From Minisyncoccia bacterium (GTDB lineage: Bacteria; Patescibacteriota; Minisyncoccia; Phycocordibacterales; UBA9973): a stretch of 64,000 nt of DNA. The translations under genes and the position numbers were made by a program. Shown here piece after piece: positions 1 to 64,000 of this stretch; positions within the stretch are counted from its first letter, which is position 1, and each line of letters begins with the position of its first letter. The stretch lies in contig JBBQGX010000002.1 in NCBI GenBank assembly GCA_038323465.1, positions 132 through 64,131 on the forward strand, read 5' to 3'. The notes beneath the pieces are model-generated. The model worked only from the letters and a program-made list of their open reading frames with translations. It was not told where the DNA came from and ran no database searches.

Positions 1-2
1 CA

Positions 3-497
3 TCTGCCAATGGATCAGGTACGACTTATACTAGTAGCAGTATTTATCTATTAAACGCCGACCTTACTTTATATGCGATTTTTGAATTAATTCCTGTGCA
101 TCATAGCTCAGGGTCATCTGCCTCTTCTCGCTATAACAACCTTCTTGCTATGGGGAACATACAAGCAGCTAATCAATTAAAATTAGAATTCCCCACGATG
201 ATTACTCCAATAGCAACCCACAATTCTTTGGATGAGCAAGTAATCATAGAAATTACTTCAAAATACACATTCACCAAGATTCTTAAACAGAATATTTCCC
301 ATCCTGAAGTTAAAGAACTTCAGAAATATTTAAATACTCATGGTTATGTACTCGCTAAATCTGGAGCAGGCTCAGTAGGAAAGGAGACAACTAAATTTGG
401 TCCCGCTACAAAGAAAGCTGTTATTAAGTTTCAGATTACTAATGGTTTAAAAGGGGATGGAGTTGTAGGACCAATGACTGTATCTAAGATGAAGTAA
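3..497 (+). CDS. 3' part of a larger gene; protein ending in a peptidoglycan-binding (PG_binding_1-like) domain
   Basis: This frame is open from the first bases of the window to the TAA at 495-497. The track start at 96 (GTG) is therefore probably internal. The C-terminus HPEVKELQKYLNTHGY...FGPATKKAVIKFQITNGLKGDGVVGPMT fits the PG-binding repeat pattern. Confidence 0.6.
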   Translation, partial: SANGSGTTYTSSSIYLLNADLTLYAIFELIPVHHSSGSSASSRYNNLLAMGNIQAANQLKLEFPTMITPIATHNSLDEQVIIEITSKYTFTKILKQNISHPEVKELQKYLNTHGYVLAKSGAGSVGKETTKFGPATKKAVIKFQITNGLKGDGVVGPMTVSKMK

Positions 498-510
498 CAA
501 TTTAAAAAAT

Positions 511-648
511 AGTATTAAAAGGGGTAGGGGAACCTATCTCTTGTAAACATAATAGTCGAAGCTCATGGAGTATAGGACCCTTGAACGTTCAGTTAGTTTA
601 TTTAGCCCTTTAATTTAGGGTTATTGTAGGCTAATAGGAGTTGAACTA
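511..648 (+). repeat. Intergenic repeat, module X (511-582) plus module Y (588-648)
   Basis: Y (ttcagttagtttatttagccctttaatttagggttattgtaggctaataggagttgaacta) recurs at 1711-1771 with 54/61 identity and no gaps. X (agtattaaaaggggtaggggaa...) has a diverged copy at 4333-4406. Confidence 0.7.
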
Positions 649-679
649 ATTTAATATTATCTGTTACAATAAGTATATT

Positions 680-1612
680 ATGAAAAAAAATCTAAAAGTT
701 ATTGGGATTATTTGTATTATTTTTGTTTTATTTGTAATTGCTGGTATGTATAAGTTTAATTATTTGTCTGGTAAATCTGGGTATGATGTTGATGGGAACA
801 AGATGGTATTGTCTGATTATAAAAATACCTCGTATACTATCGATGGTCAGATAGTGAAGCTTGTTGATGGTATTTCTGAAGTAGAATCAGCTCCAGGTTC
901 TGCTTCGAAGATCATTACTAAATATTTTGGTAATGAGATTAAAAAAGATCTAAATGGAGATGGTAAAGATGATATAGCTTTTCTTGTAACTCAAGAGAAT
1001 GGGGGGTCTGGAACATTCTTTTACGTTGTAGCAGCACTTAATACTTCTAATGGATATATAGGTTCTCATGGAGTCTTACTTGGAGATCGTATCTCTCCAC
1101 AAACAACAGAATCAGGCAAAGGTAATTCAATAATCGTTAACTATATGGACAGGGTTTTTGGAGAACCAATGACCACGTCTCCGTCTGTTGGTAAGAGTAT
1201 CAAATTAATTTTAGATCCTACTACAATGCAATTTGGAGAATTGGCTCAAAATTTCGAAGGAGAAGCCGACCCAAAACGAATGAGCCTTAACATGAAAACA
1301 TGGAAGTGGGTAAAAGCTGAATCTAGTGATGGGGAAATTGTTGTTCCAAAAAAAGATTCATTTACTCTTACTTTCAAAAAGGATGGAACTTTTGGAACTA
1401 CCACAGATTGTAATATTGCCGGAGGAAAGTATGATTTGAAAGATAATACTATCGTCTTTAGTAATATATTTTCTACAAAAATGTACTGTGAGGATTCTCA
1501 AGAAAATTATTTTATTTCTTTATTAGATAAAACTAATGGATATCTTTTTACTTCAAAAGGCGAACTTGTGTTAACTCTTAAATCAGATAGTGGATCTGTT
1601 TATTTTAAGTAA
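680..1612 (+). CDS. Membrane-anchored protein with C-terminal META (HslJ-like) domain
   Basis: N-terminal hydrophobic helix (VIGIICIIFVLFVIAGMY). The C-terminal ~105 aa (WKWV...TTDCNIAGGKYDLKDNTIVFSNIFSTKMYC...LFTSKGELVLT) fit the META domain pattern. Confidence 0.7.
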   Translation: MKKNLKVIGIICIIFVLFVIAGMYKFNYLSGKSGYDVDGNKMVLSDYKNTSYTIDGQIVKLVDGISEVESAPGSASKIITKYFGNEIKKDLNGDGKDDIAFLVTQENGGSGTFFYVVAALNTSNGYIGSHGVLLGDRISPQTTESGKGNSIIVNYMDRVFGEPMTTSPSVGKSIKLILDPTTMQFGELAQNFEGEADPKRMSLNMKTWKWVKAESSDGEIVVPKKDSFTLTFKKDGTFGTTTDCNIAGGKYDLKDNTIVFSNIFSTKMYCEDSQENYFISLLDKTNGYLFTSKGELVLTLKSDSGSVYFK

Positions 1613-1710
1613 TAAATCATTACTATCAGTATATTTTGCATATAAATTATCCATATATTCTGTATTTTCTAGTATAACTATAATAAAACTCGGCTAGAGA
1701 CTCTCCTACA

Positions 1711-1771
1711 TTCAGTTGGTTTGTTTAACCTTTCAATTTAGGGTTATTGTAGGGTGATAGGAGTTGAACTA
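1711..1771 (+). repeat. Intergenic repeat module Y, copy 2
   Basis: 61 nt, 54 identical to 588-648. Some substitutions keep the small hairpin (gccc..gggt versus aacc..ggtt). Confidence 0.7.
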
Positions 1772-1900
1772 TTCATATTTCATAATTAAGTTATGAAAGA
1801 AAAACTAGAGATGACTTGTATAAAGGATAGAGGGGGTCGAATTATTAATTATTAAAAAATATCCCGTAAAAATTTAGAATTCACGGGACGCATAAAATAT

Positions 1901-2305
1901 ATGAAAATTAAAAAGAATATAATTGCTGTGTTTACTTTAGCTATCATTGGAGTTATTGGACTCATAGCTGTTAATTCAGTTTCTGCTTATAGAGGGGATC
2001 CAAGTGTTAAAGGACCAAATTATGCAGTAGAGAGACATGACGCAATAGAAAAAGCTTTTGAAACTAATGATTACACAGCTTGGAAAAATCTTATGCAAGG
2101 AAGAGGTCGTGTCGCAATAGTTGTGACTAAAGACAATTTTGCAAAATTTGCTCAAGCTCATAATTTAGCTCTACAAGGTAAAACAACTGAAGCAAGTGCA
2201 ATTAGAAAAGAATTAGGTTTAGGATTAAAAGATGGGAGTGGACAAAATAGTGGTTTTGGTCTTGGACGAGGTCAAGGAATAGGACACAGAGGGATGATGA
2301 GATAA
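1901..2305 (+). CDS. Hypothetical secreted protein with Gly-rich C-terminus
   Basis: Signal-peptide-like N-terminus (IIAVFTLAIIGVIGLIAVNSVSA). No family recognised. Followed by a clear terminator. Confidence 0.6.
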   Translation: MKIKKNIIAVFTLAIIGVIGLIAVNSVSAYRGDPSVKGPNYAVERHDAIEKAFETNDYTAWKNLMQGRGRVAIVVTKDNFAKFAQAHNLALQGKTTEASAIRKELGLGLKDGSGQNSGFGLGRGQGIGHRGMMR

Positions 2306-2316
2306 TTTAAGATAAT

Positions 2317-2361
2317 AAAAGGTATTTACTGCAGGGCTCACTCCGCGATAAATACCTTTTA
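2317..2361 (+). terminator. Rho-independent terminator
   Basis: aaaaggtattta (2317-2328) pairs with taaatacctttt (2349-2360) around a GC-rich loop. The right arm ends in a T run. Confidence 0.7.
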
Positions 2362-2406
2362 TTGCCTTAGAAAATATAATAAATAATTGTGTTAAAATTA
2401 TAATGT

Positions 2407-2952
2407 ATGGAAGACTTAAAAACATTAACAGATGAACAAATAGTAGAATATGTCAGAACTAAAGACAAAGAATCATATGTCGAAATTGTTTTACGATATC
2501 AAGATAAACTAATAAGATATTCCAACTCTTTAATACATGACGAGCATAAATCTGCTGATATTGTTCAAAATACTTTCATAAAAGCTTTTGTTAATCTAAA
2601 TAGTTTTAATATAAAGATGAAGTTTTCTACATGGATATATCGTATACTTCACAATGAGGCAATAAATAAGATTATCAAACACAAGAGAGAAGTTCCACTC
2701 TCTCTTGATATGGATATAGTAAGTGATGAAGATATAGAACTAAATTTTAATAAAGAAGAAATTAAGACAAAAGTAAATAATTGTATATCAGGAATGCCTC
2801 TTATTTATGCCGAACCACTAACATTATTTTTTCTAGAAGAAAAATCGTATGATGAGATAAGTGATATTTTGCGATTACCAATAGGAACAGTCGGGACAAG
2901 AATTAACAGAGCTAAGAATTTATTAAAAAATATATGTCAAACCAAGAATTAA
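2407..2952 (+). CDS. ECF-type RNA polymerase sigma factor (sigma-70 regions 2 and 4)
   Basis: Region 2 (DIVQNTFIKAFVNLNSF...FSTWIYRILHNEAIN) and region 4 HTH (SYDEISDILRLPIGTVGTRINRAKNLL). Confidence 0.85.
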   Translation: MEDLKTLTDEQIVEYVRTKDKESYVEIVLRYQDKLIRYSNSLIHDEHKSADIVQNTFIKAFVNLNSFNIKMKFSTWIYRILHNEAINKIIKHKREVPLSLDMDIVSDEDIELNFNKEEIKTKVNNCISGMPLIYAEPLTLFFLEEKSYDEISDILRLPIGTVGTRINRAKNLLKNICQTKN

Positions 2953-3413
2953 ATATAACAGAAAATGTAATGAATAAGATCAAAAACGGGGAAGCAAAGA
3001 TGAAGTCCCGATGGTATTTTCTCTTAGGTTCTACCGTAGCAATTATTGGACTTGTTTTTTTAGTAACCACCTTAATCTTTTTGCTGAATTTAATAATATT
3101 CTCTCTTCGAACGCATGGGCCAATGGGGGATATTCGTTATGAACAACTCATTTCTAATTTTCCCTGGTGGGCTCCATTTATAGCAATCACCGGAGTTGGT
3201 TTTGGCATTTGGATATTAAAGAAATTTGATTTTTCTTATAAAAAGAATTTCCTCTTTATTGTTATTGGGTTTATTTTAGCTATTGTCATTGCTGGATGGT
3301 TTATCGATTATCTTGGATTTAATAATCTTATGGAAAGAGGTCCGATGAGAGGCCTATATCAGTATCAAGGTGGGGGAGGTACGATGGGTCAAGGTTGGAG
3401 AGGCTCGAGATAG
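2934..3413 (+). CDS. Putative anti-sigma factor / multi-pass membrane protein
   Basis: Overlaps the sigma gene by 19 nt, suggesting translational coupling. Short cytoplasmic N-terminus followed by several hydrophobic helices. Function inferred from position only. Confidence 0.45.
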   Translation: MSNQELNITENVMNKIKNGEAKMKSRWYFLLGSTVAIIGLVFLVTTLIFLLNLIIFSLRTHGPMGDIRYEQLISNFPWWAPFIAITGVGFGIWILKKFDFSYKKNFLFIVIGFILAIVIAGWFIDYLGFNNLMERGPMRGLYQYQGGGGTMGQGWRGSR

Positions 3414-3445
3414 TGTTATGTAGTTTTTAAAAGTTAGAGTATATC

Positions 3446-3493
3446 TTGACTTCTTTTTATTATTAGTATATCATTCAAATGTAGGTTTGAATG
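3446..3493 (+). promoter_or_regulatory. Candidate promoter plus perfect 8-6-8 inverted repeat (putative ArsR operator)
   Basis: TTGACT at 3446-3451 and TATATC at 3467-3472. CATTCAAA (3472-3479) and TTTGAATG (3486-3493) are exact reverse complements, ending 4 nt before the ArsR-family ATG. Confidence 0.45.
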
Positions 3494-3497
3494 TATT

Positions 3498-3791
3498 ATG
3501 AATAATATAACAAAAAAACAGAATATAGAATTATTTGCAAAGAAGCTAAGAGTAGCGGGGGATTCAAGTAGATTAAGAATTCTTTGTCTTATCTTTAGTG
3601 ACAAAAAAGTCTGTGTTTCAGATATTGCTAAAGAATTGGGGATGAGTGTGGCGATTACATCACATCATCTACAATCTCTAGCAAAAGAAGGCTTACTTTT
3701 ATCAAGTCGAGAAGGTAAAAAAATCTGCTATTCCTTGTCAAAAAATGATATGGTGACAGATTTAAAGAAGTTTATATGTCGATATAAATAG
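3498..3791 (+). CDS. ArsR/SmtB family transcriptional regulator
   Basis: Winged HTH: RLRILCLIF...VCVSDIAKELGMSVAITSHHLQSLAKEGLLLSSREGKKICYSL. Confidence 0.85.
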   Translation: MNNITKKQNIELFAKKLRVAGDSSRLRILCLIFSDKKVCVSDIAKELGMSVAITSHHLQSLAKEGLLLSSREGKKICYSLSKNDMVTDLKKFICRYK

Positions 3792-3821
3792 GTTAGATTA
3801 TTAAAAATAATAAAAAATTAT

Positions 3822-4067
3822 ATGAATCCAAAAAATAAAAAAGTTATCGTTTACTCAACAACAACATGCCCATATTGTGTATATGCAAAAGAATTTTTCA
3901 AAGAGAATAATGTTTTATTTGTAGATAAAAACGTATCTGTCGATAGAATCGCAGGGCAGGAGATGGTAAAAAAGAGTGGGCAAATGGGAGTTCCTGTTAT
4001 AGATATTGACGGAGAAATTGTAGTAGGTTTCCAGCCAAACGTCTTTGAGAAATTATTAGCTAAATAA
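3822..4067 (+). CDS. Glutaredoxin/NrdH-like small redoxin
   Basis: 81 aa with a CPYC active site after the first beta strand (VIVYSTTTCPYCVYAK) and GVPVIDIDGEIVVGF at the C-terminal part. Confidence 0.8.
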   Translation: MNPKNKKVIVYSTTTCPYCVYAKEFFKENNVLFVDKNVSVDRIAGQEMVKKSGQMGVPVIDIDGEIVVGFQPNVFEKLLAK

Positions 4068-4072
4068 AATTT

Positions 4073-4285
4073 ATGAAAATACAAAAAAATGAAAGTACTG
4101 CAGATAGACTGATAAGGATGGTGTTGTCGATAATATTCTTTATACTGGCTTTCTATTTGTCATATAGGGTATTACAAATAGTATTCTATATTCTTTCTTT
4201 AACAATGCTAGTTACTACTATCTTTGGCTTCTGTATTTTATATAAGATATTTAATATAAGTACTGGGGATCTAAAATCTGCTTAA
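4073..4285 (+). CDS. Small two-helix membrane protein, DUF2892 (YgaP C-terminal)-like
   Basis: DRLIRMVLSIIFFILAF...LTMLVTTIFGFCILYKIF pattern. The family name is recalled from memory. Sits in an operon-like position after ArsR and glutaredoxin. Confidence 0.55.
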   Translation: MKIQKNESTADRLIRMVLSIIFFILAFYLSYRVLQIVFYILSLTMLVTTIFGFCILYKIFNISTGDLKSA

Positions 4286-4332
4286 AAAGTACCTTTGTAA
4301 AGGTTTATCTTAAAAGAGGATAATTAAACAAT

Positions 4333-4406
4333 AGCATTAAAAGGGATAAGGGGAATTACCCCCTATTAAATATAGAAGTTGAAATTCCTAGAACGCAGGG
4401 TCCTTT
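4333..4406 (+). repeat. Diverged copy of intergenic module X
   Basis: agcattaaaagggataaggggaa matches 511-532 (agtattaaaaggggtaggggaa) closely. The remainder has looser, patchy similarity. Contains the hairpin gggg-aatta-cccc. Confidence 0.35.
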
Positions 4407-4433
4407 TTCAAGTATCATATTTTATGTTATAAT
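4405..4433 (+). promoter_or_regulatory. Candidate sigma-70-type promoter (TTTTCA-17-TATAAT) 6 nt upstream of an ATG
   Basis: Hexamers at 4405-4410 and 4428-4433, ATG at 4440. Same geometry as at 28062-28074. Confidence 0.4.
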
Positions 4434-4439
4434 TTAAAT

Positions 4440-4577
4440 ATGACTATGAATTTTAAAGAAAATAGAGTTTCGAATCCTGTTTCTGAGGAATTTTTGAATT
4501 CCTCAAGTAAAAATAACAATGAAGTTCTCAAAGATTTTTCTCTTGAGCAAGAGGCTTTTTTAAATAAAGAATCTTAA
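4440..4577 (+). CDS. Small ORF, 45 aa, hypothetical (below the track cutoff)
   Basis: ATG..TAA translating to MTMNFKENRVSNPVSEEFLNSSSKNNNEVLKDFSLEQEAFLNKES. Preceded by a promoter-like box. No homology recognised. Confidence 0.35.
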   Translation: MTMNFKENRVSNPVSEEFLNSSSKNNNEVLKDFSLEQEAFLNKES

Positions 4578-4580
4578 AAG

Positions 4581-4721
4581 ATGAATATTTATGCTTTAGA
4601 CGAAGAAGATTTTAGGGGTAAAATTGATGATACTATAATTGATAAAGATGAAGCTTATTTGACGATTGTTTCATTTTGTGACAAGTTAAAAGAAGGGGCT
4701 AGTAAAATTATAGGCAATTAA
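4581..4721 (+). CDS. Small ORF, 46 aa, acidic, hypothetical (below the track cutoff)
   Basis: Starts 3 nt after the previous stop. Translates to MNIYALDEEDFRGKIDDTIIDKDEAYLTIVSFCDKLKEGASKIIGN. Confidence 0.3.
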   Translation: MNIYALDEEDFRGKIDDTIIDKDEAYLTIVSFCDKLKEGASKIIGN

Positions 4722-4762
4722 AATTCGTAGGTAGTTTATTATTTTAAATATTATTTAATTTT

Positions 4763-5164
4763 ATGTTAAAAGGATTTAAACAATTTATACTCAGGGGGAA
4801 TGTGGTTGATCTTGCTGTTGGTGTCGTCATCGGTGCTTCTTTTGGAGCAGTCGTGACATCTCTTGTTAATAATATAATAAACCCACTGATTGGGGCCATG
4901 ATTAAATCACCAGATTTTTCAGAGCTTTTCTTTGTGATAAATGATAGTAAATTTATGTATGGGAATTTTCTAAGTACAGTACTTTCTTTTATAATTATTG
5001 CTTTTGTTGTTTATTTCTTTGTTATAACTCCGATCAACGCTCTCGTATCTCGTTCTCATAGAAATAAACCACTTGATCCGACTACCAAGAAATGCCCTGA
5101 ATGTCTAAGTGATATTGCTATTGAAGCATCAAGATGTGCATATTGCACTGTAAAAATAGTTTAA
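4763..5164 (+). CDS. mscL: Large-conductance mechanosensitive channel MscL with C-terminal CxxC...CxxC tail
   Basis: N-terminus MLKGFKQFILRGNVVDLAVGVVIGASFGAVVTSLVNNIINPLIG is the MscL signature. C-terminal KKCPECLSDIAIEASRCAYC. Confidence 0.9.
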   Translation: MLKGFKQFILRGNVVDLAVGVVIGASFGAVVTSLVNNIINPLIGAMIKSPDFSELFFVINDSKFMYGNFLSTVLSFIIIAFVVYFFVITPINALVSRSHRNKPLDPTTKKCPECLSDIAIEASRCAYCTVKIV

Positions 5165-5166
5165 AT

Positions 5167-5649
5167 ATGGAAAATATCAAAAATAAAAATAAAAAAGTTG
5201 TGATGGTTAGTGGTGGATTTGACCCTATTCATATTGGACATATTAGATATATAAAAGAAGCTAAAAAACTTGGTGATTATTTGATTGTGGTTTTGAATAA
5301 CGACAATTGGCTTCGAATGAAAAAAGGAAAAGAATTCATGCCTGAATTAGAAAGAAAAGAGATAATTAAAGCAATTACAGGAGTAAATAAAGTTGTAATA
5401 TCTTATCATTGTAAAAATACAAAAGATATTAGTGTTTGCGAAGAAATTCGTAAAATAAAACCACATATTTTTGCAAATGGAGGAGACCGTAAGCCAGACT
5501 GGGACCCAATTCCAGAAGTTGACTTATGTAAGAGTCTAGGAATAAAGATGGTTTATAATGTTGGTCATGGTGGTAAGATTAGAAGCTCAAGTGAGTTAGT
5601 TAAAAAATATTCAAAGCATTTAGAAAAATATGCAAATAAGAAAAATTAA
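5167..5649 (+). CDS. Cytidylyltransferase-like nucleotidyltransferase (RfaE domain II / TagD-like)
   Basis: GGFDPIHIGHIRYIKEAKKLGDYLIVVLNND carries the HxGH motif of this fold. The ATG at 5167 is preferred over the track start at 5134, which overlaps mscL. Confidence 0.75.
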   Translation: MENIKNKNKKVVMVSGGFDPIHIGHIRYIKEAKKLGDYLIVVLNNDNWLRMKKGKEFMPELERKEIIKAITGVNKVVISYHCKNTKDISVCEEIRKIKPHIFANGGDRKPDWDPIPEVDLCKSLGIKMVYNVGHGGKIRSSSELVKKYSKHLEKYANKKN

Positions 5650-6280
5650 AATTCCAAAAAATATAGTAATCATGTTAATTTTTGTCGCAGTTTTGCATAT
5701 ATTACGGGTTATTTTTTTTGGAAACTACGCATTTACTTATATATTGTGGAATATTCTTTTAGCTTTTGTTCCATTTTTAATAAGTTCTATATTAATTTTA
5801 TGGACAAATAAGAGTAATATATTTAAACCATTATTTATTATAGGATTCATCTTTTGGTTATTATTTTTACCGAATGCCCCCTATGTCGTAACTGACTTAA
5901 TTCACTTAGGTAGGATTCGGGTGGTTCCCGTGATGTATGATGCTTTTGTTTTATTTTCTTCTGCTTGGGTTTCACTTTTGATGGGACTATATTCTATAAA
6001 TCATATGGAAAAGATGTTTCTTTTGCGATTTTCAAAGAAAGTTACAAATATAATAATTGCATTTGTTATTTTGTTCACTAGTTTTGGGATGTATCTGGGT
6101 CGTTTTTTACGTTTTAATAGTTGGGATTTTTTTACTAGCCACATATCACTTTTATCTAGTATTTGGGAGGTATTTACAAAATCAAATGATTATATAAACG
6201 TTTATTCTTATACGCTACTATTTTTCTTTTTTATATACACTTCTTATCTATCTTTTAAGCAGACAGATATACGGGGATAA
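5630..6280 (+). CDS. Integral membrane protein, DUF1361-like
   Basis: Six or more hydrophobic helices and the motif LPNAPYVVTDLIHL. The family name is recalled from memory. Confidence 0.5.
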   Translation: MQIRKIKIPKNIVIMLIFVAVLHILRVIFFGNYAFTYILWNILLAFVPFLISSILILWTNKSNIFKPLFIIGFIFWLLFLPNAPYVVTDLIHLGRIRVVPVMYDAFVLFSSAWVSLLMGLYSINHMEKMFLLRFSKKVTNIIIAFVILFTSFGMYLGRFLRFNSWDFFTSHISLLSSIWEVFTKSNDYINVYSYTLLFFFFIYTSYLSFKQTDIRG

Positions 6281-6413
6281 CATTAATTTTGTTGCATAAA
6301 ATAAAATGATTATGATATAATATAGTTATTAATCCTATCTAGAGGGTACGTTGTTTTTGTTAATAATTATATTTAATAATATTATCTCATTTTGAGTAAT
6401 TATCTTTAATAGA

Positions 6414-6764
6414 ATGGAAAAACTAAATGTATTTCAAATAGAAAGACCATGGGGGAATTTTAGACAGTTTACTAAGAACGAATCTTCAACTGTAAAAATT
6501 ATTACCGTAAGACCAAATGAATTATTAAGTTTACAGACACATAGTAAAAGATCAGAGTTTTGGCATATAATATCCGGAGAAGGTTTTGTGGAGATAAATG
6601 AAACTAAGAAAGAGACAAAAACAGGTGATGAACACGAAATTCCTGTCGGTTCAAAGCATCGTTTATCGGCTGGACCATTAGGATTACGATTACTTGAGAT
6701 TGCTATTGGTGATTTTGACGAGGAAGACATTGTTCACCTTGAAGATAAATATGGAAGAGTTTAA
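6414..6764 (+). CDS. Cupin-fold mannose-6-phosphate isomerase (type II PMI C-terminal domain-like)
   Basis: RPWGNFRQF...VKIITVRPNELLSLQTHSKRSEFWHIISGEG...IPVGSKHRL matches the ManC-type PMI cupin. Confidence 0.8.
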   Translation: MEKLNVFQIERPWGNFRQFTKNESSTVKIITVRPNELLSLQTHSKRSEFWHIISGEGFVEINETKKETKTGDEHEIPVGSKHRLSAGPLGLRLLEIAIGDFDEEDIVHLEDKYGRV

Positions 6765-6769
6765 AAAAT

Positions 6770-8101
6770 ATGGCTAATGAATCAAAGAAAAAATCAAAGA
6801 ATTTATTTGGGTCACTTTTTAAAAAAGTAGCTAATTCCATGAGGATGAGTAATAAAAAAGATAAATCTATCATCGCAAAGAAAAAGATCCAAGATATTAA
6901 TGTTAGTAAAATAAAGAAAGTTTTAGTTTCTAAGAATGTTAAAGTAATAAAAAATCCAAAAATAAAAAAAGAAAAGAAAATTTTACCAAAAGTTAAGAAA
7001 ACTCTCAAAGGAAAAAAAAGGGTTGAAAAGAAAGTTGAAACGGTTAAGGCGGAAAAGCCAATTAAATTAAAAAAAGTTTCTCATAATCCCATAATTTCTC
7101 CGAGTCTATATAGTTGGGAATCGAAAGCAACATTTAATCCAACAGCTTTTGTTTCAGAGGATAAGGTTCATATAATATATAGAGCAATGGGGGAAGATGA
7201 TTCATCGGTTCTCGGCTATGCCTCGTCCTCTGATGGGCTGACTATTGATGAGCGTCCAACTTATTGTATTTATAAAAGATTGAATAATTATGTAAAAGAA
7301 GGGTTACCACTTAATTATTCATCAGGAGGAGGTTGGAATGGTGGCTGTGAAGATCCTAGGATTACGCTAATTAATGATACCCTATACATGATTTATACTG
7401 CTTTTGATGGTTGGGGCTCACTTCGTATGGCCCTTACTTCAATACTACTTTCAGATTTTAAGAATAAAAAATGGAATTGGAAAAAAGAAGTTCTTATTTC
7501 ACCACCAGGAGAGATGAATAAAAATTGGGTTCTTTTCCCTGAAAAGATAAATGGTAAATTTGCGATAATGCATAGTTTCTATCCAAATATTTTAATTAAT
7601 TATTTTGATAGTTTAGATGAACTTGATGGCAAAAAATTTATCAAAAGTAATAATACTAGACCAATAGACAAGGATCGTACTTGGGATTCATGGTTTCGAG
7701 GGATTGGTCCAACTCCAATAAAAACAGCAGAAGGATGGTTGGTTCTCTATCATGCTATGGACCATAGAAACCCCGATAGATATAGAATGGGAGCACTTAT
7801 TCTAGATTTGAATGATCCAACTAAGGTTCTTTATAGATCAAAGAACCCTATACTTGAGCCAGAAGAAACATATGAAAATAATGGTCATAAGTGGGGAGTA
7901 ATTTATTCTTGTGGTGCTGTATTAAAGCTTCTACAATCAGGGAAAAATAATTCTAGTAAAAAAGAAGAATTATATGTATACTACGGTGGAGCTGACAAAT
8001 TTGTCTGTGTGGCTTCTATTCCATTATCAAAATTGATAGATAGTTTGAAGGAGGATAAAATTATTAAATTAAAAAATATAAAAAATAGGAAGGAAATATA
8101 A
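6770..8101 (+). CDS. GH130-family glycoside phosphorylase/hydrolase (beta-mannoside type) with Lys-rich N-terminal extension
   Basis: NPIISPS...WESKATFNPTAF...IIYRAMGEDDSSVLGYASSSDG...GCEDPRIT...GWLVLYHAM...YRMGALILDLNDP...VYYGGADKFVCVA. The first ~105 aa are about 40% Lys. Confidence 0.85.
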   Translation: MANESKKKSKNLFGSLFKKVANSMRMSNKKDKSIIAKKKIQDINVSKIKKVLVSKNVKVIKNPKIKKEKKILPKVKKTLKGKKRVEKKVETVKAEKPIKLKKVSHNPIISPSLYSWESKATFNPTAFVSEDKVHIIYRAMGEDDSSVLGYASSSDGLTIDERPTYCIYKRLNNYVKEGLPLNYSSGGGWNGGCEDPRITLINDTLYMIYTAFDGWGSLRMALTSILLSDFKNKKWNWKKEVLISPPGEMNKNWVLFPEKINGKFAIMHSFYPNILINYFDSLDELDGKKFIKSNNTRPIDKDRTWDSWFRGIGPTPIKTAEGWLVLYHAMDHRNPDRYRMGALILDLNDPTKVLYRSKNPILEPEETYENNGHKWGVIYSCGAVLKLLQSGKNNSSKKEELYVYYGGADKFVCVASIPLSKLIDSLKEDKIIKLKNIKNRKEI

Positions 8102-8104
8102 TAT

Positions 8105-10039
8105 ATGTATGTTGTTAAAAGATCAGAAGAGAATCCAATATTAATTCCTAATAACGATCATTACTGGGAAGAGTTTGCTACTTTCAATATGTGCCCAATA
8201 AAACATGGAAAAAATATCTATGGTTTATACCGAGCTATTTCAGCGGTAGATAATTTAACTAAACAAAAACAAGTTTCAATTATAGGAATAGGACGTAGTC
8301 GTGATGGAATACATTTTGATAACCGAACTCCTTTTATTGTACCAAGTTATGATTTTGATGCTTGTGGCTGTGAAGATCCAAGAGTTACTTTTTTTGAAGG
8401 GAAATATTATATTTTCTATACAGCCTTATCTAATTACCCCTTTGGATCAGATAATATAAAAGTAGCGGTTGCTGTATCAAAAGATTTGAAAAAAGTTGAC
8501 GAGCGTCATTTAGTAACTCCGTTTAATGCAAAAGCCATGACACTTTTCCCAAAGAGGATTAATGGTAAAATTGTTGTTGTTTTTTCTGCCTATACAGATA
8601 TGCCACCATCGAAAGTATGTATTGCTAAACTTGATAACATAGAACAACTCTGGGATGAAAAATTTTGGACGAAATGGGAGAAGGAGATAGATAAGCATTC
8701 TGTAGATTTTCGTCGCAATGAGTATGATCATCTAGAGATTGGAGCAACACCACTAAAAACAGAATACGGATGGTTACTCATATATTCTCACATTCAAAAT
8801 TATTTTAATGGACCAGAACATCTGGATCGCATTTTTGGTGTTGAGGCAATTCTACTTGATGTAAAAGACCCAACTAAAATTCTTGGTAGAACCAATGGCC
8901 CTATATTGGTTCCTGAGGAGAATTATGAACTTTCTGGTTATATCAAGGATGTGATTTTTCCATCCGGAGCACTTTTAGAAAAAGATAAACTCTCTATTTA
9001 TTATGGAGCAGCCGATACAACTGTTTGTGTTGCTCATGTTTCATTTAAGGATCTTATTAATACTATGAATCCTTCTAAAAATAATAAATGGAATCTCAAA
9101 CGTTATATAAATAACCCAACTATTATTCCAAAATCTGAAAATAAATGGGAAGCAAAAGCAACCTTTAATCCTGCTGCGATTTATCTGGGAGGGAAGGCCC
9201 ATATTCTTTATAGAACTCTTTCAGACGACAATACTTCTTATATTGGATATGCTTCAAGTAAAGATGGGTTAAAGATTGATGAAAGATTCAATGACCCTAT
9301 CTATGTTCCACGAGAGGATTTTGAAATGAAAAAGATACCAAATGGTAATTCAGGATGTGAAGATCCAAGATTAACTCAAATTGGTAAGAATATATATATG
9401 TGTTACACAGCTTATGACAGTGTAAATCCTCCTAAAGTAGCCATCACTTCTATTTCAGAGAAAGATTTTTTAGCTAAAAAGTTTAATTGGAGTAAGCCAT
9501 TTCTTATAACTCCGGATGGTATGGATGACAAGGATACTTGTATTTTTCCTGAAAAATTTAAAGAAGGCTATTTTATTTTACACAGAATGAATAATGAAAT
9601 TTGTGGTGATTATATAAAATCACTCGATGATGAAAATACAAGAGTAAATAAATGTATTAGAGTTATCGGGCCACGTGAAAATACTTGGGATAGTGCCAAG
9701 GTTGGAATAACTGCTCCACCAATAAAAACAAAATATGGATGGTTACTACTTTATCATGGTGTATCAAAAAGTCATTCTACTTATAGAGTAGGAGCATTGC
9801 TTCTCGATCTCAAAGATCCAGCAATAGTTCTAGCTCGTACTTCGGATCCGATATTTGCTCCTGAGAAAGACTATGAAAAGTTTGGAGTTGTAAACGGTGT
9901 AGTTTTCCCTTGTGGAATGATTGAGAAAAATGGAATACTTTATATATATTATGGAGGAGGGGATAAAGTCGTCGGAGTTGCCACAATAGAATTAAAGATT
10001 ATACTCGAAGCACTTGTTCGTGGTTCAAAGTTTAATTAA
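8105..10039 (+). CDS. Tandem double GH130 protein (two complete catalytic modules)
   Basis: Module 1: NPILIPN...CGCEDPRVT...GWLLIYSH...YYGAADTTVCVA. Module 2: NPTIIPK...SGCEDPRLT...GWLLLYHGV...YRVGALLLDLKDP...YYGGGDKVVGVA. Confidence 0.85.
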   Translation: MYVVKRSEENPILIPNNDHYWEEFATFNMCPIKHGKNIYGLYRAISAVDNLTKQKQVSIIGIGRSRDGIHFDNRTPFIVPSYDFDACGCEDPRVTFFEGKYYIFYTALSNYPFGSDNIKVAVAVSKDLKKVDERHLVTPFNAKAMTLFPKRINGKIVVVFSAYTDMPPSKVCIAKLDNIEQLWDEKFWTKWEKEIDKHSVDFRRNEYDHLEIGATPLKTEYGWLLIYSHIQNYFNGPEHLDRIFGVEAILLDVKDPTKILGRTNGPILVPEENYELSGYIKDVIFPSGALLEKDKLSIYYGAADTTVCVAHVSFKDLINTMNPSKNNKWNLKRYINNPTIIPKSENKWEAKATFNPAAIYLGGKAHILYRTLSDDNTSYIGYASSKDGLKIDERFNDPIYVPREDFEMKKIPNGNSGCEDPRLTQIGKNIYMCYTAYDSVNPPKVAITSISEKDFLAKKFNWSKPFLITPDGMDDKDTCIFPEKFKEGYFILHRMNNEICGDYIKSLDDENTRVNKCIRVIGPRENTWDSAKVGITAPPIKTKYGWLLLYHGVSKSHSTYRVGALLLDLKDPAIVLARTSDPIFAPEKDYEKFGVVNGVVFPCGMIEKNGILYIYYGGGDKVVGVATIELKIILEALVRGSKFN

Positions 10040-10128
10040 TCTTCTAAAAATAGAAATTTCATGATTTAATCATAATTTGCTATAGTAAATATATAAAAAG
10101 GCTCATTAGCTCTTTTGTTACTTATATT

Positions 10129-11912
10129 ATGGAAAATAGAAAAGACTACTCAAATCTACACAGAATGCTTGTGCTAAAATATTTTTGGCAGGTTATAAGA
10201 CGATTTAAAATATCGTTTTTTACTATTATTATATTATCTGTAGTGTCTTCTTTTTTGGATATCTATATACCACTTAAGTATCTAAAATTATGGGATGTTT
10301 TAAATACAAATGACTTTAGTCTTGTCTCTACTGCTAAATCTTTAATAATTTTAATTTTATTATTTAACTTTTCACGCTGGGCACTAAGAAGAGCTGTAGG
10401 TTATACAAATGATTATTTCCAAACAAATGTAATGGAGGGATTAAGGAAGCAAGCCTTTTCTTATATGATAGGGCATTCTCATAATTTCTTTGCAAATAAT
10501 TTTGGTGGGTCACTGACTTATAGAGTAAATAAATATGCTAGAGCTTTTGAAAGATTAATGGATAGATTCGTAGATGATGGTATGCCACTTGTTGTTAGAT
10601 CTCTAGGTACTATAATAGCCATCTATACTCTGATGCCGAAGTATTCATATATTCTTACTGTATTTTCACTCATATTTTTAATTACAGCTCTTGTATTTAC
10701 AAAATATAAATTGAAATATGATGTTATTGCTGCCGAGTCTGACTCAAAAACAACAGGTGCTCTTTCAGATTCCATAAGTAATCATTCATCTATTCAACTT
10801 TTTGCTGGTCACGAATATGAAAATATAAAAGTAGGAAAAGTGATAGAGAGTCAAAAGAAGGCAACAGTATTTAATTTATATTTATGGGAAACATTAGGGG
10901 CTATCCAAAGTTTCTATATATTAGCTATTGAATTTGTAATTTTTTGGTTAGCTATAGGAGATTGGAGAGCTGGACTTATTGGAGTACCTGTAATAGTAGT
11001 TCTTTAAAGTTATATTATTCGTCTAAGTGAAAGCTTGTGGCGTTTTGCTGGTATTGTCAGAGTTTTCTATGATGGTTTCGCTGATGCTCAAGAAATGGCA
11101 ATTATTTTAGATATGTCCTATGAAGTTGATGATGAAATTACCAATAATTTAATTAAAGTGAAAGGAGAAATTATTTTTGATAATGTGACTTATGTTTATG
11201 AAAATAATAATCAAAAAGTTTTTGATAATTTTTCTCTTACAATAAAAGCAGGGGAGAAAGTTGCAATCGTTGGATCATCTGGTGCAGGGAAGTCTACATT
11301 TGTTAAACTCTTAATGCGACTCTTTAATCTACAAGAGGGAAGAATACTCATCGATAATATAGATATATCAAAAATATCTCAAAAAAATCTACGTGAACAG
11401 ATAGGCTTTGTTCCTCAAGATCCAGTTTTATTTCACAGGTCTCTAATGGAGAATATTCGTTATGGTAGACGTGATGCGACAGACGAAGAAGTAATAAGGG
11501 CTGCAAGCCTAGCATATTGTGAGGATTTTATTAGCAATTTACCATTGGGTTATAATACATATGTTGGAGAGAGAGAGGGATTAAACTCTCAGGTGGTGAG
11601 CGTCAACGAGTAGCTATTGCCCGTGCAATACTAAAGAATGCTCCGATCCTTGTACTTGATGAGGCAACATCAGCGCTTGATTCTGAGTCCGAATCAGTTA
11701 TTCAGGACGCACTTCATAATCTAATAGAAGGCAAGACGGTTATAGTTATCGCTCATAGATTATCGACTATTCGTGACATGGAACGTATTATTGTTATTTC
11801 AAATGGAAAAATTGAAGAAGATGGAACACATGATGAATTGATTGAAAAAGAAAATGGTATATATAAAAAACTTTGGGATATTCAATCCGGGGGATTTAAG
11901 CTGAAAATTTAA
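10129..11912 (+). pseudogene. Disrupted ABC exporter (MsbA-like TMD-NBD fusion): in-frame TAA plus +2 frameshift
   Basis: The TMD ORF 10129-11007 and the NBD ORF 11035-11613 are in the same frame, separated only by the TAA at 11005-11007. The NBD signature [16 protein letters not shown]...LDEATSALD...IAHRLSTI continues in another frame from 11580 to the TAA at 11910-11912. Confidence 0.75.
11567..11576 (+). repeat. (GA)5 dinucleotide tract at the frameshift site
   Basis: gttg-gagagagaga-ggg. Removing one GA restores [15 protein letters not shown]. Confidence 0.85.
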
Positions 11913-12004
11913 TCTTTTTAGTTAGATTGCACTCACTATCTATGTGTAACAGATGTGTACACCTGTTTACTAGTGTTACAAAAATTAAATTTATTTTTTT
12001 ACAG

Positions 12005-13114
12005 TTATTTTATTGTTAAAACTATTATTTCAGGAGTTGTTCCAATCCGAAGGGGTATCATAGAAGATCCAGCACCACTACTCGTAATATGAGTAGTGGT
12101 GTCTTTTTTATGAAGACCATAAGTGTATTTTTTGTAAATTAAATTTACAAATAAAGTGATAGGGAAAAATTGTCCTCCATGTGTGTGACCTGATAACACC
12201 AAAGAGGCACCTGTTTTTGCTAGTATTTTTGTATTTCTAGGATCGTGAATGAGAATAATATTTGGCATCTTTTTGTTTGGATTTAATGCACTATAACGTA
12301 GTGCCGTTTCTTTTTTAAACTCGAATTTTTTATATGATATTCCGATTATTTCAGTATTGTTTATGGTAATTTTTTTGTCGGTTAAATCGATTAAATTTTT
12401 TGGGAATTTTGATCGAAATAATTCATATTCTTGACTATATTTTTCATGATTACCTTCAACATAATAATTACCGAGTGGTGGGTTAAGGTTTTCAAATGAG
12501 GCAAGCCACTTCTCGTAAGGGAAGGATGTTCCCTCGATTAGATCACCCAAGAAAAAAGTAATATCTGGTTTCTGATCATTAATAAGGTCTATAACCTTTT
12601 TAAGACGTTTTTCATTTGTAATATTACCAATGTGTATATCTGAAACTATAACAATTTTCTTATTTGACCAATATTTTGATAAATCGTCTGAATTTGTATT
12701 GTAAGTCTTAATCACGATATGGTAAGAATTCCAAACCCCATAAATTATTAATAATAAGGAGAGTGAAATAGTTATAAAAGAAATTATAGCAGTAGGAATA
12801 TTTGAATTTAAATAATAATTTGACATTATTAAAATAAAAACAATGAAAGATGCCATAAGTAAATAAAAAACAATAGATAGCCAAACAGCTCCAATTTTAT
12901 TTAGAATAGAATTAATTGGAGAATAATGTTTGTAACTATAAAACGTTGTTATTATAAAAATAGTTGGTAAAAATATACCGATTAGTAGAATAAATATTTC
13001 TAGATTTATAGGAAGAGTTATTCCAGCAGTATTAAAGGAAATATAAGTAATATATTCACTAATCATTAATATAACAAAAACAATAAAAGATATAATAAAT
13101 AATCTTATTTTCAT
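12005..13114 (-). CDS. Membrane-anchored metallophosphoesterase (calcineurin-like)
   Basis: N-terminal multi-helix membrane region, then IVSDIHIG...GDLIEG...GNHE...ILIHDP...GHTHGGQ motifs. Confidence 0.8.
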   Translation of the reverse strand: MKIRLFIISFIVFVILMISEYITYISFNTAGITLPINLEIFILLIGIFLPTIFIITTFYSYKHYSPINSILNKIGAVWLSIVFYLLMASFIVFILIMSNYYLNSNIPTAIISFITISLSLLLIIYGVWNSYHIVIKTYNTNSDDLSKYWSNKKIVIVSDIHIGNITNEKRLKKVIDLINDQKPDITFFLGDLIEGTSFPYEKWLASFENLNPPLGNYYVEGNHEKYSQEYELFRSKFPKNLIDLTDKKITINNTEIIGISYKKFEFKKETALRYSALNPNKKMPNIILIHDPRNTKILAKTGASLVLSGHTHGGQFFPITLFVNLIYKKYTYGLHKKDTTTHITSSGAGSSMIPLRIGTTPEIIVLTIK

Positions 13115-14046
13115 AATTTAATTTTTTTGTTTAGATTAACTGACTTGATAATAAAGAAAGTTATAATTATAAAGGTTACTAAAGGTGAGATATAATATGG
13201 TATTTCTACTCCAAATGCATCAAGTATCATTATAATACCTAAAACAAAAATAGAATACATAGCACCATTCTTTAAATAAGCATATTTTTTAATTCTATCA
13301 ATGTTATTCATTGTAAGTCTTCGTAAAACAAATGCTCCAAGTCCGTTACCTATTAGAATAAGTGGAACAGAAAGAGTAAAAGCAAATGCTCCAAGAACTC
13401 CATCAATAGAGAAGGTCGCGTCTATTATTTCAAGGTAAAAGATCTTACTCAGATCACTCATTTTATTGTCACCCCTTAGAAGTTTTTCTTCTCCTTTTTC
13501 AGCATTTTCTTTAAATCCATGCGTAATAAAAAATGCGGTTGATCCTATAACTGCCGAGAATGCAAGCATTGGATTTATTGGGAGAGAATACCAAACAACA
13601 GTAGCCAAAATAATTGAAACTATCGCGAAAAACCAAACTCCATTCCTTTGAAAAAATCTTTCATGAGCAAGTCCAAAATTTTTTGTTTCCAAGAATAACC
13701 AATGAAAGAATAAAAAAATTAAGAATATTCCGCCACCAAGGAGTAGTATGGGAGCAGCTTTTTCAACGGCAGTGTGGACACTTGGGTCATTCGAAAAAGC
13801 TGCAGTGAGTGATCCTATTGGACCAAGTGCTGGCATAGTAGCCCAGATGATAATCCAAGGTAGAAGTCCTCTGATCATAAAGACGGCAAAGAGAAAGCCC
13901 CAAAGTAAAAACCACTTCTGAGCACGTTTGCTCATTGTTCCTAAAACTTCCGCATTAATGACGGCATTATCAACACTACTAATAATCTCAAATAAACATA
14001 AGCCTAAAACTGTAATAATTATTGTTCCAATTGTCATATTTTTCAA
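13111..14046 (-). CDS. TerC-superfamily integral membrane protein (DUF475-like)
   Basis: Polytopic, with EIISSVDNAVINAEVL near the N-terminus. Overlaps the downstream gene by 4 nt. The family name is recalled from memory. Confidence 0.55.
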   Translation of the reverse strand: MKNMTIGTIIITVLGLCLFEIISSVDNAVINAEVLGTMSKRAQKWFLLWGFLFAVFMIRGLLPWIIIWATMPALGPIGSLTAAFSNDPSVHTAVEKAAPILLLGGGIFLIFLFFHWLFLETKNFGLAHERFFQRNGVWFFAIVSIILATVVWYSLPINPMLAFSAVIGSTAFFITHGFKENAEKGEEKLLRGDNKMSDLSKIFYLEIIDATFSIDGVLGAFAFTLSVPLILIGNGLGAFVLRRLTMNNIDRIKKYAYLKNGAMYSIFVLGIIMILDAFGVEIPYYISPLVTFIIITFFIIKSVNLNKKIKL

Positions 14047-14086
14047 TTATACATAATTATGTATTTTATGGTAAATTTTTAAAATT

Positions 14087-14356
14087 TTAATCTTTCATGT
14101 GGATAACTTTTAGATTGTAGGAAATTGGCGTATCTTTTTTTATATTCTGGATCACTCTTGAGTGTTTGATCGGCTTCTCTCCTTCATCAATTTTCTTCAT
14201 AATTTGGTCTAATTCATCAGCCAAATAGACTCTATAGTTATTGATAGGGTGTCGAGAAGCACTTAACTTTCCCGACTTGTCCCAATTGCGAAGAGTAAGA
14301 GTTGAAACTCCCAATCTTTCACTTGCTTCTTTAATACTTAAATATTGTTTTTGCAC
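14087..14356 (-). CDS. MerR/excisionase-type HTH DNA-binding protein
   Basis: YLSIKEASERLGVSTLTLRNWDKSGKLSASRHPINNYRVY is a MerR-type HTH. Confidence 0.75.
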   Translation of the reverse strand: MQKQYLSIKEASERLGVSTLTLRNWDKSGKLSASRHPINNYRVYLADELDQIMKKIDEGEKPIKHSRVIQNIKKDTPISYNLKVIHMKD

Positions 14357-14445
14357 GGCACCAGTATACGTTAATAAACATTAATAAACAAGCAAGAATA
14401 TTTTTTAGTTTAGTAATGTTTATGCATGATTATAAAAGTATGGAA

Positions 14446-14502
14446 AAGTAGTAGGCAGTAAGTAGTATGTAGTATATGAAAATGTAGTAAGTAGTATGTA
14501 TT
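14446..14502. repeat. 7-nt-periodic array, AAGTAGT type (about 8 units)
   Basis: aagtagt aggcagt aagtagt atgtagt atatgaa aatgtagt aagtagt atgtatt. Lies in the divergent region between the HTH gene and the giant gene. Confidence 0.6.
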
Positions 14503-14702
14503 GTGGTAAATGTACCGCAAGCTTCACTTTAGGTTTCTTTGTGTCCATCGCGCAAAGTGAGTTATACAGGTGAGTGAGGAAAATTATTTAAGGTAGACAT
14601 TTTTATAAAAATTGAAAATAAAGTACAGTTATTTTTAAATTTTAAGTGAAAACGATATTTTATAAAAAACCTAAAAAATCTTTAAAAATAAGCATTTTTT
14701 TC

Positions 14703-14731
14703 TTGTTTAAATATTGCTATTGGTCTATACT
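14703..14731 (+). promoter_or_regulatory. Candidate promoter TTGTTT-17-TATACT for the giant gene
   Basis: Hexamers at 14703-14708 and 14726-14731. Sequence match only. Confidence 0.3.
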
Positions 14732-14763
14732 TAAAAGAATAAAAGATAATATTTAAAAACATT

Positions 14764-17700
14764 TTGAGGAAAACATTATTTTGTAAAAATAAATTAGAAA
14801 GTTTAAAAGAAAAAATTCCACCGAAAGTCGAGGGTGGGATTTTTTCTTTTCCATCAAAAGATTGGATTGATAATTTTTTAAGATTTGAAAAATTATCAGA
14901 GACAGACAGAGATGGTAAAAATGAAATTATTCAAACAAAAATATTAACAACTGACCAAAATAAAAAAATGATTAAAGAAAACAAAAACAAAAATATAGAA
15001 GGAAAAATATTTCTTAAAAACCAAATTTCCCAAATTTATAAAAATTCTGGGATATTAAAAACTTCAGCTTTCTTTCTTTTTATTTTGGTTTCTTTTTATT
15101 TTGGTTTAAATAAAGTAGAAGCAGTTGATACTACATCTCCCGATGTAAACATCACATATAGTGAAAATCCAGTTGGAGCAACAAACGAAATAATTACAGC
15201 AACATATTCAGAACCGATAACAAGTGCTCCAACTATTAGTATCAATCAGCCCGGAACAGCAGACGTAACAAACGCACCAATGATAGCTCCTGGAAGTGTG
15301 TGGACTCCAAGACTCGCGGCGGAAGCAAATTATTGGAGTTCAGTTACTTATGGTAATGGACTCTTTGTGGCAGTGGCTAGCAACGGTACAAATAGAGTTA
15401 TGACTTCTCCTGATGGAATTACTTGGACAGCAAGAATGGCAGCTGAAGCAAATAGTTGGAATTCCATCACTTATGGTAATGGACTCTTTGTGGCAGTGGC
15501 TAGCAATGGTACAAATAGAGTTATGACTTCTCCTGATGGAATTACATGGACTGCACGAACTGCCGCTGAAGTAAATGGTTGGTATTCTGTAACTTATGGT
15601 AATGGTTTGTTTGTTTCAGTTTCTTATAATGGCACAAACAGAGTCATGACATCTGCCGATGGAATTACTTGGACAGCAAGAATGGCAGCTGAAGCAAATC
15701 AGTGGATGTCAGTTGCTTACGGTAATGGACTCTTTGTGGCCGTTGGTTCTGGTGGGACAAATAGAGTTATGACTTCTCCTGATGGAATTACTTGGACAGC
15801 AAGACAAACCCCTGAAGTAAATGGTTGGTATTTTGTAACTTATGGTAATGGTTTGTTTGTTTCAGTTTCTTACGGTGCTGCAAGTAAAATAATGACTTCC
15901 CCTGACGGGATAACTTGGACGGTGATGAGTATTACCTCATATTATCTAACAAATATAACTTATGCTCAAGGGGTTTTTATAGCACTTGGTCAGTTTGGAA
16001 CACTCATAACATCTACCGATGGTATCACTTGGAATACCAGAGTATGTGAGTATGGTAGTTGGAATTCAGTCGTTTATGGTAATGGTTCCTTTGTAGCAGT
16101 ATCCTCTGATGTAATAAATAGAGTTATGACTTCTCCTGTAAGTTATAGTTATAATTATAATGTAATTATTGCAAATGGAACTAATTACTTAGATGGAATT
16201 ACAACTGTAAGTTTATCCACAACAGCAGACGCAGCAGGAAATATTTCAAATCCTCCAACAAATAATACATTTACTATTGATACAACAGGTCCAACGGTGG
16301 CTCTATCTTATAGTGCAAATTCGGTAAAAGCCGGAAATCAAGTAATTACGGCTACATATTCAAGCCCTATACTAGGAACACCGTTGATTAGTATCAATCA
16401 ACCTGGATCTATAGATATATCAAATGCTTCAATGTCAGGAAGTGGGGTAGTGTGGACTTATAATTATATAGTGAATACTACAAATGGAAATACTTATATA
16501 GATGGTATTTCGAATGTTAGTTTATCTATAGTGACTGATGCCACTTTTCATTCTTCATCTTTACCAACAAATAATTCTTTTATTATTGATACTATAGCTC
16601 CTATACCAACTATTACTCAAACATCCAACCCTGCAAAAGTTGGAACGAATACAATTACAGCTAAATATCTTGAAGCTCTTACAAACACTCCTACTATTAA
16701 TATAGATCAACCAGGCACAACTGATATAAGCAATGTAACAATGAACAAAACAAATATGACCGGAGGTTGGTCTATTGGTTCTGGTGGATTACAATCTTCA
16801 ACTTGGAAGTCTTTGATTTATGGTAATGGTATTTATGTAGCTGTTTCTTCTGATGGTACAAATAGAGTCGCGACAAGTACTGATCCTACGTTGAATATTT
16901 GGAGTTTACAAAATGTAGCAGAATCAAATAATTGGCAATCTGTCACCTATGGTAATGATCAATTTGTAGCTGTTGCTAGTAGTGGAACAAACAGAGTTAT
17001 GACATCTCCTGATGGAATCACTTGGGCAACAAGAACGGCTGTTGAAGCAAATCAGTGGAGGTCAATTACATATGGTAATGGTATCTTTGTAGTTGTTGCT
17101 GATTCTGGAACAAACAGAGTTATGACATCTCCTGATGGAATTACTTGGACAGCACGATCTGCTTCATCGATAAGTAGTTGGTATAGTGTCGCTTACGGAA
17201 ATGGTCAATTTGTGGCTGTTGCTTATAATGGTACAGATAGAGTTATGACATCACCAGATGGAATTACTTGGACTTCTCGTACTGCATCTGCAACAAATAG
17301 TTGGCAATCTGTTACTTACGGAAATGGTCAATTTGTGGCAGTTGCTAGTAGTGGATCAAACCTAGCTATGACATCACCAGATGGAATTATTTGGACAGGA
17401 AGATCATTGGGTAGTTCTGGTTGGCAAGCTGTCACCTACGGAGATGGTTTCTTTGTAGCTGTTGGCTCTAACTATAAAGCAATATCACAAGATGGTATAA
17501 GTTGGCAGTCCTCAGTATCGGGATATTTATTTAATTCTATTATTTATAATAACGGTTTTTTCTTTGCAGTTGGATACGGTGTACATACATTTTCTCCTAC
17601 ATCTATTTATTCCTATACTTATACTGTTAACCAAGCAGATGGTAGTACATATGTAGACGGTAATGCGAATATAAGTTTATCTACTTCAACAGATTTAACA

Positions 17701-20700
17701 GGGAATACAAATACTGCTCCTATAAGTTCATTTAGGGTTGATACCACTCCACCAACTACTGATATAACTTATAGCTCAAATCCTGCGGACGTAGGAATAA
17801 ATACAATAACAGCAAATTATTCTGAACCTATATCCTCAACTCCAACTATTAGTATAAATCAACCCGGCTCAATTGACATAATAAATGCTTCAATGGTTAC
17901 ACCTGTAAGTGTATGGACACCTGTATCTGTTCCTCTAAGTAGTTGGTATTCGATTACTTATGGTAATGGTTTGTTTGTGGCTGTTGGTGGTGGAATTAAT
18001 TCAGTTATGACATCTTCTGATGGCATTAATTGGATTATTAGGGAAGGGATAATAGGAAAAAACTGGTCTTCTGTAACTTATGGTAATGGACTATTTGTGG
18101 CAGTTGGATTTTCTGGAGTCATGACCTCACCCGATGGAATCACTTGGATATCAAGATTTGGTGTGACATTATCTTCTGTTGCTTTTGGTAATGGTTTGTT
18201 TGTAAGTATAAATACTAGTAATGGTAATATTGCGACTTCCTCTGATGGAATAACTTGGACATATAGAATAATAGAAAGTTCTAGTCAATGGAATTCAATT
18301 GCTTACAATAATGGACTTTTTGCTGTTGTTAATAATAATGGAGGAGTTGGAGGAGTTAGGACTTCTCCTGATGGTATAAATTGGACACTAAGAGATTCAC
18401 CTAGTGGTAATTGGCGGGCCATAAATTCTGGTAATGGTATTTTTGTAGCAGTTGGTCAAGGGGTAGTTATGACTTCACTTGATGGAATAACTTGGATATC
18501 AAGAGCTGGTGTTTCTTTTGGTACTTGGCAATCTATTACCTATGGTAACGGTCTTTTTGTAGTTGTTGGTGATGGTGGCACAAATAGAGTTATAACATCA
18601 ACTGATGCAATTACTTGGACAAAACGAACAGCGTCAGAAGCAAATCAATGGGTTTCTGTAACCTATGGTAATGGCCAATTTATTGCAGTTTCTTCAAGTG
18701 GCACAAATCGAGTCATGACATCACATTCTGGATATATATATAATTATAATGTTAATAAAGCAGACGGTAGTACATATGTAGATGGAAATGCAACTGTCAG
18801 TCTATCTGCGACGGTAGATCTAGCTGGGAATCCAACCGAAGCTCCAACTGGTACAACATTTGCAATTAATACTTCCAACCCAACTGTGGCACTTTCATAC
18901 AGTTCAAGTCTTGCAAAAGCTGGCACAAATATTATTACCGCTACATATGATAAAGCTGTGACTTCAGCTCCAGCCATAAGTATTGATCAGCCTGGTATTA
19001 CAGACATCACAAGTGTCCCAATGACAGGAAGCGGTAAAGTTTGGACATATAGTTATAATGTGAATTCTGCCAATGGAAGTAATTACATAGATGGAGTTGC
19101 AACAGTCGGTCTCTCGACTGTAACTGATGCGGGTGGAAATACCGCACTTTCTCCAACCAATGAAATCTTTACAATTGATACAACAAGTCCAAATGCATCT
19201 ATCACATACTTGCCAAATCGACCAGTCAAAAGTGGGGAAGCTCTAACTATCACCGCAGAACTTAGTGAACCACTTGCCGATACACCTATACTTAAAATCG
19301 GAATCACTGGAGTTAACACACTAGTTGCGACTGACATGACAAAAATAGATTCGACTCACTATTCATATATTTATACAGTTGGGATAGGGGATGGAGATGC
19401 AACCATCTCTCTATCTATGGCTACAGATGTTGTTACTAACATTGTCACATCTATACCTATCTCAGGGGCAACATTTAAAATAGACAATATATTACCTACC
19501 GGAACTATCGAAGCCGTATGTACCACTATTGGGAATGGATGTATTGAGACAGGGAGAATAGCAACTCCACAAGAATCATATCAAGTCGGAATTATTAAAG
19601 GTACAGCATCAGATGAAGTCGGGGGTACGGAGGTCAGTACAGTTGCGATTTCTATCCAAGATACAACTACAAATAAGTGGTATAGTGGAACTTCATTTAC
19701 GGATGCCAGTGATACATATTTAAATACTACTGGTACAATCACATGGAGTTATAATTTTTCTTCAGTACCTCTAATTATCGATCATATTTATTTAATTAAT
19801 ATTAAAATTACAGACGGAGCAACCAATACAAAAATTATTCCTCTCTCGTTTAAATTCACCAACTCTCCACCAGTAGTTTCAAATGTCACAGCCAGTCAAG
19901 CACTCGGAGGTGGAATCGTATCTGTAACATATGATGTGACAGATATAGAATCCTCCCAAACGACGAACTCACTGTTCTATAGTGTTGGAACTACTCTCAC
20001 AGGAGTTATCACCGATTCAGCCTCATCCCTTATCGTTTCTGACGGAACTAATTTCCCAACTACTGGAACTATTTTAATCGGGGATGAAATGATTGGGTAC
20101 ACTAAATCAGGTAATAATTTTACGATAACTAGAGGTGTACTTTCAACCACGGCATTTTCTCATACAACAGGAAGTCCAATATATATTAAAGCTGTCACAA
20201 CTGTAGGTACTGGAATCGGATTATCTAATAAAGGAACTGGGAAGACAATATCATGGAACGCTCAAACTGAAGCTATTGATTATGAGAGTTTAACAGGAGT
20301 GATTAAAGTAGTTGCCAATGATGGCGCGGCTGGTTCGATGATCGGATCATTAGATTCAACACCATTTATTATAGATGCAGCTGCTCCTATTCCCTCTGCT
20401 CCTCTTACTTTCGATGCTGGTACAGCAGGGATTGCAGGAAGTGCCACTATTACTATCCCAATGCCGACCGACATCTCAGCAATTGAATACAAAATAAGTG
20501 ATGACGCCAATATTGAAACAAATGTAAATACGACTGGTTGGGTTACGATAACTGGAAGTACAACAATTCCATGGACTTTTGATTCCGATATTGAATTGAA
20601 GAATTTGAAATTACAATTTAGAGATGCTTATGGAAATACAACAGTCGAAGAAACAATTTCGACTCAAACGCCAATCCCATCTTCTTCTTTCTTGGTACAA

Positions 20701-23700
20701 GATACTTCAAATATTTCAGCAACAGTTCCATATTATGATATGTATATCGGATGGCAGGCAGCATCTATTAATGGTTTCTCATCATACAAATTAGAATACG
20801 CCACATCAAATGACAATATAAATTATGGAAGCTATACATCTATTTCAGACTCTGGACTTTCAACTTATTCTACTAACTACTATATTCATCGAAACCTAAC
20901 GCCTAATACTTTCTACCGTTATCGTCTAGGAGTTATTGGAACAAACGGGAATACAACAGTCAGATCGAATTCGTATATCACAACCAAGACTGATGGAGTT
21001 CAAAACTATGATGAAGGGGGAGGTGGCTCTGTGGCTACAGCTCCAAAAGTTGAGAATGTCGTCGCTACCCAAGGGGATGACAAACAAGTCTCTATCTCAT
21101 ACAAACTAACCGATATTTCTTTTACAAAAAAAGTTAATCCCTCATATGAATCATATTTGTTTTACAATATTGGTATCACACTCCCAACTAATCTATTAAC
21201 AGTGAATACTTTAGCAGTTTCAGATGCTTCTAAATTAAAATTATCAGGATATATTCTCGTTAACAATGAAGTCATTAAATATACTGGAATAACTGGCAAC
21301 AACCTAACGGGTCTTGTTCGGGGAACTTGGCCAGGTACCAGTGGACGTAGTACTAGAACCAACAATTCATTTTTCTCAGGGACCCCTGTTTGGATCCTCG
21401 CCTCTGGTACAACAAATATTTTAAATACCGAAACTGCTATCTCTGTTGGACAAATAGGAACAACAATTTGGAATACATACGAAGAACCAATCCTCGCTGG
21501 ATCAAGTTATCCAAATGTTGGAATTAAAATATTGGTTCATGACAATCAAGATGCACTTTCAGGACCACTTTCAAATCAAAATGATTTCTCAGAAAATGGG
21601 ATTATAAGTACTCTTGATCTAACTGCGCCAACTATTTCATTTAGTGTAATAGAGGCAACAGGAGCAGAAAGTGTCACACCCGTCTTACTGACTATCAATC
21701 TAGCTAGAGCCTACCCACAAGATACTACAGTCTCATATTCATTAACTGGTACTGCTACAAGTGCAGACTATACTTTGGCTAACGGCACGATTACCTTTAC
21801 AACAGGGGAAACAACGAAAGAAATATCAATTCCAATTATCAATGATTCTTTGAAAGAATTGGATGAGACTATCATTGTGACTCTATCAAGTCCTATCAAC
21901 GGAGTACTCGGCGCGGGTACTACATATACATATACTATTACCGACGATGATCAATTAGGTAATATTCAATTTACTAATACTTCATCAGAAAAAGGGGAAG
22001 CTAGTGTCACTCCTTTTGATATTGAAATATCACTTTCAGAAATTTCAGGAACAGATACAACTGTTTCGTATACTATAAGTGGGACTGCAACTAATGAAGA
22101 AGATTATACTTTAGTAGATGGAGTTGTTACCATTTTAGCTGGGGAGACAACAACTACTCTTACGATTCCTGTGATTAACGATACCTTAAAAGAAGAAGCG
22201 GAAACTGTGATTTTGACTCTCTCAAATCCAACCAATGCAACTCTCGGAGTAAATACAATTTATACTTATACTATTTTAGATGACGATAATTTAGCATTAA
22301 TCGGATTTGGGACAGCGACAAGTGAAGGCTTGGAATCTCTAACGCCCGTTAATATTCCAATTTCAATCTCCTCTATTTATCCAGAGGATATTAGTGTCTC
22401 ATATACAGTCGGAGGTGGAACTGCGACAGATGGTGGGATTGATTACACTTTATCAAACGGCATAGCGACAATTGTAAAAGGACAAACGATGACAACAATT
22501 CCGATCATTATTAACAATGATAAATTATCAGAAGAAAGTGAGACAATTATTATTACTTTAACTGACCTTATAAATGCTACTTTCGGAGATAATACAACAT
22601 TTACTTATACAATTTTAGATGATGAAATTGCCGTCAGTGAATTAGCTGGGACTAATGTTAAATCAACTTCAGCTCTGATCACTTGGAATACAGGAGACTT
22701 CGCGGGCTCAGTTGTTGAGTATGGAATAATTGCTCCTGAGATAGAAGGAGCATATAATTTGAAAAAAGAAAAAACAGAAAAAGTTCTCGGCCACCGTGTT
22801 TATCTCAGTGGATTAACACCATTAACAAAATATTACTTCAAATCTTCCTCAACTAATTTAGCTGGAGAAACAACTACATCTATATCTGATTTTACAACAA
22901 CTTCTGGCCCGGTTATCTCATCTGTTGCTCAAGGAATAATTACTGATACTGGAGTTACTGTTACTTGGGTAACAGACACGCCTTCTAATTCATATATTTC
23001 ATTTGGAATAGATGAAAATTTAATTGTTCCTAACAGAGCTGGTAATACAGAACTTGTAGTAGATCATACTGTAATTCTCTCTAATTTAGATTCAGAAAAA
23101 ACATACTACTATCTAATTCAATCAACAGATGAAGCCGGAGGAATCAGTGAAGATGCTAACGGAGGAACATTTTACAACTTTACAACAATCTCAGATGCAA
23201 CCGCTCCAATAGTTACAGATATCGCTACTCCAATCATCACTTCTGATTCTGTCGCTATTGTTTGGAAAACAAACGAACAATCAAATAGTCAGGTTCTCTA
23301 CAGTACAACGACAGGAGGGTACAATGAGAGTTCAACTCTAGGAGCAAATCAAGTACTCAATCACTTAGTCACAGTTGTTGGACTAACTCCAGAAACTACT
23401 TATTACTATGTCATTAAATCAGCTGACCAAAAGAGCAACTTAACTACAACAGAAGAGCAAACATTTAAAACAACTAAAGTCAAAGAAACAGTGATCTATT
23501 CAGGTGGGGGATCAGTGGGAGTTCTCCAATCAATATATGATTCTCTTTTAAAAGAGAATGAAGAAAATAAAATAAAATTAAAACTTCAAGATACAAATGC
23601 CCCAATTATTTCGAATGTAACAATATCAAATATTACTCCATTTAGTGTGACAGTTATGTTTGAGACGAACAAGGAGACGATAGCTTTTGTAAAATATGGA

Positions 23701-24921
23701 AAAGAAATATCATATGGAGATATTGCGGGAGATGATAATTTAAAAATTTCGCACTCAATAATACTTCGAGGTTTGACTATGGGTACGGAATACCATATCA
23801 AGGTTTCAGTTATGGATAAATTTGGAAACATTGGAACAGGAGAAGATCAAACCTTCAAAACCAAATACTTAACCGAAAAACTTGATGAACTTAAAAAGAT
23901 AGATAACATCGAACAATTCCAGAAAGAAATTGAAGCGACGATTGAATCAATCTTACCATCCCTTGTTCCTCCGTTTGTTGGTAAGCCAGAGGTTACAGAG
24001 ATCACAGAAAACAGTGCAAAAGTGAGCTTTAAAACAAACATTAAAGCCTTTCCAGTTGTAAACTATACTACTGAGATAGAGTACGATATCACTAAAGAAA
24101 ATCCATATAGTGGGGAAATCTCAGATACTACTACTAAAAATGTAAACCATACTTTACAAATCCTTGGTTTAAAACCTAATACAAAATATCACATCATGGC
24201 TAAAGCCTTCTCCCTCCCTCAGGTGATAGGTAAGTCAGATGATATAACTTTCATCACAGCAGCTTCCAAGATTCGTGGTTCTATTGTGGAAAAGAAAAAT
24301 GATTCATTTACCGTTGTTTGGAATACTGATACCCCAACTTCTTCAATCGTAGAATACAAAAATATTAAAACTGGAAAAACCTCTCGTTTGACAGATGATG
24401 CCAAGAATTATTCTCACTCAGTAAAAGTAGAGAATCTTACTCCTGGAACATCTTATGCTGTCCGAATTTCAGGTCTTAATATCGCTGGGAACATAGTAGA
24501 AGCAGGGGAATCAATCATGGTTAATACTGGCACTGATACTATTGCACCATCTATTGTGAGCTTCAAAGTAGATAGTGCTCTTGTCCTTGGACGAACAGAT
24601 CGTACTCAAACGATTGTCTCTTGGAAGACTGATGAACCATCCACATCTATAGTATATTTTGAAGAAGGCTCTGGTTCACCAGATAAAGCTCTTGTGAATA
24701 AGCAAGAAGACAATGAATTGACTATGAATCACGTCATGATGCTTACAACTCTTAAACCAGGAACGGTTTATCGTCTACAGGTTGTCTCTGTTGATGATGC
24801 TAATAATCAAACAAAATTACCAGTTAGAACAATTATTACCCCAAAGAGAACTGAGTCGATTGTGGATGTGATCTTCAAGAACTTTGATGAGACATTTAAT
24901 TTCATTAAAAATGTGAGGTAA
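14764..24921 (+). CDS. Giant (3385 aa) secreted/surface protein: Ig-like modules, three Asp-box beta-propeller arrays, four Calx-beta domains, about seven FN3-like domains
   Basis: A single uninterrupted ORF. The track start is TTG at 14764. The ATG at 14968 would give an N-terminal hydrophobic anchor/signal (TSAFFLFILVSFYFGLNKVEA). Repeats are listed as separate features. Confidence 0.9.
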   Translation: MRKTLFCKNKLESLKEKIPPKVEGGIFSFPSKDWIDNFLRFEKLSETDRDGKNEIIQTKILTTDQNKKMIKENKNKNIEGKIFLKNQISQIYKNSGILKTSAFFLFILVSFYFGLNKVEAVDTTSPDVNITYSENPVGATNEIITATYSEPITSAPTISINQPGTADVTNAPMIAPGSVWTPRLAAEANYWSSVTYGNGLFVAVASNGTNRVMTSPDGITWTARMAAEANSWNSITYGNGLFVAVASNGTNRVMTSPDGITWTARTAAEVNGWYSVTYGNGLFVSVSYNGTNRVMTSADGITWTARMAAEANQWMSVAYGNGLFVAVGSGGTNRVMTSPDGITWTARQTPEVNGWYFVTYGNGLFVSVSYGAASKIMTSPDGITWTVMSITSYYLTNITYAQGVFIALGQFGTLITSTDGITWNTRVCEYGSWNSVVYGNGSFVAVSSDVINRVMTSPVSYSYNYNVIIANGTNYLDGITTVSLSTTADAAGNISNPPTNNTFTIDTTGPTVALSYSANSVKAGNQVITATYSSPILGTPLISINQPGSIDISNASMSGSGVVWTYNYIVNTTNGNTYIDGISNVSLSIVTDATFHSSSLPTNNSFIIDTIAPIPTITQTSNPAKVGTNTITAKYLEALTNTPTINIDQPGTTDISNVTMNKTNMTGGWSIGSGGLQSSTWKSLIYGNGIYVAVSSDGTNRVATSTDPTLNIWSLQNVAESNNWQSVTYGNDQFVAVASSGTNRVMTSPDGITWATRTAVEANQWRSITYGNGIFVVVADSGTNRVMTSPDGITWTARSASSISSWYSVAYGNGQFVAVAYNGTDRVMTSPDGITWTSRTASATNSWQSVTYGNGQFVAVASSGSNLAMTSPDGIIWTGRSLGSSGWQAVTYGDGFFVAVGSNYKAISQDGISWQSSVSGYLFNSIIYNNGFFFAVGYGVHTFSPTSIYSYTYTVNQADGSTYVDGNANISLSTSTDLTGNTNTAPISSFRVDTTPPTTDITYSSNPADVGINTITANYSEPISSTPTISINQPGSIDIINASMVTPVSVWTPVSVPLSSWYSITYGNGLFVAVGGGINSVMTSSDGINWIIREGIIGKNWSSVTYGNGLFVAVGFSGVMTSPDGITWISRFGVTLSSVAFGNGLFVSINTSNGNIATSSDGITWTYRIIESSSQWNSIAYNNGLFAVVNNNGGVGGVRTSPDGINWTLRDSPSGNWRAINSGNGIFVAVGQGVVMTSLDGITWISRAGVSFGTWQSITYGNGLFVVVGDGGTNRVITSTDAITWTKRTASEANQWVSVTYGNGQFIAVSSSGTNRVMTSHSGYIYNYNVNKADGSTYVDGNATVSLSATVDLAGNPTEAPTGTTFAINTSNPTVALSYSSSLAKAGTNIITATYDKAVTSAPAISIDQPGITDITSVPMTGSGKVWTYSYNVNSANGSNYIDGVATVGLSTVTDAGGNTALSPTNEIFTIDTTSPNASITYLPNRPVKSGEALTITAELSEPLADTPILKIGITGVNTLVATDMTKIDSTHYSYIYTVGIGDGDATISLSMATDVVTNIVTSIPISGATFKIDNILPTGTIEAVCTTIGNGCIETGRIATPQESYQVGIIKGTASDEVGGTEVSTVAISIQDTTTNKWYSGTSFTDASDTYLNTTGTITWSYNFSSVPLIIDHIYLINIKITDGATNTKIIPLSFKFTNSPPVVSNVTASQALGGGIVSVTYDVTDIESSQTTNSLFYSVGTTLTGVITDSASSLIVSDGTNFPTTGTILIGDEMIGYTKSGNNFTITRGVLSTTAFSHTTGSPIYIKAVTTVGTGIGLSNKGTGKTISWNAQTEAIDYESLTGVIKVVANDGAAGSMIGSLDSTPFIIDAAAPIPSAPLTFDAGTAGIAGSATITIPMPTDISAIEYKISDDANIETNVNTTGWVTITGSTTIPWTFDSDIELKNLKLQFRDAYGNTTVEETISTQTPIPSSSFLVQDTSNISATVPYYDMYIGWQAASINGFSSYKLEYATSNDNINYGSYTSISDSGLSTYSTNYYIHRNLTPNTFYRYRLGVIGTNGNTTVRSNSYITTKTDGVQNYDEGGGGSVATAPKVENVVATQGDDKQVSISYKLTDISFTKKVNPSYESYLFYNIGITLPTNLLTVNTLAVSDASKLKLSGYILVNNEVIKYTGITGNNLTGLVRGTWPGTSGRSTRTNNSFFSGTPVWILASGTTNILNTETAISVGQIGTTIWNTYEEPILAGSSYPNVGIKILVHDNQDALSGPLSNQNDFSENGIISTLDLTAPTISFSVIEATGAESVTPVLLTINLARAYPQDTTVSYSLTGTATSADYTLANGTITFTTGETTKEISIPIINDSLKELDETIIVTLSSPINGVLGAGTTYTYTITDDDQLGNIQFTNTSSEKGEASVTPFDIEISLSEISGTDTTVSYTISGTATNEEDYTLVDGVVTILAGETTTTLTIPVINDTLKEEAETVILTLSNPTNATLGVNTIYTYTILDDDNLALIGFGTATSEGLESLTPVNIPISISSIYPEDISVSYTVGGGTATDGGIDYTLSNGIATIVKGQTMTTIPIIINNDKLSEESETIIITLTDLINATFGDNTTFTYTILDDEIAVSELAGTNVKSTSALITWNTGDFAGSVVEYGIIAPEIEGAYNLKKEKTEKVLGHRVYLSGLTPLTKYYFKSSSTNLAGETTTSISDFTTTSGPVISSVAQGIITDTGVTVTWVTDTPSNSYISFGIDENLIVPNRAGNTELVVDHTVILSNLDSEKTYYYLIQSTDEAGGISEDANGGTFYNFTTISDATAPIVTDIATPIITSDSVAIVWKTNEQSNSQVLYSTTTGGYNESSTLGANQVLNHLVTVVGLTPETTYYYVIKSADQKSNLTTTEEQTFKTTKVKETVIYSGGGSVGVLQSIYDSLLKENEENKIKLKLQDTNAPIISNVTISNITPFSVTVMFETNKETIAFVKYGKEISYGDIAGDDNLKISHSIILRGLTMGTEYHIKVSVMDKFGNIGTGEDQTFKTKYLTEKLDELKKIDNIEQFQKEIEATIESILPSLVPPFVGKPEVTEITENSAKVSFKTNIKAFPVVNYTTEIEYDITKENPYSGEISDTTTKNVNHTLQILGLKPNTKYHIMAKAFSLPQVIGKSDDITFITAASKIRGSIVEKKNDSFTVVWNTDTPTSSIVEYKNIKTGKTSRLTDDAKNYSHSVKVENLTPGTSYAVRISGLNIAGNIVEAGESIMVNTGTDTIAPSIVSFKVDSALVLGRTDRTQTIVSWKTDEPSTSIVYFEEGSGSPDKALVNKQEDNELTMNHVMMLTTLKPGTVYRLQVVSVDDANNQTKLPVRTIITPKRTESIVDVIFKNFDETFNFIKNVR
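15296..16140 (+). repeat. Asp-box (BNR) propeller blade array 1, ~132-nt period
   Basis: Blades W-x-S-V-T-Y-G-N-G-L-F-V-A-V...N-R-V-M-T-S-P-D-G-I-T-W-T contain S-x-D-x-G-x-T-W. Adjacent blades (for example 15350-15440 versus 15480-15570) are nearly identical at the nucleotide level. Confidence 0.8.
16762..17600 (+). repeat. Asp-box propeller blade array 2
   Basis: Same blade consensus (YGNGQFVAVASSGTNRVMTSPDGITWT) repeated about 6-7 times. Confidence 0.8.
17905..18730 (+). repeat. Asp-box propeller blade array 3
   Basis: Same blade consensus with more divergent blades (TSSDGINW, TSPDGITW, TSLDGITW, TSTDAITW). Confidence 0.75.
21631..22630 (+). repeat. Four tandem Calx-beta domains
   Basis: Four units of roughly 80-95 aa of the type V-S-Y-x-x-x-G-T-A-T-x-x-x-D-Y-T-L-x-x-G-x-x-T-F...I-x-I-I-N-D-x-L-K-E-x-x-E-T-I-I-x-T-L-S-x-P. 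Confidence 0.75.
22631..24840 (+). repeat. About seven FN3 / purple-acid-phosphatase-N-like domains
   Basis: Recurrent pattern S-A-x-I-x-W-x-T-x-x-P-x-x-S-x-V-x-Y-G...H-x-V-x-L-x-G-L-x-P-x-T-x-Y-Y-Y. Confidence 0.65.
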
Positions 24922-24980
24922 CAGTTAATAGATATGTCAATGCTTTTATTGTGTTATATGTGCTATAAATAAAATATCAT

Positions 24981-25424
24981 ATGGAAACAAAAAAAAATAA
25001 AATAAAAATTCTGTTGGTTGATGATGATGAAATGATGCGTATCTATTTTCGGGATATATTTTGGATACATGGACGTTCTGATACTTATGACATAACAATG
25101 GCAAGTTCTATTGCTGAAGCCGAAGTGATAATCTCAGATAAAAACACAAAACCAGACACGATCTTTCTCGATGTTATGATGCCAATAAAAGGTGAAAAGA
25201 ATAATCCTGAGGATCAAATAAATAGATGCCTTTCTTTTATCGGAAAAGTTAAAGGTGATAAAAATTTATCTTCGACTAAAATTATTATTTATTCGAGTCA
25301 AAAAGAAAAGTCGATTCAAGAAGAAGTTAAAAAATTGGGAGTAGACGGGTATTTAATAAAAGGGGAACTTATGCCTAAAGAGATAATCACGTTCACGGAT
25401 AAAATACATGAGTCAAATAATTAA
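24981..25424 (+). CDS. Stand-alone response-regulator receiver domain protein
   Basis: KILLVDDDEMMRIY...IFLDVMMP...KIIIYSS...GVDGYLIKG is a CheY-like REC domain. No output domain. Confidence 0.85.
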   Translation: METKKNKIKILLVDDDEMMRIYFRDIFWIHGRSDTYDITMASSIAEAEVIISDKNTKPDTIFLDVMMPIKGEKNNPEDQINRCLSFIGKVKGDKNLSSTKIIIYSSQKEKSIQEEVKKLGVDGYLIKGELMPKEIITFTDKIHESNN

Positions 25425-26751
25425 AATTAAAAACCTTAATTTATGGTATGAAAAAGGAAAACCAATAGAAGTCCATGCACTAAAGAATATTAATCTTGAA
25501 ATAGACAAGGGTGACTATGTAGCATTTTTCGGACCATCCGGTTGTGGTAAAACCACGATGCTTTATTCTATTTCCGGTATCGATCGTTTTCAAGAAGGAG
25601 AAGTTTTGATAAACGATCGAGATATTTCAGGTTTGACCAATCAAGAACTTGCTATTTTCAGACAGACAGGGATTGGAATCGTTTTCCAACAATTCAATTT
25701 GGTGCCATCACTCAATGTTTTAAAAAATGTGGCTCTGCCGATGCTTTTTGTCGGGATCACATCTGAGAAAGCTGAGATAGAAGCCTATAAACTTTTAGAA
25801 AGGCTAGGAATTACAGAGTATGCGAATAGGTACCCATATGAGCTCTCAGGTGGGCAACAACAGAGAGTCGGTATTGCTCGAGCTTTAGCAAATGATCCGC
25901 CAATAATTATTGCCGATGAACCACTAGGAAATTTGGACTCAGTAAATGCAAAAAGAGTCCTTGAATTTTTAAAAGAACTCAATGAAAAAGATGGCCGAAC
26001 TATAATCATGGTTACTCATGAAGCTTGGAGTTTGCGTGACGTTAAAACTATTTTTCACATGAAAGATGGCGAGATTAACGATGTTGAAGAAATCAAAAGT
26101 GATACCGTCGCTTTGTCATTGTCTAAACATGTTTCAGAGCAACTTTCTTCTGTTGGAGGAGAAGTCGAGAAAAAAGAAGAAAAAATTTCTGCTCGAGTTC
26201 TAGCCAACTTTTTACTTCGTGGGTATTCGATGGATGAGATTAGAGTTTTTGAATCTTTTGTAAATGATCGATTTGAAAATAAAATAGATAAAAAAGAGTT
26301 TTGTAAATTAATCAATAAACCATTTAAAGAGGGTGGTGTAGGTCTTTGGAAAAAGAAAGCCGACAGGGTTACTGAATATTTAGAAGGTATTATTGATAGA
26401 AGAAAAGATATTGAACATATATATAATATTATAGAGAAAAACCCAGAATTATCTATTAATGATGAGATTGGAAATATTCGTCAGTGGATACTAGAGGGAT
26501 ATACGGGGAACTTGTCAGCACTCCAGAGTATGGCGCTTGACCAAGTTATTTCTGATCGGATTAAGGGTTATATACCTCCCGATAAAGTTGTCGAAATACT
26601 TGATCTCTCAAACAATAAATTTGGGGTTGGTTTATCATTCCGGGCAGCTCAATTGATAGCTGAAAAATTGGAATTAATTTTAAATGAAGACAGTAAAGAT
26701 ATCGACAATTCCACAGATATTAATGAGAGTATTTTAGAAGAAAAACAATAA
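25408..26751 (+). CDS. ABC transporter ATP-binding protein (MacB/LolD-like) with ~220-aa C-terminal extension
   Basis: Walker A FGPSGCGKTT, Q-loop, signature LSGGQQQRVGIARAL, Walker B IIIADEP, H-loop TH. Residues ~225-447 have no recognisable motif. Overlaps the REC gene by 17 nt. Confidence 0.85.
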   Translation: MSQIIKIKNLNLWYEKGKPIEVHALKNINLEIDKGDYVAFFGPSGCGKTTMLYSISGIDRFQEGEVLINDRDISGLTNQELAIFRQTGIGIVFQQFNLVPSLNVLKNVALPMLFVGITSEKAEIEAYKLLERLGITEYANRYPYELSGGQQQRVGIARALANDPPIIIADEPLGNLDSVNAKRVLEFLKELNEKDGRTIIMVTHEAWSLRDVKTIFHMKDGEINDVEEIKSDTVALSLSKHVSEQLSSVGGEVEKKEEKISARVLANFLLRGYSMDEIRVFESFVNDRFENKIDKKEFCKLINKPFKEGGVGLWKKKADRVTEYLEGIIDRRKDIEHIYNIIEKNPELSINDEIGNIRQWILEGYTGNLSALQSMALDQVISDRIKGYIPPDKVVEILDLSNNKFGVGLSFRAAQLIAEKLELILNEDSKDIDNSTDINESILEEKQ

Positions 26752-26757
26752 TATATT

Positions 26758-27966
26758 ATGCCTGAAAAAAAATTAAAATATAGTGAATTATTTATTCTTT
26801 CTCTTAGAACTTTTAGGACTAAACCCCAAAGAGCGATTTTAACAATAGCTGGTATGTCTATTGGGATTGCGACAGTTCTCCTCCTGGTCTCTTTGGGTTA
26901 TGGATTACAATATATTTTAATTGGTAAATTGATGACGACGGAAGATTCACTCATAACAATGGAAGTCTCATATCCATCAGAAAGTAATTTAACTATTAAA
27001 CCAGAATCTCTTTTTGATTTAAAAAATTCGGAAGATGTTGCGGAAGTTTCGCCTGTGGCAGAATTCCCTGGTGAAATTAGTACAAATGGAACTTCAAGTC
27101 TTTTGATTGATACTCGTATTGTTGAACCATCATATTTTCGTTTGGCTGGAATATTACCAAATGTTGGTGTTGCTCTCGGAGAGGGTAAGGGAACGATTGT
27201 CTCGAGTCAGACTCTAATTGCCCTCAATACTCCCATTGATCAGATATCACTGGGAAAACTATTTAATATTAAAGTTTTATATCAAGATGAAGGCGCAAGT
27301 TTAATTGAAAATGATATTTCATCAGAGGCTACTCCACTTGTTGGAATTATCACTGATGATGCAATGGCCCCCACGGCAATTATTAATGCTAACGCACTTT
27401 CAAAGGAGCCTCCTTATTATCGAAAAGTTTTAATCAAAGCAAAAAATGTTGATGTTCTCGAGAATCTTCGTGACAGATTGCTCGGTGAAGGATTTCTTGT
27501 TTCAGCTAAAATTGACTTAGTAACTCAAGCTCGTAAAATAACAAATATTATTACAATAATTTTGGGAGTCTTTGGTATCACAGCACTTATAGTTTCAGCT
27601 ATTGGTATGTTTAACACTATGCTTGTTGGATTCCTTGAACGTATATATGAAGTTGGTATCTTGAAATCACTCGGTGCGACAGATCATGATGTCCGAAATC
27701 TTTTCCTAGTGGAAGCTTCCATCATGGGGCTTCTCGGTGGGGCAGGTGGGGTGATTATAGGTTTCTCTATCGGTAAGTTATTTAACTTCTTACTTTCGGT
27801 TGTAGCTCTACGCTATGGGGGAAAATCATTTGCACTGTTTTCTACTCCTTTATGGTTTGTTTTGGTTATTATGGCTTTATCTCTATTTATTGGTTTTATT
27901 TCTGGTTGGTGGCCAGCACATCGCGCCGCGGGACTTTCTCCAAAAGAAGCTTTTACAAAAAGATAA
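26758..27966 (+). CDS. ABC transporter permease, FtsX/MacB-like
   Basis: N-terminal TM helix, a large extracytoplasmic domain, then a C-terminal three-helix bundle with GILKSLGAT (FtsX-type). Confidence 0.8.
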   Translation: MPEKKLKYSELFILSLRTFRTKPQRAILTIAGMSIGIATVLLLVSLGYGLQYILIGKLMTTEDSLITMEVSYPSESNLTIKPESLFDLKNSEDVAEVSPVAEFPGEISTNGTSSLLIDTRIVEPSYFRLAGILPNVGVALGEGKGTIVSSQTLIALNTPIDQISLGKLFNIKVLYQDEGASLIENDISSEATPLVGIITDDAMAPTAIINANALSKEPPYYRKVLIKAKNVDVLENLRDRLLGEGFLVSAKIDLVTQARKITNIITIILGVFGITALIVSAIGMFNTMLVGFLERIYEVGILKSLGATDHDVRNLFLVEASIMGLLGGAGGVIIGFSIGKLFNFLLSVVALRYGGKSFALFSTPLWFVLVIMALSLFIGFISGWWPAHRAAGLSPKEAFTKR

Positions 27967-27985
27967 AAAACTTAAAAATTAATTT

Positions 27986-28031
27986 AAACCTACATACATT
28001 TCTTATGATCGTGAAAAGTGTATATAGGTTT
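27986..28031 (+). terminator. Hairpin after the permease gene
   Basis: aaacctacataca (27986-27998) pairs with tgtatataggttt (28019-28031), 13 bp with one mismatch. Followed by a T-rich stretch. Confidence 0.45.
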
Positions 28032-28037
28032 GTTTGC

Positions 28038-28067
28038 TTGCGTTTATTGTTTTATTAGTTATATAAT
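28038..28067 (+). promoter_or_regulatory. Candidate promoter TTGCGT-18-TATAAT, 6 nt before ATG 28074
   Basis: Hexamers at 28038-28043 and 28062-28067. Implies a leaderless or near-leaderless transcript. Confidence 0.4.
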
Positions 28068-29792
28068 TTGAAAATGAAGCTAGAAACTAAGAAATGCCAG
28101 AATTGTAATCATGATTTCACGATTGAACCAGAGGATTTTCTTTATTATGAGAAGATTAAAGTTCCAGCTCCGACTTTTTGTCCGGAGTGTCGAATGATAA
28201 GACGTATGATATGGCGTAATTGCAGGTCACTTTTCAAGAGAGCCTGTGATAGTTGTAAAAAGTCAGTTATCTCTATGTATAGCGAAGAGAGAACTAAAAA
28301 AGTCCACTGTATGGACTGTTGGAATTCTGATGACAGAGACCCTTTTATTTATGCTCGCCCATATGATTTCACTAGAAACTTCTTTGTTCAGTTAAAAGAA
28401 TTGCATGGAGAATGTCCGATTCTCTATGTTCATCATACGGGAACTCTAATACGATCAGAGTTTACAAATTATAGTCTTGATAATAAAGATTGTTATTTGT
28501 CTTACTCTGTTTTAGGATGTGAAGATGTTTTGTATTCTGAAATAATAGATAAATCTAAAAATAGTATGGACTGCTATGCAGTACAAAAAGTTGAGAACTG
28601 CTCGTACAATATTGATTGCGATACAAATTACAATAGTCATTTTGCTGTAAAATCACAAAAATGCATAGATTCATTTTTCGTTTATGATTGTAGTAATTGT
28701 CAGAATTGTTGCTTGTCGTACAATTTGCGCAACAAACAGTATGTATTTAAAAATAAAAAATTAACAAAAGAAGAATATGAAAAAGAAGTTTTAAAATTAT
28801 CACTCGATACATATTCTGGTTTTAAGGAAGCCCAGAAAGATTTTGATGACATTTTAAAAAATAAAGCGATTCATAGATTTGCTCAGGTTTATGGTTCACA
28901 AAATGCAATGGGGGATTATATTGGTAATTCAAAAGATGTATACAATTCTTTTGATGTTCAAAATTCTGAAAATATTCGATATACAGTGAGATCCATTGCT
29001 AATTCTAAAGACTGCTATGATAATCAAGGAATCGCTTCTGGTGAATTGATATATGAATCAATTGCAACAAGTTTTGGAACCTATAAAGATTATTTTACTT
29101 ATATATGTGTAGGGTCAAAAGAATGCGAGTATTCTTTTATGTGTAAAAATTGTTCGCATTGTTTTGGTTGTTCAGGATTAAAGAATTCGCAATACTGTAT
29201 TTTCAATAAACAATACGATAAAGACGAATATTTCAAAATGGTAGAGAAAATAAAAATACAAATGAGTGCAATACCTTATATTGATATCAAGGGAAGGGTT
29301 TATAAGTACGGCGAACTATTTCCTTATGAAATGTCTCCTTTTGGATACAATGAGACAAATGCGCATGATAATTTTCCTCTAACAAAAGAGCAAGCCTTTT
29401 TAAAGGGCTATCCATGGAAAGAAAAAGAAGAAAAAAATTACAATATAACGATAGAATCTAGAGATTTACCAGATGATATTAAAGAAGTTACTGACATTAT
29501 CCTTGATGAAGTCATCGCTTGTCCAAATAATGGAGACCAGAGGTATCAATGCACCACCGCTTATCGTATTATTGCTGAAGAATTGCAGTTTTATAGACAA
29601 AAAGGCTTACCCTTACCTAGATATTGTCCTAATTGCAGGCATTATCAGAGGTTAGAATATAGAAATCCTGTTAAATTGTATACTCGTTCATGCATGAAAA
29701 GTGGTTGTGCTAATACTTTCTCCACAACTTATGCCCCGGTACGTTCCGAGAAAGTGTTTTGTGAGAATTGCTATCAAAAAGAGGTACTTTAG
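28068..29792 (+). CDS. Cys-rich multi-zinc-ribbon protein, paralog 1 of 3 (uncharacterised family)
   Basis: The track start is TTG at 28068; the ATG at 28074 is more likely. Shares with 36321-38108 and 38137-39846 the N-terminal CxNCxxxFxIEPEDFxFYEK...PxPTxCPxCRxxRR, two internal Cys-rich modules ending N-K-x-Y-x-K-E-E-Y, and the C-terminal CxxC...CPxCR...YCExCYQxE. Confidence 0.8.
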   Translation: MKMKLETKKCQNCNHDFTIEPEDFLYYEKIKVPAPTFCPECRMIRRMIWRNCRSLFKRACDSCKKSVISMYSEERTKKVHCMDCWNSDDRDPFIYARPYDFTRNFFVQLKELHGECPILYVHHTGTLIRSEFTNYSLDNKDCYLSYSVLGCEDVLYSEIIDKSKNSMDCYAVQKVENCSYNIDCDTNYNSHFAVKSQKCIDSFFVYDCSNCQNCCLSYNLRNKQYVFKNKKLTKEEYEKEVLKLSLDTYSGFKEAQKDFDDILKNKAIHRFAQVYGSQNAMGDYIGNSKDVYNSFDVQNSENIRYTVRSIANSKDCYDNQGIASGELIYESIATSFGTYKDYFTYICVGSKECEYSFMCKNCSHCFGCSGLKNSQYCIFNKQYDKDEYFKMVEKIKIQMSAIPYIDIKGRVYKYGELFPYEMSPFGYNETNAHDNFPLTKEQAFLKGYPWKEKEEKNYNITIESRDLPDDIKEVTDIILDEVIACPNNGDQRYQCTTAYRIIAEELQFYRQKGLPLPRYCPNCRHYQRLEYRNPVKLYTRSCMKSGCANTFSTTYAPVRSEKVFCENCYQKEVL

Positions 29793-29826
29793 TTAAAAAG
29801 AAAGTAAAAAATAGGAAGTAAAAGTA

Positions 29827-29864
29827 AAAAATTTGTGGAAAATTTAAATTTTTCACAAATTTTT
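29827..29864. terminator. Spacer-less AT-only palindrome (19-bp arms, one G-T pair)
   Basis: aaaaatttgtggaaaattt / aaatttttcacaaattttt. Located 35 nt after the stop of paralog 1. Confidence 0.4.
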
Positions 29865-30118
29865 AATTAAATTTTTCTTACCCCAAAATATCCTTTATCT
29901 GTAGCTTTTTTGAGGGGAATTTTTAAAAAAGGTTGACGAATTCCTGACATATTTACATAGTGTTAATTTCAGTTGAAAATAGGCAAAATTACCTTCTTTT
30001 ATTATAAAAGTGGATGTATAATGTAAACCCAAAAACAAAAAATAATTTTTGGACATTATTAACCCTCGATTAGCATCGGGACTCCGATAGCATCATCGGA
30101 TATAAATTTAAAAAAAAT

Positions 30119-32461
30119 ATGCCTTCAAAAAAGAAAGTTGTTTCAAAAAAAGAAGAAGGGAAGGTCGCAAGTTTAAAGAAAGAAATTGTTTCTGAAAAAA
30201 AATTAATCAAGGATAGTTTTATTAAAGGCGTTATAAAAAGAAACGGAGTGACTGTTCCTTTTGATATCGACAAAGTTACGAATGCTATTAATAAAGCCAT
30301 GCTTGCAAGCGGTGAAGGTTCGATGAAAGATGCAGAGCGTGTGGCGGAGAGAGTACAAACAGAAATAGTCAAAATAGCCAAGAAATATAAGAACTTTATA
30401 CCAACAGTTGAAGGTGTTCAGGATACAGTTGAGCAAGAATTGATGCTTTCGGATTTTGTTCGAACTTCTAAAAATTATATTCTCTATCGTGAGGAGCGGG
30501 CTCGTCTACGTTCTCACTCTGTCGTTGTGCCTGAGCATTTAAAAAAATTAACAGAAGAAAGTAAAAAATATTTTCGAAACCCACTTTCTGAATTCGTTTA
30601 TTATCGTAGTTATGCAAAATGGATTAAAGAGGAAGGTCGTCGAGAAACTTGGATTGAGACGATTGATCGTTATGTAGAGTTCATGAAAAAGAATCTCGGC
30701 AGTATGATGAAAGATAGTGAATACGAAGAAGTGCGTGAGGCAATATTAAAACAAGAATCGATGCCTTCAATGAGACTACTCCAATTTGCGGGTGCTGCTG
30801 CCGAGAAGACAAATGTCTGTGCTTATAATTGTTCCTTTGTGGCTCCATCTAAATTTCAAGACTTTGGTGAAATTATTTATATCTCAATGTGTGGCACCGG
30901 TGTCGGATTCTCGGTTGAAAGTAAAAATATTCAATCTCTTCCTCAAATTAAAAATCAAACAGGTAAAAAATTTCCAACTTATGTAATACCTGATACTAAA
31001 GAAGGTTGGGCTGATGCTTTTGTCTATGGTATGAAGACTTGGTTTGATGGAAATGACGTCGAATTTGATTTCTCACTTCTTCGTCCAGCAGGAGCACGCC
31101 TTGAAACAATGGGAGGAAAGAGTTCTGGTCCAAAACCATTGGTAGATTTACTTGGTTTTACTCGAGAACGTATAATTCGCCGGCAAGGACGACATCTTCG
31201 TAATATTGATGCTCATGATATCATTTGTAAGATAGGGGAATGTGTTGTCTCTGGAGGAGTTCGCCGTAGTGCCCTTATCTCGCTTTCTGATCTCGATGAT
31301 CAGGAGATGCGTGATGCCAAGAATGGTCAATTTTGGCTCAATGAAGGGCAGAGAATGTTAGCTAACAACTCTGCAGTTTATAATACAAAACCCACCGAAA
31401 CTGAATTTCTAAAAGAGTGGATTGCTTTGATGGAATCAGGTAGTGGTGAGAGAGGAATATTTAATCGTGGTTCACTTTACAAATCACTCCCTAAGAGAAG
31501 ACTTGAAAAATCAGCTGACTACATCGGAGAGATGGGGACTAACCCATGCGGTGAAATTATTCTAAGATCAAAACAATTTTGTAATCTATCAGAAGTTGTA
31601 GCACGCGATGATGATACGGAAGAATCATTGATGAGGAAAATTCGCGTCGCTACTATTATTGGAACTTATCAATCAACTTTGACTAAGTTTGGATATTTAT
31701 CAAAAGAGTGGAAGGATAATTGTGATGAAGAAAGACTTTTGGGTGTCTCAGTGACAGGTCAGTGGGATTCAAAAATCTCACGTGACCCCGTAATGCTTTC
31801 AAAACTTCGACTTGAAACTATTCGTGTCAATAAAATATATGCCAAGCGATTTGGAATTGGTGAATCTACTTGTATTACCGCCGTTAAACCATCCGGCACT
31901 GTATCTCAAACTGTAGACTGTGCTTCTGGTATGCATCCACGGCATGCTCCTTACTATATAAGACGTATTCGTATTTCGGCTACTGACTCACTTTTCAAAA
32001 TGATGAAAGACCAAGGAGTACCATATCACCCAGAAGTAGGACAGACTTTGGATAATGCTAATACTTTCGTTTTGGAGTTCCCAATGAAAGCACCTGATGA
32101 TGCAATCTGTAAAGATGATATCACAGCACTCGATCAGCTAGAACATTGGAAAGTTGTCAAAGTAAATTATACTGAACATAATCCTTCCGTAACTATTTCT
32201 GTCGGCGAGAACGAATGGATCAAAGTCGCTCATTGGTTGTATCAAAATTGGGATATTGTGGGAGGATTATCATTTCTACCAAGAACCAACCATGTTTATC
32301 AACTCGCTCCGTATGAAGCAATAGATGAAAAAACATACAAAGAGCTTACAAGTAAAATGCCAGATTTTGATTTCTCTAAAATTGTAACTTATGAATTAAG
32401 GGATGAAACAGAAGTAAAGAGGGAACTTGCTTGCGTTGCTGGTGTTTGTGATATAGTATAG
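30119..32461 (+). CDS. nrdJ: Adenosylcobalamin-dependent ribonucleotide reductase (class II, RTPR-like) with N-terminal ATP-cone
   Basis: ATP-cone (VIKRNGVTVPFDIDKVTNAINKA...). Active-site GTNPCGEIILRSKQFCNLSEV. C-terminal redox pair CVAGVC. 780 aa. Confidence 0.8.
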   Translation: MPSKKKVVSKKEEGKVASLKKEIVSEKKLIKDSFIKGVIKRNGVTVPFDIDKVTNAINKAMLASGEGSMKDAERVAERVQTEIVKIAKKYKNFIPTVEGVQDTVEQELMLSDFVRTSKNYILYREERARLRSHSVVVPEHLKKLTEESKKYFRNPLSEFVYYRSYAKWIKEEGRRETWIETIDRYVEFMKKNLGSMMKDSEYEEVREAILKQESMPSMRLLQFAGAAAEKTNVCAYNCSFVAPSKFQDFGEIIYISMCGTGVGFSVESKNIQSLPQIKNQTGKKFPTYVIPDTKEGWADAFVYGMKTWFDGNDVEFDFSLLRPAGARLETMGGKSSGPKPLVDLLGFTRERIIRRQGRHLRNIDAHDIICKIGECVVSGGVRRSALISLSDLDDQEMRDAKNGQFWLNEGQRMLANNSAVYNTKPTETEFLKEWIALMESGSGERGIFNRGSLYKSLPKRRLEKSADYIGEMGTNPCGEIILRSKQFCNLSEVVARDDDTEESLMRKIRVATIIGTYQSTLTKFGYLSKEWKDNCDEERLLGVSVTGQWDSKISRDPVMLSKLRLETIRVNKIYAKRFGIGESTCITAVKPSGTVSQTVDCASGMHPRHAPYYIRRIRISATDSLFKMMKDQGVPYHPEVGQTLDNANTFVLEFPMKAPDDAICKDDITALDQLEHWKVVKVNYTEHNPSVTISVGENEWIKVAHWLYQNWDIVGGLSFLPRTNHVYQLAPYEAIDEKTYKELTSKMPDFDFSKIVTYELRDETEVKRELACVAGVCDIV

Positions 32462-32473
32462 TTTTTGGTTACG

Positions 32474-32542
32474 CAGAAACATGAAATTTTTCCCGCTTTA
32501 CCCCAAAGGGGCCCTACACGGATAAAAATTTTCATGTTTCTG
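32474..32542 (+). other. Palindrome with conserved 33-nt GC-rich central core (copy 1)
   Basis: Arms cagaaacatgaaattttt and aaaattttcatgtttctg. Core cccgctttaccccaaaggggccctacacggata at 32492-32524 is 32/33 identical to 53208-53240. Confidence 0.85.
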
Positions 32543-32558
32543 TTTCACCATTTTATTT

Positions 32559-33077
32559 ATGAAAAAACAAATTAAATATATAATAGTCTTTTTATCTGTC
32601 TTTGCGATTAGACTTGTGCCATTTCGTGCTCCAAATGTGGAGCCAATAATGACAGTGGTTATGCCTTTTGGAAAAGTTTACGGAGGGTTATATTCCTTTG
32701 CCTTTGGTTTCTTCAGTATTGTGTTTTTTGATTCTATTACGTCAGGATTTGGTGTCTGGACTCTTGTGACAGCTCTTTCTTATGGTGCGCTAGGATTAGG
32801 AGCTAACTATTATTTCAAAAATAGATCAGGACGTGTAAATTATGCTATATATGCAGTTGTCGCTACTATATTTTATGATGCTATTACAGGACTTACTATT
32901 GGACCACTTTTCTTTCATCAATCATTTATGGTTTCTTTGATTGGACAGATTCCTTTTACTGCTCTTCACTTGCTAGGTAATGTATCTTTTGCTATAGTAC
33001 TCTCACCAGTGATAGAAAAGTGGTTAGTTAAAGAAGAAAAGTTAGTTACTGTGGGTAAAGTTGTGCTGGTAAGTTAG
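32559..33077 (+). CDS. Small (172 aa) 5-6 helix membrane protein, possibly a vitamin-uptake (ECF S-component-like) protein
   Basis: Entirely hydrophobic, with the N-terminal motif RLVPFRAPNVEPIM. The function is suggested only by position between the B12-dependent RNR and the cobalamin riboswitch operon. Confidence 0.35.
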   Translation: MKKQIKYIIVFLSVFAIRLVPFRAPNVEPIMTVVMPFGKVYGGLYSFAFGFFSIVFFDSITSGFGVWTLVTALSYGALGLGANYYFKNRSGRVNYAIYAVVATIFYDAITGLTIGPLFFHQSFMVSLIGQIPFTALHLLGNVSFAIVLSPVIEKWLVKEEKLVTVGKVVLVS

Positions 33078-33098
33078 TTGTATTTTAAAATTTAAATT

Positions 33099-33184
33099 AA
33101 TGTATTTGGAAGTGAGGTTAAATTCCTCCACTGTGCCGCAACGGTAATACCCCGAAAAGGGGATAAGTCCGGTCTTAATACATT
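33099..33184 (+). promoter_or_regulatory. Cobalamin riboswitch aptamer (short form lacking the long peripheral extension)
   Basis: P1 aatgtatt/aatacatt. Core TGGAAGTGAGGTTAAATTCCTCCACTGTGCCGCAACGGTAA matches the conserved GGGAA..GGTG.AA.TCC..C.G..CCGC.AC.GTAA block. Followed by AAGTCCGG (compare AAGCCAGGA). The downstream genes are DUF4430-type B12 binders. Confidence 0.7.
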
Positions 33185-33227
33185 GATGTTTCCCGAGCAG
33201 GAGAATATCTCTAAAATATTTAGACAT

Positions 33228-33262
33228 AAAACCCCTTCAACTCGGAAGGGTTTTTATTATTT
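33228..33262 (+). terminator. Riboswitch expression-platform terminator
   Basis: cccttc-aactcg-gaaggg followed by tttttattatttt. Ends 15 nt before the ATG at 33277. Confidence 0.55.
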
Positions 33263-33276
33263 TAAATTAAATAATT

Positions 33277-33780
33277 ATGATAAAGAAAAATAAAAAGATA
33301 TTAATAGGAATAGGATTAATTTTAATAATTATTTCTGGATTTCTATTTTTGAATAGAGAAAAACAAATACCCACAACTACTCTATTAGAGAAAAGTTATA
33401 GTCAAGAAAAAATAGACAAAGGAATACAAATCCCCAGTCAGAAGATAAAAAAAATAGAAACGCTGTCCCAACTAGAAAATGTTAAAAGAATTAAAGTATC
33501 GTTAATTTTAAAAGATAAAACATATAATACTGAAATTAAAGAAGGTAGTTCTGTTTTTGAAACCATGTTAAATATTGAAAAAGAAAGTACAAAAGAAAAT
33601 CAATTTAGTTTTAAATATATAGAAAATTTAGGAATGGGGAGTTTTGTAAATGAAATAAATGGGGTGGTCGGTTCTCCAGGGGCCTATTGGATATATTATG
33701 TGAATGGTAAAGAAGCAGGAATAGGAGTGTCGAAATATATATTAAAAGAGGGGGATATTATTAATTGGAAACAAGAATAA
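33277..33780 (+). CDS. Membrane-anchored DUF4430 (transcobalamin beta-domain-like) protein
   Basis: N-terminal TM helix. C-terminal GSFVNEINGVVGSPGAYWIYYVNGKEAGIGVSKYILKEGDIINW fits the DUF4430 pattern. Confidence 0.7.
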   Translation: MIKKNKKILIGIGLILIIISGFLFLNREKQIPTTTLLEKSYSQEKIDKGIQIPSQKIKKIETLSQLENVKRIKVSLILKDKTYNTEIKEGSSVFETMLNIEKESTKENQFSFKYIENLGMGSFVNEINGVVGSPGAYWIYYVNGKEAGIGVSKYILKEGDIINWKQE

Positions 33781-33784
33781 AAAA

Positions 33785-35329
33785 ATGAAAAACAAAATTT
33801 TAATAATTACATTTACAATATTATCACTTTTTATTTTTAATTTTGCTTATGCAGATACTAATATTCATTTGCAGATTAAAACGACAACAGATTTATTTAA
33901 TCAAACCATTACTGTTGCTTCGTGTGATAGTGATAACGATATAGTAACTCCCGATCTGACAACTCCTTATTGTGCTATAAAGAACAAGACATCATTGCAA
34001 AATGATTGGTCTTTTGGAGAATTTGGAGCATTTTTAAATTCACTTAATAATATTTCAGGATCTACAACAAAAGATAAAGATGGCAATCCCGTCTATCACT
34101 ATTGGAGTTGGTCTTTAAATAATGAGATGGCGATGGAAGCTCTAAATGTGTATCAATTAAAAGAAAATGATTCTATCTTGTTGGAATTTATTGATCCACA
34201 AGAACCAACTCCATTGCCTGAAGTCTTGAAAGAACCCACTCATATTTCTCATTCTTCTGGTGGTTCATATGTAACGCAAGTTAAAAAAGTAGTATTTGAT
34301 GTTAATAAAGCAATTGAGTTTTTGTTATTAAATCAAAAAAAAGATGGATCCTTTGCTTCACCGATGTATACAGATTGGGTCGCTATTGCTCTTGGTGCTA
34401 TCGATAATTCAACATTAAAATCAAACATTTTAAATTATTTAAAATCCAATCCAATCCAATCATCTCTCCTTACTGATTACGAGAGACGTGCTATGGCCCT
34501 TTTGGCACTCGGTGTAAATCCTTATGATGGAACAGAAGTAAATTATATTAAAAAAATTATTGAAAGTTTTGATGGAGTACAATTTGGTGATGCGACTATG
34601 ATCAATGATGATATCTTTGCTTTGGTTGTACTGCAAAATGCTGGTTATCATATAAATGATGAAATAATTAAAAAAGATGTTACTTATATTATTTCTAAAC
34701 AAGAGAAAAATGGTGGATGGGGGAGTGTTGATATGACTTCCGCGGCGATCATGTCGATAAAGGAATTCAAAGATATCTCTGGCACCTCAGAGAGTCTCAA
34801 GAATGCAGAGAATTATTTGATTGGAGAAAAAAAATCAGATGGAGGATTTTCGAATTCTTTTTCCACTTCTTGGGTTTTGCAAAGCTTATCAGATGATAGT
34901 AGATTTATAAATGCTGAAGAATATTTAATAAAAAATCAACAAGCAGATGGAGGATTTGAAGATGTTTCATCTGATATAAATACTAGAGTTTGGGCGACGG
35001 CTTACGTTTTACCTGCTATTTTACATAAATCGTGGAATGATATTTTAGTTGATTTTCCAAAACAAGTAGAAAAAGAAAAGACTGATAAAATTATAGAAAG
35101 TATTTTTATTCCTTCATCTCTCGAAGTGGTGATAAAAAAGACTCCACGTAATAATTCTAATTTAACTATTACTAAAACTCCTGTCATAATAGAAATTATT
35201 GAAAATCAAAATCAAAATCAAAATCAAAAAGAGAATCAGAATATCTTTAAAATTAAGGAAGTTTCTAATTTTAAACGTACATGGAAAGCTATTAAATCAC
35301 CATTTGTTTGGCTTTGGTATCGGCTTTAA
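33785..35329 (+). CDS. Secreted protein: DUF4430-like domain followed by a prenyltransferase/terpene-cyclase-like alpha/alpha toroid (permuted transcobalamin-like)
   Basis: Signal peptide. HYWSWSLNNEMAMEALNVYQLKENDSILLEF is DUF4430-like. Then repeats KDGSFASP..DW, KNGGWGS, SDGGFSNS..TSW and ADGGFED typical of alpha/alpha toroids. Confidence 0.6.
   Translation: MKNKILIITFTILSLFIFNFAYADTNIHLQIKTTTDLFNQTITVASCDSDNDIVTPDLTTPYCAIKNKTSLQNDWSFGEFGAFLNSLNNISGSTTKDKDGNPVYHYWSWSLNNEMAMEALNVYQLKENDSILLEFIDPQEPTPLPEVLKEPTHISHSSGGSYVTQVKKVVFDVNKAIEFLLLNQKKDGSFASPMYTDWVAIALGAIDNSTLKSNILNYLKSNPIQSSLLTDYERRAMALLALGVNPYDGTEVNYIKKIIESFDGVQFGDATMINDDIFALVVLQNAGYHINDEIIKKDVTYIISKQEKNGGWGSVDMTSAAIMSIKEFKDISGTSESLKNAENYLIGEKKSDGGFSNSFSTSWVLQSLSDDSRFINAEEYLIKNQQADGGFEDVSSDINTRVWATAYVLPAILHKSWNDILVDFPKQVEKEKTDKIIESIFIPSSLEVVIKKTPRNNSNLTITKTPVIIEIIENQNQNQNQKENQNIFKIKEVSNFKRTWKAIKSPFVWLWYRL
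35203..35226 (+). repeat. (AAATCA)4 in-frame hexanucleotide repeat encoding NQNQNQNQ
   Basis: Four perfect tandem units inside 33785-35329. Confidence 0.9.
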
Positions 35330-35332
35330 TTC

Positions 35333-35725
35333 ATGTATAATATAAGAATGAGAACTAAATTTTTTATATTTATTATTTTAATAGTAATAGCAGTAGGAGG
35401 GCTTGGTGTTTATATGAGCAAAGAAAATGCTGGGCCTAAAAATCTGGCTCCTTTTGCTAATTGTCTTAAAAATAGTGGAGCCGAATTTTATGGGACTTTT
35501 TGGTGTCCACATTGTCAAGATCAAAAAAAATTATTTGGAATAGCAAAATCTTTATTGCCATATATAGAGTGTTCGACTCCAGATGGAACGGGACAGACCC
35601 AAGTTTGTAAAGATAAAGGGATTGAAGGTTATCCAACTTGGATATTTGCTGATGGAACACAACTTTCAGGATTGCAATCACTTCAAGTTTTAGCCGATAA
35701 AACGCAGTGTACACTTCCTAAATAA
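35333..35725 (+). CDS. Membrane-anchored thioredoxin-like protein (CPHC), VKOR-associated Trx-domain-like
   Basis: N-terminal TM helix. FYGTFWCPHCQDQKKLFG...IECS...GIEGYPTWIF. Confidence 0.7.
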   Translation: MYNIRMRTKFFIFIILIVIAVGGLGVYMSKENAGPKNLAPFANCLKNSGAEFYGTFWCPHCQDQKKLFGIAKSLLPYIECSTPDGTGQTQVCKDKGIEGYPTWIFADGTQLSGLQSLQVLADKTQCTLPK

Positions 35726-35726
35726 T

Positions 35727-36287
35727 ATGCCAGCATACGTAGAAACAATTAATAAATTATTATCTCTTGGAACAATATTCCTTCAGGTAGTTATTGTATC
35801 TATTTTGATTGGGCTTGTTTTCTTTCGAACAAGAGAAAATCCATATTTATTATTTTTCAAAAAATATACCTTTATCTTCGGTTTTCTTTCAGGATTGGGA
35901 GCATTTCTGCTTTCACTGTTTTATTCTGAAATAGTTGGATTTCCTGCATGTGAACTTTGTTGGATACAAAGAATCTTTTTATATCCACAACTGATTTTAT
36001 TTGGGATGGAATTATATAAACGAGATAGATCCATCGTTGATTTCTCTATAGTCTTTGCAAGTATCGGATCACTTGTCTCTATCTATCATGTGTATGTAGA
36101 GAATGGGGGAACTGGTGGACTCTCATGTGCAACAGGTACAAGTCTAGCCACCTCTACTGGAGCTTCTTGTTATGTTCGATATATATATGAATTTGGATAT
36201 ATTACTATGCCAATAATGGCCCTCACCCTATCACTCTTTATAATAACTATTTTGGTGAACTATAAATATATGGCGAGGGTTAAATAA
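35727..36287 (+). CDS. dsbB: Disulfide bond formation protein DsbB/BdbC family
   Basis: Four helices. CELCWIQRIFLYP matches the BdbC-type CxxCWxQR motif. A second Cys pair lies in the later loop. Confidence 0.8.
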   Translation: MPAYVETINKLLSLGTIFLQVVIVSILIGLVFFRTRENPYLLFFKKYTFIFGFLSGLGAFLLSLFYSEIVGFPACELCWIQRIFLYPQLILFGMELYKRDRSIVDFSIVFASIGSLVSIYHVYVENGGTGGLSCATGTSLATSTGASCYVRYIYEFGYITMPIMALTLSLFIITILVNYKYMARVK

Positions 36288-36320
36288 TTACTAATTACCA
36301 ATTACTGATTACTAATTAAA
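36288..36320 (+). repeat. Heptamer array TTACTAA TTACCAA TTACTGA TTACTAA TTAAA filling the dsbB-to-paralog-2 spacer
   Basis: Starts at the base after the TAA and ends at the base before the ATG at 36321. Confidence 0.8.
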
Positions 36321-38108
36321 ATGAATAATTCACCTGAAATCAGAAATTGCCAAAACTGCAAAAATGACTTCATTATTGAGCCAGATGATTTTTTGTTTTA
36401 TGAGAAACTTTCTATCTCTGCTAAATATAAAATTCCAGCCCCTACATGGTGTCCAGATTGTAGATTTCAAAGAAGATGCCTTTTTCGTAATGAAAGAAAA
36501 TTGTTTAAAAATATTGATGGTGCCACCAATAAAAATATAATTAGTTTATTCCCCAAAGAAGCAAAATTTCCAGTATATGATGATAGTTACTGGTTTAGTG
36601 ATAATTGGGACCCGTTTTCATATGGTGTAGATTTTGACAGATCAAGACCTTTTCTTTCTCAGCTATATGATTTAATACTTAAAGTTCCTCACCCTAGATC
36701 AAATTCTATAAACATGATAAGGAGTGATTATTCAGCTAATGCGGCAGATTTGAAAGACTGCTATTTGATTTTCAGTGCAACTTCAACCGAGAATTCTGCT
36801 TATGGAAATGCTGTTGATTATTGTAAAAATTGTTTTGATAACTCTCATATAAGTAATTCAGAAAAATGCTATGAGTCTTTTTGGTTAAATAAATGTTACG
36901 ATACACACTTCTCATCTTCTTGTGAAGAATGTATGTCTGTATGTCTTTCTAAAAATTGCGTTGGGTGCTTGAATTGTTTTGGTTGTGTAAATTTGAGAAA
37001 TAAATCTTATAACTTTTTTAATCAACAATTAACAAAAGAAGAATATATAGAAAAAATAAATTCTTTAGATATTTCAAAGTGGTCAAATCTAAAAAAAACA
37101 AACAAAACTGCAAAAGAATTTTGGGTTAAATTTCCAGTTAAGTGTATTCAGGGAACAAAAAACTATGACTGTTCTGGTGAATATATTTCTAATTCAAAAA
37201 ATGTTAAAAATGGTTATTTAATAAGAGGTGGAGAAAATTTAAAGTATGTTCATTACGGGCAAGTTCCAGTTCTAAGAGATAGTATGGATATGATGATTGG
37301 TGGATTAAATAGTGAATTGATTTATGAAGCTGTTACATGTGGATGGAATTCTTCACAAATTCGCTTTTGTTATGAATGCTGGGACGGAGGAATAGATTTT
37401 GAATATAGTATGTTTTGCGGAAAGAAAGCTAGTCATGTTTTTGGGGGTGTTAGTGTAAATAGTGGGGATTATGTAATTTTAAATAAAAGATATTCTAAAG
37501 AAGAATTCTATAAACTTCGTGACGAAATACGTAAGCATATGGATGAAATGCCATATATAGATGCTAATGGAAGAGTATATACATACGGTGAATTTTTTCC
37601 ACCTGAATTTTCACCATTTGCTTATAGAGACACAATAACACCAGAACATTTTCCGTTATCAAAAGAAGATATATTATCTTATGGTGCTAAGTGGTACGAA
37701 GTTCCACAAAATGAATATAATGTTTCAATAAAATCAGAAGATATACCAGATGATATTAAAGATGTAGATGATAGTATTCTTAATGAAATAATTTCTTGTG
37801 AAAAATGTAAGCGTGCTTATAAAATAATTCCAGAAGAATTGCAATTTTTAAAACAAAACAATTTACCATTACCACACTTTTGTATAAATTGTAGGCATGA
37901 TATACGTATTAACCAAAGGAACAAAAGTAAATTATATAAGAGAGAGTGTGATTGTAATGGGGATTGTTCATTAAATAATAAATACAATAATACGATTGAG
38001 CATTTCCACGGTAAAGATAAGTGTACCAATATATTTGAAACCTCATATGCACCAGATAGGCCGGAGATTATTTATTGTGAGAAGTGTTATCAACAGGAAG
38101 TAATGTAA
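36321..38108 (+). CDS. Cys-rich multi-zinc-ribbon protein, paralog 2 of 3
   Basis: Same architecture as 28068-29792. The second N-terminal CxxC pair is lost (NIDGATNKNIISLF). Confidence 0.8.
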   Translation: MNNSPEIRNCQNCKNDFIIEPDDFLFYEKLSISAKYKIPAPTWCPDCRFQRRCLFRNERKLFKNIDGATNKNIISLFPKEAKFPVYDDSYWFSDNWDPFSYGVDFDRSRPFLSQLYDLILKVPHPRSNSINMIRSDYSANAADLKDCYLIFSATSTENSAYGNAVDYCKNCFDNSHISNSEKCYESFWLNKCYDTHFSSSCEECMSVCLSKNCVGCLNCFGCVNLRNKSYNFFNQQLTKEEYIEKINSLDISKWSNLKKTNKTAKEFWVKFPVKCIQGTKNYDCSGEYISNSKNVKNGYLIRGGENLKYVHYGQVPVLRDSMDMMIGGLNSELIYEAVTCGWNSSQIRFCYECWDGGIDFEYSMFCGKKASHVFGGVSVNSGDYVILNKRYSKEEFYKLRDEIRKHMDEMPYIDANGRVYTYGEFFPPEFSPFAYRDTITPEHFPLSKEDILSYGAKWYEVPQNEYNVSIKSEDIPDDIKDVDDSILNEIISCEKCKRAYKIIPEELQFLKQNNLPLPHFCINCRHDIRINQRNKSKLYKRECDCNGDCSLNNKYNNTIEHFHGKDKCTNIFETSYAPDRPEIIYCEKCYQQEVM

Positions 38109-38136
38109 ATGTAATAAGTAATAAGTAATAAGTAAT
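38109..38136 (+). repeat. Heptamer array ATGTAAT (AAGTAAT)x3, inverse orientation of the TTACTNA arrays
   Basis: Exactly fills the 28-nt spacer between the stop at 38106-38108 and the ATG at 38137. Confidence 0.8.
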
Positions 38137-39846
38137 ATGGAATACAAATCACAAACTAAAAATTGCCAAAACTGCAAAAATGACTTCATTATTGAGCCAG
38201 AGGATTTTTCTTTTTATGAAAAGATGAAGGTTCCTCCACCTACTTTTTGCTCAGAGTGTCGGGTTATACGAAGATTTTCTCACCAGAACACCTGGAATTT
38301 ATTTTGGAGAAAATGTGATAAATGTGGTGAGAAAACTTTATCTATGTATTCTCCTGATCAAGAATTAAAAGTTTATTGTCAGCCTTGTTGGTGGAGTGAT
38401 TCTTGGGATGGTACAGAATTTGCCATGGACTATGATAAATCCAAACCATTTTTAGAACAAATAAGAGAGCTTATATCTAAAACCCCTTATGTTTCATTAA
38501 ATAACCTTTACCTACTGAATAAAAATTGTGACTATGTAAATAGCGCTGGTCAATGCAAGGATTGTTTTATGATTTTTTGGGCTGATTTTTGTGATACCGT
38601 ATATTATTCAACATTGTTAAACACTTTAAAGTATAGTTCTGATTGTATTCGGGGATATTTTTCTGAGCTTTGCTATGAATCAATAGGTTTTAGTAGATGC
38701 TATAAGACATTTTTCTCTGAAGAGTGTGATGATTGTATAGATGTTTGGTTTTCTAAGAATTGTTATAACTGCACTAACTGTATTGGTTGTGTGAACATGC
38801 GAGGTGAATCAAATTGTATTTTTAATATAAAATATACAAAAGAGGAATATTTAGAAAGAGTTCAAGAATTGAATTTAGGCTCATGGAAAAGTTTAAATGA
38901 ATTAAAGGTAAAAGTAAAAGAATTTTGGTTTTCAAAACCAGTTCGAGATTTTCATACTCATTCATTAAGTGTGAATGTGTCAGGGGACTATGTGTATGAG
39001 TCAAAAAATTCAAAAGAAATGTATATTAGTAATGGAGCTGAAGATTGTAAATATTGTCAGTTTATAACAGTTGAGTCAGCTCGAGATTGTTTTGATTATT
39101 CAGGGTGGGGAGATAATGCAAATCAGATTTATGAAGGAATAACAATTGGAAATAATTCTAGTTTGGTACTTTTTTCTTTTGAATGTTGGCCAGATAGTTT
39201 AGATTTAGAATATTGTTATTGGAATATCTCTGGTAAGAATAATCTAGGGTGTGTTAATTTAAAAAGAAAACAATATTGTATTTTAAATAAAAAATATAAA
39301 AAAGAAGAATATGAAAAATTAAAATCAGAAATTATTGAAGACATGAAAATTAATCCTTATGTAGACAAAGCAGGGAATAAATATTTTTATGGGGAATTTT
39401 TTCCAACAGAATTTTCTTGTTTTCCATACAATAAGTCAAATGCAATGAGGTTTTTTAAAAAAGAAAAAACAGAAGCAATTAATATGGGATGTGCTTGGTC
39501 AGATACAGAAAATCAAAACCACCAAACAACCATAGAATCTTTCAATCTGCCTGATAAAATAATTGAAACAAATGATTCTATACTAAAAGAGATAATTAGT
39601 TGTTCAAAATGTAAACGTGCTTATAAGATAGCAGAAGGAGAACTTGGTCTTTTAAAAAAAATGGGATTACCGATTCCTCATGAATGTCCAAAATGCCGTG
39701 AGAATGAAAGATTCTTAAAATTAGATCCCATAAAACTATACAATAGGAATTGTAATAAGTGCAGTAAAGAAATAAATACACCATATGGACCAAACAGACC
39801 AGAGATAATATATTGTGAGAAATGTTATCAGCAGGAATTTATTTAA
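38137..39846 (+). CDS. Cys-rich multi-zinc-ribbon protein, paralog 3 of 3
   Basis: Same architecture. Positions 38160-38201 are identical over 42 nt to 36344-36385 in paralog 2. Confidence 0.8.
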   Translation: MEYKSQTKNCQNCKNDFIIEPEDFSFYEKMKVPPPTFCSECRVIRRFSHQNTWNLFWRKCDKCGEKTLSMYSPDQELKVYCQPCWWSDSWDGTEFAMDYDKSKPFLEQIRELISKTPYVSLNNLYLLNKNCDYVNSAGQCKDCFMIFWADFCDTVYYSTLLNTLKYSSDCIRGYFSELCYESIGFSRCYKTFFSEECDDCIDVWFSKNCYNCTNCIGCVNMRGESNCIFNIKYTKEEYLERVQELNLGSWKSLNELKVKVKEFWFSKPVRDFHTHSLSVNVSGDYVYESKNSKEMYISNGAEDCKYCQFITVESARDCFDYSGWGDNANQIYEGITIGNNSSLVLFSFECWPDSLDLEYCYWNISGKNNLGCVNLKRKQYCILNKKYKKEEYEKLKSEIIEDMKINPYVDKAGNKYFYGEFFPTEFSCFPYNKSNAMRFFKKEKTEAINMGCAWSDTENQNHQTTIESFNLPDKIIETNDSILKEIISCSKCKRAYKIAEGELGLLKKMGLPIPHECPKCRENERFLKLDPIKLYNRNCNKCSKEINTPYGPNRPEIIYCEKCYQQEFI

Positions 39847-39909
39847 AAATGCCTGCCCCGTAGGAAGTATTCTTTCCTTCTGGGTTATCAACAGGAATTT
39901 ATATAAATA
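39824..39909 (+). repeat. Direct duplication of the gene 3' end (60-nt offset) flanking a ~41-nt insert
   Basis: gttatcagcaggaatttat (39824-39842) versus gttatcaacaggaatttat (39884-39902), 18/19 identical. Both copies run into a TAA stop. Confidence 0.7.
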
Positions 39910-39976
39910 TAATAGGTAATAGATAGTAAGTAGTAAGAAAAAGTCGGGATTATTATTAATAAAATTTTTTTATAAT

Positions 39977-40402
39977 ATGCTTTACGAAAAAATAGAAAAA
40001 GATGAAAAGGATATTGTTTTTGTTTATACCACTTTTCGCGATGAGGTGGGAGCGAGGTCAGTAGGGTATTTGGCTATTGAAGATAAGCTTGCTATCTCTG
40101 CGGATTACTGGTTGATCAATTCTATATATCCATGGCAAGGAGTTGTCCAAGAAGCAGGGCAGTGTATGCTCATGTTTACAACGGAAAAATTGTTAAGCGA
40201 AGAGTTGGTGAAGTTTATTGAATCAAATCATCCTTACAATGTACCGATGGTGATAAGGAGTAATACTTCACTTGTAAATCAAGCCTATAAACTTTGGGTT
40301 GACAATACACTTGAGTCAGATAAAAAATATATAACAGAAGAAGAAAATGAATTGAATATAGAAAAAGCAAGTGAAGGGTATGGGTATGGGAGACTTAAAT
40401 AA
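39977..40402 (+). CDS. cutA: CutA1-like divalent-cation tolerance protein with C-terminal extension
   Basis: VFVYTTF...KLAISADYWLINSIYPWQGVVQEAGQCMLMFTT...SNHPYNVPMVI matches the CutA pattern (S-x-Y-x-W-x-G...HPY-x-x-P). Confidence 0.7.
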   Translation: MLYEKIEKDEKDIVFVYTTFRDEVGARSVGYLAIEDKLAISADYWLINSIYPWQGVVQEAGQCMLMFTTEKLLSEELVKFIESNHPYNVPMVIRSNTSLVNQAYKLWVDNTLESDKKYITEEENELNIEKASEGYGYGRLK

Positions 40403-40437
40403 TTACCAATTACCAATTACTAATTAACAATTAATAA
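40403..40437 (+). repeat. Heptamer array TTACCAA TTACCAA TTACTAA TTAACAA TTAATAA
   Basis: Begins at the base after the cutA-like stop codon. Confidence 0.8.
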
Positions 40438-40440
40438 TGT

Positions 40441-40472
40441 AAAATGCCTCGGCTTTGCCGAGGCATTTTAGT
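40441..40472 (+). terminator. Rho-independent terminator
   Basis: aaaatgcctcgg-ctttg-ccgaggcatttt, a 12-bp perfect stem whose right arm ends in a T run. Confidence 0.8.
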
Positions 40473-40493
40473 TATTAGTAATTACTATATTGC

Positions 40494-40522
40494 TTCACTC
40501 TTCTTTAAATAGATAGTATAAT
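40494..40522 (+). promoter_or_regulatory. Candidate promoter TTCACT-17-TATAAT, 8 nt before the pilB ATG
   Basis: Hexamers at 40494-40499 and 40517-40522. Confidence 0.45.
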
Positions 40523-40530
40523 AAAAGTAT

Positions 40531-42294
40531 ATGCATATTGATGAAGGAACAATTGTAAATCTTTTAGATACGTCTGGGCTTGTTAATAAAAAAGATGTTG
40601 CAATGGCACAAAAGAAAGCAAAAGAAACCAATCAAACTCTTGGTGATGTTTTGATGGCTGATGGTAAATTAACAGAAAAAGACTGGAATAGTATGCAAGC
40701 TTTTTCACTTGGTATTCCTTTTGTCAGTTTAAAGGGGATGAAGATTGATTCTGATATTCTTAATTTGATTCCTGAACCAATTGCTCGTAATAATAGTATT
40801 ATCTCATACAATAAATCTTCTCAAGGATTAGAAGTAGCAATGCTTGATGTCGACAATCTCCCGGTTATTGATTTTATAAAAAAGAAAGTAGGTGTTCGTA
40901 TACTTCCCCGTATGACATCTTCAGATTCTATTAAAGAAGCTCTATCTCTTTACAAGAAAAGTTTGCAGGCTGATTTCGAGGATATAATTAAAAAAGAAAG
41001 TGGTTCTATGGGTATCGTTGCTGATAATAATATTTTTGGAGACAAAAGTAATCCTGAAGGAAAAACAGAAAAAGAGTTGGCAGAGGATTTACCGATAGTT
41101 AAAATTGTTGATACTCTAATCTCTCATGCCATTTTACAAGGGGCTTCTGATATTCACGTTGAACCTTGTGAAGAATCTTTAATAGTACGATATCGTATCG
41201 ATGGAATTCTTCACGATGCCATGGTCTTACCTAAAGATACAGCACCTGGAATTGTAGCTCGCATTAAAGTACTTTCAAATCTAAAGCTCGATGAAAAACG
41301 TTTACCGCAAGATGGAAGATTTAAGATTGTGAACGATCAAGGAGGAGTTTCTTTTCGTGTCTCGACTCTCCCAACTTATTTTGGGGAAAAAACTGTTATA
41401 CGTATACTTCGAGAAAATGCCAAAGGTTTTTCGCTTGAGGGTCTTGGTTTTCACGGGGAAGCCCTTGAGAGAATCCATCGAGGTATGAAAAAAAGAAACG
41501 GAATGCTACTCACTGCTGGACCAACAGGTTCTGGAAAAACAACAACTCTATATACAATGCTCGATATATTAAATACTCCAGATGTAAATATTTCGACAGT
41601 TGAAGATCCTATTGAATATCAAATGGCTAGAATTAACCAAACACAAACCAAGGCAGAAATTGGGTTAACTTTTGCCAATGGTTTACGTACACTTTTACGA
41701 CAAGATCCAGATATTATCATGGTGGGTGAGATTCGTGATGGAGAGACAGCCTCTCTTGCCGTAAATGCTTCACTCACTGGTCACTTAGTTTTATCTACTA
41801 TCCATACAAATTCGGCTGCTGGAGCTATTCCACGCATGATAGACATGGGAGTTGAACCATTCTTGATCGTTTCGACTGTTAAAACTGTGATCGCTCAGCG
41901 TCTAGTTCGTAAACTTTCAGAAGAGAAAGAGAAATATATTTTAGATGATATTGAATTAAAAGCACTTAGTAAGGTTGTAAATCTTGATGTTGTTCTTGAT
42001 GCTCTAAAAAAAGAAAAAATAGTAAAAGAAGATGCGCAGTGGAATGATATTCCTTTTTATAAACCAAAGCCAAACAAGGATTCACCTGATGGTTATAAGG
42101 GTAGAGTTGGGATACATGAGGTGTTAGAGGTTAGTTTGACTATTAAAGAATTGATTCTAAAAGGATCATCTGCTGATGAAATTGAGAAAAGAGCTAAAAA
42201 TGAAGGTATGATGACGATGCTAGAAGATGGGATATTTTTAGTTGCCAGTGGTGTGACTTCGACGGAAGAAGTCTTGCGCGTTGTTTCTGAATAG
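40531..42294 (+). CDS. pilB: Type IV pilus / type II secretion assembly ATPase (PilB/GspE family)
   Basis: Walker A GPTGSGKTTTLY, Asp box, Walker B IIMVGEIRD, His box TGHLVLSTIHTN. Confidence 0.9.
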   Translation: MHIDEGTIVNLLDTSGLVNKKDVAMAQKKAKETNQTLGDVLMADGKLTEKDWNSMQAFSLGIPFVSLKGMKIDSDILNLIPEPIARNNSIISYNKSSQGLEVAMLDVDNLPVIDFIKKKVGVRILPRMTSSDSIKEALSLYKKSLQADFEDIIKKESGSMGIVADNNIFGDKSNPEGKTEKELAEDLPIVKIVDTLISHAILQGASDIHVEPCEESLIVRYRIDGILHDAMVLPKDTAPGIVARIKVLSNLKLDEKRLPQDGRFKIVNDQGGVSFRVSTLPTYFGEKTVIRILRENAKGFSLEGLGFHGEALERIHRGMKKRNGMLLTAGPTGSGKTTTLYTMLDILNTPDVNISTVEDPIEYQMARINQTQTKAEIGLTFANGLRTLLRQDPDIIMVGEIRDGETASLAVNASLTGHLVLSTIHTNSAAGAIPRMIDMGVEPFLIVSTVKTVIAQRLVRKLSEEKEKYILDDIELKALSKVVNLDVVLDALKKEKIVKEDAQWNDIPFYKPKPNKDSPDGYKGRVGIHEVLEVSLTIKELILKGSSADEIEKRAKNEGMMTMLEDGIFLVASGVTSTEEVLRVVSE

Positions 42295-42342
42295 CTTTCC
42301 ATTAAAAGGATGGTTTTGTGAAGTGATTTTACTAAATTAAAT

Positions 42343-43557
42343 ATGAAATTTAAATACAAAGAACAAACTAAAGAAGGAAATATTGTTGAAGGGATAGCAG
42401 AATCTTCAGATACTTTTTCTTTGGCCCATGAAATAAGAGAAAGAGGAAGCACCCCTATGACGATAAGTGAGTTTAAAGAAAAAGGATTCAAGTCGTTACT
42501 TACTTTTGATATTTTAGGGAGAGTTTCTCTTTCAGAAAAAATAATGTTTACAAACAACCTAAGTGGAATGCTTACAGCCGGACTTCCCCTTACTCGTGCT
42601 TTAACAGTTCTTGTTAAGCAATCAAATAATAAAACTCTCGGTGGTATTATCCAAAACTTGATAGATGATATCAACAAAGGGGGGACTCTTTCTCTGGGAA
42701 TGAAAAAATTTCCCAAAGTTTTCTCTGGTGTTTTTGTTTCTATGATTCATTCAGGCGAAGAGTCTGGAAGTTTACCTAGGACACTTTCGGAAATAGGTAT
42801 GACTCTTAAAAAAACATATGAATTAAATAAGAAAATCAAAGGAGCATTGATCTATCCGAGTGTTATTTTTACAGCAATGATACTTATTGCAATATTAATG
42901 ATGATATATGTTGTTCCAACTCTCACTAAAACATTTAAAGATGTAGGAACTGAGTTACCATCATCAACTAAATTTATAATATTTATCTCAGACGCATTGA
43001 GTCAACATCTACTACTGTTTGTTCTATTTTTGTTTTCAGTTATCTTTACTATTTTTCTCTTATTTAGATTAAAAATTGTACAAAGATATTTTGATTTATT
43101 TATTTTAAAGATTCCATTAATAGGAAATCTTATTAAAGAAATGAATACTGCTCGCACTGCTCGCACTCTCTCATCACTTCTTGCTTCTGGAGTGGATTTA
43201 TCTAGAGCTCTAACTATAACAGAAGAAGTGCTTCAAAATGTTCATTATAAAGAATTAATTCATAGTTGTGTGGATTCAATTGAAAAAGGAGTTACCCTCT
43301 CTTCTTCTTTTAAAGAACATACTCATTTATATCCAGTTATGGTAGGAGAAATGATTGAAGTTGGGGAAGAAACAGGGAAAATGTCTGGGATGTTAATGGA
43401 TATTGCTACCTTCTATGAATCTGAAGTTGATGAAAAGACAAAAAACCTCTCAGTTATTATTGAGCCAGTTTTAATGATTTTTATAGGTGGAGCTGTTGGA
43501 TTTTTTGCTGTTTCTATGATTACTCCTATGTATACGGTAATGGATAATATTAAATAA
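42343..43557 (+). CDS. pilC: Type IV pilus platform protein (PilC/GspF family)
   Basis: Two T2SS-F repeats (FTNNLSGMLTAGLPLTRAL... and ARTLSSLLASGVDLSRAL...) and three TM segments. Confidence 0.9.
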   Translation: MKFKYKEQTKEGNIVEGIAESSDTFSLAHEIRERGSTPMTISEFKEKGFKSLLTFDILGRVSLSEKIMFTNNLSGMLTAGLPLTRALTVLVKQSNNKTLGGIIQNLIDDINKGGTLSLGMKKFPKVFSGVFVSMIHSGEESGSLPRTLSEIGMTLKKTYELNKKIKGALIYPSVIFTAMILIAILMMIYVVPTLTKTFKDVGTELPSSTKFIIFISDALSQHLLLFVLFLFSVIFTIFLLFRLKIVQRYFDLFILKIPLIGNLIKEMNTARTARTLSSLLASGVDLSRALTITEEVLQNVHYKELIHSCVDSIEKGVTLSSSFKEHTHLYPVMVGEMIEVGEETGKMSGMLMDIATFYESEVDEKTKNLSVIIEPVLMIFIGGAVGFFAVSMITPMYTVMDNIK

Positions 43558-43560
43558 TTT

Positions 43561-45417
43561 ATGAAAAGAATAAAAAATAATTTTATTTTAAATAAAAAAA
43601 TAATAAAAAGCAAAGGGTTTAGCCTTGTTGAGACACTTGTCGCTATTTCTATTTTTTTAATTGTTTCTGTCGCTATATATTCTGGATTCACTGGTATTTT
43701 GAAAACAATGACAGTTGTTCGAGTGAAGGGGATTATGACAAATATAGCTAATGAACAGTTTGAAGTTGTGCGTAATTTATCATATCAAGATGTAGGTACG
43801 GTTCTAGGTATTCCTTCAGGAATTATTTCTCAGAGTCAAACTATAAATCGTGATGGTAAAGATTTTACAGTTGAGACTGTTGTACGGAATGTCGATGATC
43901 CTTTTGATGGGACTTTTAATGGCAATCCTCATGATTCATCTCCGGCCGATATGAAGATAATAGAGTTAACTATCTCGTGTTCATCTTGCGTAGATAGTAT
44001 ATCTCCAATTTCTTTTACTACAAAAATTGCTCCTAAAAATCTTGAAACAGCCTCTACAAATGGAGCGCTTATCATAAGAGTTTTTGATTCATCAGGGGTA
44101 CCAGTTTCTTCTGCTGATATAAATATAATAAATAATAGTGTTAATCCAAAAATAAACTTGAATGATCAAACAGATATAAATGGGATACTTACCATTGTCG
44201 ATGCTCCTCCTTCTAAAAATAGCTACCAAATAATAGTTACAAAAGATGGATATTCAACAGATCGTACTTATGCGACAGGAGTGACGGGTAATCCAAATCC
44301 AACAAAACCAAACACCAGTGTTTTGTTACAACAAATCACTCAAATTTCTTTTATTATAGATCGTACTAGTAAAATAAATATTTTTACTTTGAATAATCAA
44401 TGTGTTGCTACTCCATCATTTGGTTTTAGTATTTCAGGAAGTAAATTAATAGGAACTCCTAATGTTTATAAATATCTAAATTCTTTTACGACTGATACTC
44501 TGGGTAAGAAAACACTATCTTCTATTGAGTGGGATACTTATAATATATCAGGAGCTGATAGTGTCTATGATATTATTGGGACAAGTCCACTCCTTTCTCT
44601 TGGGGTTAATCCAAATATTGAGCAAGATTTACAAATTATTACAGCTCCTAAAAATGGTAAGAGACTACTCGTTGTAGTCAGAGATTCTTCGACCGGATTG
44701 CCTTTGTCTGATGCAATAGTTAAACTTACTGGACCAAATAGTTATTCTAAGAATATTGTCACGAATGAAGGATTTCTAAATCAAACTGATTGGAAAGGAG
44801 GTGATGGGCAGGAAGCTTTTGGTTATTTTAATATGTATTCAAATTCTGATGGAAATATTGAAAGTATTGCGTCTCCAGGTAATTTGAGTTTGAAAAAAGT
44901 TTCTGGAGTTTATTCTTCAAATGGTAATCTAACTTCCTCAATTTTTGATACAGGTTCATCTAGTAATTTTAGACAAATTATTTGGAATTCTGCTAGCCAA
45001 CCTGCACAAACTGGTCCTAAAAGTGTAAGAGTTCAGATTGCAACATCTAATTGTATTAATGCTGGAGATGATTATCCTGACTGTACTACGGGGACTTGGA
45101 ATTTTGTTGGACCCGATGGAACTAGTTCCACGTACTATGATTCGACCAATCAAAACATAAACGCAATTCATAATGAGAAGAGATACTTTCGTTATAAAAT
45201 TTATTTATCAACTCTAAATACTTCATACACCCCAACAATATCTGATATTTCATTTACCTACACCTCAGCATGTATTCCTCCCGGGCAAGTCTCTTTCTCT
45301 AGTCTTGTTTCAGGAAATTATACTATTTTAGTAACAAAGAATGGTTATAAAAGTATGTCAAAAAATGTCAGTATTTCAAATGACTGGACAAAATCTGAGA
45401 TCGTGATTACACCTTGA
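43561..45417 (+). CDS. Large (618 aa) prepilin-type N-terminal cleavage/methylation domain protein
   Basis: KG/FSLVETLVAISIFLIV has G-1, F+1 and E+5. Followed by beta-rich regions resembling carboxypeptidase-regulatory-like domains (IRVFDSSGVPVSSADINI..., VVVRDSSTGLPLSDAIVKL...). Confidence 0.7.
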   Translation: MKRIKNNFILNKKIIKSKGFSLVETLVAISIFLIVSVAIYSGFTGILKTMTVVRVKGIMTNIANEQFEVVRNLSYQDVGTVLGIPSGIISQSQTINRDGKDFTVETVVRNVDDPFDGTFNGNPHDSSPADMKIIELTISCSSCVDSISPISFTTKIAPKNLETASTNGALIIRVFDSSGVPVSSADINIINNSVNPKINLNDQTDINGILTIVDAPPSKNSYQIIVTKDGYSTDRTYATGVTGNPNPTKPNTSVLLQQITQISFIIDRTSKINIFTLNNQCVATPSFGFSISGSKLIGTPNVYKYLNSFTTDTLGKKTLSSIEWDTYNISGADSVYDIIGTSPLLSLGVNPNIEQDLQIITAPKNGKRLLVVVRDSSTGLPLSDAIVKLTGPNSYSKNIVTNEGFLNQTDWKGGDGQEAFGYFNMYSNSDGNIESIASPGNLSLKKVSGVYSSNGNLTSSIFDTGSSSNFRQIIWNSASQPAQTGPKSVRVQIATSNCINAGDDYPDCTTGTWNFVGPDGTSSTYYDSTNQNINAIHNEKRYFRYKIYLSTLNTSYTPTISDISFTYTSACIPPGQVSFSSLVSGNYTILVTKNGYKSMSKNVSISNDWTKSEIVITP

Positions 45418-46043
45418 ATATTATGTCTATAAATATAAATATAAATAATAATAAAGGATTAACGCTACTGGAAGTAGTTATTAGTATAGCTATTTTTTCT
45501 CTAGTGATGGCATTAGTTGGGATCTTTGCCCGTGATATTTTCTTTTATGACGATGTGTTCTCTGGTGGACTAACCGCTTATGATGAAGCCAAGAAAGTTC
45601 TTCAGCCTGTTGCTTCTGAAGTTCGTTCTGCATCACCTTCATCCCTCGGATCTTATCCTCTTGAAACAGTTGGTGCTACAACATTTATTTTTTTTACAGA
45701 TATTAATAATGATGGATTGAAAGAGAGAATTAGATATTTTTTATCAGGAAATATTTTAAAAAGAGGAGTCATCTCTCCGTCTGGAAATCCTTTGCAGTAC
45801 TCATCTAATAATGAGATTGTTACAGAAGTTGTCCATAGTATAGTAAATGATTCAATTCCTATTTTTACTTATTATAATTCTAATTATAATGGTAGTACTC
45901 AAGCACTAGTGCAACCAGTTTCAGTACTTGATGTGCGTCTTGTAAAAATAACATTGGTGATTGACACTAACCCAAATAAACCTCCAGGACCAGTAACAAT
46001 CACAACACAAGTTAGTATTCGTAATCTTAAGGATAATTTATAA
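45414..46043 (+). CDS. Prepilin-type pseudopilin
   Basis: NKG/LTLLEVVISIAIFSLV with E+5. The start is either TTG 45414, which overlaps the upstream TGA, or ATG 45423. Confidence 0.7.
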   Translation: MNIMSINININNNKGLTLLEVVISIAIFSLVMALVGIFARDIFFYDDVFSGGLTAYDEAKKVLQPVASEVRSASPSSLGSYPLETVGATTFIFFTDINNDGLKERIRYFLSGNILKRGVISPSGNPLQYSSNNEIVTEVVHSIVNDSIPIFTYYNSNYNGSTQALVQPVSVLDVRLVKITLVIDTNPNKPPGPVTITTQVSIRNLKDNL

Positions 46044-47512
46044 TGATAAATATAATTAAAAATGATAAATACTCTCGTGGAATTGCACTTATTAATGTGA
46101 TTATATTTTCTGCCTTGGCTGTTTCGATTGTTATTTTTTATGTTTCTTGGGTTTCTTCAAGTATTTTATTAACTAGAAGAACTTTATACAAAGAACAAGC
46201 TTTTCAAATAGCTGAAGCAGGCATTGATTATTATCGTTGGCATTTATCTCATAATCCGAATGATTTTAAGGATGGAACAAATAATAATGGACCGTATACT
46301 CATTTATTTAAAGATAAAGATGGAAATAATATTGGTAGCTTTATTTTAACTGTTATTCCTCCAATTGTTGGTTCGACTATTATTACTATTAAATCAGAAG
46401 GACGTGTCGATATTTATCCTTCAATCAAAAGAACAATTCAAACAAAACTAGCTATTTCTTCTTTTGCTAAGTATGCGATTGTTGCTGATGATATTATGCG
46501 CTTTGGAGAAGGAACAGAAATCTTTGGCCCAGTACATTCTAATAATGGAATCCGGTTCGACGGGATTGCTCATAATATTGTAACTAGTGCACTTTCTTCA
46601 TATAATGACCCAGACCATGTTGGGAATAGTGAATTTGGGGTTCATACTCATGTGAATTCTCCTGGACCAAGTATTAATGATAATTTCCGTTTAGAAGAAG
46701 CCCCACCTAAAAATCCAGTTCCTGAGAGACCAGATGTTTTTCTTGTAGGGCGTAGATTCCCAGTACCGCAATCTGACTTTACGGGTATTACTAATGATCT
46801 TTCAAAAATTAAAACTAATGCACAATCTGGTGGTAAATATCTCGCATCGTCTGGTTCATTAGGTTACCATATTGTTCTTAAGGTTGATGATACTTATAGT
46901 GTCTATAAAGTTACAGGTTTGACCTCTGCTTCACCTAGTTGTTCAAGTACTTCTAATGGAGGAGATCCTACATGGAAAACTTGGAGTATTGGAACTGAGA
47001 CATTTATAGGTAATTATAATAATCCAGGTAATGGACTTATTTTTGTGGAGGACGATGTTTGGGTTGATGGTAAAATAAATACAGCTCGAATTACAATTGC
47101 AGCTGGAAAATTTCCAGATCAATCGAGTACTCATAAAAATATTATTATAAATAAAGATTTGCTTTATACTAATTATGACGGTCAAGATAGCATAGGGCTC
47201 ATATCTCAAGAAGATGTAAATGTTGGAATGGAAAGTGAAGACAGTTTTCGTATAGACGCAGCACTAATGGCCAATAATGGAAGAGTAGGGAGACATTATT
47301 ATAGCGACTCTTGTTCTTATTCTAATAGAACAAAATTAACATTATATGGGATGATTGGTAGTAATAAAAGATATGGTTTTGCTTATACTGATGGAACTGG
47401 TTACAATGAACGTACTATTATATATGATGCAAATCTTTTATATGGACCACCACCATCTTTTCCATTGACATCTGACAAATACTCCACTATCTCATGGGAT
47501 GAAATAGAGTGA
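46043..47512 (+). CDS. Pilus-associated protein with N-terminal hydrophobic anchor (PilX-like position), function unknown
   Basis: TAATG overlap with the upstream gene. N-terminal RGIALINVIIFSALAVSIVIF lacks E+5. Confidence 0.45.
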   Translation: MINIIKNDKYSRGIALINVIIFSALAVSIVIFYVSWVSSSILLTRRTLYKEQAFQIAEAGIDYYRWHLSHNPNDFKDGTNNNGPYTHLFKDKDGNNIGSFILTVIPPIVGSTIITIKSEGRVDIYPSIKRTIQTKLAISSFAKYAIVADDIMRFGEGTEIFGPVHSNNGIRFDGIAHNIVTSALSSYNDPDHVGNSEFGVHTHVNSPGPSINDNFRLEEAPPKNPVPERPDVFLVGRRFPVPQSDFTGITNDLSKIKTNAQSGGKYLASSGSLGYHIVLKVDDTYSVYKVTGLTSASPSCSSTSNGGDPTWKTWSIGTETFIGNYNNPGNGLIFVEDDVWVDGKINTARITIAAGKFPDQSSTHKNIIINKDLLYTNYDGQDSIGLISQEDVNVGMESEDSFRIDAALMANNGRVGRHYYSDSCSYSNRTKLTLYGMIGSNKRYGFAYTDGTGYNERTIIYDANLLYGPPPSFPLTSDKYSTISWDEIE

Positions 47513-47521
47513 TTTTGCATG

Positions 47522-47563
47522 TCAAAATACACATACAAGCTATGACTTATATGTGTATTTTGA
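47522..47563. terminator. Hairpin after the pilus operon
   Basis: tcaaaatacacata / tatgtgtattttga, a 14-bp perfect stem with a 14-nt loop. Confidence 0.55.
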
Positions 47564-47608
47564 TGAAAAAAGAGATAATTTAATCAAAATATGTTATAAT
47601 AAAAATAT

Positions 47609-48373
47609 ATGTTGAATGTAAATAAGCTTGTTGTTGCTAATTGGAAAATGAACCCATCCTCAATAAAAGAAGTTGAATTTATTTATAAAGGTATTTCTTC
47701 TTATCTAAAAAAAATAAAAAATGTAGAAACAGTAATTTGTCCACCTTTCCCATATCTATATATACCTAAAAAATTAAAAATTAATAATATAAAAACCGGT
47801 AGTCAAGATGTTTTTAATGAGAAAGAAGGACCTTATACTGGGGAGGTCTCTTTCTTGATGTTAAAGAATTTTGATGTCAAGTATGTAATTGTTGGTCACT
47901 CAGAAAGAAGAACCCTTGGTGATACAAATCAAGATATAAATAATAAAATTCTGACAATTTTGAAAGGAAAAGCAACTCCAATATTTTGTATAGGAGAAAA
48001 AGAAAGAGATCATAATGGTTTTTACTTATCTTATATCAAACAGCAAATTATAGAAGCGTTAGCTGGAGTAATGAAATCTCAAATTAAAAATATTGTTTTC
48101 GCTTATGAGCCAGTCTGGGCTATCGGAGCAAATGCGACTCGAGTAGCAACAGTAGCTGAATTTATCGAAACGAGAATTTTTATAAAGAAAATAATTTCTG
48201 ATTTATATGATATAAAAACGGCAAATGCAGTTAGAATAATATATGGAGGATCAGTTAATCAGACAAATGCCAAATCATTTATAGAGGAGGGTGGAGCTGA
48301 TGGATTACTTGTTGGTCGTGATAGTTTGAATATAAAGAAGTTTAAAGAGATTATTAATTTGGCATCTAAATAA
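47609..48373 (+). CDS. tpiA: Triosephosphate isomerase
   Basis: VVANWKMN, VIVGHSERR and AYEPVWAIG motifs. Confidence 0.9.
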   Translation: MLNVNKLVVANWKMNPSSIKEVEFIYKGISSYLKKIKNVETVICPPFPYLYIPKKLKINNIKTGSQDVFNEKEGPYTGEVSFLMLKNFDVKYVIVGHSERRTLGDTNQDINNKILTILKGKATPIFCIGEKERDHNGFYLSYIKQQIIEALAGVMKSQIKNIVFAYEPVWAIGANATRVATVAEFIETRIFIKKIISDLYDIKTANAVRIIYGGSVNQTNAKSFIEEGGADGLLVGRDSLNIKKFKEIINLASK

Positions 48374-48374
48374 A

Positions 48375-49496
48375 ATGAAATCAATAAAAGACATAGAAAA
48401 TTTGAAAGGAAAGAAAGTGGTTGTTCGAGTAGATTATAATGTTCCTATGGATGGCGATAAAATAACAGATGATTTTCGTATTAGGGCATCATTACCTACT
48501 ATCGAATATTTACAGAAGAAGGGGGCTATTGTAGTACTACTAGCTCATATAGGGGACGATGCGACTAGTAGTTTAAAACCAGTAGCGATAAGACTTAAAA
48601 AATTTATTTCAAATCTTAATTTTATTGAAACTTCTATTTTTTCAGATAATACAGAAAAAATTGTAAATAATTTAAAGAGTGGAGATGTGGTACTACTTGA
48701 AAATCTTCGCCGAGAAATAGGGGAGAAGAAAAATGCACCGTCTTTTGCGAGAGCTCTTTCACGATACGGAACTATCTTTGTAAATGATGCATTTTCAGTC
48801 TCACATCGTCCCCATGCTTCCATCGTAGGGATTACGAAATACCTACCAGGCTATGCTGGGTTACAAATGATAGATGAAGTTAATCATTTATCAAAAGCTT
48901 TTAATCCAAAACATCCATTTTTATTTATTCTTGGTGGTGCTAAATTTGAAACAAAAATTCCACTCATAAAGAAATTCCTTCGTGACGCAGATCATGTCTT
49001 TATAGGGGGAGCACTTGCCAATGATTTCTTTAGAGCAAAGGGATATACTGTTGGCACATCACTAGTAAGTGATGGAAATATTTCCATAAAACCTTTTGCA
49101 AAAAGTAGTAATTTGATAATTCCTATTGATGTGATTGCAAGTAAAGACGGAAAGACTCGCGATATTAAACCAAGTGATGTTGCATCCGATGAATGTATTG
49201 TCGATATAGGTAATGAGACAGTTACTAAATTGGGTGAACTTATCGAGAAAGCAAGTTTTATCCTTTGGAATGGACCACTTGGTAAATATGAAAGTGGATT
49301 TTCTTCATCAACTGAAAAAATATTGAAATTAATTTCAAAAAGTAAAGCCAATAGTGTAATAGGTGGAGGAGATACTGTAGCAATAATTTCTAAATTAAAA
49401 CTCGGTGATAAGCTCGGATTTGTTTCAACTGGGGGAGGGGCGACACTCGATTTCCTTGCAAAAGGAACACTGCCGGGGATTAAAGCATTGAAATAA
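48375..49496 (+). CDS. pgk: Phosphoglycerate kinase
   Basis: VRVDYNVP..., FVNDAFSVSHR, GGAKFETK and the GGGDT/GGGATL motifs. Confidence 0.9.
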   Translation: MKSIKDIENLKGKKVVVRVDYNVPMDGDKITDDFRIRASLPTIEYLQKKGAIVVLLAHIGDDATSSLKPVAIRLKKFISNLNFIETSIFSDNTEKIVNNLKSGDVVLLENLRREIGEKKNAPSFARALSRYGTIFVNDAFSVSHRPHASIVGITKYLPGYAGLQMIDEVNHLSKAFNPKHPFLFILGGAKFETKIPLIKKFLRDADHVFIGGALANDFFRAKGYTVGTSLVSDGNISIKPFAKSSNLIIPIDVIASKDGKTRDIKPSDVASDECIVDIGNETVTKLGELIEKASFILWNGPLGKYESGFSSSTEKILKLISKSKANSVIGGGDTVAIISKLKLGDKLGFVSTGGGATLDFLAKGTLPGIKALK

Positions 49497-49512
49497 AAAT
49501 AAAAATAAATAT

Positions 49513-49547
49513 AAAATACCACACAATCTTCGCTTGCGTGGTATTTT
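49513..49547 (+). terminator. Terminator after pgk
   Basis: aaaataccac / gtggtatttt, a 10-bp stem with a 15-nt loop. Confidence 0.6.
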
Positions 49548-49583
49548 ATATTTATAATCATTTTTTATGTTACAATCATCAAT

Positions 49584-51248
49584 ATGCCAAATCATGTTGA
49601 ACTACTTGATCTTCTTTTAAAAAATCGTGGAATAAGGGATGAAGATAAAGATAAATTTTTGAATCCATCTTATGATAGAGATTTATATGACCCATATCTG
49701 ATGAAAGATATGGAGAGGGCTTGCGTGCGAATATTTGAGGCTACTGAAGCAGACGAGAAAATTGTCGTTTATACTGATTATGATTGTGACGGAATTCCAG
49801 CCGCGGTTATGATTCATGATTTTTTTGATAAGATTGGATATAAAAATTATGAAATATATATACCCGATAGACACGATGAAGGGTATGGACTCCACTTGGA
49901 TGCTATAGATGAATTTATAAATGATGGAGTAAATCTCTTAATTACTTTCGATTTAGGTATAACCGCAATAGAAGAAGTTATAAAAGCCGAAGCTTCCGGT
50001 ATAAATGTTATTATTACAGATCATCATTTACCCAGTCTTTTAGGTATTCCTAAGGCTTATGCTGTTGTTAATCCAAAACAAGAAGGATGTAGTTATCCTG
50101 ATAAGATGCTTTGTGGAGCAGGAATTGCTTTTAAATTTATTCAAGCTCTCATTCTAAAATATGGAGAATATTGGAAGATAAATAAAGGTTGGGAAAAATG
50201 GTTGCTTGATATGGTGGGTGTTGCAACCCTTGCTGATCAGGTCCCTTTACTTAATGAAAACCGGACACTAGCATTTTATGGGCTAAAAGTTTTACAAAAA
50301 GGTCGCCGACCAGGACTCACAGAGATTTTTAAAAAGGCTGGAGTTGATATAACTAAATTAAATGAAGAAGATGTGACATTCACACTTGCTCCACGTTTAA
50401 ATGCAGCTAGCCGTATGGCAAGCCCGATGATGGCATATGAGGCACTTGCGGCAACTGATATTGTAGAAGCAAAGACTTTAGCTGATGCTTTAGCTAAGGT
50501 AAATGATGAACGTAAATATACCGTTGCGAATATTATGAAAGAGGTAAGCAAAACAATGGAGAAGAGGGAAAAGAAGGGAATTATAGTAATAGGTAATCCA
50601 AAGTGGAGGATAGGAGTTCTTGGAATAGTAGCTTCGAAGATTGTAGAGGAGCACAAGAAATCAGTTTTTGTTTGGGGTTCTGATGGTTCAGATGATTTAA
50701 AAGGGTCTTGTCGTTCCTACGGAAGTGCAAATCTTGTAGATATAATGAATGCATTGCCTACTGGTTCTCTTCTTGGTTTTGGCGGTCATGCAGGAGCAGG
50801 TGGATTTTCTGTTTCTCATACAGAAATACATTTTTTAGAAGAGAGAATTTTGAAAGTCTGTGGTAGTAGTGATGAAGAAGTAAAAGAAAAAGTGCAAGAT
50901 GATGGTATTGATGCGATTATCAACATTGATGATATTACAAGTGAGAATTATAATGTCATTGAAAAATTGGCTCCATATGGAGTAGGGAATCCAAAACCAA
51001 AATTTTTATTGAAGGATGTACCAATATTTGGAATTAAAGAATTTGGAAAAGAGAAAAACCATTTAGAATTAATATTTACAAATAGTAGAGGGAGACAGAT
51101 AAAAGGAATTGCATTCTTTAAAACAAGAGATAGTTATAAGAGTTCGCTTTCTGTGGGGGATAGGATAAACATGATTGCCACATTTGAAAAGAGTACTTTT
51201 GCTGGTCGTACCGAGCTAAGGTTGAGAATTGTTGATATTTTGTGTTAA
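49584..51248 (+). CDS. recJ: Single-stranded-DNA-specific exonuclease RecJ
   Basis: DHH motifs (VYTDYDCDGIPAA, DRHDEGYG, ITDHH) and DHHA1 (GGHAGAGG). Confidence 0.85.
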   Translation: MPNHVELLDLLLKNRGIRDEDKDKFLNPSYDRDLYDPYLMKDMERACVRIFEATEADEKIVVYTDYDCDGIPAAVMIHDFFDKIGYKNYEIYIPDRHDEGYGLHLDAIDEFINDGVNLLITFDLGITAIEEVIKAEASGINVIITDHHLPSLLGIPKAYAVVNPKQEGCSYPDKMLCGAGIAFKFIQALILKYGEYWKINKGWEKWLLDMVGVATLADQVPLLNENRTLAFYGLKVLQKGRRPGLTEIFKKAGVDITKLNEEDVTFTLAPRLNAASRMASPMMAYEALAATDIVEAKTLADALAKVNDERKYTVANIMKEVSKTMEKREKKGIIVIGNPKWRIGVLGIVASKIVEEHKKSVFVWGSDGSDDLKGSCRSYGSANLVDIMNALPTGSLLGFGGHAGAGGFSVSHTEIHFLEERILKVCGSSDEEVKEKVQDDGIDAIINIDDITSENYNVIEKLAPYGVGNPKPKFLLKDVPIFGIKEFGKEKNHLELIFTNSRGRQIKGIAFFKTRDSYKSSLSVGDRINMIATFEKSTFAGRTELRLRIVDILC

Positions 51249-51257
51249 AATATTTTT

Positions 51258-51758
51258 ATGTTAAAAAATCTAGAAATTTATACAGACGGTTCCTCATTAG
51301 GTAATCCGGGTCCAGGTGGCTGGGGGACGGTAATAATTAATAATAAAGAATTAATAATTAAGAATGGAAAATCAGAACCAACAATCGTAGAACTTGGAGG
51401 GTTTGAGAAAAATACTACCAATAATCGCATGGAAATGATGGCTGTTGTTGAAGCGCTTAAATATATTCGGAAGTCGGACTTCCGAATATCTGATGTGATC
51501 ATTCATGCTGATTCTGCTTATGTACTCGGAGGTGTGACTTCTTGGGTATTTAATTGGGAGAAGAATGGATGGAAAACTTCTAAAAAGGAGCCAGTGCTGA
51601 ATCAAGATTTATGGAAAGAATTGATCTCTCTCGTTCGTTCCTCTAAATGCGATTTGAAATGGCAAAAAGTAAAAGGGCATTCTGGTATCGAGTACAACGA
51701 ACTCGCTGACCAGATAGCGACAACTTGTGCAGGTTTGCAAAAAAACCATCATAAATAA
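51258..51758 (+). CDS. rnhA: Ribonuclease HI
   Basis: IYTDGSSLGNPGPGGWG, NNRMEMMAVVEAL, DSAYV, KVKGHSG...NELADQ. Confidence 0.9.
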   Translation: MLKNLEIYTDGSSLGNPGPGGWGTVIINNKELIIKNGKSEPTIVELGGFEKNTTNNRMEMMAVVEALKYIRKSDFRISDVIIHADSAYVLGGVTSWVFNWEKNGWKTSKKEPVLNQDLWKELISLVRSSKCDLKWQKVKGHSGIEYNELADQIATTCAGLQKNHHK

Positions 51759-51770
51759 TTTATGTGTTTA

Positions 51771-51893
51771 AATAAAAAGAAACAGAATAGCTCTTCCCAT
51801 AGGACACGGATATTTTTCTGCTGAAAAATTCCTCGTGCTCGGCTCGACAGCCTCCCAAGCTCCTCTGATAAGACTATTCTGTTTATTTTTATA
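51771..51893 (+). other. Long-stem element: 11+7 bp inverted arms around an 83-nt GC-rich insert
   Basis: aaacagaatag (51780-51790) pairs with ctattctgttt (51874-51884), extended by ataaaaa/tttttat. The insert contains cccataggacacggata (compare the core end ccctacacggata) and an internal hairpin atttttc-tgct-gaaaaat. Confidence 0.6.
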
Positions 51894-51901
51894 AAATTAG
51901 C

Positions 51902-53200
51902 ATGTCTAAAAAAGAAATCGTAATAATATTTATTTTAATTACAGTAGCTTGTGGGCGGTTTTTCTTTTTTATTCCGAAAGCACCTGACTTTGGTAGTGCA
52001 GTAGGGAAGAGTGTAGAGTTGATTGGAATAGTTAGTGATGACCCAGATATAAGGTTGAAAAATAAGCATTTAAATGTGACTTTGATAGATAGGGATGTAA
52101 ACATTTTGGTTATTATTGATAGAAACGTACTCGTTTCTTATGGAGATAAAGTAGAAGTTAGAGGAGTACTTGAGGAGCCAGAGAATTTTATTACAAATTC
52201 TGGAAAAGAATTTAATTATAAGAGATATTTATCAAATCAAGATATTTATTACACAATTAAAAAAGCAGATATAAAAATATTATATAGTGGTAATGGAAGT
52301 AAATTAAAATTATTTCTATATAATCTGCGTGCGTCATTTATTGAAAATATAAATCAGGTTATTTCGATGCCAGAGAGTGATCTCGCCAATGGTCTCATTC
52401 TTGGTGTGCGTGGTGGTTTTGACCAAGACATGAATAATGAATTTATTCAAACTGGAACGATTCATATCATCGCTTTATCTGGCTACAATGTCTCTATTGT
52501 AGCGAAGGGGGTGATGGGGTTTTTTGGTTTAATTTTCTCTAGCACTATTGCTATTATTTTTGGAATAATAATGATTATATTATTTATAATAATGGCAGGA
52601 GCATCAACGACTGCAATCAGGGCAGGGGTAATGGCTGTCATTATGTTATTAGGAAAGATGACAGGTAGAAGATATGATGCTGGGCGTGCACTTATTATCG
52701 CCGCGCTTCTCATGATTACTTATGATCCACGAGTTATCATAGATATGTCTTTTCAGCTTTCATTTTTAGCAACGGGTGGTGTCCTTTTTGTTACTCCCAA
52801 GGTTGTAAATTGGTTTTGGTGGTTACCCTTGCGATTTGAGATAAGAGAGACAATGGCAACAACCGTCGCAGCGACTATCTCTGTCCTTCCTATATTACTT
52901 TATTTAACTGGAGTTTTATCTCTTGTTTCTATTTTTGCAAATATTTTAATATTACTATTTATCCCATTCACTATGCTCCTGTCTTTTATTGTTGGAATGG
53001 TTGGATTTATTTCACCCATAATTTCAATTCCGTTTGGATATATTGCACATTTGATACTTCTGTATATTCTTTCAGTAATTCATTTTTTTGCATCACTGTC
53101 GTTTGCTAGTGTGACAATACAATCATTTCCATTACTCTTCACGATTTTAATATATGGATTCTTGATTTATTGGGTGTTTCGAAAAGAGGACAAGATATAA
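51902..53200 (+). CDS. comEC: ComEC/Rec2 N-terminal part (OB-fold DUF4131 plus competence membrane domain), lacking the MBL domain
   Basis: SYGDKVEVRGVLEEPENF... (OB-like), then GTIHIIALSGYNVSIVA and multiple TM helices. Confidence 0.8.
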   Translation: MSKKEIVIIFILITVACGRFFFFIPKAPDFGSAVGKSVELIGIVSDDPDIRLKNKHLNVTLIDRDVNILVIIDRNVLVSYGDKVEVRGVLEEPENFITNSGKEFNYKRYLSNQDIYYTIKKADIKILYSGNGSKLKLFLYNLRASFIENINQVISMPESDLANGLILGVRGGFDQDMNNEFIQTGTIHIIALSGYNVSIVAKGVMGFFGLIFSSTIAIIFGIIMIILFIIMAGASTTAIRAGVMAVIMLLGKMTGRRYDAGRALIIAALLMITYDPRVIIDMSFQLSFLATGGVLFVTPKVVNWFWWLPLRFEIRETMATTVAATISVLPILLYLTGVLSLVSIFANILILLFIPFTMLLSFIVGMVGFISPIISIPFGYIAHLILLYILSVIHFFASLSFASVTIQSFPLLFTILIYGFLIYWVFRKEDKI

Positions 53201-53266
53201 AATTCTCCCCGCTTTATCCCAAAGGGGCCCTACACGGATAAGAATTTTATATCTTGTCCTCTTTTC
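53181..53266 (+). other. Perfect 26-bp inverted repeat with conserved 34-nt GC-rich central core (copy 2)
   Basis: Left arm gaaaagaggacaagatataaaattct (includes the comEC stop at 53198-53200). Core ccccgctttatcccaaaggggccctacacggata at 53207-53240. The right arm at 53241-53266 is the exact reverse complement of the left arm. Confidence 0.9.
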
Positions 53267-53278
53267 TATCTGCTAATT

Positions 53279-53872
53279 TTATTTTGTATTTTTAAAATTT
53301 TCTTCTATTGCCTCCCAGTTTAAATTTTCAAAAAAGCTTTCTATGTAGTTTTTTTTCTCAGATGGGATATAGTCTAGATAATAAGCATGTTCCCACATAT
53401 CTAGAGCTAAGATAGGGGTGAGGCCTACTAGATGTCCTATATGTTGTTCATCTACCCACTGTGTGATTAATTTGCCAGTCTGTTTATCATAGTAAAGCAT
53501 AGCCCATCCTACACCACGAGTCATAGCTAAAGCTTTGAATTTCTCTAACCATGATTCGAAATCTAACTCACTTTGTGCGATAGCACGTTTTAAGTTAGAT
53601 TCATTTTTTAATTCTTTTCCACCACCTGAGAGTGAAGAGAAGTATATTTCATGATTTCTCATGCCTCCGAATTCAAAAGCAAATCTACGATGAAGCTCAC
53701 TTAGAACATATGCATTCTCAGATTGGTTTTGTTCGTATTCTTTTATTTTATTTAAAACTAGATTAGAATTAGCTACATAACCTTTGTAAAGTTTAAGATG
53801 TTCCTCAATACTCTTAGTACTAATACCTTTTAGTTCCCTTAACTCAAATATTTTTGGTTTAAATGTTTCCAT
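53279..53872 (-). CDS. Fe/Mn-family superoxide dismutase
   Basis: DMWEHAYYLDY (Asp and His ligands), NHEIYF, and an N-terminal His in IEEHLKLY. 197 aa. Confidence 0.85.
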   Translation of the reverse strand: METFKPKIFELRELKGISTKSIEEHLKLYKGYVANSNLVLNKIKEYEQNQSENAYVLSELHRRFAFEFGGMRNHEIYFSSLSGGGKELKNESNLKRAIAQSELDFESWLEKFKALAMTRGVGWAMLYYDKQTGKLITQWVDEQHIGHLVGLTPILALDMWEHAYYLDYIPSEKKNYIESFFENLNWEAIEENFKNTK

Positions 53873-53992
53873 ATAATTTTAAAATTTTTGGAGCAAAGAT
53901 TTTCAAAAAAAATGTCTGGCACCTCTCCTCCCTCTTCCGAGGACTTTTTTGTTGATAAGCTTTGCGGAAAAAATTGTATTTAATGTTAATAT

Positions 53993-54874
53993 ATGTATTG
54001 TACCATGAAGCAAATTATAAAAAATATACTATATTTATCCTTTATCTTATTGGTTACTTTAACTGCTTTTATTTGGTTTTATATTTATCAGAATAGTTTG
54101 ACTGACAAATATTTAAAAATTGTTTTTTTGGATGTTGGGCAGGGTGATGCTATCTATATAGAGGCTCCAAATGGTAAACAGATGCTGATAGATGGAGGAC
54201 CTGACGCAAAATTACTTTCAAGTTTGGCTAAAGTTATGCCTTTTGCTGACCGGTCTATAGATATTATCCTAGCGACACATGGAGACCAAGATCATATCGG
54301 AGGGTTTCCTTTATTATTAGAGAATTATAAAGTAGGGAATATCATAGAGAATGGAGCAATCTCTAACTCGAAAGTATTTGTTAGTCTCGAAGAAAAAGTA
54401 AATAAAAATAAAATAAATAAAATTATTGCAAGAAAAGGAATGCATGTGATTTTAGATCAAAATAGAAATATTTATTTTGATATTTTGTTTCCCGATAGAG
54501 ACATCTTGAATTTTGAAAGTAATGATGGCTCCATAGTAGGGAAGCTTGTCTATGGACATGAGTGCTTCATGTTTACAGGAGATGCAACAACGTACACAGA
54601 GAATCTGATAGAGTGGAATGAAAGTGATAATATCCTAAAGTGTGATGTTTTAAAGCTAGGGCATCACGGCTCTCACACATCTTCAAGTGAACTTTGGCTT
54701 GAAAAAGTGGAACCAAGCATAGCTATAATTTCTGTAGATAAGAATAATAAATATGGTCACCCACACCAAGATGTTTTAGATAGATTAAAAAAGTTGAACA
54801 TCCCATTCTTAAGTACAGCAGATAAGGGAAGTATAATATTTAAAACAGATGGAGAGAAATTAATACAAAAATAA
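53993..54874 (+). CDS. ComEC C-terminal metallo-beta-lactamase domain protein with its own N-terminal TM helix
   Basis: VFLDVGQGDAIYIEAPNGKQMLIDGG, ILATHGDQDHIGG, LKLGHHGS, KYGHPH. The ATG at 54005 is an alternative start. Confidence 0.8.
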   Translation: MYCTMKQIIKNILYLSFILLVTLTAFIWFYIYQNSLTDKYLKIVFLDVGQGDAIYIEAPNGKQMLIDGGPDAKLLSSLAKVMPFADRSIDIILATHGDQDHIGGFPLLLENYKVGNIIENGAISNSKVFVSLEEKVNKNKINKIIARKGMHVILDQNRNIYFDILFPDRDILNFESNDGSIVGKLVYGHECFMFTGDATTYTENLIEWNESDNILKCDVLKLGHHGSHTSSSELWLEKVEPSIAIISVDKNNKYGHPHQDVLDRLKKLNIPFLSTADKGSIIFKTDGEKLIQK

Positions 54875-54909
54875 AAAACCACAGGTCTTGCTTGTGGTTT
54901 TTTATTTTT
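54874..54909. terminator. Terminator between convergent genes (comEC MBL part and rpmB)
   Basis: aaccacagg-tcttg-cttgtggtt followed by a T run. Confidence 0.7.
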
Positions 54910-54952
54910 GTATTTGAATTTAATTTATTTCCTTGACTCTTGTCACTGTTTA

Positions 54953-55198
54953 CTATTTTATGATTCCTGCTTTCTTTAAAACCGCATAGGCACCGCGTTT
55001 GTTGATTGTTTTTATTGCTTTAGTTGAAAGTGTAAGAGGGAAGTACTTTTTAAGCTCTGGTACATAAATACGTTTCTTCTGAAGGTTTGTATATTTACGA
55101 ACCATACCTGTAGGATTGAATTTAGTAGCACGAACTACGTTGGAGTAGCCTCCTGCCATCTTTGAGCCCTTTTTAGTTATATCGCATACTTTTGCCAT
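54953..55198 (-). CDS. rpmB: 50S ribosomal protein L28
   Basis: MAKVCDITKKGSKMAGGYSNVVRATKFNPTG... is typical of L28. Confidence 0.9.
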   Translation of the reverse strand: MAKVCDITKKGSKMAGGYSNVVRATKFNPTGMVRKYTNLQKKRIYVPELKKYFPLTLSTKAIKTINKRGAYAVLKKAGIIK

Positions 55199-55343
55199 CC
55201 CAGTAAAAAATTTAAATATTAACGTTTGTCTACGGACCTTATACTCCCATTAAATTTTAACGGGACAGGTAGATAAAACTATGCTATCATATACTCTATA
55301 TAAAAGCAATCATGTTTAAGATTCTTTATATTTTACAACATAT

Positions 55344-55973
55344 ATGTCACCCACCGATGGAATATTTTATGTAATAGTTCTTATTATGTCTGTAGTAGTT
55401 CATGAGTTTGCTCATGGATATACGGCATATCTTCTTGGCGACAATACAGCGAGGATGCAAGGTAGACTTACCCTTAATCCACTAAAACATCTAGACCCAT
55501 TTGGTTCTGTGATACTTCCACTACTCCTTATCTTCATGAATGCTGGTTTTGTTATCGGTTGGGCTAAACCTGTACCTTATAATCCTGATAATCTGACAGA
55601 TAAAAAAAGAGGATCACTGTATGTTGCTATTGCTGGAATTCTTGCCAATATTTTAATTGCTGTTATTTTTGGATTACTTATTCGTTTCGGACCAACACAA
55701 CTCGGGATTCCTATAGATAGTCCATTTTACAAGATTGCTTCTATTATAGTTATCTTGAATTTAGTTTTGGCATTATTTAATCTAATTCCCATTCCTCCAC
55801 TTGATGGATCAAAAGTTTTATTTTCTTTCTTACCAATCCGTTATCATCATATTGAAAACTTTCTTGAAAAATGGGGGATGTTTGTTTTACTTTTCTTTAT
55901 AATTTTTCTTTGGAGTAAAGTTGCCCCACTTATATATATTGCATTCTTTTTTATTACAGGAATTCATCTTTAA
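55344..55973 (+). CDS. Site-2 protease family (peptidase M50) membrane metalloprotease
   Basis: HEFAHG in the first TM region, and a downstream NLIPIPPLDGSK motif. Confidence 0.75.
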   Translation: MSPTDGIFYVIVLIMSVVVHEFAHGYTAYLLGDNTARMQGRLTLNPLKHLDPFGSVILPLLLIFMNAGFVIGWAKPVPYNPDNLTDKKRGSLYVAIAGILANILIAVIFGLLIRFGPTQLGIPIDSPFYKIASIIVILNLVLALFNLIPIPPLDGSKVLFSFLPIRYHHIENFLEKWGMFVLLFFIIFLWSKVAPLIYIAFFFITGIHL

Positions 55974-56129
55974 AAACTTTTTATTAATTATAAATTATCT
56001 TTATTTATACAAACTTGATTATTAGGTTTATATTAAGTTTATATTATGCTATTATTAAGGAGTAGATATCCTTTTGTTTTTTGTTTTTCAAGGACTAAAT
56101 AAAAATAAAACTTTATACTGCATTTTTTA

Positions 56130-59057
56130 ATGAATATTTTTAAACATAAAATTGGTTCTTTTTCGTATTTAATAAAAATATTCTCAATATTTTTATTCAT
56201 GATACTTTTTGCAGCATATGCAAATACTTTTGCGGTTTTTTCTCCAGGACAAACTCTAGATCCAAATTGTGCTCCTGGGATTGTCGGTTGTATTGTTGAA
56301 ATACTTCCAAATCAATTAGGTAACAATGGTAAATATTTATCAACAGATGGAACAATAGCAACATGGGTAAGTACCCCCATTGGAGTAACAGCTTATCCAG
56401 CTTCTGGTATCCCAAATTCAACCGGTTCTGAATGGGGAACATCATATACAACATCAGGGAGTGGAAATGTCCTTGCTCTTGCAACTTCTCCAGTATTTGT
56501 AACTCCAACATTAGGTATAGCCACTGCAACTTCAATAAACAATTTACCATTGTTACAAGACAATATAGATTTTAATATTAAAGTGGGTCAAGATGCAGGA
56601 CTTAATCTTGTGGCAGGATCACAATTTAATACTTTTATAGGCTATGAAGCAGGAAAGGGTGGAATAGGTGGAACAAACGCTTATTATAATACTGCGGTAG
56701 GTTATAATTCCCTTTATTCTAATACTACAGGAAATAATAACACTGCCAGTGGAACAAATTCCCTTTATTCTAATACTACAGGAAATAATAACACCGCAAA
56801 CGGAGAACATTCTCTCTTTCAAAATACTACAGGATATAACAACACTGCCAATGGAGGTCAATCTCTCTTTTTAAACACTACAGGAGGTAATAACACCGCT
56901 AGTGGAAATCAATCTCTCTACCGCAATACTACAGGATATAACAACACTGCAAACGGAGAAAGTTCTCTCGCTCAAAATACTACAGGATATTACAACACTG
57001 CAAACGGAAGTCGTTCACTTTTATTCAACACTACTGGGTCACATAATACTGCCAATGGAATGCTATCAGGTATGTTTATAGCAGATGGCATAACTGGAAA
57101 TACTACAGGCAGTAATTCTCTTTTCCTAGGTTACGATACCAGAGCCCAAGCTGATGCACAAACCAATCAGATAGTAATAGGAGCAAGTGCTATTGGTAAT
57201 GGTAGTAATACAGCAACTATAGGAAATAATAATTTACTCCGTACTTATCTCACAGGTCTAAATCTAAAAGCTGGCACCGTCACCGCCGGAACTGCCCCAC
57301 TAAAGCTAACGAGTGGAACCAACCTTACCACCACCGAAGCCGGAGCCGTCGAGTACGACGGCTCACACCTTTACTTCACTGCAACAGATGCAGGAGTTCG
57401 TTATCAACTTGATCAGCAAGGTGGGGGAGGAGGACTTTCAAGCGATGCAGATTTTAATACAAAAGGTGGAACAAATGCAGGGTTGAATCTTGTAGCAGGA
57501 GCACAATATAATACTTTCTTAGGCTATGAAGCAGGGAAATCTGATGGTGCTGGTGGAACAAATACAGCAGATAATAATATTGCAATAGGTTATCAAGCTC
57601 TATATGAGAATACTACTGGGGATTCTAATATCGCCAATGGAGTTCGATCTCTCTTTCATAACACTACTGGGTATTCTAATACTGCCAATGGATATGAATC
57701 TCTTTTATTTAACACCACTGGATCTAATAACATTGCCAATGGATATCAATCTCTATACGGTAATATAACAGGAAATGCCAACACCGCCAGTGGAAATAAT
57801 TCTCTTTTCTACAACAGCACTGGATCTAATAATACTGCCAATGGATATGAATCTCTTTTCTACAACAGCACTGGATCTAATAATACTGCCAATGGAATGT
57901 ATTCACTTACCTCCAATACCACAGGAAACCAAAATTCAGCATTAGGAATGAATACTCTATACTCCAACACAACCGGATCTCAAAACACCGCCAATGGATA
58001 TAATTCTCTTTATTCCAACACTATAGGAAGTTATAACTCTGTATTAGGAATGTATGCAGGTCGTTACATTGCCAACGGTACAACGGGTAGAATTACAGGG
58101 GACAATGGACTTTATCTTGGTTACAATTCAAAAGCAAGTGCTGATGGAACAGATAACGAGATAGTCATCGGTGCTTCAGCTATTGGTAACGGTTCAAATA
58201 CCACTACCCTCGGGACAAACAATGTCCTTTATGTAGGTAGTAGTGGTATTTCTGGTATGGTTGCCCGCTTTACAAACAATGCTGGATACTGTGATATCAA
58301 TCCTCTAACTGCGTCTCTTGTTTGTTCATCTGATTTTAATTTAAAAAAGAACATTACAACTCTTGATGATAAAGAATTTATTTTGCAAACAGTTCCTATA
58401 ATGGTTACTAGCACTCTTGATAAAATTTTAGCTCTCACCCCTGTGACATACAACTGGAAGAATATTGAGAATGATTCAAAACACCCAGGATTCATCGCTC
58501 AAGATATGGAAAACTATTTTCCAGAGCTAGTTAGTACAGATACAAAAATGGATCCAGTTACAGGTAAGTATTTAAAGTCTATTGCTTACGCCAACCTAAC
58601 CCCTTACTTAGTGAAAGCAATACAAGAAATGAATTTAAAAATTGAAGGGATAAATAATTTTGAAGTAGATGAAAATGGTAATAGTGTGGTTAATAGTTGG
58701 AGAGATTCTATGGTTGCTTGGTTTGGAAATACGAAGAATGGAATAATCGAATTTGTTGGAGTAACAATTCGTGCCAAGGATAAATTGTGTGTTGGAGAGG
58801 GTAATGAAGAAGTCTGTATAACAAAAGAGGATTTATTGCAAATTAAAAATAATGCATCTCTTAAAAAAGATGATGTTTTAATAAAAATAGAACCAAGTAT
58901 CGAAAATATTGATTTAGTTATTCCAGATAAAATTGTTCCAGAGACCACACCTGCGGTGGAAGTAATAAAAGAAATAGTAAAAGATGTAGTTCCAAATAAA
59001 GAAGCAGTACCAGCTGAGGTAGTAGTAAAGGAAGTAATTGCAACCCCTCAAGAATAA
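56130..59057 (+). CDS. Tail-fibre-like surface protein: two ~290-aa arrays of N-T-T-G-x-x-N-T-A-N-G repeats plus a C-terminal S74 intramolecular-chaperone domain
   Basis: N-terminal signal/anchor. Repeats SLYSNTTGNNNTASG and similar occur in two duplicated blocks (about 56560-57250 and 57440-58220). SSDFNLKKNITTL...LTPVTYNWK...HPGFIAQDMENYFPELV...IAYANLTPYLVKAIQEM (about 58326-58650) matches the endosialidase-chaperone (peptidase S74) pattern. Confidence 0.75.
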   Translation: MNIFKHKIGSFSYLIKIFSIFLFMILFAAYANTFAVFSPGQTLDPNCAPGIVGCIVEILPNQLGNNGKYLSTDGTIATWVSTPIGVTAYPASGIPNSTGSEWGTSYTTSGSGNVLALATSPVFVTPTLGIATATSINNLPLLQDNIDFNIKVGQDAGLNLVAGSQFNTFIGYEAGKGGIGGTNAYYNTAVGYNSLYSNTTGNNNTASGTNSLYSNTTGNNNTANGEHSLFQNTTGYNNTANGGQSLFLNTTGGNNTASGNQSLYRNTTGYNNTANGESSLAQNTTGYYNTANGSRSLLFNTTGSHNTANGMLSGMFIADGITGNTTGSNSLFLGYDTRAQADAQTNQIVIGASAIGNGSNTATIGNNNLLRTYLTGLNLKAGTVTAGTAPLKLTSGTNLTTTEAGAVEYDGSHLYFTATDAGVRYQLDQQGGGGGLSSDADFNTKGGTNAGLNLVAGAQYNTFLGYEAGKSDGAGGTNTADNNIAIGYQALYENTTGDSNIANGVRSLFHNTTGYSNTANGYESLLFNTTGSNNIANGYQSLYGNITGNANTASGNNSLFYNSTGSNNTANGYESLFYNSTGSNNTANGMYSLTSNTTGNQNSALGMNTLYSNTTGSQNTANGYNSLYSNTIGSYNSVLGMYAGRYIANGTTGRITGDNGLYLGYNSKASADGTDNEIVIGASAIGNGSNTTTLGTNNVLYVGSSGISGMVARFTNNAGYCDINPLTASLVCSSDFNLKKNITTLDDKEFILQTVPIMVTSTLDKILALTPVTYNWKNIENDSKHPGFIAQDMENYFPELVSTDTKMDPVTGKYLKSIAYANLTPYLVKAIQEMNLKIEGINNFEVDENGNSVVNSWRDSMVAWFGNTKNGIIEFVGVTIRAKDKLCVGEGNEEVCITKEDLLQIKNNASLKKDDVLIKIEPSIENIDLVIPDKIVPETTPAVEVIKEIVKDVVPNKEAVPAEVVVKEVIATPQE

Positions 59058-59094
59058 AAACAACACAAGTAATAGTAGAATAATTAAAATAATT

Positions 59095-60084
59095 ATGAAT
59101 TTAGTATTTAAAAATTTTTTGAAAAATGTATTTATTTTAACATCAATAATGTTTTCGTTTGTGGTACAAGCTTCTCAAACTGATGGGATTATAGATAATA
59201 CTTATAATAGTGCACTTCTTTGTGTAGATAATTTATGCACAACTACAACAAGGATAAATTTCAAACCAACATTAGGGACAGCTATCCATATCACAGATAC
59301 TGCTATTACTGGTAATGCATGGTCGGAGACTTTTGGCTGGATAAATCTTAATCCAACGACCTTTGGTGGAGTTACAAATACTACAAATGGAGTTCTGGGC
59401 GGTTATGCTTGGGGAGATGGAGCTGGTTGGATTAATTTTGCTCCAACTCTCGGCGGGGTTACAATAAATTCGACAGGACAATTTATTGGTTATTCTTGGT
59501 CAGAAAATTATGGCTGGATTAAATTTGATTGCAATGTACTAAATGCATGTGTTACAACAGACTGGAGACCAATCAGTGTTCGTCCTTCTGATTCTTCTCA
59601 TGGGTCATCTGGGTTTTGGCCAATAAAAATACAAATAATTCCTACAGACACTACGGTGGTAGTTCCAGTTATTAATCCTTTTCCCATAATTACTCCTACG
59701 ATAAAAAAGCCAAAACCTGTTTTAAAAAAGATCATTCCTCAATTAGAAGAGGAGATTTATATAGATCAACAACCAAAATTCCCACCTAAGATAGATAACT
59801 CAAAAAATTTAAATAACAATCAAACTAAAACAGTATATGAGAATCAAAATATAAGTAAATCAATAATAGAAAAAATAAATGATTTTCTTATTAAAATAAT
59901 TGGATATATTAAAAGTGCTTTTAATTATATATTTGGAGATTACCTCACTCTTGTTTATGATATTTTTGGCTATAAAGGTTCTATTTTATTAAATAAGCTT
60001 ATAGGATATGTACTTGGTATCATCCTTGGTATATTTATCTTAATTTATTTTGAAAGAAAAAAGAAAAATAAATCAAAATTATAA
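59095..60084 (+). CDS. Secreted protein with G-x-A-W-S-E-x-x-G-W-I-x-F repeats and C-terminal TM anchor
   Basis: The ATG at 59095 gives a signal peptide (FILTSIMFSFVVQA). Three repeats: GNAWSETFGWINLNP, GYAWGDGAGWINFAP, GYSWSENYGWIKFD. The track start at 59038 overlaps the upstream gene. Confidence 0.6.
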   Translation: MNLVFKNFLKNVFILTSIMFSFVVQASQTDGIIDNTYNSALLCVDNLCTTTTRINFKPTLGTAIHITDTAITGNAWSETFGWINLNPTTFGGVTNTTNGVLGGYAWGDGAGWINFAPTLGGVTINSTGQFIGYSWSENYGWIKFDCNVLNACVTTDWRPISVRPSDSSHGSSGFWPIKIQIIPTDTTVVVPVINPFPIITPTIKKPKPVLKKIIPQLEEEIYIDQQPKFPPKIDNSKNLNNNQTKTVYENQNISKSIIEKINDFLIKIIGYIKSAFNYIFGDYLTLVYDIFGYKGSILLNKLIGYVLGIILGIFILIYFERKKKNKSKL

Positions 60085-60085
60085 A

Positions 60086-60130
60086 GTAAAAGGGGCAGAC
60101 TGAAAGTCTACCCCTTTACTTGCTTTTTTT
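60086..60130 (+). terminator. Terminator upstream of rpsL
   Basis: aggggcagac-tgaaa-gtctacccct (one mismatch), followed by ttgcttttttt. Confidence 0.6.
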
Positions 60131-60185
60131 GGGTCTTTATAGTAAAGTATTTGGACTAGTCATTCGTGACTTTTTTAATTTAAAT

Positions 60186-60611
60186 ATGCCTACAATTAAC
60201 CAATTGGTTCGCAAGAGCCGTAAAATAATCAAAAGAAAATCTAAAGCTGTGGCTTTGGCTCGTGGTTTTAATTCTATTAAGAACAAACCTGTATTTTACC
60301 CAGCTCCATTTAAACGCGGAGTTTGTACAAAAGTTTCAACAACTACTCCTAAGAAACCTAACTCCGCTCTCCGAAAGATTGCTCGTGTTAGACTTACTAA
60401 TGGAATGGAAGTTACAGCTTATATTCCAGGAGAAGGACACAACCTACAAGAACACTCAGTTGTCATGATTCGTGGAGGCCGTGTGAAAGACTTGATTGGA
60501 GTTCGATACCACATTGTTCGCGGACGTCTCGATACTACAGGGGTAGAGAAGCGCCGACAATCAAGAAGTCTCTACGGTACAAAGACACCAAAAGCAGCAG
60601 CAAAAAAATAA
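60186..60611 (+). CDS. rpsL: 30S ribosomal protein S12
   Basis: [10 protein letters not shown]...[12 protein letters not shown]...[30 protein letters not shown]. The ATG at 60186 is the true start, not the track start at 60120. Confidence 0.95.
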
Positions 60612-60639
60612 TTACCTATTACTGATTACTAATTACTAA
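60612..60639 (+). repeat. Heptamer array TTACCTA TTACTGA TTACTAA TTACTAA in the rpsL-rpsG spacer
   Basis: Begins at the base after the rpsL TAA and ends 6 nt before the rpsG ATG. Confidence 0.8.
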
Positions 60640-60645
60640 ATAAAT

Positions 60646-61116
60646 ATGCGAAGAAAAATAACAAATCGAAATATAGTAGATCCAGATATAATGTATAACT
60701 CTCAAAAACTTGGGAAGTTTATTAACAATATCATGATGCACGGAAAGAAGGAGACCGCTCGTAAGTCTGTCTACAAAGCTTTTGAAATAATCAAAGAAAA
60801 GACTGGTAATCCAAATCCTCTTGAGATATTTGATACTGCTATCAAGAATGCAGGACCAACAGTTGAAGTTCGTTCGCGTCGTATTGGTGGTGCAAACTAC
60901 CAGGTTCCTCGTGAAGTTCGACCAGAGAGAAGAACAGCTCTCGCAATGCGTTGGATAATCAATGCTGCTCGAAGTAAGAAAGGAGCACCTATCCACATGA
61001 AGCTTGCCGAAGAATTGATACTTGCTTCAAAAAATGAAGGAATAGCAATCAAGAAACGTGATGATACTCATAAGATGGCAGAGAGTAATAAAGCATTCGC
61101 CCATTTTGCTTGGTAA
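60646..61116 (+). CDS. rpsG: 30S ribosomal protein S7
   Basis: GKKETARKSVYKAFEII...VEVRSRRIGGANYQVPREVRPERR...AESNKAFAHFAW. Confidence 0.95.
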   Translation: MRRKITNRNIVDPDIMYNSQKLGKFINNIMMHGKKETARKSVYKAFEIIKEKTGNPNPLEIFDTAIKNAGPTVEVRSRRIGGANYQVPREVRPERRTALAMRWIINAARSKKGAPIHMKLAEELILASKNEGIAIKKRDDTHKMAESNKAFAHFAW

Positions 61117-61137
61117 CCTTAAGGTAGTACTTAAAAG

Positions 61138-61163
61138 AAAAAATTCCCTTAAGGGAATTTTTT
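61138..61163 (+). terminator. Spacer-less palindromic terminator after rpsG
   Basis: aaaaaattccctt / aagggaatttttt followed by a T run. Confidence 0.75.
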
Positions 61164-61322
61164 TGTTTAAGTATATATATATAGATTAAAATATTTTCTA
61201 TAATTTACCGGTTCAACGCTATCGCGTAAAACTGGTAAATTGGAGGAATAATACTTTTTTAAAAAAATGGAGAGTTAAGATCTAGTTAATACAGAGATAA
61301 AACATTGTTAAGATAGAGTTTC

Positions 61323-61350
61323 TTGACAATAATTACAGAAAGAATAACAT
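61323..61350 (+). promoter_or_regulatory. Candidate promoter TTGACA-16-TAACAT
   Basis: Consensus -35 at 61323-61328. About 36 nt upstream of the ATG at 61387. Confidence 0.35.
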
Positions 61351-61386
61351 AAAGAAAAATTGAAATTTTAACTCAAAATTTAATAT

Positions 61387-61788
61387 ATGAGAAAAATAAT
61401 TGAAGATCCAAAAGATATAATTGGTGGGATGCTAGTTATTGTTGTTGATTTGTATGGCGAAGAAAAAACTTTTTTTGTTCTCAAGACTCATCTTGGTCTT
61501 ACTGAAAAAGAAGACCAAAAAATGTTAGAAGGTTATTATGATTTTCAAATTTTTGATAATATAAAACTTATAACGACTGACATTGAACGAGCCCAAAGGA
61601 TTTTATTTAAAGAGAAGAATATAAAAGAATATCTCTTTTGTACAGAAGAACAAGAAAAAGAATTTGTAGATTCTTTGAATAAAGAATTAATTCTTTATGA
61701 GGATCAATCATTGATAGATCTTCAAAATGATATTACTAAAATCAGATCTGTTATTTCTATTTTTATTAAAAAAAGAAAAAATGTATAA
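61387..61788 (+). CDS. Hypothetical protein (133 aa) inserted between rpsG and fusA
   Basis: Clean ORF with no recognisable motif. Has its own promoter-like and terminator-like signals. Confidence 0.55.
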   Translation: MRKIIEDPKDIIGGMLVIVVDLYGEEKTFFVLKTHLGLTEKEDQKMLEGYYDFQIFDNIKLITTDIERAQRILFKEKNIKEYLFCTEEQEKEFVDSLNKELILYEDQSLIDLQNDITKIRSVISIFIKKRKNV

Positions 61789-61854
61789 AAAAATTAGTAG
61801 AGTAAAGAAAATTCTTAAAAAATTAAAGGATATCCAATTAATCCTGAAGAAGAA

Positions 61855-61965
61855 ATGAAAAAGATGGAAGAGATGAATGCTTATATGTCTGAAGTTCATA
61901 GAGATTATATTCATAAATCTGCGATGTCGGAAATGAGCGCCAAGGAAGTCATCTTTAACTCCTAA
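61855..61965 (+). CDS. Possible small ORF (36 aa)
   Basis: MKKMEEMNAYMSEVHRDYIHKSAMSEMSAKEVIFNS. Followed 20 nt later by a good terminator. No other support. Confidence 0.2.
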   Translation: MKKMEEMNAYMSEVHRDYIHKSAMSEMSAKEVIFNS

Positions 61966-61985
61966 AAGCTTAAATGGCTTATTGT

Positions 61986-62013
61986 AAAAACCTCAATATT
62001 AACGAGGTTTTTT
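61986..62013 (+). terminator. Rho-independent terminator
   Basis: aaaaacctc-aatattaac-gaggttttt. Confidence 0.7.
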
Positions 62014-62015
62014 GT

Positions 62016-62044
62016 TTGCAAAATTTGATAATTTGTTGTATATT
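62016..62044 (+). promoter_or_regulatory. Candidate fusA promoter TTGCAA-17-TATATT
   Basis: Hexamers at 62016-62021 and 62039-62044. Confidence 0.4.
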
Positions 62045-62053
62045 CTAATACAC

Positions 62054-62078
62054 AAGACGTATACGTCTTTTTATTTTT
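62054..62078 (+). promoter_or_regulatory. Terminator-like palindrome in the fusA leader
   Basis: aagacgta/tacgtctt, a perfect 16-nt palindrome (62054-62069), followed by tttatttttt. Ends about 19 nt before the fusA ATG. Confidence 0.4.
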
Positions 62079-62096
62079 AGTAATTAATTTATATAT

Positions 62097-64000
62097 ATGG
62101 AAAGAGATTATCCTCTAGAAAAAGTTAGAAATTTTGGTATTATTGCTCACATTGATGCTGGTAAAACGACCACTTCAGAACGTATTCTTTATTATACAGG
62201 GGTATCACACAAAATAGGTGAAGTTCATGACGGAGAAGCAACTACTGACTGGATGGAGCAGGAGCGTGAACGTGGTATTACTATCACATCTGCGGCTGTT
62301 ACTTGTTTCTGGACTCCAACTTACGCATTAACCGACAAGACAAAAAAACATCGTTTTAATATTATCGATACACCAGGACACATTGACTTTACGGTTGAAG
62401 TAAAGCGTTCACTACGCGTACTTGATGGAGCTGTTGTAGTTTTTGACGGAGTTGCTGGAGTTGAACCTCAATCTGAAACTAATTGGCGCTATGCTGACGA
62501 AGCTTCCGTTCCTCGAATTTGTTTTATTAACAAGCTCGATCGTATAGGTGCATCATTTGAACATTCATATAAAACTATTCACGAAAGACTTACAAAGAAA
62601 GCTATTCGTATGCAAATTCCAATTGGTTTAGAAGAAAAACATGAAGGAGTTGTGGATTTGCTCAAGATGAAGGCTTATTATTTTGAAGGAGAAATGGGAA
62701 GTAATGTTGTAGAAAAAGAAATTCCTGAAAACATGAAAGCAGATGCTGAAAAATATCATGCTGAACTTATTGAAAAGATAGTGGAGCAAGATGATGTAGT
62801 CATGAATGACTATCTCGAAGGTAGAATTCCAGATATGATAACTCTCAAAAAGCTTATGAGAAAAGGAGTTATTGCCAATGAAATATTCCCAGTGTTTGCA
62901 GGAAGTGCACTGAAGAATAAAGGAGTTCAATTGGTCCTCGATGCTGTTGTTGATTATCTTCCAAGTCCACTTGACATCCCCGCAATTCAAGGTACAAATC
63001 CAGAAACAGATGAAAAAGACGAACGTAAGGCATCAGATGATGAACCTTTTTCTGCTCTTGCATTCAAAGTAGCGACTGATCCATTCGTTGGACAAATAAT
63101 ATTCTTCCGTGTTTATTCAGGTTCTCTTTCTGCGGGAAGTTATATCTATAATCCTCGTACTCGTAACAAGGAGCGTATTGGACGAATCTTGCGTATGCAT
63201 GCAAACGATCGTGAAGAAGTGAAGAAAGTTTATGCTGGAGAAATCGCAGCAGCTGTGGGACTCAAAGATACTATTACTTCAGATACTATGTGTGATGAAG
63301 AGAAGCCAATAGAGCTTTATCGCATAGTGTTTCCTGAACCAGTTATTGATCTACGTGTTGAGCCAAAGACTAAGGCTGATCAAGAGAAAATGGGTATGGC
63401 TCTCAATCGTCTCGCGCAAGAAGATCCAACATTCAAAGTAAAGACTGATCCAGAAACCAACGAAACAATCATCGCAGGTATGGGAGAACTTCACCTTGAA
63501 ATTATTGTTGATCGTATGAAGCGTGAATTTGGAGTTGAAACAAATGTTGGTAAACCACAAGTCGCATATCGTGAGACTATTACAGGTGAAGCTTCAGTTG
63601 AAGGTAAATACATCAAACAATCAGGAGGCCGAGGTAACTATGGACACGTCAAAATTAAAATCAAACCAATGGATCAAACAGTTGATATTAATGATCTTCC
63701 AAAAAACGTCAAGAGAGAAAAAGGATTTGAATTTATTAATACAATCAAAGGAGGTGCTATTCCTACTGAATATATTCCTGCTTGTGAGAAAGGATTCAAA
63801 GAAGGGCTCGATCGGGGAGTACTTGCTGGTTTTAAACTTGAAAATGTTTCCGTTGAACTTTATGACGGATCTTACCATGATGTGGACTCCAACGAAATGG
63901 CTTTTAAAATCGCAGCAAGTATGGCAGTACAGGATGCATGTAAGATGGCTCGTCCTGTTATACTTGAACCTATGATGAAGGTTGAAGTTGTGACTCCAGA
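62097..64000 (+). CDS. fusA: Elongation factor G, 3'-truncated by the window edge (absent from the ORF track because no stop is reached)
   Basis: My own translation from ATG 62097: [35 protein letters not shown]...[17 protein letters not shown]...[11 protein letters not shown]...CFINKLDR... The frame stays open to base 64000. Confidence 0.95.

Follow-up and report, generated by a model that had tools for sequence, protein, structure and literature searches.

Small palindromic repeats that lie between genes, and also in frame within unrelated housekeeping genes whose protein they do not destroy, have been described as Rickettsia palindromic elements (RPEs; PMC10969869), and SPRITE, a terminator-like repeat, is named in the same paper. 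Perfect inverted repeats are also tolerated in translated genes of Nematomorpha mitochondria (PMC6649704). Among the other small structured elements, MITEs possess terminal inverted repeats, and REPs and REPINs are extragenic palindromes that form hairpins. In the very AT-rich mitochondrial genome of yeast, GC clusters and byps are known as GC-rich structured mini-inserts that are sometimes located within genes. Mobile DNA in the tiny genomes of Patescibacteria has, to our knowledge, rarely been reported.

The window, i.e., the whole stretch of 64,000 nucleotides analysed here, originates from a Minisyncoccia bacterium (contig JBBQGX010000002.1) and contains two copies, W1 and W2, of a long hairpin with a conserved loop (Table 1). 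The initial annotation had reported a 26-bp palindrome with a 34-nt core behind a comEC-like gene, and W2 was recovered exactly as described, with the left arm GAAAAGAGGACAAGATATAAAATTCT pairing with the right arm at 26/26 positions across a 34-nt spacer. Its view that the left arm is the end of the ComEC gene was confirmed as well, the stop codon lying inside this arm. The open reading frame ends in RKEDKI-TAA, with the final six codons and the stop within the arm, and W2 itself is not an in-frame copy because it carries this TAA. The W2 repeat greatly exceeds chance expectation: its pattern was matched 0 times in 100 shuffles, and the fold energy was -44.7 kcal/mol on the plus strand (z = -7.5) and -49.9 kcal/mol on the minus strand (z = -9.6). 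W2 is flanked by TTTCG and CTATC; the outer end of its right arm, TCCTCTTTTC, is U-rich and lies 12 nt from the SOD stop. Copy W1 starts 5 nt past the nrdJ stop (32461), and its outer arms are unrelated to those of W2.

Table 1. Positions of the hairpin copies W1 and W2 and of the genes around W2, in window coordinates
Feature	Position	Strand	Remarks
Copy W1	32466..32550	+	Same orientation as W2
W1 core	32491-32524		2 mismatches vs W2 core
W1 arms	32466-32491 / 32525-32550		85% complementary
ComEC-like gene	51902..53200	+	Pfam DUF4131 and Competence; MBL domain absent
W2 left arm	53181..53206	+	ComEC codons (R)KEDKI, TAA, then 6 nt
W2 left arm, inner part TAAAATTCT	53198-53206	+	Inner stem conserved in family
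W2 core	53207..53240	+	GC-rich hairpin loop, conserved across family
W2 core, closing helix	CCG 53209-53211 / CGG 53235-53237	+	
W2 core, mini hairpin	CCC 53218-53220 / GGG 53225-53227	+	
W2 right arm	53241..53266	+	Exact reverse complement of left arm
W2 right arm, inner part AGAATTTTA	53241-53249	+	Family-conserved
SOD gene	53279..53872	-	Fe/Mn superoxide dismutase; convergent with comEC
MBL gene	53993..54874	+	Separate metallo-beta-lactamase, 'second half' of ComEC

Besides W1 and W2, the core recurs at about 12 further loci in Patescibacteria assemblies, 2 of them in the GTDB genome set and 10 in metagenomes. The hosts belong to Nomurabacteria/Paceibacteria, with the addition of one Saccharibacteria MAG. 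The family is rare, since a 20-mer of the core was matched in only 2 of 185,579 species genomes, and about 10 different gene contexts hold copies, with two copies each in the window and in the genome L007. In all cases the core forms the loop of a long AT-rich hairpin with inverted arms, and the half of the core that had been left out of the search pattern was conserved, too. The element measures about 75 to 90 bp and consists of the internally structured, GC-rich core of about 34 nt, a conserved inner stem (AAATTYT/ARAATTT) that brackets the core, and outer AT-rich arms that vary from copy to copy yet stay complementary. The arms are 16 to 26 bp long in all copies, often end in CAGAA or CAAGA, and are perfect in many copies (26/26, 24/24, and 19/19). 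A perfect direct duplication CTTCG/CTTCG is clear only in the uvrA copy of L007 and in the rnhB copy of L022, the remaining copies having flanks that are merely YTYCR-like on both sides.

The pairing within the family was strongly supported by the hairpin alignment, in which 91.4% of cells were paired and double changes occurred in 18 of 29 pairs. The covariation score was 0.528, compared to 0.165 in shuffled (0/500) and 0.09 to 0.16 in slid alignments. Covariation extends into the core, where the closing helix changes from CCG/CGG to GCG/CGC and the mini hairpin from CCCC/GGGG to CCC/GGG or CAC/GUG, and the unpaired core stretches CTTTAT and CCCTACA are conserved.

No description of this hairpin family was found by full-text literature search or in Rfam. 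The gathering scan of the window with Rfam 15 returned an AdoCbl riboswitch as the sole match, E-value scans around W1 and W2 gave only sub-threshold generic hairpins of miRNA-precursor or snoRNA type, and a second insert family in L016 and L017 had no Rfam match. A covariance-model search of the window with filters off, directed at more degenerate copies, gave only AT-rich terminator-like hairpins below 27 bits. Transposase domains were absent from the window ORFs, and no Y1_Tnp was found in the window or the examined flanks. Viral origin was rejected on the basis of 0 matches in IMG/VR for two core patterns.

Copies in frame were found in uvrA and tgt (L007), uvrC (L008), and, most prominently, the RNase HII gene rnhB (L002 and L010). 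In the genic copies the frame was always open through the element; most intergenic copies had stops in that frame. Among 120 homologues of rnhB, the site was empty in 49 (approximately 40%) and filled in about 70, with an additional 21 to 24 amino acids, which approximates the whole hairpin, i.e., both arms are extra in comparison to the empty sites. Similarly, the tgt copy adds 29 amino acids for an 81-nt hairpin, and both arms are extra relative to element-free homologues. Reading frames at the rnhB site differ, the core being in frame 2, in frame 3 (L021), or on the reverse strand, with L020 carrying the exact reverse complement of the core at the same site, so that the encoded peptide is not conserved. 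In L022, a nested insert is present inside the rnhB core, beside the mini hairpin, and a different core is found in L019, the host protein of which shares 84% identity with the L002 protein. When a profile of the in-frame peptide was compared with 1.84 billion representatives, it matched a fragment of RNase HII, an unrelated repeat protein, and nothing else. A protein-level motif was rejected because third codon positions are invariant and GC-rich, other frames and the other strand are used, and intergenic copies exist. Translational bypass, as in T4 gene 60 or yeast byps, and RNA excision were rejected as well, the genic copies being always open in frame, so that ribosomal bypassing is not needed. 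The window ORF at 56130-59057, considered as an element-free UvrA for comparison, turned out not to be UvrA.

We interpret W2 as a copy of a low-copy family of selfish palindromic DNA elements that behave like those of the MITE/RPE type, and assign this reading a probability of roughly 0.6. The element occurs at unrelated sites and is present or absent among close relatives. Directly behind genes, its hairpin could act as a terminator, possibly a bidirectional one; inside genes, copies persist only where the frame stays open and would then give rise to an incidental peptide of about 25 amino acids. At W2, the ComEC frame enters the left arm and stops at the TAA on the boundary of arm and inner stem. 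W2 is placed between convergent gene ends, where a bidirectional terminator would be, and may double as such a hairpin for comEC and sod. The U-rich TCTTTTC of W2 is partly within the stem, and a terminator scan with a loop limit of 8 nt gave only an alternative small stem near W2 (53236-53259). That selection for a terminator would not demand 26 perfect AT-rich pairs, as had been argued earlier, fails, because comparable hairpins exist: one of 22 bp (22/22) at 54862-54914 overlaps the MBL gene stop, and one with 27-nt arms (96%) spans both gene ends in L013. Long perfect AT-rich hairpins over the ends of coding sequences are ordinary in this lineage. Arm perfection is presumably kept by pressure for hairpin formation, probably with the help of intrastrand template-switch correction, in which one arm serves as the template for the other; such correction of quasipalindromes is established in E. 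coli (PMC7202029). Against this reading, the sequences examined gave no transposase or other partner and no transposition event. The near-identical cores with unrelated outer arms within one genome (W1 and W2; uvrA and tgt copies of L007) are not as a simple copy-and-paste of the whole hairpin predicts, and the core could be so strongly conserved for a host function instead.

A possible, if somewhat doubtful, alternative is that the mobile or conserved unit comprises only the core with the short inner stem (about 50 nt) and that the outer arms are local. One arm would be native, here the ComEC tail, the other would be its inverted copy made by fold-back or template-switch synthesis, and the core would land in, or nucleate, a hairpin. 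This is essentially the idea put forward in the initial annotation. L013, L016, L017, and L018 all retain the genes RecJ-RNaseH-ComEC-SOD(-)-MBL in this order and lack the core at the comEC/sod site. Relatives have long palindromes of their own at these gene ends, in which the loop is filled differently or not at all, as would suit arms of local origin. In L013, the closest relative, the KEDKI tail is encoded by AAA GAA GAT AAA ATT, compared to AAA GAG GAC AAG ATA in W2, with differences in third positions only. Since these codons are common to a relative without the core, a part of the W2 outer left arm is argued to be native, and insertion targeted to a hairpin, which had been suggested for this locus, is a live option. 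The arms that differ around near-identical cores within one genome, the nested insertion in the L022 core, and the many perfect arms, as expected if they were freshly templated, point in the same direction. Against a unit limited to the core, both arms are extra at the filled rnhB and tgt sites, so one need not conclude that the right arm was copied from the gene end. Moreover, the arm ends CAGAA/CAAGA and flanking YTTCR recur at unrelated sites, pre-existing hairpins are not expected in coding regions, and the W2 inner arm CAAGATAT resembles the arms of L003 and L022 (P of 0.003 to 0.013, uncorrected), statistics on native versus element-derived W2 arms being weak in both directions. Because the arms of other copies are extra and the W2 inner arm resembles some of them, the ComEC frame may simply enter an inserted element from which the TAA derives.

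The same relatives are informative about the division of ComEC. The top 120 ComEC homologues, 68 to 80% identical, were all without the MBL domain. Since the MBL-less ComEC and the synteny are conserved in relatives without the core, the split is ancestral; the element was rejected as its cause, and the link between palindrome and split that had been suggested for this junction is refuted and removed.

A further reading, which we regard as unlikely, is that the loop and not the arms is conserved as a unit, and that a structured DNA core of about 34 to 50 nt homes into or creates hairpins and has its arms regenerated locally by intrastrand templating. Within its arms, such a core would flip freely; it would take up further inserts inside itself, and another core could replace it at its site. 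Its driver could be a single-strand (HUH-type) enzyme, and it might prefer, or might affect, the DNA-repair genes rnhB, uvrA, and uvrC. If true, palindromic DNA in Patescibacteria would move or be maintained in a way that has not been described before.

A functional structured RNA, acting in the transcript as a terminator, stabiliser, or protein-binding 3' element, appears decidedly unlikely. It would suit the strong covariation of three helices together with the conserved unpaired stretches, and the six intergenic copies all follow immediately on the 3' end of a gene, their core being more commonly in sense (four copies) than in antisense orientation (L001 and L012). Against an RNA function, the core can run either with or against the host gene, even at one and the same rnhB site (L020 and L021), and copies reside in the middle of coding regions. 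Stem mismatches are symmetric (9 G.U and 9 A.C), i.e., without a strand signature, and Rfam gives only the generic miRNA-precursor type of match.

That the element is a DNA site of benefit to the host is very doubtful. In this reading, a conserved protein would bind the core once it had been extruded as a hairpin or cruciform, with a possible role in replication, in repair, or as a modulating switch of repair genes. Such a function would be independent of orientation, and the core is much better conserved than its surroundings even at diverged orthologous sites (L002 and L010; L020 and L021 with 34/34). Genes of DNA metabolism are over-represented among the hosts (rnhB, uvrA, and uvrC, with copies beside nrdJ and comEC). 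Against this stand the approximately 40% of rnhB orthologues without the element, close relatives with a different core, the low number of 1 to 2 copies per region, and the lack of site conservation, and no protein emerged as a candidate for binding.

It is extremely improbable that the W2 palindrome arose as a fold-back chimera or other artefact of assembly or library preparation. Palindromes can be artefacts, and in a Logan assembly made independently (L023, SRR19962012) the contig breaks off within the right arm, as de Bruijn contigs do at inverted repeats. Up to that point, however, it reproduces the end of ComEC, the left arm and core, and 8 nt of the right arm. The W2 hairpin is internal and is flanked by two intact, convergent genes. 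The same architecture was found in more than 10 unrelated assemblies and, counted by locus, more than 12 times in independent projects, with one locus identical across three assemblies (L001, L005, and L006).

Patescibacteria genomes thus carry palindromic inserts that are tolerated in frame in core repair and tRNA-modification enzymes, and in RNase HII a single, highly variable site is occupied in over half of the 120 orthologues. For annotation, the family accounts for contig breaks, for unusual C-terminal tails, and for what look like additional loops in conserved proteins. The natural series of empty, filled, flipped, nested, and replaced sites can be used to study the evolution of hairpins inside coding DNA, the means by which arms keep their perfection, and whether covariation can stem from templating at the DNA level and not from RNA selection.

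In comparison to known systems, W2 resembles an intrinsic terminator by its position between convergent genes, its A-rich 5' flank, and the U-rich 3' end in the stem, but the conserved GC-rich loop of 34 nt is not part of a terminator, and the same hairpin with its core also occurs in the middle of genes. Extragenic hairpin-forming palindromes are shared with REPs and REPINs, the latter being long hairpins of about 100 nt. The CTAC of the core beside the mini hairpin is reminiscent of the GTAG/CTAC tetranucleotide of REPs. In REPs, however, the arms are the conserved unit and copies are counted in hundreds, whereas here the arms are not conserved; REPs have not been reported as in-frame coding inserts, and the Y1/HUH transposase of the REP/RAYT system is absent from the window. 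GC clusters and byps of yeast mitochondria are similar as GC-rich structured mini-inserts in an AT-rich genome, sometimes genic, but byps break the frame and are bypassed by the ribosome, whereas the genic frames here are always open. The palindromes of Nematomorpha, unlike this family, encode conserved parts of proteins and have no conserved loop.

With MITEs, the family shares the non-autonomous nature, a length below 100 bp, terminal inverted repeats, and short direct repeats in some copies (CTTCG), and with MITEs and SPRITEs the location at gene 3' ends and a hairpin resembling a Rho-independent terminator. In MITEs, the terminal inverted repeats are conserved and transposase-bound and the centre is variable; here the situation is reversed, and no matching IS or transposase was found among the window ORFs. 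RPEs, at about 100 to 150 bp, are longer than this element of about 80 bp and belong to another host phylum, and a relation in sequence is not to be expected. RPE families keep a conserved peptide, whereas here one site is read in several frames and in both orientations, conservation is confined to the loop and inner stem, the arms covary, and the copy number is very low. The likeness to RPEs lies in the in-frame hosts, which are here uvrA, uvrC, tgt, and rnhB.

The hairpin behind the ComEC-like gene (copy W2) consists of two arms around a 34-nt spacer, the core (CCCCGCTTTATCCCAAAGGGGCCCTACACGGATA), which is GC-rich by contrast with surroundings of about 32% G+C. Both the perfect 26-bp inverted repeat and the identity of its left arm with the gene end, as proposed in the initial annotation, were confirmed: the protein terminates in RKEDKI-TAA with the TAA at 53198-53200. 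The ComEC stop codon lies within the element and may be provided by it. The ORF represents ComEC minus the MBL domain, because its Pfam matches are DUF4131 and Competence. The predicted folding energy was -44.7 kcal/mol on the plus strand (z = -7.5) and -49.9 kcal/mol on the minus strand (z = -9.6). The placement between convergent genes, the A-rich/U-rich stem ends, and the neighboring and orthologous hairpins suggest that W2 may act as a bidirectional terminator. An independent comEC assembly (L023, Logan SRR19962012 contig, 1411 nt) breaks off after the first 8 nt of the right arm, and elements of this type likely fragment short-read assemblies of these genomes.

Locations of hairpins, element copies and adjoining genes in the window and in loci of other assemblies (L numbers)
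Feature	Position	Strand	Remark
W2 left arm	53181-53206		contains ComEC stop
W2 right arm	53241-53266		26/26 complementary to left arm
W1 core	32491-32524		same orientation as W2
W1 arms	32466-32491 / 32525-32550
ComEC-like ORF	51902..53200	+	Pfam DUF4131 + Competence, without MBL domain
Fe/Mn SOD gene	53279..53872	-	convergent with ComEC gene
MBL-fold gene	53993..54874		next after SOD
Perfect AT-rich hairpin	54862-54914		22/22 pairs, 9-nt loop; overlaps MBL stop, terminator-like call
Further AT-rich hairpins	49495-49565, 2297-2380, 61128-61173, 47522-47563, 14805-14850		at gene boundaries
Intergenic copy W1			3' of nrdJ
Intergenic copy W2			3' of comEC and of sod
Intergenic copy L001			3' of rbfA, just upstream of tRNA-Cys
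Intergenic copy L012			3' of tig, upstream of clpP
Intergenic copies L004, L009			3' of unnamed ORFs
In-frame copies L007	uvrA (5831..8629), tgt (208..1521)
In-frame copy L008	uvrC (979..2400)		between GIY-YIG and RNase H-like domains
In-frame copies L002, L010	RNase HII (rnhB)		identical site in both

The second core copy, W1, has 2 mismatches and is located 5 nt past the stop of the B12-dependent ribonucleotide reductase gene (nrdJ); the outer sequence of its inverted arms is unrelated to the W2 arms. A core 20-mer matched two GTDB species genomes, a Saccharibacteria MAG (L001) and a Nomurabacteria MAG (L002), a 21-mer from the other half matched 10 metagenome contigs, and the viral contigs scanned yielded 0 matches; these scans used exact 20-21-mer matching and therefore under-sample diverged copies. 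A covariance model search added one diverged copy, within tgt of L007, and found no copies in the window beyond W1 and W2. In every copy, a long AT-rich hairpin carries the core as its loop, and one locus (L001, L005, and L006) was identical in three independent assemblies. The core half outside the search pattern was also conserved, so the conservation is more than ascertainment. Just downstream of nrdJ, an AdoCbl (B12) riboswitch (33081-33213, 61 bits) precedes a DUF4430 gene and adjoins an ECF S-component-like gene.

The consensus structure, based on an ungapped alignment of 10 copies, comprises a 20-bp stem, a 3-bp closing helix (CCG/CGG), and a 4-bp mini hairpin (CCCC/GGGG). Both sides had changed in 18 of 29 pairs while pairing held in 91.4% of cells, and the covariation score was 0.528, compared to 0.165 in shuffled alignments (0/500) and 0.09-0.16 with slid partners. 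The inner stem AAATTYT/ARAATTT and the unpaired CTTTAY and CCCTACA were conserved. Diverged copies carried compensatory changes in the closing helix (to GCG/CGC) and in the mini hairpin (to CCC/GGG or CAC/GUG). Neither strand is favored as RNA, since the stem mismatches G.U and A.C were equally numerous (9 each). The element matched no Rfam family.

Each of the six intergenic copies is located immediately 3' of a gene, with the core in sense orientation in four and antisense in two. Relative to solved structures, the UvrA copy falls within an insertion of about 43 aa after the conserved RLxxE..V..G block, and the Tgt linker measures 36 aa versus 7 aa, the additional 29 aa approximating the entire 81-nt hairpin. 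Genic copies have no stops in the frame used, whereas most intergenic copies, including W2, are interrupted in the same frame by a TAA or TGA shortly before the inner stem, as selection on translated inserts predicts. The same difference argues against translational bypass or excision. Most of the in-frame host genes encode enzymes that act in DNA repair or on nucleic acids, and W1 and W2 adjoin nrdJ and comEC; the apparent enrichment rests on four genes and may be real or, with so few, due to chance.

The RNase HII insertion hot spot is located between SLxK[VI].. and ..[IV][FY]LDGG (L002, L010, L019-L022, and proteins P0121-P0240), and tandem, nested, flipped, and replaced inserts are all present. 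Among the 120 best homologues of the L002 protein (54-84% identical), 49 had an empty site and about 70 a filled one, with a linker mode of 17 aa and 38 aa, respectively, and filled genes longer by 21-24 aa. The core reads RFTP[KE]GPY in about 45 inserts and ALPSxRG, from another frame, in 10, while 7 resemble the reverse-strand reading (RVGAPxERVKR); some contain an additional nested insert of about 25 aa, and others show arm duplication or a tandem pair of elements. The DNA of the rnhB loci bears out the frame, flipped, and nested readings. L021 carries the core variant CGCGCTTTACCCTCTCTACGGGGGCTCCGACACG in frame 3, and L020 has the reverse complement of that variant there, matching at 34/34 positions and scoring 33.8 bits on the minus strand and 21.5 on the plus strand with the covariance model. 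In L022, a 78-nt nested insert interrupts the core just 3' of the mini hairpin, and L019, whose host protein shares 84% identity with the L002 protein, has a different GC-rich core within perfect 19-bp arms. Frames, orientations, and cores thus differ at one site, which makes the peptide incidental; what is conserved is the nucleic acid, and its orientation relative to transcription is irrelevant. Some "empty" alleles, e.g., VATQD|SVNVF and VASSDYKIF, look like deletion remnants.

Either the core alone may be mobile, with the arms made locally, or the whole hairpin may be inserted. In favor of a mobile core, within one genome cores are near-identical and outer arms unrelated, the KEDKI codons of the W2 outer left arm recur in the core-less relative L013 with differences at third positions alone, the junction palindromes of relatives differ from one another, and nested and replaced cores exist. 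Insertion of the whole hairpin is instead indicated by both arms being extra in rnhB and tgt, by the recurrent arm ends CAGAA/CAAGA, and by YTTCR flanks on both sides, which in L007 uvrA and L022 rnhB form a perfect direct repeat of CTTCG. The similarity of the W2 inner arm CAAGATAT to those of L003 and L022 (p 0.003-0.013, uncorrected) points the same way. Under either reading, arm perfection would be most simply explained by pressure to form the hairpin together with intrastrand template-switch correction, a process established for quasipalindromes in Escherichia coli (PMC7202029).

A link between the element and the ComEC split, as initially suggested, was refuted. The 120 best ComEC homologues (68-80% identical, Nomurabacteria/Paceibacterota) all contain DUF4131 and Competence only, measure 413-470 aa except for one 388-aa fragment, and have variable tails that end soon after WWVF[KR]K. 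The order RecJ-RNaseH-ComEC-SOD(-)-MBL is kept in L013, L016, L017, and L018, so the split is ancestral and unrelated to the element; the core was found at none of these four comEC/sod junctions. The closest relative, L013 (ComEC 80% identical, tail LKEDKIPTKNLSS), has a different near-perfect palindrome with 27-nt arms (4289-4315/4318-4344, 96% complementary) spanning both gene ends, and in L018 the two genes are 7 nt apart. L016 (~2803-2925) and L017 (~2888-3011) share a second type of conserved GC-rich insert, about 95 nt long (…ATTCTCGGACTCACCACGAATATTTTCCTRCTGGAAAATTTCTC…CTCGAGAACATTTTT), in a hairpin with conserved arms, the left of which provides the final ComEC codons and stop in L016; it matched no Rfam family and does not occur in the window. 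Further GC-rich hairpin pieces occur in L017 at ~2815-2850 and ~3075-3110, one of them in the 3'-terminal part of an SOD ORF that exceeds those of relatives in length (211 aa versus 194-198 aa), which suggests a possible additional family of in-frame inserts.

Long perfect hairpins are common at gene ends in the window. The hairpin at the MBL stop, also between convergent genes, carries the final codons and stop of its gene in the left arm and repeats the W2 geometry without the conserved core; the arms of the further hairpins measure 18-32 nt and are 78-94% complementary. Terminator-like hairpins with long stems seem to be typical of this genome. The 26 perfect AT pairs over a CDS end, initially regarded as beyond the needs of a terminator, are therefore unexceptional in this lineage, and the distinguishing feature of W2 is its conserved loop.

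Elsewhere in the window, a single ORF of 3385 aa extends over 14764-24921 (+), and a 975-aa protein (56130-59057) carries at its C-terminus a Peptidase_S74 (endosialidase chaperone) domain of the kind present in phage tail-fiber-like or large surface proteins. The ribosomal protein S12 ORF (60120-60611, 163 aa) matches Pfam from residue 57 and may have an N-terminal extension or a start called too early. The adjacent ORFs 10129-11007 and 11035-11613 (ABC_membrane and partial ABC_tran, the latter matching profile positions 2-93 of 137 only) may represent an ABC exporter gene that is split or in decay.

The ORFs of the window yielded no transposase, and full-text literature searches turned up no account of elements of this kind from Patescibacteria. 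The closest kinds are Rickettsia palindromic elements (RPEs) and bacterial MITEs, terminator-like repeats included; yeast mitochondrial GC clusters are a more distant analogy. RPEs are in-frame palindromic inserts (PMC10969869), as are the genic copies of this family, and the coding palindromes of Nematomorpha (PMC6649704) are likewise more distant. In contrast to all these systems, the present family combines a conserved loop with covarying arms, varies in frame and orientation at one orthologous site, and has a very low copy number.
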